A stretch of 64,000 bases of DNA from Lytechinus pictus (lineage: Eukaryota). Under the pieces are notes generated by a model. That model was not told where the DNA came from and made no database searches. It saw only the letters and a list, made by a program, of their open reading frames with translations. Below, in pieces: positions 1-64,000 of the stretch (its first letter is position 1; each line of letters opens with the position of its first letter). Location of the stretch: contig NC_087251.1 in the NCBI RefSeq assembly GCF_037042905.1, forward strand, positions 33,978,001-34,042,000, written 5' to 3'. Position numbers and translations under genes: made by a program.

Positions 1-245
1 GAATAGATTTATTTCCATTTATTAAGTCCATGATTCAGCCCATTGGTATTAGTTCTTACTTATCTGTTATTTCGAAAGCTTATTCCGTGATTGGATTTGG
101 AGCTACACTGTGATCGATTTCTCAGGAAAACGAAAGGGGATAAAGGTTGATTTCCATTATTTTTAATTATGCCCCTGTGAGCCAGAATATAATGGAAAAA
201 AAATAATATATATATATTATGTATACAATAGACAGCAGATGTTAG

Positions 246-1368
246 ATTCAGCCCCGTCGCCCATGGATTTGGTGGTGTTACATAGACGACATTTTCTTCA
301 TCTGGACCAGGGATGAAGATAGCCTCCATACATTCATTGACCACATCAATTCCTTCCACAGGACCATCAAGTTCACTTCTGATTTCTCCCAACAGGAAAC
401 CCACTTCCTTGATGTCACAGTCCAGAAAAAGTATAACGGTATCACCACTACCCTATACTCTAAACCCACAGATACCCACCAGTACCTCCACTCATCCAGC
501 TGCCACCCCCGTCACTGCAAAAACGGCATCGCTTACAGTCAAGCCCTCAGACTTCGCCGTATCTGCTCCGAGGACCCTGATTTTTCCTTCCTTGCCAGGA
601 ATTTGCAGAAACATCTCTGTGCCAGGGGCCACGGGGCCAGGGTAGTCCAACTGGCAATTAACAAAGTTCGTTCTCTCCCCAGATCTGAAGTTCTCAAACC
701 AAAAAGTGACAAGGAGACTACCGACAGAATACCGCTTGTGACCACCTTCCATCCCAATCTACCCCCTCTCTGCAAAATCCTGTGTGATAACCACCACATT
801 TTACACACTTCTGATCGTCTCCAACAGGCTGTTCCCGATACACCCCTTCTAGCATACCGACGCCCACCGAATCTCAGGGACCTCATTGTTCGTGCTGAAG
901 TGCCCTCCCTCACTAACCATTCTTCTCCCATACAGCATGGCACCTTCAAATGCACCAGCAACAGGTGCATCATATGTGAAATACACCTTCACGAGGGCGA
1001 CACTTTCACCAGCAACTCTACCAGCCTGTCTCACCAAATCAAGGGCAACATCACATGCACTACCACTAATGTTGTATATCTCATCACTTGCAGAGTTTGT
1101 AGGGTACAATACATAGGGGAAACCAAGACCACACTCAAGAAACGATTCTACGGGCACAGATCCACCGTCAACACAGCAAAGCTGGACACTCCAGTTGGCC
1201 GCCATTTTAACCTTCCCCAACCTCTCCATCACTGACATGATGCTACAGGGCATCGAATCTTTAGGTACCTGTCCTGACTCAGTCCGTACTAGCAGAGAGA
1301 AGCTCTGGATGAGACGACTTCACACCACCCAACCTCATGGCCTGAACATCCAAGAGGGGAACGACTGA
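246..1368 (+). pseudogene. PLE RT/GIY-YIG ORF remnant (frameshifted)
   Basis: One open frame 246-1235 reads PWIWWCYIDDIFFIW (RT catalytic YIDD), FLDV, YSKPTDTHQYLHSSSCHP, a Cys-rich linker KCTSNRCIIC, then VVYLITCRVCRVQYIGET...KRFYGH (GIY-YIG). After a +1 shift in the C-run at ~1215-1218 it continues REKLWMRRLHTTQPHGLNIQEGND* to TGA 1366-1368. Confidence 0.9.
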
Positions 1369-2321
1369 TTATTCTTTCCTATCCACTTTCAATTTATATA
1401 TACATATATATACATATATACTTTCAATTTATATATACATATAATTTTTCCCCTCAGCTCTTTTGAATAGTTACATTTTAGTTTCTTCCTCTACTTTCCT
1501 CCCATATCTCATACAAGCTCAGCTCCAATTTTTCCTTCCTTATTCAGGCGATATAATAATTATTATATATATATTTTTTTTTTCTCCACTCACCTCTTTT
1601 AGATTTACCACATTTGCTTATTTACATGTATACTATGGTTTCTTCATAATACACCCCGTCTCTATATTTGCTTTTACCTTTTTAGGCAATTTGCTTCCTC
1701 TTTTTCACATATACAGGTTTTTTTTTTTTTTTTTTTCCCCTACTTTATAGTCTTATGTTTTTTTCCCGTCACACCTAGCGGATTACAATATCAGTTACAC
1801 CATATGTGTATTTATACTTTTTCATATACATTTCTTTTTTTGATATATTTGTATACATATCACTTATAGATACATATTTACACTTACCTTCTTCTCTTAG
1901 TTTGTTTAATGCTTTATCATATATACTTATATGTCTTTTGCACATTATCAGTTGTTCCCCATTCTTTTCCTTTTTTTCCCCCACTCTTATGCACCAGTTT
2001 ATTATGCCTTTCTTTGTAACCTGTTTGACCCACCTCTCACTAATTCTCTTGTTATTCATCCCTCTATCACTGTTTTGTTCCAGATCCTGTTTGATGTTGC
2101 CTGCCTCATTATCTTAATCCCTCTTGGCTTGAGGTCTTTTACTGGCCTTACTTACACTAACTTCCCTTTGTGTCTGCCTACTCCTTTTCTTTCATCCCCT
2201 TCACTAACCTGATTGGTCTTCTCTACTCACTAATGCCCCTTTTGTCTCCTTGTTTCTAGTGTTGCTGTAGCTTGTTTGTGGTCTATATTATGGTTGTTCC
2301 ACTTTATATGTTTGTCATTTT

Positions 2322-2360
2322 GCCTCTGACGAAGATTCTGCTAGGATCGAAAGCTTAGGC
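2322..2360 (+). ncRNA. Minimal type I hammerhead ribozyme motif (PLE-associated)
   Basis: GCCT-CTGACGA-A-GATTC-tgcta-GGATC-GAAA-GCTT-AGGC: stem I GCCT/AGGC, core CUGAnGA, stem II with one G-U pair, GAAA, palindromic AAGCTT in place of stem III. Confidence 0.8.
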
Positions 2361-2503
2361 CCCCCTTTTTGACTTTCTAATTAACTCCATTGGCTCTCTT
2401 TTATTAGATAAGCAGTTTTCAGCAGCTTCTTTTTACAATAGAATTCCCACATATACTTAGGAAATAATTTTAATATCACTGTATGGAAATGTTTTCCCCC
2501 CAG

Positions 2504-2748
2504 CTTGCCATTTCAGCCATGGGTGCAATAATGAAGCAACTGAAGCGACCCCACAAGATGGTGCCCCTAGACCCGTATGCCACTGCTGGGTGCCCCGCCC
2601 CTCCCGACGATGCCCTGCCCAACCCCGGGGAGAGGGTGGACAACAAGTGGACCCAGTACCAGTGTGACAGGTTACCCACCACCCAAGAGGAGTGGGACCA
2701 GTCTGTCTTTGTGGAGAAGACACACTGGGGCTACTATACCTGGCCCAA
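2504..2748 (+). CDS. PSME4: Proteasome activator PA200/Blm10, internal exon (gene starts upstream of window)
   Basis: cag|CTT...CCCAA|gt; LAISAMGAIMKQLKRPHK...FVEKTHWGYYTWPK resembles vertebrate PSME4 as recalled. Confidence 0.93.
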
Positions 2749-2787
2749 GTAAGTTCTTAGCCCTAAACAATGGATGGTACATGCAAA

Positions 2788-2850
2788 TAATAATGATAAC
2801 GATGATGGTAATAAGGATGATGATGTTGATGATGACGATGATGATGATGA
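2788..2850. repeat. Imperfect (GAT)n microsatellite
   Basis: Run of gat/aat triplets. Confidence 0.8.
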
Positions 2851-3058
2851 CCCAGTATCAGTGTGAAAGAGAATTAACTTAGTATGCAAAGGGTATAAGT
2901 GAATAGTCTTTGATTGAATTTAGGTTGCTTCAAATTTATGAGTTATATGGTTTTAACTTATGGTCAGTATTAGGTTCAATTAGGAATTGGGTTCTCCTCA
3001 TTGAAACAAATCAACTGATGTCCGTTGAATAGTACTTAATTTTTACTATGTGACTTAT

Positions 3059-3320
3059 GACCGGTGTGTTGGCTCAGTTAGTAGAGCGTCCGTCTCACAA
3101 CCGGGAGGTCGGGGGTTCAAATCCCGGCCGCGTCAGACCAAAAGACATTAAAAGATGGGAGTTGCTGCTACCCTGTTTGGCGTTCAACAATTAAAGGGAT
3201 AGAGCCTCGTTGATCTGGCGCTGCACAGCGGCTGCCAGGCCCACGATCAATTGGGCAAAACAAATTATCAGAGTATTTCATTTCTGGTGTCTATTTCGAA
3301 CAATTAAATATGGATTTTAA
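3059..3320 (+). mobile_element. tRNA-derived SINE
   Basis: A-box-like TGGCTCAGTTAG, CTCACAA anticodon-loop-like segment, B-box GGTTCAAATCC, followed by a ~190 bp non-tRNA body and an AT-rich tail. Confidence 0.75.
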
Positions 3321-3372
3321 GATATTGAGATAAGATTATTCAGCAAATTTCAAACAATGCATTTGCTTCCAG

Positions 3373-3568
3373 GAACATGAAGATTTATGCCCCATATGAT
3401 GAACAACCCAAGCTAGACCGTAGCAGAGAGGAGCTGTCAGAGACAGAACAGATCATCTATGATCACTTCAGCAATGCAGAGTTTGTAGATAAACTAGTCG
3501 GATTCCTGTCATTAGAAGACAAGAAAGGAAAGGACAAGTTTGATAACAAGAAGTACACGCTCTTCAAG
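3373..3568 (+). CDS. PSME4: PSME4 exon
   Basis: AG/GT boundaries, phase 2 to 0; NMKIYAPYDEQPKLDRSREE...FLSLEDKKGKDKF...LFK. Confidence 0.93.
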
Positions 3569-3697
3569 GTGAGTGACATGGTACAGGCAAACCAACAAAA
3601 CCAACTCCTAACTGATCAGTGGTCTGTCATTGGTAATAATGTAATACCTGTTGACGGTCCGGAGTTTGATGGTGTGACTGTAGTATTAATAAGGTCC

Positions 3698-3867
3698 GGG
3701 GGCTGTTTCATAAGCTGTTCTTAAGTTAAGAGCGACTTTAAGAATGACTGGTGAATCTTTCTTACGCGCTAAACCATTGCCAGTTTGATATACCATTTAC
3801 CACAAGGAAGGATTACCAGTCCTTAATGTATGTCGCTCTTAACTTGTGAACAGCTTTATGAAACACT
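3698..3867. mobile_element. Fold-back MITE (Harbinger-like termini)
   Basis: TGTTTCATAAGCTGTTC-TTAAGTTAAGAGCGAC ... GTCGCTCTTAACTTG-TGAACAGCTTTATGAAACA inverted arms. Confidence 0.7.
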
Positions 3868-4390
3868 GATCCTGTTTATGAATACATGTATATATCCTTC
3901 TGAAGCAAAAATGTTAGGAAAAACTAGAAATACTAGTGTTCCTTGATGAACAGAATGGTAAAAATATATGTTTATACAATCATCATCACATTCACAGCCA
4001 GGAGACTGGATTACACACAAATTTACACAAATGTACAAATTAACCAGTTCATGCCATAAAAAAAAGATAAATGATTAGAGGAAGGTATGTATGACATGAA
4101 AAAGGAATATAAGAAAAGTGTACATGGAGGGAAAAGTAAAGAATGAAAGGGAACAAGGAGGAAGAGAAGAAGAAAACAACATTGGGGGTTAATTAGATCA
4201 TATCATGCATGCACATGATTATCTAAATGATGATGACGCTGATTATGAGGGTTATACAATAAAATATTATGTGCGGCATATTGTTTGGAGCCAGAGCCTT
4301 TGACTGTTTTTCGCAAATAAATGGCGCAATACAAATACTGTTCATCATCAGCATCATCCTTTGCCTTTTCATTACGGTTTCATATCTCAG

Positions 4391-4543
4391 GGACTGTTCC
4401 GTGACTTTGGGGACACTTTCCTACCCGTCTTCCAGCCCCATATAGAAAGGTTATCCAAAGATTCACAGGAGAGCAGCCAGCGCAGTATGATGGAGATGGT
4501 GGCTGGTGTTATACGAGGCAGCAAGCACTGGGGCTTCCAAAAG
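4391..4543 (+). CDS. PSME4: PSME4 exon
   Basis: 153 nt, phase 0/0; [17 protein letters not shown]...[14 protein letters not shown]. Confidence 0.93.
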
Positions 4544-4994
4544 GTACACTATATCCAATATTGTTTATATCTTTCTGTGCTTATAACCACTTAAATTCGA
4601 ATATATGGCTTACAGCTACAGTTAGTTCACCTTATCTGTCCATGGCATTCCTGTTGTTAATTTAGATTATGCATCATCAATTTTTTGGGGGGTTTGTTTC
4701 GTATATAACTTTATTTGCCAAATGAAATATTGATTAACTTCATGTACGATTACTACCAATATATCTTCAACCTGTTTAACTATTTCTTTTTAAACATGTC
4801 TTTTTGGCTGCATTGCTCATTAAGGCTAGGGCACTGGGGGAGATGTGACATGGTTTGTGAAATGCCACAATCATCCCTGACCAAAATGGAGACCATCATA
4901 AATTGATGAATGTGCATGGCTTATTTGTGTGAGAGTAGAGGTCCTTAGAATCTACTTTGACTTTATAATTTAATCTAATCCTGACATGTTGCAG

Positions 4995-5200
4995 ACCAAG
5001 AACCTTTGGGAGACAGTATTGCTACCTGCCATGAAGACATCGCTATCCCTGGTTACTGCGGAGACCATCATAGACTGGGGGATGTGCATGGCTACGTCAT
5101 GTGAGAGCAGAGATCCAAGGAAGCTACATTGGTTGTGTGAATGGCTAACCCAACAACCAATCAGTGAAGACGAGGAGAGGGGGTCTTTTCTTGATGCTAG
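4995..5200 (+). CDS. PSME4: PSME4 exon
   Basis: TKNLWE...[21 protein letters not shown]...GSFLDA; AG/GT boundaries. Confidence 0.93.
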
Positions 5201-5548
5201 GTAACAACAAATACATGATTGAAATAACTTGAATCATGTATATATCATAGGGCGTTGCAAGAATCTTATATTCAACTCCAAATCAAGCATAAATAATCAA
5301 GTGCAATGCCTGTGAGTAAACAAAAATTTGTTCTTGATTTGCATTCGATTGCAATTCCCATTATGCGTGCTTGGGGGATTATGCTTGACTTGTAATTTGA
5401 AGCTGTCACAACCCATAATTTGTTTTAGATGTGTTTTTTACCTATGGCTGTGTCTTTTTGTGTATATAGTTTATGTATATTTTTTGTCTTTAAAACAAAT
5501 TTCTGCATTGTGGATGCTAATAAATTCTTCTTTTTTTGTGTCCCTCAG

Positions 5549-5680
5549 CCGTCTGTTCATCTTGCAAGGTGGTCTGTTCCAGCAGGAGTGGCGAGTACCG
5601 GGCCTTCATCACAGACTACTAGGCTACATACGACAGCACCTCACACACAGCTACAAGAATGTCAGGGATAAAATTGGCAG
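5549..5680 (+). CDS. PSME4: PSME4 exon
   Basis: [24 protein letters not shown]...YKNVRDKIG; phase 2/2. Confidence 0.93.
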
Positions 5681-6023
5681 GTAAGATGTCTTTGAAAAAT
5701 ATATCTGTGATCATATACTTATTTGTACAGAATGAATTTGTACACTGAGGGTATGAATTTGAGGCTGTCTTAAGGTGTGCTACATGTCAATAAGTTTGTC
5801 TTTGGCCAGGGTATTGCTGTTATTTTCAAGCTCCCCATACCTTCCAGCTCCTAAGAAGTGATGATAATGATGGTCATGATTATGTTGATGATGATTGTTT
5901 GGTGATGATGGTGATAATGATGATACTTATTGTCATGCATTGGTATCATCGTGTTAAGAACCATGGTACCAATCTATAATATGCTTTTATATAATTCAGT
6001 CAGCATTTCCATTTGATCACCAG

Positions 6024-6229
6024 CTTCTTAGTGATGATCTTCATGTATGACAACGCCTGGTCCCAAGAGAACAAGACGGAGTCCCCACATCGTCAAGAGT
6101 TCTTGAAGTCCATCCTTCCTCAAATGGCTCCTCTGGCAAACATTGACGTCTGGGGAGCTATCCAGGTTTCAGATGAACAAAAGGCTGAGGATGATGAGAG
6201 GAAGAAGGTCATTAGGTTATGTAAAACAG
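6024..6229 (+). CDS. PSME4: PSME4 exon
   Basis: FLVMIFMYD...SPHRQEF...EDDERKKVIRLCKT; phase 2 to 1. Confidence 0.88.
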
Positions 6230-6649
6230 GTGAGTGTTCCCTGATTTCTGTGACTTCTCAATGGGTGTAATTTGAGAAAGTTGACTTAAATTAGTATACA
6301 AATGCATAGGTCAGAGTGGGTCGGTAGATATTGTACGAACAAGATAACTTTGGCGTGGTTTTGACTGTAATTCCAGAGTTGACTTGTGCACACATTTCCT
6401 CTGACACAAAAGAAACCTGTTCATCATTTGGTTAATTTCATGTGTGGATAAGACCTAACGCAGGATACCTTAATGGAGATGTATGATTCCCTGCCTGTGG
6501 ATTTATCATTGAATAAACAACATATTTCACATTAGAATTTTAGGCTCTTGGGTCCTTCTCTTAGGGATCGTGATCTAGATCTTTTGGCTACTCTTTCAAA
6601 ACCTGAATAATAGAATGACTTTGCTATTGATTTGATTCCTCTTTCCTAG

Positions 6650-6726
6650 TGATGAAGTGGCTTATCGGAAGCCTTGGAAACCTTGTATCTCCTGCACCTC
6701 AAGAGATCTTTCATTACCTTCCTCTG
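6650..6726 (+). CDS. PSME4: PSME4 exon (not in the ORF track)
   Basis: ttcctag|TGATGAAGTGG...CCTCTG|gtaag; VMKWLIGSLGNLVSPAPQEIFHYLPL; phase 1 to 0 fits both neighbours. Confidence 0.85.
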
Positions 6727-6964
6727 GTAAGCCAACCATCTCTCATAATCCTCTGAATTTTCTTTTATTTGTTTTATTCTGGTTTTATCGATACACACTA
6801 TCAAAAATATGGATAAAAGGACTCGATAATTATGATATAAATACATCTTTCAAAATATGAATTGCACAGTTTTTAACATTTGGAAAAAAAAAGATGAAAA
6901 TCAGTTAAGTATATATAGTGATGTTGTGATGGTGTGCAATGTGTCAATGATGAGAGGGATCATA

Positions 6965-7210
6965 GTGTCATGGTGTAGTTGATCTTACTCCCATCTTTGA
7001 AACAGATGGTCTTGGATTCAAATCCCACCCATCGCATGATTTCCTTCAACCAGAAATGCATCCACATGATGCTGCACTCAACCCAGATGAGGTAAATGAG
7101 TACCTGGCAGGAATTTATTCCTTGGAATGCAGGGTGTGTAATACCCGGTATATGGAGTTTGTCATAAAGAAAACAGTGGTAGGGATCAGTGCACTTAATG
7201 TCTATGTTAT
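6965..7210 (+). mobile_element. Degenerate tRNA-derived SINE
   Basis: TGGTGTAGTTG A-box-like and GATTCAAATCC B-box-like motifs; core CACTCAACCCAGATGAGGTAAATGAGTACCTGG is related to the copy at ~9.9 kb. Confidence 0.55.
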
Positions 7211-7579
7211 GTGTCTTCAGTGTCTTCAGTGTATGGAGAGAGGTGGGGAAAATTAATTATTTTTTACATCAAGGAAAATGGTCCATTTTCATGTCTTTGC
7301 CTGGGATTACTTGTTCCAAAATACATGCTTGATAACTATCAAATGTATTTCAAACAAGTTTTTGGTTGATTTCGGGGGGGGGGGGGGTAGTTGATATGAA
7401 GATATCCACATACATATCTCATCTTGAATTTAATTGTATCAGAATTACCGGTAGCTGCTTTGGTAAAGCCAGGGTAATTGTGCTGCATTATTGTAGATCG
7501 CTTAGAGACTTCTGATACAATAAGGGTTAAGTGCTCTGTAAGTAAGTGTAATCATTATTATAATGTTTATTTATTTCAG

Positions 7580-7708
7580 TTGGCACCCCTTGAAAGCTGT
7601 GAATCAGATGAAGAGCTGAGGTTTGAAGCTGTGATGACCCTAGCTTGTTTAGCCCAGACATTACTCCAACCAGAGACGATACCCCTGATACTCACATCTT
7701 TACAACAG
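7580..7708 (+). CDS. PSME4: PSME4 exon
   Basis: 129 nt, phase 0/0; LAPLESCESDEELRFEAVMTLACLAQTLL...LQQ. Confidence 0.88.
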
Positions 7709-8128
7709 GTACAAATATGATTAACTTATGTTTGTCATTTTACTTTTAAAGTCAAACCTGCTGTTGGTACCACTTGTCTATGAAGACCACCTGTCTGTAA
7801 AGAATGTTTTTCTTATCTTTTCTTAATATATAATATATCCGTAAAAGACAATGTGTCTGTAAAGACTCTTTTTCTTCTTTTTTGTTTTGTTTCCATTGGA
7901 TATTATGGTTCCTCATGGGGGTATGTGTAATCTGAATATGTCCATGTATAGAGTAGACCACTTTCTTTCTTTTTATCGTCAGATCTAGTAGTTTTTAGTG
8001 ATTTTGGTTGGCTAAGTCTGACTGTTACTGTGGTAACTGTCAGAAACTTTGTCAGATAAAACATCTGACAAGTGTTTTTACAAAACTCTCCCTTGAACTT
8101 TACCTTTTACTTGTCTGTATTTCTCAAG

Positions 8129-8284
8129 ATTGGTCAGGGCCAGTCCTGGAGAGCCAAATGCAGTATGTTGGAGTACTTACAGGTGATGGTCTTCTACAAC
8201 CTCTTCACTATCAACAGTCTACCCAGACATATAGAAACCATCGGTCAGATTGTGCTAGACAGACTCAAAGATGACCGCCTTGAG
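8129..8284 (+). CDS. PSME4: PSME4 exon
   Basis: IGQGQSWRAKCSMLEYLQVMVFYNLF...LKDDRLE; 156 nt. Confidence 0.92.
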
Positions 8285-8298
8285 GTAGGGTCAGAGCT

Positions 8299-8665
8299 TG
8301 ATATGGATGATGGTGATGATGGTTCTAGTGATGATGATGATGGTGCTAATAATGATGATGATCATGATGACGATGGTGATGATGATGATGGAGTGCTAAT
8401 GATAATTATGATGGTGATGATGATCATGATCATGATGACGATGGTGATGACAATGATGGAGTGCTAATGATCATTATGATGGTGATGATGATGATTATGG
8501 TGATGATGATGATGATGGTGATGATGATGGAGTGCTAATGATCATTATGATGGTGATGATGATGGTTCTAATGATGATGATGATGGTAAAGGTGATGATG
8601 GTGATGATGACGGTTATGATGATGATGATAATGATGTTAATAATAATGATGGAGATGATAATGTT
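8299..8665. repeat. Long imperfect (GAT/GGT)n microsatellite with repeated GGAGTGCTAATGAT subunits
   Basis: Direct reading; accounts for the poly-D/poly-M tail of ORF 8072..8467. Confidence 0.9.
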
Positions 8666-8916
8666 GAGGACTTCATGGTAATATGTTGTTGGTCGTGCTT
8701 TGAATTACGACAATGATGCTGCTGTTGCTGCTGATGATGGCAATGTTAATTTCAATTTTAGTTATGTCAGTTCTTGAAGTTCATATATGCTGAAGGCAAT
8801 GATGATGTTGATAATGTAGACAAGTGAGCTTTGTTGCTAGTCATTGATGCTGAGAGTATGAACAAGGCTTTATTTACCAGGTCATAAGTGATAATGACTT
8901 CATTTTCCCTATCCAG

Positions 8917-9064
8917 GTAAGAGAGGTAGCAGGGGCAACATTGAGCGGTCTGATCCACTGTGGCTTCCTACCAATGGAAAATGGAATGCAGAGCCACTTT
9001 GAGAACCTTTGTAAGACAAGACTACCCACAAAGAAGGTAGTCAGTTTGGCTGCACCTGCTGGAG
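8917..9064 (+). CDS. PSME4: PSME4 exon
   Basis: VREVAGATLSGLIHCGFL...HFENLCKTRLPTKK; phase 0 to 1. Confidence 0.9.
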
Positions 9065-9501
9065 GTAATGACTTGTCTTTAGATCATACCCCACATCGCC
9101 CCCCCCCCCACCGCCACCGCCTCATGCATCCCTTATATAGCCCTGTCTTTCTCTAATGGATATTCTGAGGTAGTTAGCAAAATCTAAATCATACCATGCC
9201 GTAGAGGTGCTGTGGCCAATTCTGATTAGATATGTGCTCGTATCACGTATCTTCCAAAAAAAAAAAAAGATCTTGTCAAGACTTTCAATTGGAAAGGTCA
9301 ATTGGAATTGAAAATTGTTTTTAAGCATGAAAAACAACTTAATTTTCATATCTCCCCAATGCATACATTGATTAGCTTCATTTAAATTTGTGTGATTATT
9401 CAAGCTTTCCATAATATCAGAGTATATATCCTCCTTGTGATATTGGTAAAATGGGATGTTAGCTGATAAAAATGAGTCTTTCAATTATTCTCTATTCACA
9501 G

Positions 9502-9635
9502 CCATCGTCCAGCGACATGCCGGTATCCTAGGCTTGAGTGCTTGTGTCCAAGCGTATCCCTATGACGTCCCTGAGTGGATGCCACAGATTCTAATGGACC
9601 TTACTGACCACCTACACGATCCCCAACCTATCGAG
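9502..9635 (+). CDS. PSME4: PSME4 exon
   Basis: [44 protein letters not shown]. Confidence 0.95.
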
Positions 9636-9899
9636 GTATGACCTATCAAAATATGTATCCGTTGAACCCCTATAAATAATTTCAAGTGTATACAGGTATG
9701 TCAGTTTTATAACATTGCCAGAGTTACACCATTGCAATTTAATTCCAACCCAATAGTTGTGTTGATGATAACGATATTCCACTTTTATATAACACATAAT
9801 ACGTTGGAACAATGCCTCTCAGCCTTTACAAATAATTTTTTTACCATGGTCATGAGATCCTGACTTGCCCACTCAATTGTTAGGCATATTATATAGACT

Positions 9900-10050
9900 T
9901 TTGCATTCTACTGGGTACCCATTGAACACCTGATAGAGAGTGGCAAAGTGTACATTGACGCTTTGTCTTAGGATGCTAGGTAGGGGGTGAGATTCAACCA
10001 CACGACTCTCTGATTAAACAACGAGAGTCTGAATATTCCACCCACAACAC
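9900..10050 (-). mobile_element. Degenerate tRNA-derived SINE
   Basis: Reverse strand shows a tRNA-like head (GGTTGAATCTC) and CAGGTGTTCAATGGGTACCC core. Confidence 0.5.
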
Positions 10051-10188
10051 TACTGAAAGATAAAATATATTTCAATTATTTTTGGCCTTGATGGGAAAGA
10101 TCTGTTGGTCAGTTTTTTGTTTCACTATTTCTCAAATTGAAAATATTTACATAATTCATTTTGTTTCATTTCTGTTTGCTATCTGTAG

Positions 10189-10323
10189 AAAACAGTACGG
10201 AAGACCCTGTCTGACTTCCGCAGAACGCATCACGACAACTGGCATGAACACAAACAGAGCTTCACAGACGATCAACTTGTAGTACTAACAGATCTTCTAG
10301 TCTCTCCAAACTATTACGCATGA
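10189..10323 (+). CDS. PSME4: PSME4 last coding exon
   Basis: [45 protein letters not shown]-terminal YYA is the HbYX proteasome-docking motif of PA200/Blm10. Confidence 0.96.
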
Positions 10324-10348
10324 TGAATCCTCCACTATTCTTGTATCC

Positions 10349-10545
10349 CAGGGTGGTGTTTCACAAAACTTTAGTGTGACTAAGATGGCACTTGAATTGC
10401 CAGTTGTGTGCGGTAAATAACGTATCATTACATTGGTCTGATGGTGTTTAGAGGATGTGCACTATTGCGTATTCATCAACGAGGTAACGGAGTAACTATT
10501 CGCACGATGTAAGTCACTCTTAAATCATTGTGAAAGACAACCCTG
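10349..10545. mobile_element. MITE just downstream of the PSME4 stop
   Basis: TIRs CAGGGTGGTGTTTCACAA / TTGTGAAAGACAACCCTG. Confidence 0.7.
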
Positions 10546-10547
10546 AT

Positions 10548-10553
10548 AATAAA
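10548..10553 (+). promoter_or_regulatory. Candidate proximal polyadenylation signal for PSME4
   Basis: First AATAAA seen after the stop, with a GT/T-rich tract downstream; further AATAAA hexamers occur out to ~14480. Confidence 0.35.
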
Positions 10554-11129
10554 AGTATAGATAATTATGTATTTGTTTGCATTTTGAAAGACTGGAACAA
10601 CATGTGTGTTTGAATCTGCTCATCTTGTGATGCATTTGATTGCATTGTGATCAGATACCGCTCGGTCTTAGTCCCAGATTGGCCTTCACCACATTGAATT
10701 CGTTTGGTTTTATTACAGTTGGTCCACATTGCTTGGTCAAGGCTAAATGTTATTTTGTATGATAATCAGTTAGTCTAATTGAAACTTGTTAATCAATTTT
10801 CCGCTTCGTTTAATGGCCGTTCATGTGAGTGTTCTAATAATGTGGGGTAGGCTTAATGGAAATAGTGGGGTGGGGGGGTCTGGACTAGTAAGGCATTTAA
10901 GATGAGGCATTATATTTTCTGTCCCTGCTTTGTAAGAGGGGATTTTTAAGACCTCAATATGATCCTTTTTTTGCAAGTTAAATACTTCAAGGTACATAAA
11001 GATGACAATATTTAAGCATTATAGGTATCCTTACCATAATTTTTTAGTACTTTTAATAATATTAATGTTATACATAGTTCTTATGAGTTGTATTAGGCAA
11101 GCTGTGAATCTTTTGCCGAAAAGCGCAAA

Positions 11130-11310
11130 AGATTGTTTAGTAGAGCAGTGGTCTTGTAATTTGGTAACCTGGGTTCAATACCAAGTTGATGTGCTAGTGC
11201 CCTCTGGTAAGGCATTTAAATGTATACCAGGTCCCTAGGAGAGGACCTCAAGCTGTCAGTCCCCTGGCTGCTTGCTTACAAGCATTCATACTTTCTTAGC
11301 AATCAGGGTA
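11130..11310 (+). mobile_element. Degenerate SINE
   Basis: TTTAGTAGAGCAG...GGGTTCAATACC tRNA-like head plus body. Confidence 0.45.
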
Positions 11311-13516
11311 TTTTTTATAAATCACAACAAACTACATAGCTATTGGTCAGTAATGAGATAAACTTGAATTGTTTTAATTTCAAAGATGCCCTAAAGCCCC
11401 TTATCCATGCTTATAATGAATGGTTTTTATTCTAACTAATCATTTACAGATGTTTTGGTCTGAAATGTGACTATAAACTCTTGCAACGAACGTGAGATGG
11501 GTTTTTATTACTTTTTTACGCATAAACCTCTGTATAAGCCCTTTCATTGGAATTTTTATTTTGATAATACTCATGTAATGTACACTCTATTAACGAAAGT
11601 GCAATCTGTGTTTTATTGCTTCTATGCACTATTATCATCTACAGAATTCTTTTTTTCATATTTTAATCCATTGATATTACATTTTAGGAAGTGACTACTA
11701 TACAAAACACAATACCTATCAAACATTAATTAATTTACAATATAATTACAATCATTGCATACATCATTGTTAAGTGCAGTGGTACAAATATTATTCCAGT
11801 CATCTGTTAAGAATAATTTCTTCGCATTAAAAACATTAATTATATATCTGTTGTTATGCTGGACAAACATTTAATTTTGTCAGACCTCATACACAATTGA
11901 TGTAATTTATTTTACTATTGATAATACATATTCATGACAATAGAGTCATTTTTAAAACTACAGAAATGTTGATAAAAAACCCTGCCTTTCTGTGCAATGG
12001 TAATAAGAAAATATTTCTTTGGCTGTGTATACTTTATTAGGCTATGATATATTATTTTTTATCAATTTTTTTTCTTCAATACTCACCATTTCTCACTTTG
12101 CTTTAAATTAGATAACTTACATTATGATGGTATAAATACCTGTTCTCTAATGGACATAAAACTTGTGTATTTTATCATTCATCTCAAGTAATATTTAGTA
12201 AGTCCTATATTATGTCCTCAAGTTAGGTGTATTGTTCGATTCATCGTATATTATTGAAAGAAGAGTTTGATCAAGCCGATGATCTTGGATTACAGAGTAT
12301 ATAAATATTTTTTTGTTAAAAGATGTTCCATGTTTCACAGTAATGTACATCAAGTTTGAGAACCTCCCAATTCGTTTATGTGTCAGCAATGTTCTGTTGT
12401 TTTGAGGAGTTCAACTTTTTTTTTTCTTCTAAATTTGCAGTCTTGTATATGTTTTGTTATAGTTTAATTAAATATTTGATTGATTAGTGTCATAATTTTA
12501 ATTAACACTTTTCCTCACCCCCTCCCCCAACCATCAAAGGATAATCTGTGATTCTCTGTCCATTTACGTTTGTTATTATTCCTTTTTTTTTTTCTAACCG
12601 ATAAAGATTTCCGGATTGCCTATTTAGATCAAATTTGAAATTTCATTGAAAGCTACATTTCATAGCTTTGTTACACTTCATACATTATTCAGATAAAGCA
12701 CATAGATAAATCTCTCTTATTTATTCCATGTTATTTGTGTTATGGTGGAAATAGAGCCTCATTTACATTTATTGAATAAATTATGTACATTATTTTTAAA
12801 CATGTAACAGTTATTTTTACAGATTCATATACCAAATTATGGCATTTTTATTGATTGGGTACATGGCTATTTATGTTTCTTAATTTCATGTGGAATATAT
12901 TATTGATTATTTTAATATCTTTTATTGTGTAATGCTTTTCAGCGGTCCATGTGGGTGCTAAATACTGATTGGTGTTCCCAATAAAAAAAGTTAATAAAAG
13001 TTTCCAGGCAAGTCTTGATTCAGACCCTTGCAATTCATTTTAAGGCCAAATATGATAGGTTTGGTGATTTTCATGAATCACTGTTCCTTTTTTCACAAAA
13101 CTTGATGGGAACAGATGCTTGAAGTATTTTATAAGTTTGTACCAATGCTTGATCTTATAGCTTAGAACACTACTTTCTAAATTAATGACTAGTTTTATCA
13201 AACAGGGATTTGATGAATTAAATAAAGATGGATATTTCATAAATGGATTAATTCAAGACTCTTATCTTTTATCATTAGTACAATATTCCTAGCAATACTA
13301 GTTATTAATGCTAGTTATTGTCATTATCATTATTTTCATGACAATGTGCATCATCTACCAGCATTTGACAAGTCAGATTCTGTTTAAACCATGCTAGTAT
13401 ACATCCAAGGCTTTCAATGTTGGCGTTCGACTTTCGTGTTGCTATCTGATGGTATTCAGAATATATTTTGAGATTCTTGTTTCAAGCGCAGTCCTGAGAA
13501 TGATTTTGTGCTATCC

Positions 13517-13668
13517 TGGGTCCCGTTTCATAAAGGCTTCCTATAATAACAAATGCACACTTTCTTGAACAAGTCTACTATCAGCCAATCAAATTGAATG
13601 ATTTCAGTAGCTTTTAACTGTTATTGCAAATTTGTTATTACAATAAGTTTTATGAAAAGGGCCCCCTG
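13517..13668. mobile_element. MITE; second copy of the family at ~62594-62725
   Basis: TIRs GGGTCCCGTTTCATAAA / TTTATGAAAAGGGCCCC; both copies share TACTATCAGCCAATCAAATTGAA.GATTTCAGTAGCTTT. Confidence 0.7.
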
Positions 13669-13813
13669 GTCAATGTCTATATTTTCATGCATTGTACATG
13701 ACAGAATGAAGTTTGCATGCAAAAGCTCCTGTCTCGTTTATTTGGTTTATGTTCACTTTGTCTCCAAGCAGTTGGTCTATTTCTCAGTCTATTACCACAT
13801 GGGCTGAACTCAT

Positions 13814-14073
13814 CTGGGCCCCGTCTTACAAAGAGTTACGATTGATCCAATCAACCTTATGTATATGGAAATCCATCAGTGTCGTAATTTTTTCTTTTGG
13901 ATATATGCTCAAAGAGAAGCACACTGAATTGTAAAGAAAACAGTGAATGTATGAATAGACGTCATTTCTAGAAAACATTTTGAACAAACATGTATCTTAG
14001 ATGTTGACGTTGCTGGCTTTCCATAGTTGCGATTGATCGGATCAATTGCATCTCTTTGTAAGACAGGTCCCAG
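13814..14073. mobile_element. MITE (Harbinger-like termini)
   Basis: TIRs CTGGGCCCCGTCTTACAAAGAG / CTCTTTGTAAGACAGGTCCCAG. Confidence 0.75.
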
Positions 14074-14849
14074 GTTTTGTCAATTTGATCTAATTGTCAT
14101 TTGGCCTGCACTTCACTTGGTTGAATTCTCATTGGTCTAATCTGCCCAGATGGTCTAATTTCCAGTGTCTGCCAATCATTTTGCACTTTCAAATGAAGAG
14201 TTAATATGTAAACACTTTACCTGGTCACAGACACTCGAGTGGTGGTAGGCCACGTAGATAGATGAAATGGGTCGAACCTGACTGGAAATTAGACAAAATG
14301 ACAAATGGGCTATAATACGGAAATTAAGAGACAGACTGGTTTTAATGATTTGACCATACAGGATGAGATCGAATGGAAAGAAGACAAAGTGGGTAATAGA
14401 CCAAGTAGCAATTACCTGAAGTCGTCGATTACTTTCAGTATGTGGTGAAGGTGTATGATTATTGTGTTAATATTATGCAATAAAGATGGTGTATATTGAA
14501 ATTAAATCTATAAATTAGTATCTGATTTTACTTCCAGTATTCTCCATGATTTCTGGGTTTGGACTGGTTGGCTTATATACAGGTAGTCATAAACTAGTCC
14601 CTCCCCTGCCCCCCCCCCCCCCCCCCCTCCCCACAAAATATGGGAAGAAGGGTAAAGGGAGAGAGGAAAAGGAGAGAGAAAGAGGTGAGGGTTAAGAAAA
14701 GGAATAGGAAACAGAAAGGGAAGGAAGAAAGCAAGGACGAGGGGAAATGAGATAAGGGGGATGCAGAAAGAAAGAAAATAAAAAGATGCTAGAAAAGGGA
14801 AAGAGAAAGAAAAGGAAAACAGAATTGGAGGGGGAAAGAGAGGCCGTGG

Positions 14850-17840
14850 GGAGGGGGCAAATAAAGAGGATGCCAGTGGATATTGGGGCAGAGAGATATA
14901 GCAAGATACAGGGCGTGGATAGGAAAAGGGAGATAGCTAGGGGTACAAACATCTAGGATGCCAGTGGATGGAGTAGAGAGATATAGGGGGGCTAACATTG
15001 AGGATGCCAGTGGATGGGGTAGAGAGATATAGAGGGGGGGGGGGGGGGGCTAACATTGAGGATGCCAGTGGATGGAGTAGAGAGATATAGGGGGGCTAAC
15101 ATTGAGGATGCCAGTGGAAAGGGGCAGAGAGATAGAGGGGGGGGGGGGCAAACATTGAGGATGATAGTGGATAGGGAAAGAGAGATAGGGGCAAACATTG
15201 AGGATGCCAGTGGATGGGGTAGAGAGATATAGAGGGGGGGCTAACATTGAGGATGCCAGTGGATAGGAGCAGAGATAAAGAAAGATAGGACGAGGAACCA
15301 TATAGGACGTCAGTGGATAGAGGGGGCAAACAGAGAATGCTAGTGGAAATATAGGCAGAGGGATAGAGGGGGAACCATGTATGTCAGAGGATATGGGGTA
15401 GAGAGATATAGAGGGGGCGGGGGCTAACATTGAGGATGCCAGTAAATAGGGACAGAGAGATAAAGAGAGATGGGGGAGGCAAACAAATATATATATATGG
15501 ATAAATGCAGATCTAGAGATAGGGGCAGGATAGTTGGTAAAGGAATTATCAACTGTGACCAGCGAGGCATTTTGCATGCATGACGCTTTACTAATTCCAT
15601 TTTCTTCTGTGATATGGATTGAGGGGGGGGGGCAGAATATGCCAGTGGAAATAGGCAGAGAGATAGTGAGGGGCAAACTTAGATATCAGTGGAAAGGGAG
15701 AGAGAAGTTAGAGGGGGCAAACAGAGGATGCCAGTGGAAATAGGCAGAGTTATAGTGAAGGGGCAAACTTAGATATCAGTGGATAGGGAGAGAGAAAGAG
15801 ATAAGGGGGCAAACAGAGGATGCCAGTAGAGATAAAGGGAGATAGTGAGGGGGCAAACATAGGTATCAGTGGATAGGGAGAGATAGAGGGGGGGGGGGGG
15901 ATATATGATGTCAGTGGATAGAGGGGGGCAAACAGAGGATGCCAGCTCGTGGAGATAGGCAGAGATATAACAAGGGGGCAAACACAGACATCAGTGGATA
16001 GGGAAAGATAGAGGGGGGATATATGATGTAAGTGGATAGAGGGGGGGGGGGGCAAACAGAGGATGCCAGTGGAAATAGGCAGAGAGTTAGTGAGGGGGCA
16101 AACATATATATAAGTGGATAAGGAGAGATAGAGGGGGTATATATGATGTCAGTGGGTAGAGGGGGGCAAACAGAGGATGCCAGTGGAAATAGGCAGAGAG
16201 ATAGTGAGGGGGCAAACAAATAAAAGTGGATAAGGAGAGAGCCCAGGAGAGAGAAAGAGATAGAGTCGGGTCATATAGGATGTCAGTGGAAAGAGGGGGG
16301 GGGGGCAAACAGAGGATGCCAGTGGAAAGAGGGGGGGGGGGGCAAACAGAGGATGCCAGTGGAAATAGGCAGAGAGATAGTGAGGGGGCAAACATAAATA
16401 AAAGTGGATAAGGAGAGAGCCCGGGAGAGAGAAAGAGATAGTCTGGTCATATAGGATGTCAGTGGATAGAGAGGGGGGGGGGCAAACAGAGGATGCCAGT
16501 GGAAATAGGCAGAGATAACAAGGGGGCAAACATAGATATCAGTGGATAGGGAAAGATAGAGGGGGGATATATGATGTCAGTGGATAGAGGGGGGGGGGCA
16601 AACAGAGGATGCCAGTAGAAATAGGCAGAGATAGTGAGGGGGCAAACATAAATATAGGTGGATAAGGAGAGATAGAGGGGGTATATATGATGTCAGTGGG
16701 TAGAGGGGGGCAAACAGAGGATGCCAGTGGAAATAGGCAGAGAGATAGTGAGGGGGCAAACAAATAAAAGTGGATAAGGAGAGAGCCCAGGAGAGAGAAA
16801 GAGATAGAGTCGGGTCATATAGGATGTCAGTGGAAAGAGGGGGGGGGGGGGCAAACAGAGGATGCCAGTGGAAAGAGGGGGGGGCAAACAGAGGATGCCA
16901 GTGGAAATAGGCAGAGAGATAGTGAGGGGGCAAACATAAATAAAAGTGGATAAGGAGAGAGCCCGGGAGAGAGAAAGAGATAGTCTGGTCATATAGGATG
17001 TCAGTGGATAGAGAGGGGGGGGGGCAAACAGAGGATGCCAGTGGAAATAGGCAGAGATAACAAGGGGGCAAACATAGATATCAGTGGATAGGGAAAGATA
17101 GAGGGGGGATATATGATGTCAGTGGATAGAGGGGGGGGGGGCAAACAGAGGATGCCAGTAGAAATAGGCAGAGATAGTGAGGGGGCAAACATAAATATAG
17201 GTGGATAAGGAGAGAGAAAAAGATAATCTGGTCATATAGGATGTCAGCGGATAGAGAGGGGGGTCAAACAGAGGATGCCAGTGGAAATAGGCAGAGATAA
17301 CAAGGGGGCAAACATAGATATCAGTGGATAGGGAAAGATAGAGGGGGATATATGTCAGTGGATAGAGGGGGGGGGGGCAAACAGAGGATGCCAGTGGAAA
17401 TAGGCAGAGATAATGAGGGGGCAAACAAATAAAAGTGGATAAGGAGAGAGCCCAGGAGAGAGAAAGAGATAGAGTCGGGTCATATAGGATGTCAGTGGAA
17501 AGAGGGGGGGGGGGGGCAAACAGAGGATGCCAGTGGAAAGAGGGGGGGGGGGCAAACAGAGGATGCCAGTGGAAATAGGCAGAGAGATAGTGGGGAGGCA
17601 AACATAAATAAAAGTGGATAAGGAGAGAACCCGGGAGAGAGATAGAGTCTGGTCATATAGGATGTCAGTGGATAGAGGGGGGGGGGTGGCAAACAGAGGA
17701 TGCTAGTAGAAAAAGGCAGAGATAAAGGGAGATAGTGAGGGGGCAAACTTAGATATCAGTGGATAGGAGCAGAGATAGTAAAGGTATCAGTCAATGGGGG
17801 AGAGAGATAGAAGGAAACCATAGATGCCAGTGGATAGATG
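14850..17840. repeat. Purine-rich complex minisatellite with higher-order structure
   Basis: Dozens of GAGGATGCCAGTGGA / GGGGGCAAACA / TCAGTGGATAG subunits and G-runs; marker GCCCAGGAGAGAGAAAGAGATAGAGTCGGG at ~16241, ~16785 and ~17450. Confidence 0.92.
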
Positions 17841-19249
17841 CAGATAAAGAGATATGGGCATGAAAGGTGGACGGACATCAACTGACCAGTGAGGCCTCGT
17901 TTGCTTTTTTTTTTACGAATTATTTTCTTGTGCAATATTTTAACATAAAGGCGAGACAGAAATACCTGTCCATGGCTACATCATTCACTCAATTTACCAA
18001 TCTAATTTCACCCTCCCACAGCAACACCAAAAAGCCACATTCAACAATTCCCTACAAATATTCATGGTCAACCCCCGTTATACATTCAGGACTTTTCTGA
18101 AAGGGTTTACTATAGAGTTGGTAGACTTTCAAATCGATTTAAATTCCTAACTCATTAGGGGGTGGATATAATTAATAAAGGTTTGGATCTTTCCGAAAGG
18201 TGCATCTAAAATTATTCACCAAACTGCACAAATCCTCTATTTCAACACACCAAACTGTACACAAATTCCAAAAAATTATCCGCAATGTCATTCAGACGGG
18301 TGAAACAGACTCTAAATTGGTCATTTCCAAATAGAACATCCAAATACAAGCTCAAACACTATCACACCCACATTACAGAAGGTAAGAGAGGCAGGGTATT
18401 ATGTCGTCATATGCATAGTACATCATCCTACTTCTTTCAACTTCGATAAACATGAGCCACTTCCAATGCTACACCAAAATGAATACAAGTTCATCACAAT
18501 TCAGGCACATAACCAAGTCGCATCACACACATTCATCATTGCCATTATACATGTCAAAAGTCCAATCTTTGTCACGAAAGCACTTTTTACCATCACTCTC
18601 ATCCGAACACAAAGACATCGGAATAAAATAAACAAAAGCTAAGCATATTCCTGTTTCATTTCTTTTATTATGTTAAGTGTAATGCCACAAGTGGCTTCCG
18701 ATACAGCAAAATTACAAACAGGATTTTTTTTTTTTCAGTTTCATTTCAATTTTTTTTTTTTTTTGTCAAATGAAAATATTTCAAGGGACTAACAATGTCA
18801 AATATGGGGACAAAGGGGGAACCGTTTGACTGCCAAATAGCTGCATCCCGACAGTGAAAAAACCTGGGAAAACCCTTACTTTGGGGACAAAAGCCAGGAA
18901 AAACCGCCAAGATGCAGCGTACAGCCAACTAGTTTTAAAAAACATAAAGGTTCAAATAGATAAATAAAAGATTTGAACAGAGAAAAGTAAAGCTGATCGT
19001 AGTACAGAGTAAGGAGTCAGATCAGAAAAAATATGCTAGTAGCAATTGGTTAAAAAAATGTTCAACATGAACAGACCAAGTTGCAACATGAAGCAGTAAA
19101 AACTTTTTTTTTTTAAATCTCAAATAAAATTTAAATACGTAACCAGTATCCACTGGATGCCTTTAGGGCAATTACAATAGAGAGAAAACGGTAAAATAAG
19201 GAAAACTAAGTCACAAACTTTGACAGTCGCAATATCGTAAATAAGGACT

Positions 19250-22200
19250 AACAGTCCAGAGGATTGAAGAATGCATCAGAAATTTTCCAACATTAAATCA
19301 AGTAAGTGTATACGGAACAAATGAATTAGATTTGAGAATTTGATTATCAAGAACATTGACATTAATAACAATTAACCAGGTGACTATTTGGCTTTTCCAT
19401 ACAATATTTGTTTTGGGTTATTACAATTCTTAAATTTCTTGGATTTTTTATTCGCACTGCAAAAAGGAGTGACAAATGTTAAACTTTTGAATATGGAACA
19501 GCAAATTACAATATATCATGAACAATATCAAGTAAAAGAATCCCAATTCATCTTTGCTTTATCGCCTGGCAAAATAAATGTTTCTCCTTGTTCGACTTTC
19601 CATAAATATTCAAAAACTTTTTTTGTAATATATGTATTTTGTGTTACTCTCATAGCTAATTTCCACTCCCCCTTTCACTCGTTCTTGAATTGAACATATT
19701 TTTTTGTGTCCCAACATATTTTCATTTTGAATATGCATGTACACCTAACAATTACTGGACACTCAGTATAAGATGTTTCAAAGACAATTTGTAACTGAAC
19801 TTTATAAAAGTCTTGAATTCTAAGTCAAATATACATTATATATAGAAAACTATCAATACATTCTAATAAATACTCACAATTTAAATATTTCGTATTTTTT
19901 TAGATGAAGATACTAAATATAATTTTTAGTCCCTGTATTAAACTAGGAGTAAAGATCAATTGTATACATGAAATAAACAATTATTTTAATTTGTATTTGA
20001 CATCAGTTTACCAAAAGCTCAAAAAAACATTTTAAACTTTGTTAATGCATTGGTTTTTTTTTCAAAATGAAGATGCATAACAATATTTTGTATTTCTATC
20101 CAACTAAATTCTAATGTAAAATGTCCCAAGGACTTGTAACAATATATTTTTTTTCCCTTTTCCAACAATAAATCAAGTGTATACGATACCGAACAAAATT
20201 AAGATTTTCATGAATCAGACATTTTACTATTGAACTGATTTGGCATTATCAAGAACATTGATATTAATGACAATTAACCAAGTGCCTATTTGGCTAGTTC
20301 TGCAATTCAAAACAATATTTGTTTTTGTCTATTACAATTATTGAAATAATCTGATTTTCAATTGCACTGCAGAAATAAATGACAAATTTTTAACTTTTGA
20401 ATAATGAACAGCAAATAATCTATCATGGACAATTTCTAATTAGAAATTAAATTCCTTTGCTTTATCACCTGGCAAAATAAACATTTCTACTTGTGTTCAA
20501 CTATGCAATTTATATTATTTTTAAATATATGTATTTTGTTTTACTCACAAAGCTAATTTATCTTTTTTCACTCATTCTTGACGGACGTCTGTGTTCCAAC
20601 AGATTTTTATTTTAAATATAAATGTACACCTGGATACCCGTTTTACATTATGATTTGCTAATCAAGATTAGATCACTTGTATAAAATTAGTTTCAAAGAC
20701 GATTTGTAACATGAACTTTATAAGTCAGGTTTTGAAAAAAAGAAATTTAACCAAATGTAAGGAAATAGCACAATTTTTTACGTGTCACTTTAGATGACAA
20801 AAACGGGTGGAAAAAACCTAATGTCTACACTAAATTTCCAAAATATTAGCTTTTAATCTTCAACTTGATGAAAGTATTGGGCATGTAATAAGTAATCTGA
20901 ATTCAAGTCAAATATACATTTCAAATAGAAAACTATCTTCTATACATTCTCATAAAGAATAATCACAATTTAAATATTTCACATTTTTCGGGATGAAGAT
21001 GATATTATTAGTCTCTGTATTAAACTATGAGTAATCATTTCAGTATTATCTTGAATGGAAATTTGTATCTGAAGGTTAGCTGTATACATGAAATAAAATC
21101 GTTTTTAATTTGCCGAGTAGAAAAAAATGCTTGTAACCCAATTTGTATTTGACATCAGTTTACCAAAAAGGCCACAAATTTTTTAATACTTTATTAATGC
21201 ATTTTCTTTTTTTCAAAATGAAGATGCATAACAATATTTTGTATTTCTATCAAACTGAATTCCAATGTAAAATGTCCCAAGGACTTGTAACAATACATTT
21301 TTTTTCCTTTTCCAACAATAAATCAAGTAAGTGAATACCGACATTTTACTATTAAACTTTTTACTTTTGAACAGATTATGCATGATCAAGAACATTGACA
21401 TTAATGACAATCAACCAAGTGCCTATTTGGCTTTTCCATACATAGGATGAAGTACAGTTGAACTTAATGCAGTTCAGTTAAAATAAAATGTTTTTCATCA
21501 TTTCTTGTTCTGCAATTAAAAAAAAATATTTGTTTTTGTTTATTACAATTATTGAAATTATTGGATTTTTCAATTGCCCTGCAGAAACGAGCGACAAATT
21601 TGACTTTTGAATAACGAACAGCAAATACCAATGTATCATGAACAATTTCAAGTTAGAAATTAAATTCCTCTTTGCTTTATCACCTGGCAAAATAAATATT
21701 TCTACTTGTTCAACTATGCAGTTTATATTAAAAAACTTTATTTTTAAATATATGTATTTTGTTTTACTCACAGAGCTAATTTCTTTTTTTTTCCCACTCA
21801 TTCTTGAAGAACGTTTTTGTGTTCCAACAAATTTTTATTTTGAATATACATGTACACCTAACGATTACTGGATTCCTGTTTTCAATTATAATGATTTGCT
21901 AATCAAGATTAGATCACTTGTATAAGACTTGTTTCAAAGACAATTTGTAACATGAACAGGTTTCGAAAACAGAAACGATTCAATCAAATGTAAGGAAATT
22001 GCAAGATTTATAACCATCTGTGACATATTACTCTAAAAAAGAAAATATAACCATTTGCAGAGTATTAAGTTACTTTGTTTCACTATGATTTCCAATACTT
22101 TAGAAATGTGTACCCATCTGGCTTGGAAACGGGGAAAATAACTTTTCCATATTCAAATAAATCAATGTCACTATAAGCTTTAATAAGCTTTGTCGGCTTT

Positions 22201-23900
22201 TCAAAATTTCAAATATTTAAGACAATTTGATTTAAATTTATTTACATTTTATACAACAAAAGAACTGTTCACACTTTTTCCACACAAAGTAGTTTTTGGC
22301 TGGTTGGTTTTGATAAGATACAAAGTAAGTTCCACATTTTAATCTACATTAAACTCACACTTTGTAACTAGAGCGTTTTCCTACATAACCAAAAAAGAAA
22401 TTAAATCTAAATTTCAAATGATAGGCTTTTGTCTTTTCAAGGTTTTAACATTTTTTTTCCACATTAGAAGCTTGTGATTTGATTTTTCTGTTATTTCTTT
22501 TCATCTTGAAACATAGACACATTGAACATTTGGAATAACATACCTTCCAACAAAATAATAACTTCCAGAAAGATTTTTTTCTTTCATAATACTGCAATAA
22601 TAGTTACATTTATATAGCCCATAATACTAGATGTTTCTAGGGGCTTTTAGACCGTTAACATCTTTCTCAATTCTGAAATTTGTTGGTGTTTTTATTTCTT
22701 TACAATAAACACTTTTCCATACCAATTAAAAAATTTACCTTTTTTTAATTCAGATTCATACTAATTCAATTCAGATTCATACTAACAAAAGAATCAACCT
22801 CAACAGTTTCTACAAGCTTCAGTGACCAAAAACAGTTTTTACTACAAAGAGACATTCTCATGGAGTTTTTTTTTTTCTTCAATTTTTATGGTAATCTGAA
22901 TTAACAGGGTTTCCCCCTTGTCAATTAAATGTTAAAAATTGCAATAATTTTGCAAACTAGAGAGAATATGGAAATATCCTTTGTTAAAGTTTCGAGGCTT
23001 AAAAATGGGGGAGGGGGGAATTAAATTTCTTAACCTAATTTCCAAAATTTTATTATTTTCTAAATGCTAGCTTTTCATCTATAACTGAATGAAAACAAGT
23101 ATTGGGCCATAATAAACCTGAATTTGAAATGAAATGTTTGACTCACTCATATTACTCGACAATAACATTTCAAATAGAAAACTACTTCTATACATTCTTA
23201 TAAAGAATACTCACTATTTGAATATGTTGCATTTTTCGAAATGAAGATGCTTAACATTATTTTGAGCCTCTGAATTAAATAGGAGTAATCGTTTCAGCAA
23301 CATCTTGAATGGAAAATTGTTTATGCAGGTAAGTTGTTTGATGTTTTTTTATCCTCGTAATTTGTCTAGTTGAAAAAAAAAATACTTGTAACCCAATTTG
23401 TATATGACATCAGTTTACCAAAGCCAACTTTTCTTTTTACTTTATAAATGCATTCTTGTACTAGTAATTTTATAACATTTTGTGTTTTTGAAGATGCATA
23501 ATACCTGTATTTTGTGTTTGTATCAATCTGGGGTAAGTTTCAGCAATCTTTAAACAGAAAATGTATTCCTTAAATTTTCGAAGACCTACTTAAAATGCAA
23601 AAATTTACTGTTTCTATGTGGTCTAGTAAAAAAAATTGCTTGCAACTACTATTTCTACGATTTACAAAAATGTGAATTCTTTTTACTTATGATAAAATTC
23701 TATATCAAATTCCTTGCAAATAAATCACTGCTCACAAATGAAATGACTTCAATACATTCTTATAAAGAATACTCACAAATGTTAAGTTCACATTCAAGAT
23801 GAAGTACAATTTTTTTATTCTGTTCTTTGAATCAAAGAGAAATGATTTTAAAGAGAAATAATCTTGAAAATCGCAAACCGAAAATCCTTTTTATATTGAA
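19250..23900. repeat. Diverged ~0.9-1.2 kb tandem duplications (AT-rich, coding-like on -)
   Basis: Markers CCTGGCAAAATAAA at 19565/20468/21683 and CATCAGTTTACCAAA at 20001/21153/23408. Confidence 0.85.
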
Positions 23901-24405
23901 GTCTATTCATTTTTTTAAATATAAATATATATCTCGTCTCTTTTGTACAACTGTATCCAAATATTATAAGAGCTGAAATGAAATAGCTTGCAACCAAAAT
24001 TGTATATGATGACATAACCCTAAGAAACATTTTAGAAGGGGACTAATTTTCAATTTTGAAAGAAAAGTGCATATGACAGTTAGCAATTAGGATATATATT
24101 TTTTCAAATCTTTTTAAAGTTTGCAGATGTGTTCAGTGATCAAAGAAATCATTTTGAAGGTGACTTTCTAATTTTTGTAAGTTGGGCCATATTTTTTTGT
24201 TTCAGCCTTTCAGGTACTGAAATGAGAGATATATCATATTCTATGCGAATAAAAACGAGCACACAAGATCAGAGCATGACATAGATGCTAGTTAGCCAAT
24301 ACATTGGTCAAAAGCAATCATGTTAATCCATATAAAAGGCAATTTGATAAAAATTTACAATATTTTGCTGTAATCTCTATTGCAAGATATGTTGCTACTA
24401 CCCAA

Positions 24406-24955
24406 TCCTGGAAACCACCATTTTCCCCTGGAAACCCACTGCAACCCTGGACACCGCCAGTGCTCCCTGGTAACCATCCATACAATCCTGGACACTGCCG
24501 CTTGACCCTAGAAATCATGCCACCCTTGAAACCGCCACAAGACCCTGGACATCGTCGCCGCTCCCTGGACACCAACGCTGCTCCCTGGAAACCGCCGTCA
24601 CTGCTCCCTGGACACCACCACTGATCCCTGGAACCACCGCCACTGGAAACCGCCGCTGCTCCCTGGACACCATCGCTGCACCCTAGAAACCACCGCCACC
24701 GCTCCCTGGACAACACTGCTACACCCTGGACACCGCCACTGCTCCCTGGACACCATCGCTGCACCCTAGAAAACACCGCCACTGGACCCCGCCGCTGCTT
24801 CCTGGACACCATCGCTGCACCCTGGAAACCACCGCCACTGGACCCTGCCGCTGCTTCCTGGAAACCGCCGCCATTGATCCCACGACACCATCAGACCCTG
24901 GAAACTATCGCCAGACCCTGGACACTAAGAACCGCCAAGACTCCCTGGAAACCAG
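24406..24955. repeat. ~20-nt GC-rich minisatellite (consensus ~CCTGGACACCGCCGCTGCTC), roughly 25-30 units
   Basis: CCTGGA(A/C)AC recurs every ~16-23 nt. Confidence 0.9.
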
Positions 24956-27900
24956 ACCCCTTCAGTTCCCACCGTCCCAGACCGATGAAGATTTTGGACC
25001 CCGGATGTTCCCTCCTTCCCAGGAATAGTTCCCTCAGACTCACAGAGAGTTGACCCTAGTGGCTGTGGAAACCTAGACCTTGGACACCCCTCCCTCAGCT
25101 AGGTGGTAGTAGTGAGAACTTAACCCTAGGGTGAGCTAGTGTAGTCCCTCTTGGCACTTGCTTTCACTGACATCTCCCTCTACAGCTCAACAAGCTGGCA
25201 TGGTCAACGCAATTCTCTCTCTTCCCCCGTCAGCTCTCGTCACCTAAACAGGCTTCTTACACCAGTGTAGCACTCTATTATTGGGTTGGTATGAACCAAT
25301 GCTTGGATATGTTTGCACTGTATGGGCAAAAAAAGGTTTCTATGCACAGAGAAAACATGCACATACAACTCTTGATACTTTAAACCACTTCAACTTACAT
25401 CACCTGTAGCTTGATAGCTTCCTCCCTCACTCAAAGACTATGTGAAAAACCTGTTACAGCAAACGGACAGCAGCTTACAGCCAATTACAGATCAACCAGT
25501 CATAACATCATGGAGAAATCTCATGCACCACTGGAACTGATACAGGTTCAGATTGATAGAGCTTTTTCCCTCCAGAGAAGGTATACATTCTAATACAGAA
25601 ACAATACTGAACAAGGGGGAAAAAAGCCTTTTTTCGAAATATACATATGTGCCAGACAAATAAACTTTCCAAAAGATCACTAAAAAAAGAACGGTCTTCC
25701 AAATTTTTTTACACATTTTCAAAAATGTAAATATTTAGTGTGAACATTAATAGTTAAAACCACACAATTTGTAACATTTTTTCTTTGTGAATTTTCTTTG
25801 ACAGGTACAAAGCTTACAGTTTCTGTGCATTGCGTTGCAGGACAGAGTGAAGCAGACCATGTTCAGGATTAGGGTAGGCTTTGCTCTTCATCTACAGAAA
25901 ATTCCACAAATCAGGCATACCAAGACCAGTCAACACCATTCTCCATCATGAAGCACTCCTTGACAGCACAATCTCTCCAATAACATAAATGCTGCTTAGC
26001 AAATAGAAACATTCGAGGGGGAAAAAAGGGAGATACACATTCCAGTTAAAAAAAATAAGCCCCAGCGCATGGGCCGATTGTAACCTTGTGATCAACCTCA
26101 ACGAGGAGCATTTTTTCTTCTATCAGTGCTCAAAACTTAAATAGTGCTTTTTTACTAAAATGGTTTAGCTTAGTTGATTAATAAAGATAACAGCAGATTC
26201 AACACAACAATTAAATACAATGTTCAAATATAATGAAAAAGAAAATAAAATGGAATCAAGACCACAAATACCATTTCAGGTGAGATGTGTCTCGCGGTGC
26301 GCCACTGATATGAAGGATGTTGTCTTTGTCAGATACAAGCAGTAATGGAGGTGTCTTACGAATATCAAACAAGCGTGATGGTAGAATAGGTTGCATGATG
26401 GGTAAACCCTGCTAGTATGTCAGAAAAAAAAGGAAAGAAAAAAAAACATCCCTGCCCCAAAACATTAACCTACTAGTAAAATATAATTCATGACCAAACA
26501 GCAAATGCCATAAACCAAACAAGAATGTAAAGATGTTAAATCAATTGAAAATGAGATGTCGTACACATGAATTCGCTTTGGGTTATATTTTGAAGTAATA
26601 TTGTAACTACGCTACAACAGTTACTAATACAGCAATTCAGGATTAACAAACTGATGATCAAACTATTAATTATATAATCACAGAAAGCAAACAGAGTAGA
26701 TTTAAATTATATTAATTTACCAGATTGAAATACCATACCAGGTTATCAAAAACGGCAATATGGGAATAGAATGAAGATGATTGGCAGATACATGTAGCTT
26801 GGTAATCGTGGAACACTTGCATGGGTGCAAAAGGTATAAAGGCATCTATTTCTAGCAGAAACAAAGACTGAGATAGAGAAGATATTAAACCCTACATGGG
26901 GTCAACCCCCAAGTTTGTTAAATGGTGCATTACATGAAGTATATTTCTTAAATTAACTTGGAAAATAATAAAAAACCCTAAATGCAATAACTTTCATGCA
27001 TGGATCTTTACAAGTCACAGTAATTTGCACATAGCAGAGTGCACATAAAGGGGTTATAAATTATTAAATTTCAACACAAATAACTTCCCCCATTCTGTAA
27101 ATGCTAAATCATTTAGTCTCGAGTAGAAAATTCTTATATATTAAAACAGAAATGTTATAGAAGCATCATGAAGCACTTATGCAAATTTTATTTCGAGAAC
27201 ACGCAACTCTCTCTATGAATTTGTTTTTCATGCCATTTTTAACTTCATAACACTATAACTCTAACACCATACAGATATTCCCTTGATACAAATTATCTCA
27301 TACCAGTTCAAGAAACTTTACAAATATTGATTACATCACATTTGTTATGGCGCCACAAACGCAGTCTCAGCATCCCTGAGCTCAGAAAAACAGTCAAGTA
27401 CAATAGTCTGATTAGCCAAGATGATGCATCCTTGGAAAATCTATGTGTATGAAAAGAAAAGGAAAACCCATCCCTCCCTCACAAGCTTGTGTCTATAACT
27501 CTAGGTCAAACATTTTGTAAAATGTGTTATAGAATGTTAAAGAAAAATAAAACTCAAAATACAGTGATGAATGCCCAATGGCAAGACAATTTTTTTTTCC
27601 TTTTAAGTATTACATATACTTTCATTGTGCACAAATGATTTTTTTTTAATGTATTAAACACAAAGTTAAAACAGACGTCACCTTCGACAGTCACTTAATC
27701 TGTTACTTCACTGCAGAACAGTTCATTACAATGATGGGTTGCAAACAAAGTTGGCATCAGGACAAGCACCTGACCGCAAAGAATAGAAAGAGAAAAAGAA
27801 CACTTTGCCCACCCTAAACCCAACAAAATCTTAAATCATACTTCTTTTTGTAAGTGGATATTTTTTATTTTCTACATACACATTCAAATGTATTTTTTAC

Positions 27901-30900
27901 ACGATCAACAAAACTAATGCTGGATTCATGAAAAGAAATGCACACCCCAAACCCAGCAGCACTACTCTGAGATTCATTCAAATTGTAAGTGGATTGTCTG
28001 CTTTTGCTTATTTTTTTTTCATTTGGCAGTAAGGATCAATGAGATAATGCACAAAAGTTGGTCATTCATGGAAAAGAAAAAATACCATAGTACATTAATT
28101 AAAACCTTTCACATGGATGGGTGAAGCTTTCTTGGGGCGCTATGATGGCACAGGTGGAAGATGCCTTCTTGGGCCGGAACTTGTTCTATACAAGAGTGAT
28201 GGAATATTCACCTTTACCCAAAAGGAACACTAAAGCATGTGCGCAGAGAAAAAGACAGGAGGAAAAACAAAAACACATGTTGACAGCCAAAATGGCTGCA
28301 TGCAAAGCCCCACAAAACATAATTCAAGTTCATGTATATCAAGGAAGTCCTAAAGTTGTGAAGCAAATGATATTCATGTTAAGATAATATTTTTTTCTTC
28401 ATATCTCTACTTCTTTTAAATCATGTAGAACCGTTATTTTTACCAATATTAATGCACATTACAAATCTATTCACTCGCGAAAAAAAAAGATTCTGCTCAA
28501 AATGAAATCCAATATCATGTAAGATTTAAGTTTTTACTTTTGCAAATGTATATTTATATATATATTTTTGGGGGTGTACCTTTTCAGAAAAAAAAATCAA
28601 ATGGGAAAATATGAAATGGTTACACTTATTGCTGGTTACCACTGTCATCTAAGCGAAGCTTGAATTCCCTTTGGCATAATGAAGTGCACTTGGTAAATCC
28701 TGTATCACATAATTGAGAACAGACGAAAATGGGGGGAAAGCAAAGCTCAATGTTAAACATGCCCACCCCACCCCCTCAATTTTAATTGAATGGAAAAAAA
28801 AAATTGATGTATAAATGGGTGTCCTGTATTTACCAATGTTATTAAATTAATGCATTACAACATACATGAGGTAGATGGGTACATAATTTTTTTTTTCATT
28901 CCTCACACTGCATCAGGCATTTAAGTACAATTAGCAATTTGTTGATTGTGAAAGATTTATAGAAACAATTGGATTATGATCATTACAACAGTTGCAACAA
29001 TACCGCTACATGGTGTTTCGCAAAGTGCCAGCCGATTAATGTCAAGCAAGAGTACATGGGTTGCCGACTTTGAAATGGTTGGTAATGAAGCACATAAGTG
29101 GCGTAGCAACATGCTTGCTTGGTTTATGTTCCTGCATGAATACCGAGAGGAGAGAAAACATGCTGCCTTTCGACAGAAAAAAATGCAGTTTTCTACATCT
29201 ACATAAAATACACAAAAATGCTCACTTATGTGAACAAGTTTATCTTGCACTAACAGTGCTTTCTTTTCTCGTATCATCAAGTACATGGAAACTCAAAATA
29301 CTTCTTTTTTTTCAACAAAGATTCCTTTTTCAAAGACTTGCTTGTGATAACAAGACAAGCGATTACATATGAAAATACATTTTAAAAAATTCACCAGTTG
29401 ATGGCCAACAGTCACTATCACCTTCTAAGTTGCCAATGCGAACCATACACACATGAAGACACTTGCTTTGCCACACACAATCTTGATTTTTTTTCCCCCT
29501 TCCTTTCATGATGTCAGGTAATTCCTGCATGACTTGTGGATAAACAGGAGGAAATTGGGAAAAGACTGGAGAACACATAACTGCCATAGGCAGAGTTATG
29601 ATTAACATTCATATTTAATGCTCTAGTTTTGCCAATGCCATTTCAAGTTTGTACACATGTGTAATGAACGACAGAAAGTTGCAATTCAGATTTACACTAC
29701 AATCTCATCAAGTTTGAGAGATTTAAGTTGAGAATATATTCTTCAAATAAATTATAATAAAATGTATCCTAACAAATGTTCCCATTCACAAAGACCGATT
29801 ACCAGTGAACACTTGGAAGAGAGAAGTCCATTTGCTATCACGTTCAACTCATTTAAGGAGCTAGTTCAAGAACAAAATCCACACTTAAAAATAAATCACA
29901 AGTCCCTGCAAAACAAAAGTAGAAGAGAAAAACTGCCAGAGGCAGGATCATGATAAATACCCCCCTCCCTCTTTCCATGGAAAAAAACTAGTTGCAAACT
30001 AAGGGCAAGCGCTACACAAGATTCAAGTTTTCAGAAAAGAAAGTCAGACTTTGGAAAGTTCTGTTTAAAAGGCACAAAGAGAAAGAAAAATTGATACGTA
30101 AACCCAATTAATCATGCATACAGGATGAAAACGCATCACGTACATCACCTCCGCTTTATTATTTGGTATTCTATTCCAAATGCCAGTAAATGGTTGGTAA
30201 GAAAGTCACTTGCATTCTTTGATTCCAGAGCAATCTGAATAGAAAAGGGGCTTAAGAAAAATACATGTCGACTGCCAAGCGGCAGGATCTCGCTACCCTC
30301 AAAATGCTTACTACAGTACATGAATTAATCTGGAAAAACAATTTTCACAATTATACTTTAATTGTAAAGATTTGGGAGAAAATGAGAACATTTGGATTTC
30401 ATTTTTTATCTTATCCATTATTAGTGATTTGTTTTCGGAAGCAAAAACATACAGTAACACTGGATCCAACATAGACGGATAGACTGATTAATGCTCATTT
30501 AAAATTATTTTTCTAACTAGGCTGAAGGATTGAATTTAAAAAAAATGCCCACCAAACCACTCCATCTCTGTTTCTTCAAATGGGAAGATTCCAGATCGCA
30601 AGCTGAAAAGAAGTGTGATCCTCAAAAGATCTGCATCACTTTGGTGCTTGAACAGCATTATAACCTGGATAAAAACACTATCAAAGGGGGAAAAAGGAAA
30701 GAGACTTCCCTCCCAGTCAAATATCCCCAAAATACAGATTTTTAATACAAAATATGCATTTTATATGTTTGTTTCATTGTTGTTTTTTTTGTTGCTTTTT
30801 TTTAAATATTCACAAGTGTTGTGTTGGTGTTTTTTGTTGGTTCTTTGAAATAAAACTGCTGGTTTCAGGACATTTACAGAAGATACCTTGCAAACTGCTT

Positions 30901-31129
30901 ATTTACAGATGACACTGTGGTCTTGATAAGGCCAAAGGAAGAGAAGTCACAGAAGGAACATTACTCCATAACAGGATGGCTGTACCGGGGGCTGTACATC
31001 AATTGCTTTATTTTAAGCTCCTACTGGCAAAGATTTAGGAAGAGGACAGACACGCTCCTACAAAGATCCTAAGATGAATTTTCCATCTGGTCTCGAACCT
31101 AGACTTGAGCAGGACATAGCACATATGGT

Positions 31130-33320
31130 TGTACAATAGATGCTACTGGCTTGGTGCAACATACTTCTAGATGGCAAATAAGAAAAAGGGAAAGAGAAAA
31201 ATCCCCATCCACCCACAAACACAGATTCCTTTATCTCGGACATTCCAAATACTGCAGTTTTAAATTGATTTTTCCATTGCACACGAAATCGGCAATATTC
31301 ACTTCCAATTTGATTTGATTTCAATTTGAATTTGAAGAGGACTTCCATTCCATTTTTGTTCAATAAATACAGCATTTTTTTTTCAATGAAATAAATTAGT
31401 CACTAACATTTCCACATGAAATTTTTTTTTCCAACCACACTGGGCTTCTGAACACGACACACTACTTCTTGCGGCATTTATTTGTGCTACCTTCTAGCTC
31501 TTAAGTATTGGGCATCCATGCAAACGGGCTTGAAATCTTGAGAAAACGATGCAAATCTGCTCCTTGTGGGATACTTCTGAATGGCAAACAGGAAAAGAAA
31601 AAAAAAAGAACATCCCTACCCCACATTGATCCCTGCACTTGAGAGATATTTTCCTAGTTGCTATTTTCCAAAACAGAAGTTTCACAAACATACTGATGAT
31701 TTTCTTGTAGTTTGAACAAAGTTTCACTTAATTTCTTGATTTTTCTTCTTTCACTTCATAAAAGCATTTTTGTATTTCAAATCACTAAATCACAATTGCT
31801 TTCAGATCAAATATTTCCATATATTCCTTCAACCAAACTAGGCTTCTGATCAAATCATCCATTACTATTTATGTGCTCAGTATTAGGCATCTACTGTGTG
31901 CAACAGGAAATCTTGAGAAAATGATGCAAACATCAAGAAAAATGTCCTTTCAACTAATTTAGGCTCCTGATCACATCACACATTACTTCTTACAGTATTG
32001 AACTGTGCTTCCTCCTAAGCATCGGGGCACCCTTGAGAAACTGGACTTGAAATCTTGAGAATACAAACTTGCTCCTCGTGAGGTGCTACTAAATGGCAAA
32101 CAGGAAAAGGGGAAAAAAAGAACATCCCTATCCCACATTGATCCTAGAGCTTGAGAGATATTTCATAGTTGTCATTTTCCATAACAGAAGTTGATTTTCT
32201 AATTTGAACAAAAGTTTCACTTAATTTCATTTTTCACTTCATCAAAAACATCTGAGGATTTGAAATTAAAAAATCGTAATCGATTTCAGATCAAATATTT
32301 CTTCAACAAAATTTTGGCTTCAGATCACATCATGCATTACTTCTTACTAGCATTTTACTGTACTTCCTTCTAAGCAACGGGGCATCTATGTAACACGACT
32401 TGAAATCTTGAGAATATGATGCAAACTTGCTCCTTGTGAGGTGCTTCTAGATGGCAAACACGAAATGTAGAAAAGAAAAAGAACATCCCTATCCCACATT
32501 GATCCCTGAGCTTGAGAGATATTTCATAGTTTTTATTTTCCAAAACAGAAGTTGGTCACAAACATACTGATGATTTTCTTGTAAGAACAAGTTAAATTTT
32601 TTTTCATTTTTCACTTCATCAAAAACATCTTTGGGTATTTGAAATAAAAAAATCGTAATCGCTTTCAGATCAAATATTTCCTCAACAAAATTTTCCTGTG
32701 AACAAAATTGTGGCTTCTGATCACACCATGCATTACTTCTTACTAGCATTTTACTGTGCTTCCTTCTAAGCAACGGGGCATCTATGTAACACGACTTGAA
32801 ATCTTGAGAATATGATGCAAACTCGCTCCTTGTGAGGTGCTTCTAGATGGCAAACACGAAATGTAGAAAAGAAAAAGAACAACCCTATCCCACATTGATC
32901 CCTGAGCTTGAGAGATATTTTTAAGTTGTCATTTTCCAAAACAGTAGTATAACGCAAAATACTGATCATGGTTTTGTTTAAATAAAAACTTCACAATTTT
33001 TTTTCACTTCATCAAGCATTTTTTTTATTTGAAGTCAATAATACACAATCGCTTTCAGATTAAATATTTCCACATATCCTTTCAACCAAACTGGGCTTCT
33101 GATCAAATAATGCATTACTTCTTACAGAATGTATCTGTGTTCTCTCTCCTAAGTAGTATTGGGGCATCTATGCAACAACAGGACTCAAAATCTTGAGAAT
33201 ATGATGCAAACTTGATCCTTGTGAGGTATTTCTAGATGGCAAAAACAAAAAGAAAAGGAAAACATCCCTATCCCACGTTGATCCCAGAGTTTGAGAGGTA
33301 TTTCAGTTATCATTTAAAAA
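31130..33320. repeat. Diverged ~350-400 bp tandem repeat, about 6 copies
   Basis: Marker AAATCTTGAGAA at 31533, 31908, 32050, 32403, 32799 and 33188. Confidence 0.88.
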
Positions 33321-35621
33321 AACTGATTTTCACCTTGTTCAAAACGAAAATTTAAATTCCATTTTTTTCCTCCATTTCATTCACCTTGTGCAGAAAAGAT
33401 CATCTTCACAATAAAATAGTACCACAAAAAGATAAATTGAGATTTAAGATTTAAGAAGTTTCCAATAGGAATTTCCTTGTTGAATAAGTTGATTCTCTGA
33501 AGAGATTTTGATCGAGTTTCTCCTTATGAAATAGAGCGAATATTTTTTTAATTTTCACAAGACTTTTCAATTGGTAATGGACAATGTAGAGAAAACGAAA
33601 ACCTGCACATATTTCTTGCGAAGAAAGAAGTTGAAGAAAACTGGTTCCTGATAAAAATTCCAATATGTATCATATAATTTCCTGGAGGTAAATGAAGAAA
33701 AAAAAAAAGAGAAACCGACTTCCCCACCATGTCACCATGCCCAGATGTTGGAGCGCGAGATCCAGAAGAAAAATTTCCTTTAATATCACAAAAGATTCCT
33801 AAAGAGAAAAGCATTGTAATCCGATTTTTCAGCTCCTTGTACTTGCTTGCCGAATTCCAAAAAAGCTTGCAGGTCCAGGTGTGTATTATGTTTCTGGCCT
33901 TAATTCAGGACATAGCCAATAGCTTGTAGTTGTGACTTAAATCTTGGAGCCAAGCAGAAACTCGGAAGCTCAGATGCTCCACTATTGGTGCACAAAAGAA
34001 ACGAAACAGAAAACGATGCATGCGACCCTTCACAAAGTGAAGTATGATTAGGCCTTAACAATTTTATACTTCTACACTATGATAGCACTGTTTTAGTAAT
34101 TTTATCAAGATTTTCTCATAATAAAATAGAACAGGATGTTTCAAGGTACAAAAAGTATACGCTGGGGAAAAAACACTTTACACAAGGACAAAAAAATGCA
34201 GGAATTTTCAGATTGTATAAAATAAGGGGGCCCAAACATGGCAATACCCTGTAGTAGGCTTATTTATTATACTTCCATACATGATACAATGACAAACTTC
34301 TGTGAAAGTAGAATTCTTAATTGCAGAGGATATTATCTCGATTCTATATTACAGGAATTTTGACAAGGTAGACCTACTCTTATTGTAACTATCAAACCCT
34401 TGCTGGAATTAAGCCTTGAAAGATTTAAAGGACGCTGGACTGATGCTCATTCTGTTTACAGACTGGGTCTCTCTCGCGGCTCCCTCATAACTCAATGGGA
34501 TAAGCCTAAGTACTCCTGAAACAAACAAGAAACGATGGGCCATACGGCACAAATAATAAACTTTCCAATGAAATAAATTGACCTTTTCACTATAAACTCA
34601 CCAATTTTAAACATTGATATGATTTGGAGAACCGAAAATAAGGAGAACCAGACATCCTGTTAATTAGAAAACTAAGACAATGACATCTTAGTGTTTTTTT
34701 TCTTACAAAACAGCAATTAACAAAAACATGGGCCTTTCTGGACTGCACTTAACTAATGCAAATGGGGGTTGATGAAGTTCAAATGGCACATGCTCTTATT
34801 CTTAATTTGACCCTTTTCAAGGCTTAAGGTAAAGTTTCTTGCTGAGAATACAATTTACAATACTTTTTTGTAGATCTATATATCAATCCTCTCTTTTGTC
34901 TGTTGCTAGTAGTCCATTCTTTTTTCTCTCTTGGAACTATTAACTTCTGTGTAACACTAGAATGTAACTTAACTTTCTATTCTAAAACCATGGCATAGCC
35001 ATAGACCAAGTCTACTAGGGAGTTCGGTGAAATGCCACTTTCAGAATTTTGTATCTGCAACTGTGCACCCATCATGCCCATGTAAAACAAGTATGAAGCC
35101 ATTAAAAGGAGGAAAACCCCTATAGAAACCTACATTATGAGATACTTAGAAGTTTTATGTTATGAATAAAACGATGTAGAATTCAAGAGCATACCTTGCC
35201 TCCCATAGCAACACATTGCACTTTAAAAAAAAAAGATTTGTCTTATTGCATTGCATTTAAATGTAAAATCTACTTATGCTGTAAAAAAAATCTGCATTCT
35301 CCCGCCCCTTTAAACATGAGTTGATTTAAGCCCCATTCTTTTTTCTTATTTCACAAGCTTTCCAAATTCATTGCGAATAGGATTCCTTCAACAGATTTCA
35401 GAAAAAGCCTTTTTAACACTTTTTTTGACAGAAGAAAATATGCATATTTTCCCGTGTATCTCCGTCAATATATCACTCAGACAATGAGTTGTTTGAAGCA
35501 CCATTTTCTTGTTTCACAAACTTTCCAATGGAATCAAATTTGTTGGGATTCCTTCAAGATTTCAAAGTCAGGGAACTCCCAAGTCCCTGACTAGAACTTA
35601 GAAGGGGAAAGGAAAAAACAA

Positions 35622-35742
35622 ACGGATGACTAACGTTAATTATGGTAGGAATCCTACCATAATTTAGGGTCTTATATCAAGACATCATTATCATGATTAT
35701 GCATCGATCGTCTACGAAAGTACGATATTACGTTAGTCAACC
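35622..35742. mobile_element. Small MITE-like fold-back
   Basis: GGATGACTAACGT / ACGTTAGTCAACC ends; internal hairpin ATTATGGTAGGA-A-TCCTACCATAAT. Confidence 0.45.
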
Positions 35743-37134
35743 ATCTGGGTTTTTTTTCCCCCTTACTTAGCTTAGGATCTCGGGTAGGATAAATGCTTAC
35801 CATGCTACTGCGCTTGAACTGCTTCACACGTCTTTGCAGGTCCTTCCTTCCATAAATCCAATCGTCTTCACGGTCTCCAGTTCACCCACAATTCATCCAC
35901 ATCATATCATGATCAGATTCCAACTCCATCCCGTCATCGGACTCATCCGCCACTCTCAACTGCAATTTCTACCATTTCTCACACTTCTCTAATTATAACC
36001 GACATTAATAAGACCTGCCTTAAGTTTATAACTATGACTTCGCATGATTAAAATTCCATAATTTTCGAATTCAATCGTAATATGACACAGGCATATGCCA
36101 TGCCCCAATCACCCCCCCCCCCCCTCAAAAATCACACAGACGAACAATCGAAAAGACGACCCGAAACAGACTGCGGAATTCATTTTAAGTTCAACACTAC
36201 AGAATATGGAATAACCTTACGTTACAAAACCAGCAGAGATGATAACAAACGTAACTGCCGTAACTTTAGGTGAAAATTTGAGATACAAATGAGAGAAATC
36301 GAAATTCATCTTATCAAAATATAGCCAAACAAGACAACAAGAAGACGGGCAAGACATGCAGTAGACTAAAGACAGTCATGCAATCGCCTGACGCTACAAA
36401 ATTCGCTTCGTATTTATACGAAAGCTGCCCACGCTCAACCATTTTGCACAAAATCATTCCGCGAATGACAAAATAGTTTGATCGATTCACCTCTATTATA
36501 ACGGAACATCGTAATCTAAATTTGTTTGGTATAATATATTTTTTGTTCAATATGATTTGAAATGTTCTTATTGCATTTTTATTAAAAAAACTGTCCAAAA
36601 CGTTTCCGTAAATCAGTAAAATATTACCATGCACAAAGCAACGTAAATCAGCACCATCCAGTCTGCGCAAAATAAATTTACCCGGCCTTTTCACCTCTTT
36701 TCATCAATAACAAATTTCGTTTCTATTAAAATACTCGAAATTACAAAACCTTCATATATTCATAATGATTTTTGTGATATTGTAACGACATAATATTAAC
36801 ATATGAAAAAAACATATGCATATCAATTTGTCCTGTTTTTTGTTTTTTAGATTTTCCCATTTCATTGCATATCGCGCAAAAATATTGCGTGTTATCTTGT
36901 GTGATGCGGTTTATATTGTGACGTAGTAGGTATGTCGACAGTCTGTTTATTTACGTCGATGGTACGTTTGGGCGGAATGTGGATAGCATGGGGGTACGGT
37001 GTGGGGCCGGCTATAGCTGGGGCCGGGGGTTCATCCCTGGCCCTCGATCAGGTCGGACAGGGGGGTAAGGGCCGGGGGTAAGGGCCACTGTCTCTCTGTC
37101 TGGTATGATGTTCATGTACATCATTTGGATTGGT

Positions 37135-37480
37135 TAAGTTTACCTGAAGTAAGAAGGTGCTAAATTATGAACACATTTATATATCATCAAAACGCGACTG
37201 AGCTCAAATCGTTTGTCTAGTGTTAAGACTTGTACAAATCAGCCGACGGTGTGTCGTATGTCTTGTTCAATATTATTCTTGCAGCCCTCTTCCCCCTCTT
37301 CTGAATTTTTTGCAGCTCAATTGTATGGGATTGAAATCTATTCGACCATACAGCAGAACAGTAATCAAATCTTGGCAACACTAAACTGTTATAAAGCAAC
37401 TTTATATATGATGTCAAATCTATCACAAAATCCGATTTAAGAAAAAAAAAAAAGGATAACAATTTTCATAAAAGAAAAAA
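37135..37480 (-). mobile_element. LINE (L2/CR1/Crack-like) RT C-terminal fragment
   Basis: LYNSLVLPRFDYCSAVWSN...LQKIQKR...AARIIL is the typical post-RT signature of CR1/L2-group ORF2. Confidence 0.8.
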
Positions 37481-39669
37481 AAAATCCCTCTCACTGACAG
37501 AACAATATTTGTGTCCATGCAGTTTGTGTCAGTCAACCCCCGTGAATACCTATATCGACATCCATAATTGTATTCTTGCATGCATGCAGCTTATGATTAT
37601 TATATATACTATAAATTTAGGTCAGTGTTGACTGGGCATCGAGGTAGGCCTCGCGAGTATGTATATACTTAGGAAGTTTGGGCATGTTGGGAGTAGCATT
37701 GTTAATTAGAGCTCTATATAACACTCATGGAAGCAAAAATATACTAGGCAACGTGCCAAGAGTTGTGATATTAGGAATTCAACAAAACAATCACCTCTAA
37801 CCAATCGCAATACCCCCCCCCCCTGCCGCTTGTTAATATTTTCCATAATAAGGGTCATATATATTCAAAATCAATTCAATTCTTCTTTTCAATCATTTTA
37901 AATCAATTTCTATACATCATTGACGCTACTATAGATCGAGCTTATTTTATTTCCTCAACATTTCGAAGACAAGAACGGCCACGCCGGGTACGTGCATGCG
38001 TCTTGGAAGTCTATATAGCTCAATCATCGATCGCCTCATTCAATTGATTTTAAAGGAGGTATTGAATTATGGGGGGTATATATTATGTTGTTGAAATGTC
38101 GCTCGTTCAATACTTATGTTATTTGCGAGAATTATTATTTTTAATTACATTTTCTTGCATATATTGTCCGCCCGAATATCAGATACAGATTTTCTCGATT
38201 TTCTCGATTAAAATTCCGCACGGTTTATTGCACAAGGAAATCTTTACGGTCTTTGATATATCTTCTGCGGGATCTTTTGTCCCTTTTTTTGGCCTACGCC
38301 TTGCAGACAGAGCTTATAGAATTTATTGTTTCTTCACCGGTCTCTTCATCTCACATTAAATGCACTATAGCTGCATGTATTACAGAACACTGAAAAAGTA
38401 TTCTTTTCAATTCAACTAGACAAAACAATCCCCAGGCAGCCTGTGATCGTGAGCCGTCTGACCCAAGCCACCAATCACTAGTAGCTTCCTCAAGACAATC
38501 CACCTGACCCCAAAAGCCTATCTGCATTCAACTGGTTCAAGCTTTAGGGTTGACGTGCCAACCAATCCGAATTGGTATTGAACTTGGCTACAGTCCAGAC
38601 TGAGCTGTTGCTATGCTGAATAACTACTATAGTTCTGCAGCAGAAATAGAAGAATGGGGAAAAAAAAAGAACTCATTGATGATCGATGAACTCGACCGGG
38701 AACTCGATCACCATTGTGTAGAACAAACTTTTTGGAGGGGTAATTTGGTTCTAGTATTCCCTTCCTTCGGCTGAGTTCGCATAGAAGTATGCGGTATACG
38801 GTATACAAATTTCGTTTTGCTTGCCAGTGTTGGAACTCCTCTGCCTCAGCGGGATCGAGGGTGCACCCAGTACGTACACCCCCCCCCCCCCCCTGTATGT
38901 GCCCTAATTGCCCTGCATGCTGCCGCTTTAATACGGTGGATATATCCATGGACCTACCTAGTATAGGTCCATGGATATATCCCACCGCGGGCTGATGGAG
39001 GCAGTTATCATCAGCCACAATATTATCCCTTGGACCACCCAGAAGGAAAAACCAGTAAGACCAGTAAGAATTTTTACTGGTTTCCAGTAGAATTTTACTG
39101 GTTTCCAGTATATTTTTACTGGGCCAGTTGATTTTTAACTGGACCAGTAAAAATAAACTGGAGACCAGTTCGAACAATTGCATTTCAGTTGAAGCAATTA
39201 GTAATACCAGTTAAATTGTTTTTCATCAAACTGGTGTTTCTGGTCCAATAAATGGTTTCCAGTAGATTTCTACTGGTTTCCAGTATATGTTTACTGGACC
39301 AGTTGATTTTTAACTGGACTAGTAAAAATCAACTGGAGACCAGTTCCAACAATTGCATTTCAGTTGAAGCAATTAGTAATACCAGTTAAATTGTTTTTCA
39401 TCAAACTGGTGTTTCTGGTCCAATAAATGGTTTCCAGTAGATTTTACTGGAGTTCCAGTATATGTTTACTGGACCAGTTGATTTTTAACTGGACCAGTAA
39501 AAATCAACTGGAGACCAGTTCAAACAATTGCATTCCAGTTGAAGCAAAGTAGTAATACCAGTTAAATTGTTTTTCATCAAACTGGTGTTACTGGTCCAAT
39601 AAATAATGACTTTATTTCAAGTCAGATCATTTGACGAATTATGGAAAATGAATCTTGCAATTCAGAGAA

Positions 39670-39850
39670 ACTTATTATCGTTATTATTGTTATCATCATT
39701 CTTCTTATAATTATCATAGTTATTATTATTATGATTATTATGATCATTGTTGTCATTCTTATTACTGTTATCATTGTTATCGATATTGTAATAATTATTA
39801 TTAATATTATCATAATTATCAAGTATTAACATTATCATTAAAATAATTAT
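39670..39850. repeat. Imperfect (TAT/CAT)n microsatellite
   Basis: Direct reading. Confidence 0.85.
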
Positions 39851-40069
39851 TTCCTTTAATTATAATTAAGATCAAAGCAAGATATATTCCTCTGATATAG
39901 TCAACTGGTCTAAAGTAATTCATTGTTTGAAATTGAACTGGTCAAGACCAGTAATACCAGTAATTCTGATGATGCTGATCACGCGGTTTACCTCATTTGC
40001 ATATTTCCTATTTTAAAAAGGAAAATCAGGATTTAGAATGGAATATCCTTGCAATGGCACTCATTGTTG

Positions 40070-40946
40070 TTTAGGAAATTGACAAAGCCGATCTCCTAAT
40101 ATTTATATAAAAGTTAGGTCCTACCTTAATTCTTGCTCGCCAGAAGATAGAATGGGATCCAGCCGCTCAGAATCTCAGATAAATTGCACAAATCCGTGAA
40201 TAGAAATATATACACTTCACAATTTCAAATAGATTAGAAAAAGGGATAGATGTCACAAAATGTCTCGCGAAGTAATGAGCTCATTAAATATGCAGAGAAT
40301 ATAGACTTCGAAGGAGTGGAAGTGACGGTAAGGAATAAGATTGGAAAATGCAGAGAAATAATTAAGTATAAGTTGATCCTCCACAAGATTTGATTCAATC
40401 CTCACTAGCAGCTGGATGAGATGGTCAGCATGAGTGGACAGGACGAAGGCAGAGAGTAGAGTGATGATGTGGTAGAGAAGACAAGTTGTTTTTACCAACA
40501 TCAGAAAAGATGAGACAAAGAAATAAGCGCCAAAAAAAGGGGCAAAACAAAGTTGAAAAGAACAAAGAAGAGAGAAGCAGACTGTGAGAAAAGCAAACAT
40601 GCAAGCATCTCTGTAGTGATGTTGTATATACCTGCAAGTTCATTGCAATAAACAAGGAACAATGAAAGGATGTTTGCTCCAAGTCTAGGAACAAAAGAAA
40701 GGTTGTTTCTCAATATAAGAATGTGTTTGCCAAGTAGATTTGGGCAGGAAATGAATTGCCTTGTTCTGTGAATGTAGAGTATTGTGGTACATACACATGG
40801 CGTGAACAAGTGAGAATATATGAAATTGGAAATAAAAGAAAGAATTTATATACATATACAGAATGTAGAAATATAAATGAAAATATATACAAGGAAAGAA
40901 TATATAGATGTAGATATATATAAAGAGATATAGTCAAGTCACTACA
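40070..40946 (-). repeat. 3' LTR
   Basis: Direct repeat of 45265-46141; mismatches seen by eye at 40082, 40702 and 40705. Confidence 0.95.
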
Positions 40947-40949
40947 GTA

Positions 40950-40960
40950 GCTCCCCCCTA
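40950..40960 (-). promoter_or_regulatory. Polypurine tract
   Basis: Minus strand TAGGGGGGAGC-TAC immediately before the TGTAG LTR start. Confidence 0.85.
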
Positions 40961-41077
40961 GATTTGTACCGAATAGAAATGTAGTATCAAATCGACAAAG
41001 GAAAGTAAAAGGGAACTTGGCTATATAAAACAAGAGAATAAAAGGAGTGGAAACACTAGTGAATTTTGAGACATGTT

Positions 41078-44000
41078 TCAACCGTCTCCGAAAAATTGAA
41101 TGAACTTGGCAGGAAACCTGACATGGCGACCAGAACGGGTCTTACGAATTTCGGGAGGCATATGCTTGTCATCAGGATCCCCTGCCAAGTCCGTGGAGTT
41201 GGATTGTTGATGAACTTGGTCAGGTGGATCTTGATGATGAAATGGAGTGGTAGCCTCCTGCTCGATGAAAGCCGGTTTCAGTCTGTCGACACTGACATTT
41301 TCATGTTTACCATTATAATCTATGCTAAAATACTTGTCAGTGCGACGGATGACTCGGAAGGGTCCTCTGTATGGAGGTTGCAATGGCTTTGTAACAGCAT
41401 CATCTCGTAGAAAGATGTGAGATGAAGAATGCAGTTCAGGATGTACCTGTGTTCGAGTTTGCTGTTTTCGAGTAGGAGTGGGATGTAATTCCCGCATCAT
41501 TCTCTTTAGTCTGTGGGCATAGTTAGATGGGTCATCGGCAGAATCAATTTGTGAAGGAGCTACAAATTGTGCAGGTAGAGTGACTGTAGTCCCAAACACA
41601 AGTTCTGCAGCAGAGCATCCAATGTCCGCCTTGATTGCTGTGCGTATACCTAGCAAGACTAAAGGGAGTGACTCGGTCCAATTCGGACCTTGTTATGAGC
41701 TTTGAGAGAAGCTTTAAGTTGGCGGTGAAAACGCTCCACTAAACCATTTGCGGCAGGATGGTATGCTGTTGTGCGGATGCGTTTAGTGCCGAGGAGGTTG
41801 GTGAGTGAAAGGAAAAGTGCCGACTCAAATTGCCTACCTCTGTCTGTTGTGATGGTAGTAGGTGCACCAAACACTGCTACCCATCTGGCCACAAATGCTC
41901 GCGCTACCGTCTCCGCAGTGATGTCTGGGATAGGGATAGCTTCTGGCCATCTGGTGTAGCGATCAACACAAGTAAGAAGATAATTGTTACCCTCTGATGA
42001 AGGAAGCGGGCCAACAAGATCAATGTGCACATGAGAGAAGCGTGCATCAGGTGAAGTGAAAGTACCAAGTGGTGCTTTGGTGTGCCGATGTACTTTACAC
42101 TTTTGACATTCGAGGCATGTTTTGGCCCATTTTCTGACATCAGCGTTGATGCTAGGCCAAACAAAGCGCTCTGTAATGAGCTTTTGAGTAGCTCTGATTC
42201 CTGGATGAGAAAGTCCATGAAGGGAATCAAAAATAGCTCTTCTGTGTTTGACTGGTATCAAAGGCCTGGCAGTACCAGTTGATATATCGCACAGAATGGT
42301 AGTGGTAGAACCTGGGAGAGCAATTGACTTGAGTTGAAGTGAGGAATCTTTCAACTCAGTTTCATCTTCCTGATCCTTTGCGATGGCCGCAAAGTCTATG
42401 ATTGAGGAAGAATCAACTCTGTCGATATACAGACGAGAGAGGGCGTCTGCTGCTGTGTTCTCCTTACCTGAAATGTGCTGTATATCAGAAGTGAACTGAG
42501 AAATGAAATCGAGTTGTCGGATTTCACGTGGCGAATGCCTATCCGGTTTCGATTTGAGTGCATGGGTAAGAGGTTTGTGGTCAGTGTAGATAGTAAATGA
42601 CCTACCTTCAAGAAGATGGCGAAAGTGCTTGATACCCAGATATGCTGCAAGCAACTCCCTACCAAAAGTGCTGTATTTGGTTTCAGCGGGTTGTAACCTC
42701 TTAGAGAAGAAAGCCAGAGGTTGCCAAACTCCATCTACTCGTTGTTGGATAGCTCCCCCAACTCCTTCGTCGGAAGCGTCGACTAGTAGGCACAAGGGAA
42801 CATCAGTGCGAGGGTGCACAAGAACCGTAGAGTTAGCCAATTGATCTTTAGCATGATTGAAAGCAAGAAGCTCTTTCTCTCCAAGATCAATTGGCATGTT
42901 CTTTTTTGTTCTGTTTTTCAACAGATCAGTCAGTGGTTGCAGCACCTCTGCACAACGAGGAATGAATCGCCTGTAGAAGTTTATCAATCCCAGGAATTCT
43001 CGAAGTTTGGTGAGTGACGTAGGTGCGGGAAAATCACGGATGATTTTCACTTTGTCGCTAAGAGGGCGGATTCCGGTGTTGTCCACCATATGTCCGAGAA
43101 AAGATAGCGATGAAGCACCAAACTGACATTTCGAGGGATTGACAATGATGCCATACTCCTGCAGGCGATCGAATAGCAGACGGACGTGTGTCTCATGTTC
43201 ATCCTTAGAGGAACTGGCTACCAGTATATCATCCAGATAAACATAGACAAATGGCAGGCCGCGAATGACAGTGTCCATCAATCGCTGGAACGTTTGCGCT
43301 GCATTCCTAAGGCCGAATGGCATTCGAACGAATTCGAATAAGCCGAATGGAGTGGTCACGGCAGTCTTGTGAATGTCGCTAGGCTCGACTGGGATCTGAT
43401 GATATGCCCTAACGAGATCAATTTTCGAAAAAATTGTCTTACCTGCAAGAGTTGAAGAGAAATCTTGCAAGTGTGGGATAGGGTATCGATCCGGCACTGT
43501 GCGAGCGTTGAGCAAGCGATAATCACCACAAGGCCGCCAGTCCCCTGGCGTTTTCTTGGGAACCATGTGCAATGGACTTGACCAGTTGCTCTCAGATTGT
43601 CGGATAATGCCAAGTTCAAGCATGTGCTCAAACTCTGCCTGGGCAATTCTCTGACGATCTGGAGCAAGACGACGAGGGCGCGCTGCCGCGGGCGGGCCTC
43701 GAGTTGGGATGTGATGCGTGGTAGTATGTTTCACTTCTGAGTGCTTGTAAACCGGTCGTGTGATATCCGGATACTGACGGAGAATGGAGTGAAACCGCTC
43801 CGATGAGTCATGTTGAACATACATCGGGCTAATGGTACCAGTATATGAACCACATCCCTGGACTGTAAGAGTGGTCGTGGTGTCTATCAATCGGCGGTGT
43901 TTGATATCCACCAACAGTCCAAACTGGTCAAGAAAATCGGCACCCAAAATCGGCGTAGGTATGTCTGTCACAACAAATATCCAGCGGAAAACACGCCGTA

Positions 44001-44253
44001 AACCGAGATCAAGTGTGAAAGACTTTTGTCCGAAAGTCTTGATTGGTGATCGATTTACAGCCTGTAGTTGGATATTTGTCGCGTCAACCCTAGCCGGTTT
44101 TCCCAATTTTGAATGAGGGAAAATGCTCACCTCAGCACCTGTGTCGACGAGATAGCGTGTACCAGTGTACTTATCGTTGACAAAGAAAAGGCGACTGGGT
44201 TGGGTGCTGCCAAGGGGGTTAGTCGCCGCTATTCCTTGGCGGGGTCGTTTCCC
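41078..44253 (-). CDS. pol: Gypsy pol (protease-RT-RNase H-integrase), one frameshift near 41685-41690
   Basis: LVDTGA, YLDD, VDAS, HGLSH...CLEC, HIDLVGP/TTDRG/VERFH, and PPYRGPF (GPY/F) in the downstream frame 41078..41656. Confidence 0.95.
44190..44253 (-). promoter_or_regulatory. -1 programmed ribosomal frameshift signal (slippery heptamer + H-type pseudoknot)
   Basis: G_GGA_AAC in gag frame (44253-44247), 6-nt spacer, stems GCCAAGG/CCTTGGC and GGCGACT/AGTCGCC. Confidence 0.8.
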
Positions 44254-45125
44254 TGGGCCTGTCTTGCTGAGAAAGAGCAAGGACTAATGCACTTTTGAGC
44301 ACTGCTCCCATATTTCCAGTGATACCAGCACTGGGCACCTGCATGCTGTTCACTGCGATGCGGGCTGCGCGAAACTGATTGTGGGCGCTTAATCGAGTCC
44401 TTCGACTTGCGCTGTCGACTGCGACCTCTCTCGCGGTTATCCAGCATGGAGCAGGTTAATGCTCGAACTTGCATTGTGAGCTGGTCCACCTGTGCAGAGA
44501 GCTGGTCGACTTTAGTTTCGTGCGTGGGGAGTGGAGGGGGTTGTGATGGCGCCAACTTAGATTGAATGTTGGATATAGTTGGGCCGGCAACTTCAACAAT
44601 TTTGTCCGCAAGCGCCGCTAAGTCCACCAAACTCACCCCATCGCTTGATGCGGCTAGGATGACCTGCACGTTGGTGGGCAAGCGTTGCAAAAATAATTGC
44701 CGAAAAATTGAATCCTCCATTGTGCTCGTCCCCATCAATTGCTGCATCCGCCGGAGGAGTTGCGACGGCGACTTGTCTCCGAGCTCCTCTCCTGACAGCA
44801 GCCGATTGAGGCGCGTCTGCTCGGAGACGGTCGTTCGCTTGACCAGTGCAGCTTTTAATTTTTGATAGGGGTTGTCACCCGGGATAGCAGTAATGATATC
44901 CCTCACCTCCATAGCTACCTCTTGTTGTAGTGAGGCAACTACATAATTGAATTTAGTGATTTCGGCGGTAATACCCTTTGTGTGAAATTGGGCCTCCACC
45001 TGAACGAACCAAATTTCTGGGTCATTTGCCCAGAATGGTGGGAGCTTAATGCTCACCGGAGCAATAGAGGGTGATACTGGAGAAAGATTAGATTCAGGAG
45101 TAGAGGAAACATTAGGAGTAGTCAT
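44229..45125 (-). CDS. gag: Gypsy gag
   Basis: ATG at 45125 (MTTPNV...); KLPPFW...[27 protein letters not shown] = Cx2Hx9Cx3C. Confidence 0.93.
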
Positions 45126-45245
45126 GTTGTAGAGTAAAGAAAAAAATTGAGAAGTAGAAAGGAAACAAAATAGTGAAGTGAGAAGCAAGAATAGCGAAGT
45201 GAGAGAAATGAATAAAGGGCGATAAAAGAAAATTAAGGATTCAGG

Positions 45246-45263
45246 ATCACGTCGGGGTCACCA
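45246..45263 (-). promoter_or_regulatory. Primer binding site, tRNA-Trp
   Basis: TGGTGACCCCGACGTGAT is complementary to the 3' 18 nt of metazoan tRNA-Trp (...ATCACGTCGGGGTCACCA) as recalled. Confidence 0.9.
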
Positions 45264-45264
45264 G

Positions 45265-46141
45265 TTTAGGAAATTGGCAAAGCCGATCTCCTAATATTTA
45301 TATAAAAGTTAGGTCCTACCTTAATTCTTGCTCGCCAGAAGATAGAATGGGATCCAGCCGCTCAGAATCTCAGATAAATTGCACAAATCCGTGAATAGAA
45401 ATATATACACTTCACAATTTCAAATAGATTAGAAAAAGGGATAGATGTCACAAAATGTCTCGCGAAGTAATGAGCTCATTAAATATGCAGAGAATATAGA
45501 CTTCGAAGGAGTGGAAGTGACGGTAAGGAATAAGATTGGAAAATGCAGAGAAATAATTAAGTATAAGTTGATCCTCCACAAGATTTGATTCAATCCTCAC
45601 TAGCAGCTGGATGAGATGGTCAGCATGAGTGGACAGGACGAAGGCAGAGAGTAGAGTGATGATGTGGTAGAGAAGACAAGTTGTTTTTACCAACATCAGA
45701 AAAGATGAGACAAAGAAATAAGCGCCAAAAAAAGGGGCAAAACAAAGTTGAAAAGAACAAAGAAGAGAGAAGCAGACTGTGAGAAAAGCAAACATGCAAG
45801 CATCTCTGTAGTGATGTTGTATATACCTGCAAGTTCATTGCAATAAACAAGGAACAATGAAAGGATGTTTGCTCCAAGTCTAGGAACAAAAGAAAGTTTT
45901 TTTCTCAATATAAGAATGTGTTTGCCAAGTAGATTTGGGCAGGAAATGAATTGCCTTGTTCTGTGAATGTAGAGTATTGTGGTACATACACATGGCGTGA
46001 ACAAGTGAGAATATATGAAATTGGAAATAAAAGAAAGAATTTATATACATATACAGAATGTAGAAATATAAATGAAAATATATACAAGGAAAGAATATAT
46101 AGATGTAGATATATATAAAGAGATATAGTCAAGTCACTACA
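45265..46141 (-). repeat. 5' LTR
   Basis: Begins TGTAGT on -, ends CCTAAA one base before the PBS. Confidence 0.95.
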
Positions 46142-47529
46142 GTTGTTTAAAAACTTTTCAAATAAGTGTATGAACTAATTCACAATGGAAATATGTAATT
46201 TCATTTATCACATTTAAAATAACAGCAGAAAGATTAATTTACTAACCATCTTTTCCATCACATTTCACTGACCATGGTATATAACAAACCAAATGCATGT
46301 AATAAATTGATCCAGTAAGACCAGTACGAGGACCAGTTCGAGGACCAGTCAGACCAGTAGAAAATACCAGTAAAGACCAGCTTGAATTGGATACCAGTAT
46401 GAAGACCAGTAACAACCACCAGAAACAAGACCAGTATAAAATTCCAGTAATTCAAGACCAGTTTAATTTTTAACAGGACCAGTAAAATTTTAACTGGACC
46501 AGTATGACCAGTTAGACCAGTAAACCGATGTTCCAATTTCCAGAGTTACCAGTTAAAATTATACTGGTCTAACTGGAACTGGTTTTTCCTTCTGGGCAGT
46601 AGGTCCATGATTATCCCAACACTGTGGCCCTCAACCTTCTCCACAAGGACCAGGTGAAGAGATATGGGGGTCGATCGTAAGCCCATCCAAGGAGATGGAT
46701 AAGGTGGCCCGGTGCATAATCATCCCAGAAATAAACCAATTAATGCTGTCGAATAAAGCCCTGGATAATGTTTTTCTTCTCCTCTTCTTTTTCTTTTGTT
46801 TTTTCTTGGTCGTGGAACTTTTTTTTTTGGGGGGGTGGGGGCATCTCACTCCAGTGCTTGAAAATATTGCTCATATTAGCATCTTTCAGATTCTGTCTGA
46901 CCTTTCTATTTATCTCTTTCTGTCTTTCTCCCTCCTTCTCTCTCTATCTCCCTGTTGCTCTTTCCCACTCTCTTGTCTATTATGATCGCCATCATGTCAC
47001 TTTCCTTTTTTTTTAAAAGTTATTAATAATTCTTATATTTGTAATCTGCAATTTATTGTTTACTCTTTTTCCCTCCTTTCTTTTTTCCCTCTTTCCTTTA
47101 TTTTTGCTACACCCCCCTCACTATTCTCACCTTTTCACATGCTTACTCTTGCCATTCTTGCTCCCCTTTCTTGCTCCTCACCTGCTCTTCTTTTTTTTTT
47201 TTATAAATTAAATCTGTCTTATTTCATGCATCTGCTCATTCTTTTTCTTTTTATACTATTATTGCATTTTAAACATAGTGTATTTTTTTTCTTCTTTAAT
47301 GGTCACTGCATGTTATGTATTTATTTATTTCTCTGTTATGTATTTTAAAAAAATGTAAACTCACATTGTTAGTCCTCTGACTTTTTGATGAGTATTGTTT
47401 AATAAAACCGAATTGAATTGAATTGAATATGCTGTTGATGTGTTTCTGTGAAATGGTTTGAACAGGTAGCAGATTGTACCTTGCATTTTTAATAGACATT
47501 ATATCGGAACGATGCCTTGTCCAAAATAC

Positions 47530-48360
47530 TTTAAGATCCAGACTGGACCCGAAAATGAAATTGATAAATTATATACCAATCGAAAGCTTATAAGCTACTA
47601 AATACACCAAGGTATGCTTTATGCATTTTCACCGCTTCCCAGCTGAGTATTTTGCTTAAGAATATTCCAATTATCGGGTTTCGAACCCCGCTTAGAAAAT
47701 AGGCTTTATTGTGCTTTTCACCTGCCTCGAGACCGTGACGTCACGTTGTGTAAGAAGCGTCGTGATTCCATAGGTTTGTACACAGAAAAACTGGGTGATT
47801 TTTTTGCTTTCCAGATAACGCATTTCATTCTCTTCACTTCTATCACAGAGGGATATCACATATATTTTTACCCACAAGCTTGAATTTATGAAATCTGCAG
47901 TTTTGAAATAGTTTTTGCAATATTTTATTTCCTGCTTATTTGGCGCAGATTTCAATTCTAGGCTGCATTTAGATTATGTATAACAACTTTTCCTGACATA
48001 GCAATTTAGGCCCAATAAGAGCCAAACAAAGAAATCACAAAAAAGGTAGTGAATAGTTGTAGGTTTACAACAATTTGAACAGTGAATAATTTTGAGCGCC
48101 ATTTTCATCTGAAAACGAAAAAAAAAAATGGATTCATAACATGGAAATGGAAGAAAATACCCAATGCTTTTGTCCACAAACCTATGGAATCACAACCCTC
48201 CTGACACAACGTGACGTCATCATTTCCAGGCGACGTGGGGGTGCTCAATCGAAGCGTACTTTGGAGGAGCAGTTTCTTTGATTTTTATTTAATATTTTTA
48301 ACTATTGGAAGGAGATATATGTAATATTTTTGGTATATTCGTATTGTATGAATCATTACC
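47530..48360. mobile_element. Degenerate non-autonomous DNA transposon with internal ~45-bp inverted repeats
   Basis: TGACGTCACGTTGTGT...GTGATTCCATAGGTTTGT (~47736-47779) mirrored at ~48176-48219. Confidence 0.5.
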
Positions 48361-50229
48361 TTTATTTTGATATATGATTGTTTTTACACCGGTCAGGGTC
48401 TTTAAAACTTTTATTGTATATACCTATCTTTGATAAAAAAAATAAAATAATAGCAAGACTCAACTTTAAATTACCTAAGTCAATAATGAACCACACCGAA
48501 ATTAGATGTACAAATTTCAAGCAATTAAGCCTGAAAAAAAATATGGAAATCGTCCCTGAAACGAGGTTTATATGGTCTATTTTAAGCAATGATCTAAAGG
48601 CGTTACGTATATAGGCAGTTATATTTTCGTTGAAAGAACGTTCAGCAGTTTTAACAGGCCAAATATATTTATCTCCTTTCTCCATAGATTGTAACTCGAT
48701 GAGTAATATGTTTCAACGCTTTCATCACACAATGACATTTTACACGTACCGTATTCGTTCGTCGGGACCAAACAAACCAACGTTAGCTCAACGTTTATTA
48801 GTTAATTATATCGGGGTTACTATATGCCTTAAATAGGTGATTGACTCATAAAGGAAGTATGCAATGATCATTTGACCCTCTGAAGATCGTCAACTTTGGA
48901 TAAGAGAGTTAAAGCCAAAAATCTATCATTTTCAACATTGATTAACAAAATATCATAATGTACCAGAAAATGGATTATATATATATATATATATGTATAT
49001 ATATAATCGTAAATGATGGCCGGTGCATGGATGTTTTCTGTGTGATAAGTCATGAGTCTATTTAATGTTTAATAAGTCACGTCATATCATAAAGCCTATA
49101 TTGGAATCAACATGTATTTCTGTAATACAGTAATATAGATCATACTGGTAATCGTTATATCAACGATTATCGTTGATGACTAAAATAGTCCCGTCTCGCT
49201 TGGTGTATATAGGAAATGAAATTCGTTGTGACTTGAACATGTTGAATATAAGTGTTTCGCTCTGACGCACTGGCAGTGGCGCGGTATGCACCAAGACGGC
49301 GGGGGGGGGGGGGGGGGTTAGCATTTTTTCCTTGTCCATATGTACCCTTGCCCCCAACATTTTTAATTTGCCCTCCGACACTTGCACCCCCGCTACTGAC
49401 ATTGAATCTTACTGATTATGTAGGATATAATTATGTTCACAAATCTCGTAATTTTGGTAACATTATTGCATGGAAAATAAAACCCCAACGCCAGTACCAA
49501 TGCCAATTATGTTTACACCTTTACTTGGAATAGTTTGCAATAATGAAAAAAAGCTTAATTAAATCAATTAGATTTTGTTTAATTTTTGGTAATTCTTTTA
49601 GACATTTCGGATTGAACTGATTTTTTTTTTTTTCGGAATACTATCCCTTCTTCTCCTCCCATGCAGTCTCGATAACTTGCAGAGAATCGAAAGTTCGTAT
49701 TTTGATATTTTTAAATGTAATTATAGAGGAAGCTAAGATGATGATCATTCTATTTATAAAAATGAACCGCACATATAAAAACAAAAATCAATATAGAATA
49801 ATACATGTTTGGGATATTGCGCAATCAGTTTGTATGTTTCTACATACAAATGTCAGTATCACAAGTTGTGACGGGTTTTCTGGGGATATTACGACATGCA
49901 GCGACATTCGTTGTGTTAAGACGATAATATATCCCTATGACTAAAGCTAGCATTATGTATTTTTAACAGTCATTTAGTCATTTATATATTAATTACTCAA
50001 ATAATCCAGGAGTTAATGTATTATAGAGGGGCATATAGCCTATATAGCTTGCTTTCGTGAATGTCTTTGTTTTTGTTTTGTTGTATATTTACCCTTATCA
50101 ATATACTGTGATTGGATAGTATAAAACATAATGAAAAAAAAGTATTGTTTCCGTCACTGACCATTCGAGCTCGAATTTGTTATCACACTTTGAATAAAAC
50201 TTAATAGGTTATTTATAATTACGTAAAAA

Positions 50230-50615
50230 TGCATGTGAAATAAAATGAAATATTCTAATTTTCTCCTCATTGTCAAGTGAAACAAAGATTAATTCCTCCC
50301 TGAACATTTGGAATTAGCATTGTTTTAATACTATATGGTTCAGGTCCTTACTGTCAAATCTGTAAAAAATGAAATATTGTATAATTCAAACAATAAAAAC
50401 CAAAAGAAAGAGTGAGTGATGAACATCATCGACTGTCTCATTTACATGTCACTGAGATGTGCATATAACTGTTTTGTGAAAAATAAGCGAAACTTTAAAA
50501 TATTATAACTTTCTTAGTTTACATCCGTTTTTGATGAAATTTTATCGTTTTGCTAGTTGGATTTTTCTCTATTTTTTCAAATCATTATTTTTCTGGAGTG
50601 GACTTGACCTTTTAT
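50230..50615. mobile_element. Kolobok-like MITE fragment (one end)
   Basis: End CTGGAGTGGACTTGACCTTT(T)A resembles TTAAAGG-type termini; ATAACTTTCTTA-type subterminal motif also seen near 60400 and, reversed, near 62300. Confidence 0.35.
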
Positions 50616-50932
50616 AAGTCCCTCAATCTGTTTTGTTGAGCGGGTAGTCCACTTAAATCACTTTTGATGAATACCCCCTCTGAATATCAAGGAATGCAAC
50701 AGCAGATTCAGTTTCGCCAATGGGGGGGGGGGGGTCATCCACATTTTCCCGGATATGCCGCTAAAACACAGATTTTAAAAATTATATATTTTTAGGAGCC
50801 ATAATTCTAACTAAAGACTGAAATTCTAAGAATATCATACTCTTAAAAACAAGATAATCGATCTCATAATGCCTAAGCAAATAATGAGAGCGCGAAGCGC
50901 GACTTCATTAAAAAAAAATATGTTATCATACC

Positions 50933-52122
50933 CAGTGGCGTACCGTGGGTCACGGCATTGGGGGGGCACCAGCAAAAATTTTGAGTCACTAAGTGAGCGC
51001 GCGAAGCGCGCCCAGTTGCCAGGTATACTTAATAGAGACATTTTAAGGACAGTGCCATTAAACGGATATGTCTCTCACTGGTCAAATAATGCGAGCGCGA
51101 AGCGCGAGCTTAAAATTTTTGATATTTAGATCTAAAAAGGGACATTATAATCAATCTTTTGTAATCATGATATGTACCTGTCTCGCTAAATAATGCGAGC
51201 GCGAAGCGCGAGCTGAAATTTTTGTAAATATTGACCCCCAAAAAGGAAGATTTTAAGGACTATATTTTAAGAATCCATTAAGAGTATACACATCTCACCA
51301 TAGTCATCTAATGCGAGTTCCAATAAGCGCTTGCTGATTTTGTTAGAATTACATCTAAACATGCACATAAAGCACTTGTAATAATGATTAACATACCCAT
51401 CTCACTAATCAAATCTTGCGAGCGCGAAGCGCGATCTGAAAATTTAGGAAAATCAGACCTGAAGAGGGGCATTTTAAGGCTTGTTTGTAGAAATTCACGA
51501 AGACCATACGTAGTTCACTAACCAAATGATGCGAGCGCGATGCGCGAGCTGAAAATTTTTGATATTCAGATTAGAAAGAGGGACATTTAAGGACTGATTC
51601 TAGGAATCCATGGAGAGCAGACATATTTCACCAATCCACTACTGCGAACGTAAGCACGGACAGGAAATGTTTTATATCAAGACCTTAAAATGGGGCAATC
51701 ACTTTAAGTAGTCATGAAAAAGAAGCATACTATTGTACATAAAACAATAACTCGAAGTGCGAGGAAATATATTTGGCAGTTTGGTGTATATTGACTTGAA
51801 AACGGGAGGTTTTAGTTCAACAGGATTATATACATATCTCGGTAAACAGACAATGCGAGCACCAGGAACAATGAAGACATATAGACCCTGAGCAAATTTT
51901 GTTTCATAAAACTATGAAAAAAATGTTTCTTATGTAATATAACATAACATAATTATGATATAATATAACATTATAATGAACAATAATGTCTTCTTTCCCA
52001 CTTCGTTTCTCTTCCTTTCTCCCTCTTTTTCTCCTTTTTCCCGTTTTTTTTTTTTTTTTTTTTTTGGTCAGCCGATTGGGGGGGCACGTGCCCCCCCCAT
52101 GCCCCCCGTAGTTACGCCACTG
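50933..52122. mobile_element. hAT-type non-autonomous element (1190 bp)
   Basis: TIR CAGTGGCGTA / TACGCCACTG; perfect 8-bp TSD ATCATACC (50925-32, 52123-30). Confidence 0.88.
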
Positions 52123-54808
52123 ATCATACCCGAAACATTCTGCAGCATGATTGCAAGATGCGTATCTAACTTAATAATTCAAGAGTGAAGCGAACTTAAA
52201 GTTTTACATACTGAACTTTATACTGGGGAGGGATTACGTATTGCGCATATATTTATTGTAATTATCTTTGTTTAATGCATGCATTTGCGTTATAAATAAA
52301 AAGGACCCCATTGAAGAACAGTGATATTCTGTAAGTACCGCTGAAATGGGCCATCCTCCATATGATTTATGCAATTTTTTTTATTTGAACATGTATATAT
52401 TTTATTCTTTTTATATGCAAATAAATACAGACAAACATATGATACCCCGTCAGATCCGCCTATATGGAATACAAGTTTACCATGGGTGTCAAACTGATGC
52501 TTTCAATAGCTGATTTTCCAATTAGTTCCGCCTCTCCATACAGAGATGTGCACTCCCATGCACTTTAGTTCCACCTCCCCTTACTCAAACCAGCCCACGC
52601 CCTTGCAGAGTCGCCGTATGCAGGAATGGGGTGGCCCATATGGCATCAGAAAAGGATAAGCTAAGATGTTATTTTCTGAATATCATGTCAAAATCTATCA
52701 CAAAATGTGATTTTCATATAAAAAAGGTCAAAATTGTTGTTCGCTCGCTTTGCTCGCTCAGGAGTTTCGAACGTTATGACGCCATTGTTGTGCCCCTCAA
52801 TTTTCTTTGGACTCTTATAGGATTATAGGTTTACGCTAGGCCTACTGATTTCGAGTCTTGTGATTATTTTCACTGATATACAAGTTTTTCGTAAAATTAT
52901 ATGAAAGATAGTGTTATTCTCTTCATTATCATACACACCCCGTACATAAAATCATCTTTATACTAGCTCATTCTTTTCAACCGACCATTTACCAGTCATC
53001 ATGACCATGATCGCTTTAATAATGCAGGGACTGTACTTTGAGTCCATGCAATTTCCCTACAAACTCACCAATCGCGTTTGCACTGATAGGATTTTTTTTA
53101 AATGTTTTGATACTTTGCAGATTTAAAGACATTATAGCTCGATGACGAAAGTAAGACCTCGATTAACTAGGGACAAACAATGGGGCCTAATATGACAAAA
53201 AGAGAGAGAGAGAGAATTAAAAAGTGCGGGATGCATAATATTCGCTATTAATTATTTGCCCTCCTCACCTCGAAGCAAATTGACTATTTATTTTGCTTCA
53301 TCATCAAATCATTCGTCATCGGATATTTCGAACACGGAAATCACACTTCTTGTAAAATTTGAAAGAAAAAACCATGGGCGTGAAGCGCGCCGAAAATTGC
53401 AATTTTTGTATATTAAATTTTGTTAATTCGTATGCCAATTTTAATCAAGTTAATTTTTTTATAGTGCTTACATAATGAATAGTTGTCAAAGTATATCGAA
53501 AACTTGTATGCAGTGTACCGGACATGTAAAAACATAGCAGACGACGTTTGCAGACCTCGCGATCATCGTATGACTAGTGGTGCGGAATGTTCCATTGCGG
53601 CTTTATGGGTGAAATAGCATTACAGAGGGATAAAATGTATACACAGATAATGTTTCAGCGTTGATTCGCAATATTTTGAGTCAATTTTCATGAATTATCG
53701 TTGTTTGAACATTTAAACATCATTATAAAATGAAAGAAATAAGCAAAACTTAATTTTCAGACTTAGCTATGCAGTGGTAAGCTAGGATGCACCCCTCGTA
53801 TACATAATGGACCCGTCACGAGTGTAGGTTTGCTCTTCGGACATCACTATCACAAAGAAAATCTCCTCTGATTTGATGATAAAAGTGCCCTATTTCCTTA
53901 TTAACCAATCTCCATGGTTCTTTCATGAGTATTTGCCTTACAATGTGCCCTTTATTGTAATCTGGGCGGAAATTCATGATACCACCACCCACCGATGTGA
54001 CGAGGGATATAATCCACCCGGGTACTATAAAAATGTCCCCCAAACCCATTATCCCAATACATATTCCTGACTATGGATGGTTTTTAGTGATTTTAATGTA
54101 ATAAAGTGCCATATTTCCCACCAATTGAATGTAAAGAAAATTATGGTCATCTGATAGAAGAAGTTGTTACCATTCATTTCAGGGGGGCGGAAATTCTATC
54201 TGAATCAACGCTTGTCCTTGATACACATTTGTTTGTGAAAAAAGGGTATAATGCAAGGGAATTCTGCGTGTTATAAGGGTGCGCGCGTGCAGCGAGGACC
54301 TTCTGTCCGCTAGTTTTCCATATGAGTGACGGTGTCAAAAAATAATTGGGGGAGGGGGCTAATTTATATGTTTGTCGATCACCACTGATGTCGGGCAATC
54401 GCCCCTGTCCCCAGGATCGATCGACGCCTCTGCTTGATGATAAAATACGATTCGGAGAAATGTGTGCACCGAAAATGTTATTAGGCTTACGTGTGGTACG
54501 TGTTGAAGCTACACGTATAGATTAATTATTGGTTTGTGGTTTCTATGACTATCTATTCTTTGAATTCGTCGGACTGGTCTACACATACGAGATTATAGAC
54601 CTGTTTACTAACATTGAACAAATATTGTTTTGACTGACAGCTTATTTCAGAGACATTATGCCGTAAGTAGCAACAACATTGTATGTAAACGGATTCAACA
54701 TACTTTATCACAACATCTCGTTAATTCTTGGTAATTCTTAGGGAAAAAAATCATGCACAGTCATACTGATAAAGATGCATGATTTTTGATCGACTCGGGC
54801 GTCTACCC

Positions 54809-54890
54809 CATAGGCGGCGGAAGCGGGGGGGACGTGTCCCCCCCTAAATTTTAGGTGGGGGGACGGTCCCCCCTTAAATTTTTAGTTGAT

Positions 54891-54924
<34 letters not shown>

Positions 54925-55053
54925 TGTTTGTCAATTTTTTTTTTCTGCGTCCCCCCTAAAATTTTTGGTTGATAACCTTTTCTTTTTTTTTTTTTTTGCT
55001 TGTCAAAAATGTTTTGTGGTCCCCCCTAAAATGTTTGGCTTCCGCCGCCAATG
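54809..55053. mobile_element. hAT-like MITE
   Basis: TIR CATAGGCGGCGGAAGC / GCTTCCGCCGCCAATG; imperfect CTACCC duplication on both sides. Confidence 0.75.
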
Positions 55054-55161
55054 CCTACCCCCCCCCCCCCCTCCCATGCGCTAAAGTCATGTATACATGC
55101 ATGGGATAATTGCTCACTTTTTTAGTCAATCATACTGATAGAGGGACATGGACATGGTGAA

Positions 55162-56770
55162 CAGTGGCGTATCTATATAGGACAAACGGCGCCCGGGGCC
55201 AAAGTGCTAAATCGCGCCCCTTTCAAAGTCGTGTATTATACAGGGGAGGCGATCCTGGGGGCGGGGGTACAATTTCCCCCCTTCCCCACTTTTTGGAGCA
55301 CTGAAAAGTGTCCTTTTACGTAAGAATAATGCCCCCCGCGAACGTGTCTGTGCCCCTTCACATGAGGACCCAACTGCCAATTTTTATTTTTTTTAAATGC
55401 CCCCTCACAAATGTGTTCTGTGCCCCTTTGTCATGAGAAGGACCCGTTTTGTGTGTTAACGAGTGCCCCCTTGCCTTCTCATAGGTGCCTGTTCTTCATA
55501 TCAGATAAATTGTCCTTAAAAACCACTCTTTTCGTGCCTGATTAGCGTCCGGTTTCTTTATATATAGCGATCTGCTTCCTTCTGCCAGTGCATCCTTTAA
55601 TCGCATAATCTCTTTCAAAATACGATTTGCCCCTTTCGCTATCATAATTCACCCATTTTAACCTCTAATTAAATGACCTATTTTAATGTACCCTTGATGA
55701 CTTTTTATATACAAGCTTTCGGCCATAATTAGGCCTTCTTCAGGCTTAAAGACGGCCCAATTATGGCCTTAAGCTTGATGAACTGAACCCCGGTTACGTC
55801 TCATTGTAACTATATTCTAGCTGTATTTTATAGCATCCTCTCAAATATATACCCCCAAAGCACCCTCGCAATGTATAGGTCCCTGCTTCTTATATATGCC
55901 AATTTCGTTTCAATAAGATCTTTATTAGACTGAATATTCTAAGCACTTTTGGTAATCATTAATTGACATGATGCATATCTAAACAATTAATACAAGCGCG
56001 AAGCGCAAGCTGAAAATTATTGATATTTATACTTTAAAATGTGGCATTTTAGGGAGGAGTAATCCCATGATGCGTATCTAACCAATCAATTAATGCAAGC
56101 ACGAGGGGTGAGCTGAGATTTTTTAAATATTTAACCTAGCTGAAAGGGGAAAATTGTAAGGACTATTGTGGGGATTCATGAAAAGATACGTATTTCATCG
56201 GCGTAATGCAAGCGCGAGCTGATTATTTTTCTTTCAATATCGTCACCTAAAAAGGTACATTTTAAGGATTGTTTGTAAAAAATAATGAAGAGGATTTTTA
56301 TCTCCCTTATCAAATCAGCGCGTGATGAAAAGCTTGATATTTAAACCAGAACAAATGTATATTTCAGAACTGTTTAAGAATTGATGAAGAGTAACGTATC
56401 AAAATGCAAACCTGCAGCTAGAGATTAAAAGTTATTTGCGTTTGAAAAGAGAATATTTAAAGGACTGTTTGTTGGAATTCTTGAAGAGACTAACTATATC
56501 ACTAATAAAAAGTTAATTGGTACGAATATTAGTTCCTGTGTAAAGACTTGAAAGATTAATTTTCTAAATGTGTTTGAAACTGCATTACCATGGTAATAGG
56601 ACGGGGGTATTAATCACCTTCAGTGGTACGGCCTATACCTTATTTCTGCGCCTTTATTCCTTGGCCTTTTCTCTGCATTTTTCCCCTTTTCTTTATTTTG
56701 GCCCCTTCCTTTTTTGCCCCTCCCCCTGTGCCCCTTCATAATCGTTAAGGGCCGGGTCTACACCCTATAC
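55162..56770. mobile_element. Older relative of the 50933-52122 hAT-type family
   Basis: Starts CAGTGGCGTA; decayed GCGCGAAGCGC units at ~55996-56220; right end unclear. Confidence 0.5.
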
Positions 56771-57326
56771 ACTCCCCAATTTCCAATGGGAGACCATTTT
56801 GGATTTTTTTTTCTATGTCTATTTGTAACACCTATGCGGATGATACATAGCGATCGACTAGCTGTTCTGGGAACATGAACGTTATACAGAGAACATTAAT
56901 GTCCCCCGTTCTTTTCGAGCCACGAAGACGATGCGCTTGACGTCAGCGTATGTAAATTGGTCGGAACTACTTTACCAAATATAAATTATATTCAATAACT
57001 TCATACTATGGCAAACAGTCTGTTGATTTAATCAGGGTTGGAAAACCGACATATGTGTTAAAATCGACAATCCTATGCTTGGCTGGCACAGGAAACGCCG
57101 GATGAACTTTATATCCTTGAGAGGAAAATAATCAGAGTGTTTGCAAAACTGAGCCAATCCCAGTCTTCTATCTCGATCGAGTCGATGTGGCAAGTTGAAG
57201 GGTGAATAATATGCAACATGATTACATACAAACCAATCAGATTGTCAGTTGGCTTGGCAACGTTCCAGGAGATGGCTGTTGCCATGCAGAATTCTGCAAG
57301 GAAAGAAAATCGAGGGCAGCTATAGT

Positions 57327-57600
57327 CAGGGGCGGATCCAGCTTTTTATAAAGGGGGGGTTGGGGTGGTATGCGAGGGAGCGTAGCGACAGATTCCAAGC
57401 GAGCGGAGCGAGCGAGGGGGGAGGGGGGTGTCCCCCCTCCCACAGTAGGGAAAATTTTTGAAAATCTGTGTGTGAAAATGGCGTTTTCTTGCATTACAAG
57501 TTTTAAAAAAAAGATAAGATTTAAAAAAATGGTCCCCGGATTTTTTTTTTTGGGGGGGGGGGTTGCAACCCCCCCAACCCCCCCTCTAGATCCGCTTCTG
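57327..57600. mobile_element. MITE
   Basis: TIR CAGGGGCGGATC / GATCCGCTTCTG; ATAGT directly flanks both ends. Confidence 0.7.
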
Positions 57601-60600
57601 ATAGTGCTCAGTTCCCCCTACTGGATCATGAGCTTCCCTGGTATACTTCTATTCCCAAACCGGTAGCTCCAAAGCAAGTATAGTCTATATAGGCTATGGG
57701 CAAAATGAAGATGAAAAAATGAAAATCATATCAATATGTTTTATCTCTGATCATGCAGATAAAATGTCAAAGGGGGCCCCTGAGATCCCCGACCCCCCCC
57801 CCCCCCCCGCACATACAATTCAATATGTGATCACTGCTTTCAATAACATTCCCCTCTACACTCCTCAAATTACAAATTGTTCTGCTAAAAGAGGATCGAG
57901 GTACGTACGTGTCGAGTGGGGAGCGGTATAGTCGAACAAATAAGCTGATGAGGAATAGGCCTATAATTCATGTTAGTAGTAATCTTATTTTAGAACGCCT
58001 TTATCGGCTTAATAAAAGTGTCAAAGAAGAACTGCAGTAATCATCATCTAAAAGCAGGCAGATGATCGACTATGGGCCGCGGAACGCGGTTAATTTTGAA
58101 AGTGGGGGTGGGGGCTAAGCCGAACGTGGGGAGGGGACTGACTTTGCAAAATCACAATCAGGTGGCAATTTTTACGTGTTTGTACACGGTTTTTGAAAAA
58201 AGTGGAGGGCGAGCCCATCCAGCCCCCCCCCCCTTCCGCAGCCCCTGCAATTTGATAGCCTAGCTTATAATGACACGTTATATATTGCTGATATGGTAAG
58301 ATGCTCTTCTTTTCAGAAACCATTATAACCACCACACGCTTCTGTTGTGACAGTCTCACAAAAATATAAACATTTGAAGGGGGGCGCTATAGGAGTAAAA
58401 AAAATAGAATATGATTATGATTAATTCGCATAATTATTATCTTGCAGTGTCTTGAAATGTTTTTCAGAATAAAGAACCCTGTTGAATGGGGGAGAAAGAT
58501 CTGTGTATACATTAATTAAACCGGAATATCCAAAGCTTTGGAAGAGCATACGTTGATACATCTGGTCTTGAATTATCAATTAATTATAGAGCGATAAGGA
58601 ATATCATGTACCAGATTCTTCCTATAGATGGCGGTAGTGACAAATCAAGGTTCGCATCCATTGGGGTTTGTTATCTTCTCGAGTGTTCCCCCCCCCCCCC
58701 CCTTTAGTCATGCACGATTGCTTGTACATAAGGCGGGACATAGGGTAGTAAAGTTCTGCGTTAAAATGCGACATCTTTAAGGGGGGGGTATTTTTACAAT
58801 TAAGGTTGGGGCGGAATTTTGTGTACGTTATACTCACCTGAAAGGGGGCCTATAGAGGGCCATTTAGAGGATACATATCTCGCTAAATGATAAAAAACAT
58901 TTTGAAATGATCAGAATGATCTAACTGCACAGGGAGAACAAGCATGAAGCCTGGTCCCGGAGCCTGGTGGATTTTTTGTTTGATATATTTACCTGAATTT
59001 TTGTTTCTAGTTCCCAATTCTTCCCCTTGCTTAATCGTTTTCCTTCCTCTACTTCATTCTATTGTTCTTTGCCCCTTTTCTCTTTTGTGCTGCCAAAGAT
59101 GAAGGGGGGCAGGGGCACGACTTCCGCCAAATGTGTGAGTAAAATGGGCACTTCAACCCCTGTCAAGGTTTCTGATCAACATTGTTCTGGATCAAATTCT
59201 TATTTTTATACTTACAAAAAACATAAGTGAAGAAAAAGAATGAGAGTGAAAAAGAGAGCCTCGCATATGAAAGAGAAAAAAATAATGTATGCCTAAAATG
59301 TCCTTAAGACAGAGCCAAATTGGGCTTAAAATCTATCCTGACCTGCTTAAGTCATGTATATTTAGACTCAAAGCAGTATTTTAAGCAAGTTTGGTAATAA
59401 CGATCAAGGATGCAAGTCTATAAGAGAGCGGGAAGCGCTTGATTGTTTTTATGTGTCCTGAAAGTTTGTCCATTCCCAATTCTTCATATTCACTCTCCTC
59501 CTCCTCCTCCTCTTTCTCTCTTGCACCAGAAGCAAAAGACAAGAGTTCCTCTCTTTTTTTTCTTCTTTCGATCTGGAAATATGACATTATAGGTCTTTCT
59601 AATAAAGGCACACATTTATAAAAAATCTTCTACAAGTATATCCAAAATTGTATTTCCTTTGGTAAATGTGTCTCGGGCTCATAAACATATATCCAACATA
59701 ATCTATTTTTCCTTTGAAATAAAGCCACACTTATCACAAAATTCTTTTAAATCCACAAATGTATTTCTTTTGGTCACTCTCTCTCAAGGGCTATACACAT
59801 ATATCCATCACGAGATATATAATATTCAGACATTAACAATGGATAAACTGACATTGTATCACTATTCATAAAAATTACCTAAGCACCACTGTAATAAGGG
59901 GTTAAGTACTTACATATCATCACAAATTCTAAGTTTGCATTTTACTTGTTAAGTGACAAACTGTCTGAATGTATTACAAGAAATAAAGAATTGTTTGCAG
60001 ACATAGGCTCATCAATATCGATGGCCAAATAATCAATTGATTATTGTGATCTTTCACAAATAAAAGCAGTACTCAATGCTGAAAATAATGATTTCATATT
60101 AAATTAAATAAGCAAATGCCAATTTTAAAAAATCAAATTCTGATACTCATTTCATATCTTTCGTATCATATTACTCCCTTGAAACAGAATGAGTTGCAGT
60201 AATGATTATGATCATCTTGCACATTAAATCACAAGACAATCCTAGTTTTACATTCTTGGAGGACAAAGTATCAATTTAAACATATTCTTATAACAAGAAC
60301 CAAAAGAATAAATGGGGGATATGACATATTCAGCTCACCTTGTCATGAAGACAGGCAAAGAACTGTTTCACTGAAATAAAAAAAAAAGTTACAACATAAT
60401 AACTTTGTTGTTTATTGTCTGAGATTGATTAAATTTTCAGTTTGTCTGATTTTACTTCATCCTTTCGAATCAGAATATCAAGAATTCTCATAAATGAAGG
60501 ACAAATTCTTTGTATTATCCATTGCATAATTTGCATTTGGTCTAAAAACTCTTCATGGGTCAGAAACATGGAAAAGGTAAATTCAGCTGAATATCTAGGA

Positions 60601-62889
60601 TATAAGATAAGCACTGCTACCTGTCGGAAGCTTAAGATAAATACATACTTAGTAGCAATACATAAAAGGTTCACAATGAAATATATGTTAGACTGAGCAA
60701 TGCTTAATGGAATATGACCAGAGAATTACAGAATGATGCCAATGATGTTTGAGGTGTTTGAAGGTCGTTTCACAGTCAAAGCAAAGTCAATGTCATTTTC
60801 ACCAAACTATGCAGGTCGAGAGTCACCTTTGTAGGCCAAAAAAGAAAAGAAAAAGAAAAAAGGTTCACACGCTTATCTTTATCCAATTGTATTTTGTTTG
60901 CCAATTAGGTCAGGTGAAATGGGGCAATTAACAGATTCTGACTTCTGTTAGATATATATTAAAATTCATAATAAATTATACTATTGATCTCACAATAATG
61001 TCAATAGGGCAAACTTAACTTGGCTAATACTGAATCTCATTTAAACACACAACAGAATGATAGAACGACTAACACACCACATCAATGATTTATTTTCCTT
61101 TCAAACCCCATTAGAGAAAAGAAATAAAAACGCATAAAGAAACTTCATTTAAAACAATGAAAATTAATCTTAAACATTTTTCTTTTGATTTACACATAAC
61201 ATCTCTACAATCCCAAGAAACTGGAGACCAATACTACAACATGAATTTTCAACAATATGTTTTGGCCTAAAACTATTTTCATCAAATTATGGCAAATTGA
61301 AAGGACACTTCCATATTGAGGAACACGATTATCTAGAATATTGTTGCCAATTGTATTTTTAGGAGTGATCTTGCAACCTAATTTATACAAATGTAACAGT
61401 TTCCACTGTCTAAACCTGTATAAATCAATCTTGGCATTAATGGTGACACACAAGGTTTGCCAAGTACTCTATAATTACTGATACAGTAATTAACTTGCCT
61501 ATCCCTTGACATCCACTAAAACCTACTCATGAGGTTACAGTGAGCTTTCTATCTACTAGCTACAAGGATATTTCAATCAAATCATTGCACAGGGAACAGC
61601 ATTTGGATTACCCTGAATATTCTCATACATGAACACACATCATATTGTACCACGCTATATATAATATATATCCTTCATTATTTACACTGTACATCTACCT
61701 TCGATATTAAGCTACATCCTACGAACTCGGCACTCATATTGTTTAAATTCTGAGTAACATAATTCAGTCTATATCATGATTTCGCACTTTATTTAGAATT
61801 CAATTTCTCAGGCCAAGCATTGGCAGTAAAACAGCACATGAAAACAAAATGATTGGTTGGGAGTGCTTCACAATGTTACCATTTTAATGGTCCTGACAGC
61901 CTAGTTTTGCAGTGACCCTGGTAATCAAAACTGAATGACAAAAACCTTCTGATTTTTTTTAAACCTTGATACATGAAGATTCTATTCATCCAATATCAAT
62001 ACAGGTAAAGTTGTAAAATTCGACCTTCTCTTTGTCGAATATTTGTATTAGTTGAAGCAAATTGTGCAAAAATGTGATATATACTTCTTTTAAGTCAAAT
62101 TTCTCCCAAGCCTAACAGATTTCTCTGGTACAAATACATTTGACTTGGGCAAAGGTACCTGCATTGTACTATATGAATCACAATATTACATTTCTTTTTT
62201 TCAAAGGATAATCCAATCCAAGTTTGGATTTATTTTGAAAGAAGAGGGGATAAAAGTAGAGGAGCAGAAAGGTGAATTTTACGCAATAATGGACAAACAA
62301 TAAGAAAGTTATGAATTTGTTCAAGTTATAAAAAATTGTACAGGTCACTGTATCTCTGTGGATTTCAAATTGGCCGCATATAGGAAATGTGAAGACAGAT
62401 GTTCAAAATTAATACTAGTACATGATTTTATGCATGGCTGGTGAACGGTGACCTGTTCTTATGTTGAGATCAACCCTATCTGTCCCGTTTTTTGTTAAAG
62501 TAGGAGTGAATTTCCTAAATCTGCAAAGATCAGATTGCAACTTTAGCTGACAGGAATCAATATGATTGGGGATCTGATTCAGCACCAGAGAAAAGGGTCC
62601 CATTTATAACAAATGCACAATTTCAATAACAAATTTACTATCAGCCAATCAAATTGAAGGATTTCAGTAGCTTTAAACTATTATTGCAAATTTTATCATC
62701 ACAAGTTTTATGAAATGGTCCATGGGTCAATGGATGTGCATAAAGTCAGATGCAATGTTATGAAACAGGTTCATGAAAAACAGGAGGCAACATTTTTTTT
62801 TGTCTTCTGGTGAATCTCTTGGGACCAGAGACATCTCTTTGACTTAGGCGAAATTTGACTAAGAAGATGTAAATGACACGTGTTCAGTA

Positions 62890-63355
62890 TGGCAAGTTCC
62901 CCCAAGTCTGCACAGTCCCCCTTGTCTGCGCACACGCGTATCTGCGCGATTCTAGTACAAGAAGATACGCAACGACCACAGACTTTACACATGTAATACA
63001 TAGAAAGATATTCATTTAAAAAAAAATCTGACTAAAAATGGTGGAAAAATAATGAAATTTGGGCATTTCATGTGACGGCCTCAAAATGCAGCCTTTTTCA
63101 TCAAAATCCCTGAATCGTGTGCAAAGTGAATGGGTGCGCAGAAATGGGGTACCATTTTTTGGTTCAATCTGAAAATGACTGCCCGATGTTTTTCCCAAGA
63201 AAATCATATATTTCTTTCAAATTTTTATGAGATATTTGGTTCCCTTAATCATAATAATATAAGGAAAATTATCAACTGAAAGATTTTGTGAAATAAAAAG
63301 AAATTCATGTTAAATCTTAACTCAAATCGTTAGGTGCGCAGACTTGGGGACCACC
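62890..63355. mobile_element. Degenerate DNA-transposon remnant
   Basis: CCCCAAGTCTGCACA ... TGCGCAGACTTGGGG inverted ends. Confidence 0.5.
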
Positions 63356-64000
63356 ATCATATAATCTGGTCTGAAATAATGGTGAGCATTCGACTTAAAG
63401 GCCGACTTATGCAGAGACTCCTGCATGCATAAACTACACTACAAAATCTCACAAAAACCTCTCACTTCCCTGCTTAGACATATTCTGCTGCCATTTCTAG
63501 AGATAATGTAGTTGAAATGCATAACTAATGCTATCCACAAGGAGAGGAAAAACAGTAAAATGTTTCCTTTATTATCATTCTTGATTTGTTAGATTCTTCT
63601 CTTCTTTTTTTTTAAACCAAATATCAGTCATTCACCAGGTAGCAAAAATACAAATTAAGATAATTTACATATTCGTTTGAGGTCAATATTTACTATGCTA
63701 CTGCACTGCCAATAAATGATGACCATTGAAGACAGCATGAAATATTAATAGTTGCCAACAAATGCATTTTACATTTCAATGCAGACCAATCAACAAGAAA
63801 TGAAGTGCGGAACCCTGTAACATAAAAAAGATGCAATCGATATTCATAATCAATTATCATTTTCAGTACATAGTTTGCCATAGATGTACAATTACAATCA
63901 ATTATAGCGTCTGTGTTACAGGGCCCTGGTTTTGCAACTCAAGAAGACAATAAAAAATGATGGAAACCTGAAGTATAGGTCTTTACTTCTAGAAAATTCA

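Follow-up and report, generated by a model that had tools for sequence, protein, structure and literature searches.

What a row of short, GC-richer blocks, each set behind an AG and separated by AT-rich DNA, represents in a sea urchin genome is the question raised by this locus. The window, that is, the whole stretch of 64,000 nucleotides of Lytechinus pictus DNA that was analysed, had been given a sequence-only reading in which the blocks between 25140 and 29610 were taken for the spliced exons of a decayed KDZ (Kyakuja-Dileera-Zisupton) transposase gene. On its own, a KDZ relic would be nothing unusual, as sea urchins have annotated genes of this kind. The region is probably the middle of a non-coding RNA polymerase II unit of ~17.7 kb on the minus strand, producing a repeat-rich lncRNA stabilised by an ENE, and the best reading of its build, by analogy, is hsr-omega-like and PAN-like. 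The ENE would be the surprising part of the locus. The features are collected in Table 1.

Table 1. Features of the transcription unit and of the KDZ-like blocks, in window positions
Feature	Positions	Strand	Remark
TATA-like box	36411..36418	-	~27 nt upstream of initiator-like TCAG at 36391; putative promoter
Exon 1	35801..36391	-	5' end approximate; short ORFs only
Intron, GT...AG, 1285 nt	34516..35800	-	the one intron with splicing evidence among the joints listed
~22 units: (often G-run) + pyrimidine tract + YAG + GC-richer block + AT-rich spacer	25250..34515	-	
Young tandem array, five to six copies, ~390-nt unit	31135..33340	-	
CxC-like block	29004..29198	-	best single KDZ-like match; 20.6 bits, tied with reversed-sequence control
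RYSCRNINQ	29145-29119	-	
LCETPCS	29025-29005	-	
GIFxxCHH block	28106..28229	-	alternative CRH place
DANF block	27682..27769	-	p 0.36 and 0.18
DANF	27758-27747	-	
FQG...RH block	27304..27440	-	p 0.41 and 0.52
FQG	27437-27429	-	
WRH	27355-27347	-	
YHHAC...H-x3-H block	26272..26408	-	
LFYHHAC	26389-26369	-	
H-x3-H	ends 26285	-	
DGE block	25818..25991	-	18.4 bits, rank 3 over 256 kb (real and reversed DNA)
HDGE	25950-25939	-	
DWSW	25931-25920	-	
G-rich minisatellite, 20-23-nt unit	24405..24956	-	
Degenerate AT-rich repeat (27% GC), unit ~0.9-1.2 kb	19283..23848	-	
ENE-like element, 79 nt	18840..18918	-	predicted fold
Genomic A15 and A12 tracts	18724..18764	-	75 nt 3' of ENE-like element
AATAAA	18664..18669	-	candidate poly(A) signal

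Transcription of the minus strand

The minus strand is transcribed over the blocks and over the spacers between them, and a long ORF is absent. The unit extends from ~36,390 to 18,640, with stranded RNA reads over both the blocks and the supposed introns. First mates of run X21 on the plus strand, which usually mean minus-strand RNA, have depths of 0.7-3.1 vs 0-0.03 on the minus strand in seven bins across 25104-29751; of the 26 bins between 18464 and 35727, 25 contain such mates. The reading strand is the same for the intron, the TATA box, the AATAAA and the ENE-like element. X1 contigs have a depth of ~305 at 22802-24667, 30848-32193 and 33624-34516 and of 160-220 in between. Outside the unit, depth falls to 0-0.03 in the 5' flanking bin (36392-37055) and to 0 in the 3' flanking bin (17800-18463) in all four runs. 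Contigs of X9, a run from a second organism, also lie over the unit, spacers included; X9 is the mapped one of at least 12 runs from 5 studies in this organism that contain 13-14% of the words. The library kind of X1 is unspecified, and X9 was taken as RNA by guess.

We infer a single continuous transcript, as well as ENE activity and nuclear retention. No contig or read spans the whole unit, and depth is nil over 18464-19791 in X1 (the ENE-like element included) and over 26432-27759 in X9, holes that are not proof of absence. Expression is modest in the raw reads (~1.3 and 0.4 RPKM), unlike that of the abundant PAN or MALAT1. The bin holding exon 1 (35728-36391) has contig depths of 121 in X9 and 173 in X1 and raw-read depths of 0-0.1 in X21 and X22. 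The first ORF of exon 1, at 36379, is 21 codons long and hydrophobic. The longest ATG ORF, with 164 aa, is inside the range of 50 shuffles (107 +/- 25, max 194), and Pfam in six frames over 25.0-30.4, 18.0-25.1 and 30.3-37.8 kb gave nothing at cut-off.

An ENE-like hairpin near the 3' end

As modelled, the hairpin near the 3' end of the unit has the anatomy of an ENE. Above a 15-bp lower stem, U5 (18903-18899) faces U6 plus a CA bulge in an internal loop flanked by G-C stems; next come a 5-bp G-C-rich upper stem and a second loop, U4/U4, weakly capped by 3 bp. This anatomy fits the ENE descriptions in the available portions of PMC13541005 and PMC7583470. The predicted energy is -39.5 kcal/mol (z -3.5; 1 of 200 shuffles), with the lowest z among the unit's 60 lowest-energy windows tested. 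A scan with a pattern whose thresholds were fixed after the element was seen gave this hairpin as the sole match in 128 kb and no match in 40 shuffled windows. The element sits ~170 nt upstream of the AATAAA, in whose bin coverage ends; the 3' end is approximate. In the bin that ends at 19010, X9 covers ~370 nt; among the differences listed (at least 621 more exist), none falls inside the element and five nearby ones lie outside it, at 18943-18976. Further homologues of the element were sought and none was found. Neither a snoRNA host nor a tRNA-like 3' element was supported by Rfam (4 weak rows under the gathering score, no match) or by an ARAGORN tRNA search (0).

According to the portions of PMC7583470 available, ENEs are known from RNAs of viruses, from MALAT1/MEN-beta and from transposons in plants, fungi, slime mould and stickleback. 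A literature search at title and abstract level returned no report of an ENE in an invertebrate cellular lncRNA, sea urchin included, and the primary survey (PMC4864102) may list one. The KSHV PAN ENE, as described in parts of PMC13541005 and PMC7583470, is likewise ~79 nt; short stems enclose its U-rich internal loop, G-C pairs border that loop, and the element lies close to the 3' end of a non-coding RNA, upstream of a poly(A) signal. The urchin RNA differs in being cellular, 16x longer, with one intron and low in raw reads, and its triplex is predicted. The double ENE found in transposons of plants and fungi, such as rice TWIFB1, also has two U-rich loops with a short duplex between them (here U5/U6, U4/U4 and 5 bp), and the urchin locus is possibly of transposon background. 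Unlike the double ENE, the urchin element has an upper loop closed by 3 bp only, a lower bulge of 2 nt rather than 3-4 and no identified adenosine triad, and its host is an animal non-coding RNA. MALAT1 and NEAT1_2 (MEN-beta) are, like the urchin RNA, long and non-coding with hardly any splicing, and have a U-rich loop towards the 3' end that is followed by A tracts in the genome; in the urchin, however, the U tracts are without C/G interruption, the A tracts are 75 nt off, searches for a tRNA-like element found none, an AATAAA follows, and no sequence homology was seen.

In the proposed mechanism, the RNA would be cleaved after the AATAAA at 18,669, and the poly(A) tail of the RNA, or else the A tracts encoded in the genome, would fold back into the U5/U6 loop of 18,918-18,840 as a U.A-U triple helix. 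This helix would block deadenylation and preserve the nearly intron-less RNA in the nucleus. More speculatively, the pyrimidine tracts and repeat arrays might bind many splicing factors or hnRNPs, as architectural RNAs do; of the features of that class, the repeat-rich, unspliced build alone was seen. If real, the element would allow triple-helix protection of a non-vertebrate cellular RNA to be tested directly in a tractable embryo, and it would offer a possible path from transposon RNA to nuclear lncRNA.

Descent of the blocks

The exon-like blocks look like remnants of an older multi-exon gene of unsettled identity. A tentative proposal, less likely than not and compatible with the ENE-stabilised lncRNA, is that this gene was a long-decayed Kyakuja (KDZ) transposase gene of which the RNA is a transcribed remnant, in which case the ENE may be the transposon's; ENEs are found downstream of transposase genes, for example rice TWIFB1 (portions of PMC13541005), and Kyakuja-type genes are present in Lytechinus and other echinoderms. 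All of the KDZ-like motifs named earlier on the minus strand were found in the order given, spread over three frames, and a regex composed after the motifs were known had 0 matches in 100 shuffled windows. Run without guidance, a spliced aligner put the Kyakuja CxC segment at 29197-29004, and the CxC-like block has p 0.013 vs 150 shuffles. From the second H of H-x3-H to the D of DGE there are 57 nt across GT 26271 / AG 25992, equal to the 19 residues of the profile, and this intron-like pair is within 2 nt of an intron common to all 12 animal-type loci aligned. The joined blocks also beat base shuffles (0-2/150) and column-shuffled profiles (0-1/30).

The order of the blocks, which had been the argument for KDZ descent, is insignificant, as permuted orders equal the real score in 60 and 70 of 200 and in 8 to 47 of 150 trials. 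The frameshift-aware search proposed as a check scores above base shuffles, but not above block-order permutations. No KDZ match came from the proposed homology searches: tblastn with 167 Kyakuja-type proteins had a best E of 0.12 in the unit, HMMER with 44- and 79-protein profiles a best E of 2-3 elsewhere than the blocks, and Pfam on 28 block frames no KDZ or CxC row. These protein and profile searches used the Kyakuja type only, and for Dileera and Zisupton just the Pfam scans bear. KDZ descent stays borderline.

Only 2 of the 12 profile segments are best at the places first proposed, and the CRH segment fits 28165-28142 better than 27355, where it would precede DANF. The best score, 2.0 bits, is equalled by 4 of 252 control tiles, and the blocks had been chosen for their KDZ look. 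The frameshift-aware scores match those of a true KDZ gene decayed 40-45%; a subfamily member decayed by 30% would score ~100, vs 41 observed, and the decay of at least 40% that is needed sits badly with the sharp splice-like signals. In controls, 10-12 of 46 tiles and 17 of 92 gave spliced alignments just as good, and the aligner's paths shift with settings. When the acceptors were fixed, 3-5 of 25 column shuffles scored as high and three of the acceptors were off their AG; when Kyakuja intron positions were supplied, the chain was not above controls. Compared with animal Kyakuja genes (e.g. P0001 and P0042; loci L005-L075), short exons, motif order, and one intron position with the spacing near DGE agree, whereas a significant profile match, an open frame and termini are missing, and middle-block borders are different or unplaced. 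After the CQ| intron, whose position fits within 2 nt, the next donor is ~9 nt early. Kyakuja termini are CA..TG with a 7-bp duplication, and Zisupton has inverted repeats with an 8-bp duplication (PMC12730594, portions available). At the ends of the unit, neither a terminal inverted repeat nor a flanking duplication was found, the longest exact inverted match being 11 nt without duplication; ends lacking inverted repeats would become visible only through paralogues.

Further searches concerned the same blocks. In the ESM Atlas, two blocks gave a best value of 0.78, to clusters without names. A homologue search with the CxC-like block returned 0 of 10 candidates, and three motif scans of viral contigs 0 matches. 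With ORFs of 120 motif-bearing loci, tblastn gave 8 matches in 18-38 kb, none in the blocks.

Splicing and acceptor-like sites

The earlier description of higher-GC blocks behind an AG holds: at 21 of 25 sites, the first 110 nt past the AG have a higher GC content than the sequence lying 150-260 nt downstream, and acceptor-like tracts precede the blocks. The pattern extends past the region first described, with ~22 sites from 34.5 to 25.3 kb at a spacing of mostly 300-590 nt. Acceptor-like sites number 2.30 per kb on the minus strand and 0.84 on the plus strand in 24,950-34,515, and 0.69 elsewhere. Enrichment was absent for GTRAG (15 vs 13) and for U1 sites. The G-run/pyrimidine units fold no better than shuffles (mean z -0.06), and hiding of the pyrimidine tracts by pairing with the G-runs was rejected on this ground.

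The blocks had also been described as spliced, which the contigs do not confirm for the present. The ~22 units appear unspliced in the dominant RNA, as X1 contigs, which lose rare variants, run unbroken through the blocks (24851-27902 and 28936-30781). Splicing probably removes the intron after exon 1 and leaves the other ~22 acceptor-like sites mostly unused. The intron joint (34514/35800, CT..AC) has a depth of 213 in X9 and 144 in X1, with a short side of 28 letters and a likeness of 80; raw reads are without any joint. An ordinary multi-exon lncRNA or non-KDZ pseudogene, with coverage from nascent pre-RNA, a spliced form in other tissues and an idle hairpin, is an unlikely explanation. The ~3x enrichment of acceptor-like sites on the sense strand would suit it, as would the low raw-read depth, the visibility of introns in rRNA-depleted libraries and the existence of at least 14 joints beyond those listed. 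Against it, X1 contigs at depths of 160-306 traverse ~17 acceptor-like sites without a break while one terminates exactly at the used acceptor, 34516, and the hairpin was found in none of 40 shuffles.

Repeat arrays

The unit carries three repeat arrays, and its contig depth (160-430, with flanks at zero), together with the unspecified kind of X1, would also suit a ~17.7-kb multi-copy non-autonomous transposon, X1 and X9 then being low-coverage DNA that yields contigs for repeats alone, with read-through as the source of the RNA reads. ENEs are common in transposon RNAs. This account is quite improbable given the precise GT-AG joint, the X9 depth of 2.2 inside the intron and the absence of detected termini. 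In X21, all reads differ from the window at several sites (e.g. 11/11 at 33736 and 7/7 at 32077), which resembles alleles of one locus. Precursors of piRNAs are long, little-spliced RNAs that are cut into small RNAs, and a single-strand precursor from decayed repeats would match the one strand, one early intron, repeat-rich build and modest steady-state level, yet it is hardly probable, as Pfam and tblastn show no recognisable transposon fragments and a stabilising 3' element is a poor fit.

The proposed ENE-stabilised lncRNA resembles Drosophila hsr-omega, as described in portions of bioRxiv 10.1101/695486 and PMC7151548, in its two exons, early intron, short ORF and long tandem repeats. It differs in having three dissimilar degenerate arrays vs one 280-nt array and an ENE-like element, and in contrast to hsr-omega, no motif common to the old units in many copies was found. 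Descent of all blocks from a single old repeat was unsupported: outside the young array, mean pairwise z is 0.07, and 2 of 187 pairs have z above 3. A recurrence at 31.2 and 26.4 kb is limited to the G-run/pyrimidine part.

The most far-reaching version of the lncRNA reading, unlikely as a whole, would be an invertebrate deuterostome counterpart of NEAT1 and hsr-omega: a 16-kb nuclear scaffold RNA under the protection of an ENE of PAN or double type. This RNA would have arisen from a defunct KDZ transposase gene, its ~22 unused 3' splice sites would serve as a multivalent splicing-factor decoy, and its array would still be growing via duplication of an exon-intron unit. Each ~390-nt unit of the young array has one acceptor-like tract and a GTAAG.

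Transcription of the unit

The minus-strand blocks at 25140-29610, taken in a sequence-only reading for a heavily decayed, spliced Kyakuja-Dileera-Zisupton (KDZ) transposase, lie within a proposed non-coding transcription unit (about 36,390 to 18,640). A sea urchin RNA that is long, rich in repeats and mostly unspliced, and that carries a 3' element resembling an ENE (a hairpin whose U-rich internal loop protects poly(A)), is better supported than KDZ ancestry.

Four of 23 sequencing runs were aligned to 17,800-37,700 at likeness 80. In 25 of the 26 bins between 18,464 and 35,727, raw stranded reads of run X21 are present and their first mates map to the plus strand, which in most stranded libraries means minus-strand RNA. 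Over 25140-29610, their depth is 0.7-3.1, versus 0-0.03 on the opposite strand. Raw reads of run X22 are consistent with this, being shallower and gapped; converted, depth is about 1.3 and 0.4 RPKM. Flanking depth in all four runs is 0 at 17,800-18,463 and 0-0.03 at 36,392-37,055, and a TATA-like box (36,418) and TCAG (36,391) coincide with the 5' coverage edge. Blocks and spacers alike are transcribed from the minus strand.

Contigs of runs X1 and X9 (the latter from a second organism) connect 34,514 to 35,800, a GT-AG intron on the minus strand; the short side of the joint has 28 letters and X9 depth inside the intron drops to 2.2. This single early intron is likely removed. Raw reads hardly cover exon 1 and show no joint among those listed. 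Contigs of X1, a run of unspecified kind that may be the assembly's own source, are continuous and free of differences over 24,851-27,902, 28,936-30,781 and 30,848-32,193 among the joints and differences listed (14 joints and 621 differences lie beyond these); therefore, the AT-rich stretches previously read as spliced introns are retained in the dominant RNA form. Contigs of X9, presumed to be RNA, match spacers as well as blocks; over 24,852-26,044, for example, they differ by 53 letters and 34 gaps. As coverage has holes (X1 over the 3' 1.3 kb, X9 over 26.4-27.8 kb), the joint is thin and the kind of X1 and X9 is uncertain, one continuous transcript is what we infer. Reads at short interspersed repeats in the unit (22596-22639, 35012-35106, 35340-35566) come from both strands and have loose ends.

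Intron 1 holds, at 35602-35764, inverted arms of 35 nt that enclose a near-perfect 27-nt palindrome (35638-35664), followed by a second strong hairpin (z -3.8 and -3.5). The predicted spliced length is about 16.5 kb. The unit has no coding frame: no ORF is longer than chance, and Pfam and Rfam gave no family at cut-off.

Features of the unit and its surroundings (window positions)
Feature	Position	Strand	Remark
329-aa frame	246-1235	+	
PSME4 (proteasome activator subunit 4) exons	2474-8467	+	
AATAAA	18,669	-	candidate poly(A) signal
A15 and A12 tracts			75 nt downstream of hairpin
ENE-like hairpin	18,918-18,840	-	near 3' edge of unit
AT-rich repeats	19.3-23.8 kb		about 1.1 kb
G-rich minisatellite	24.4-24.96 kb		
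Tandem array	31.1-33.3 kb		~390-nt tract-block-spacer unit, five to six copies
Unused acceptor-like units	after intron	-	
21-codon hydrophobic ORF	36379-36314	-	opened by first ATG of exon 1

The ENE-like 3' element

The hairpin at the 3' edge is non-random and ENE-shaped. Above its 15-bp basal stem, five U face six U plus a CA bulge in an internal loop; the next stem, of 5 bp with four G-C pairs, carries a second U4/U4 loop under a weak cap. The hairpin folds with z -3.5. Opposed U tracts between G-C-rich stems, defined by thresholds chosen after the element was seen, occur at this site only in 128 kb and in 0 of 40 shuffled windows. The X9 contig in the 3' bin spans about 18,640-19,010 by depth arithmetic, stopping just beyond AATAAA, and the poly(A) site likely lies downstream of 18,664.

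In the available portions of PMC13541005, PMC7583470 and PMC12501189, ENEs are described as holding the poly(A) tail in U.A-U triples and stabilising intron-poor nuclear RNAs, and the hairpin has the build given there. In contrast to MALAT1, it is without a tRNA-like element and interrupted U tracts. No invertebrate cellular ENE was found by title or abstract opening in the literature searched; tables of the primary ENE survey may bear on novelty.

By analogy with known ENEs, a poly(A) triplex at the loop could protect the RNA and might keep it persisting in the nucleus. More speculatively, pyrimidine-tract proteins or hnRNPs may bind it multivalently, as suggested by comparison with hsr-omega (bioRxiv 10.1101/695486) and PNCTR (PMC7151548), both as far as the available text goes. 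Like exon 1 with its 21-codon frame, hsr-omega has a short ORF, which is translated. Pairing of G-runs with pyrimidine tracts and enrichment of U1 sites were tested and are unsupported.

KDZ ancestry of the blocks

As an observation, the sequence-only reading was partly confirmed. Its motifs were found in place, spread over three frames (a post hoc regular expression of them matched 0 of 100 shuffled windows), and its GC-richer blocks are indeed preceded by pyrimidine tracts ending in YAG. Such acceptor-like sites number 22 on the minus versus 8 on the plus strand over 24,950-34,515, and therefore the pattern reaches well past 25140-29610. Older blocks showed no detectable likeness when compared with one another.

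Motif scanning of metagenome contigs, which yielded 120 loci, and two protein searches supplied the KDZ references; these are of Kyakuja type, without Dileera and Zisupton types, and include Lytechinus, Patiria and Apostichopus proteins. One, P0001, bears PF18803, PF18802 and PF18758. The KDZ motifs are also seen in the profile consensus. Most of 12 aligned animal-type Kyakuja loci share intron positions and phases (profile coordinates 174, 290, 347, 393, 430, 458 and 519).

Direct searches gave no KDZ or CxC match, either with Pfam (six frames and single blocks) or with 44- and 79-protein Kyakuja-type profiles (six frames), and the best tblastn E value inside the unit with 167 Kyakuja-type proteins was 0.12. 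A custom-built spliced, frameshift-aware aligner placed the CxC segment unguided on 29197-29004. Spliced scores were matched by control tiles (10-12 of 46 and 17 of 92). In segment scans of 128 kb real and 128 kb reversed DNA, the CxC block ranked joint first and the DGE block third; 10 of 12 segments scored best away from the proposed places, and the CRH segment fitted 28.1 kb, upstream of DANF. The distance from H-x3-H to DGE across GT 26271/AG 25992 is 57 nt (profile spacing, 19 residues), and this pair falls within 2 nt of an intron present in 12 of 12 aligned relatives.

The blocks do stand out from shuffles: base shuffles scored as high as joined-block chains in 0 of 200 and, in a second test, 0-2 of 150 cases, and column-shuffled profiles equalled the real Forward score in 0-1 of 30. 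Collinear order, on which the claim had leaned, adds little, since permuted block orders equalled the real one in 60 and 70 of 200 cases, in 7 to 99 of 100 when seven proteins were each used singly, and in 8 to 47 of 150 in a further test. The reversed 44-protein profile scored 40.4 versus 41.1 for the real one. With the real 44-protein profile, six of 26 blocks had p < 0.05, and best positions were out of order. Nominal p values near 0.01-0.02 are suggestive only, because the blocks were picked for their KDZ-like look. The best Forward score, 2.0 bits, was attained by 4 of 252 tiles; for family members near the profile, it is typical of a true gene with 40-45% of bases mutated, and in the chain test, true genes at 30% mutation reach about 100. 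KDZ-type termini (PMC12730594, in its available part) were sought at the unit ends and none were found; the available parts of PMC12062965 and PMC7798263 held nothing decisive. The balance tilts against KDZ ancestry, and descent of the blocks from a KDZ gene is doubtful.

Neighbourhood of the unit

The unit is directed toward the 3' end of PSME4, about 10 kb off. Sequence identity of one PSME4 exon is 89% with Strongylocentrotus purpuratus and 78% with Diadema, which marks the host as a sea urchin. Between PSME4 and the 3' end of the RNA sits a purine-rich minisatellite (14946-17716), which is strongly GC-skewed and has periods of 33-176 nt nested within one another. The 329-aa frame resembles a Penelope-type element in its reverse-transcriptase end and GIY-YIG nuclease. 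Upstream of the putative promoter, 37223-37465 (minus strand) is taken to be a C-terminal fragment of a LINE reverse transcriptase; RNA reads there come mostly from the opposite strand. Long gag-like and pol-like ORFs on the minus strand with near-identical terminal repeats (~40250-46170) form what we take to be a Gypsy-type LTR element, which seemingly splits a repeat whose CCAGT-rich units lie at 39.06-39.96 kb on one side and 46.25-46.55 kb on the other.
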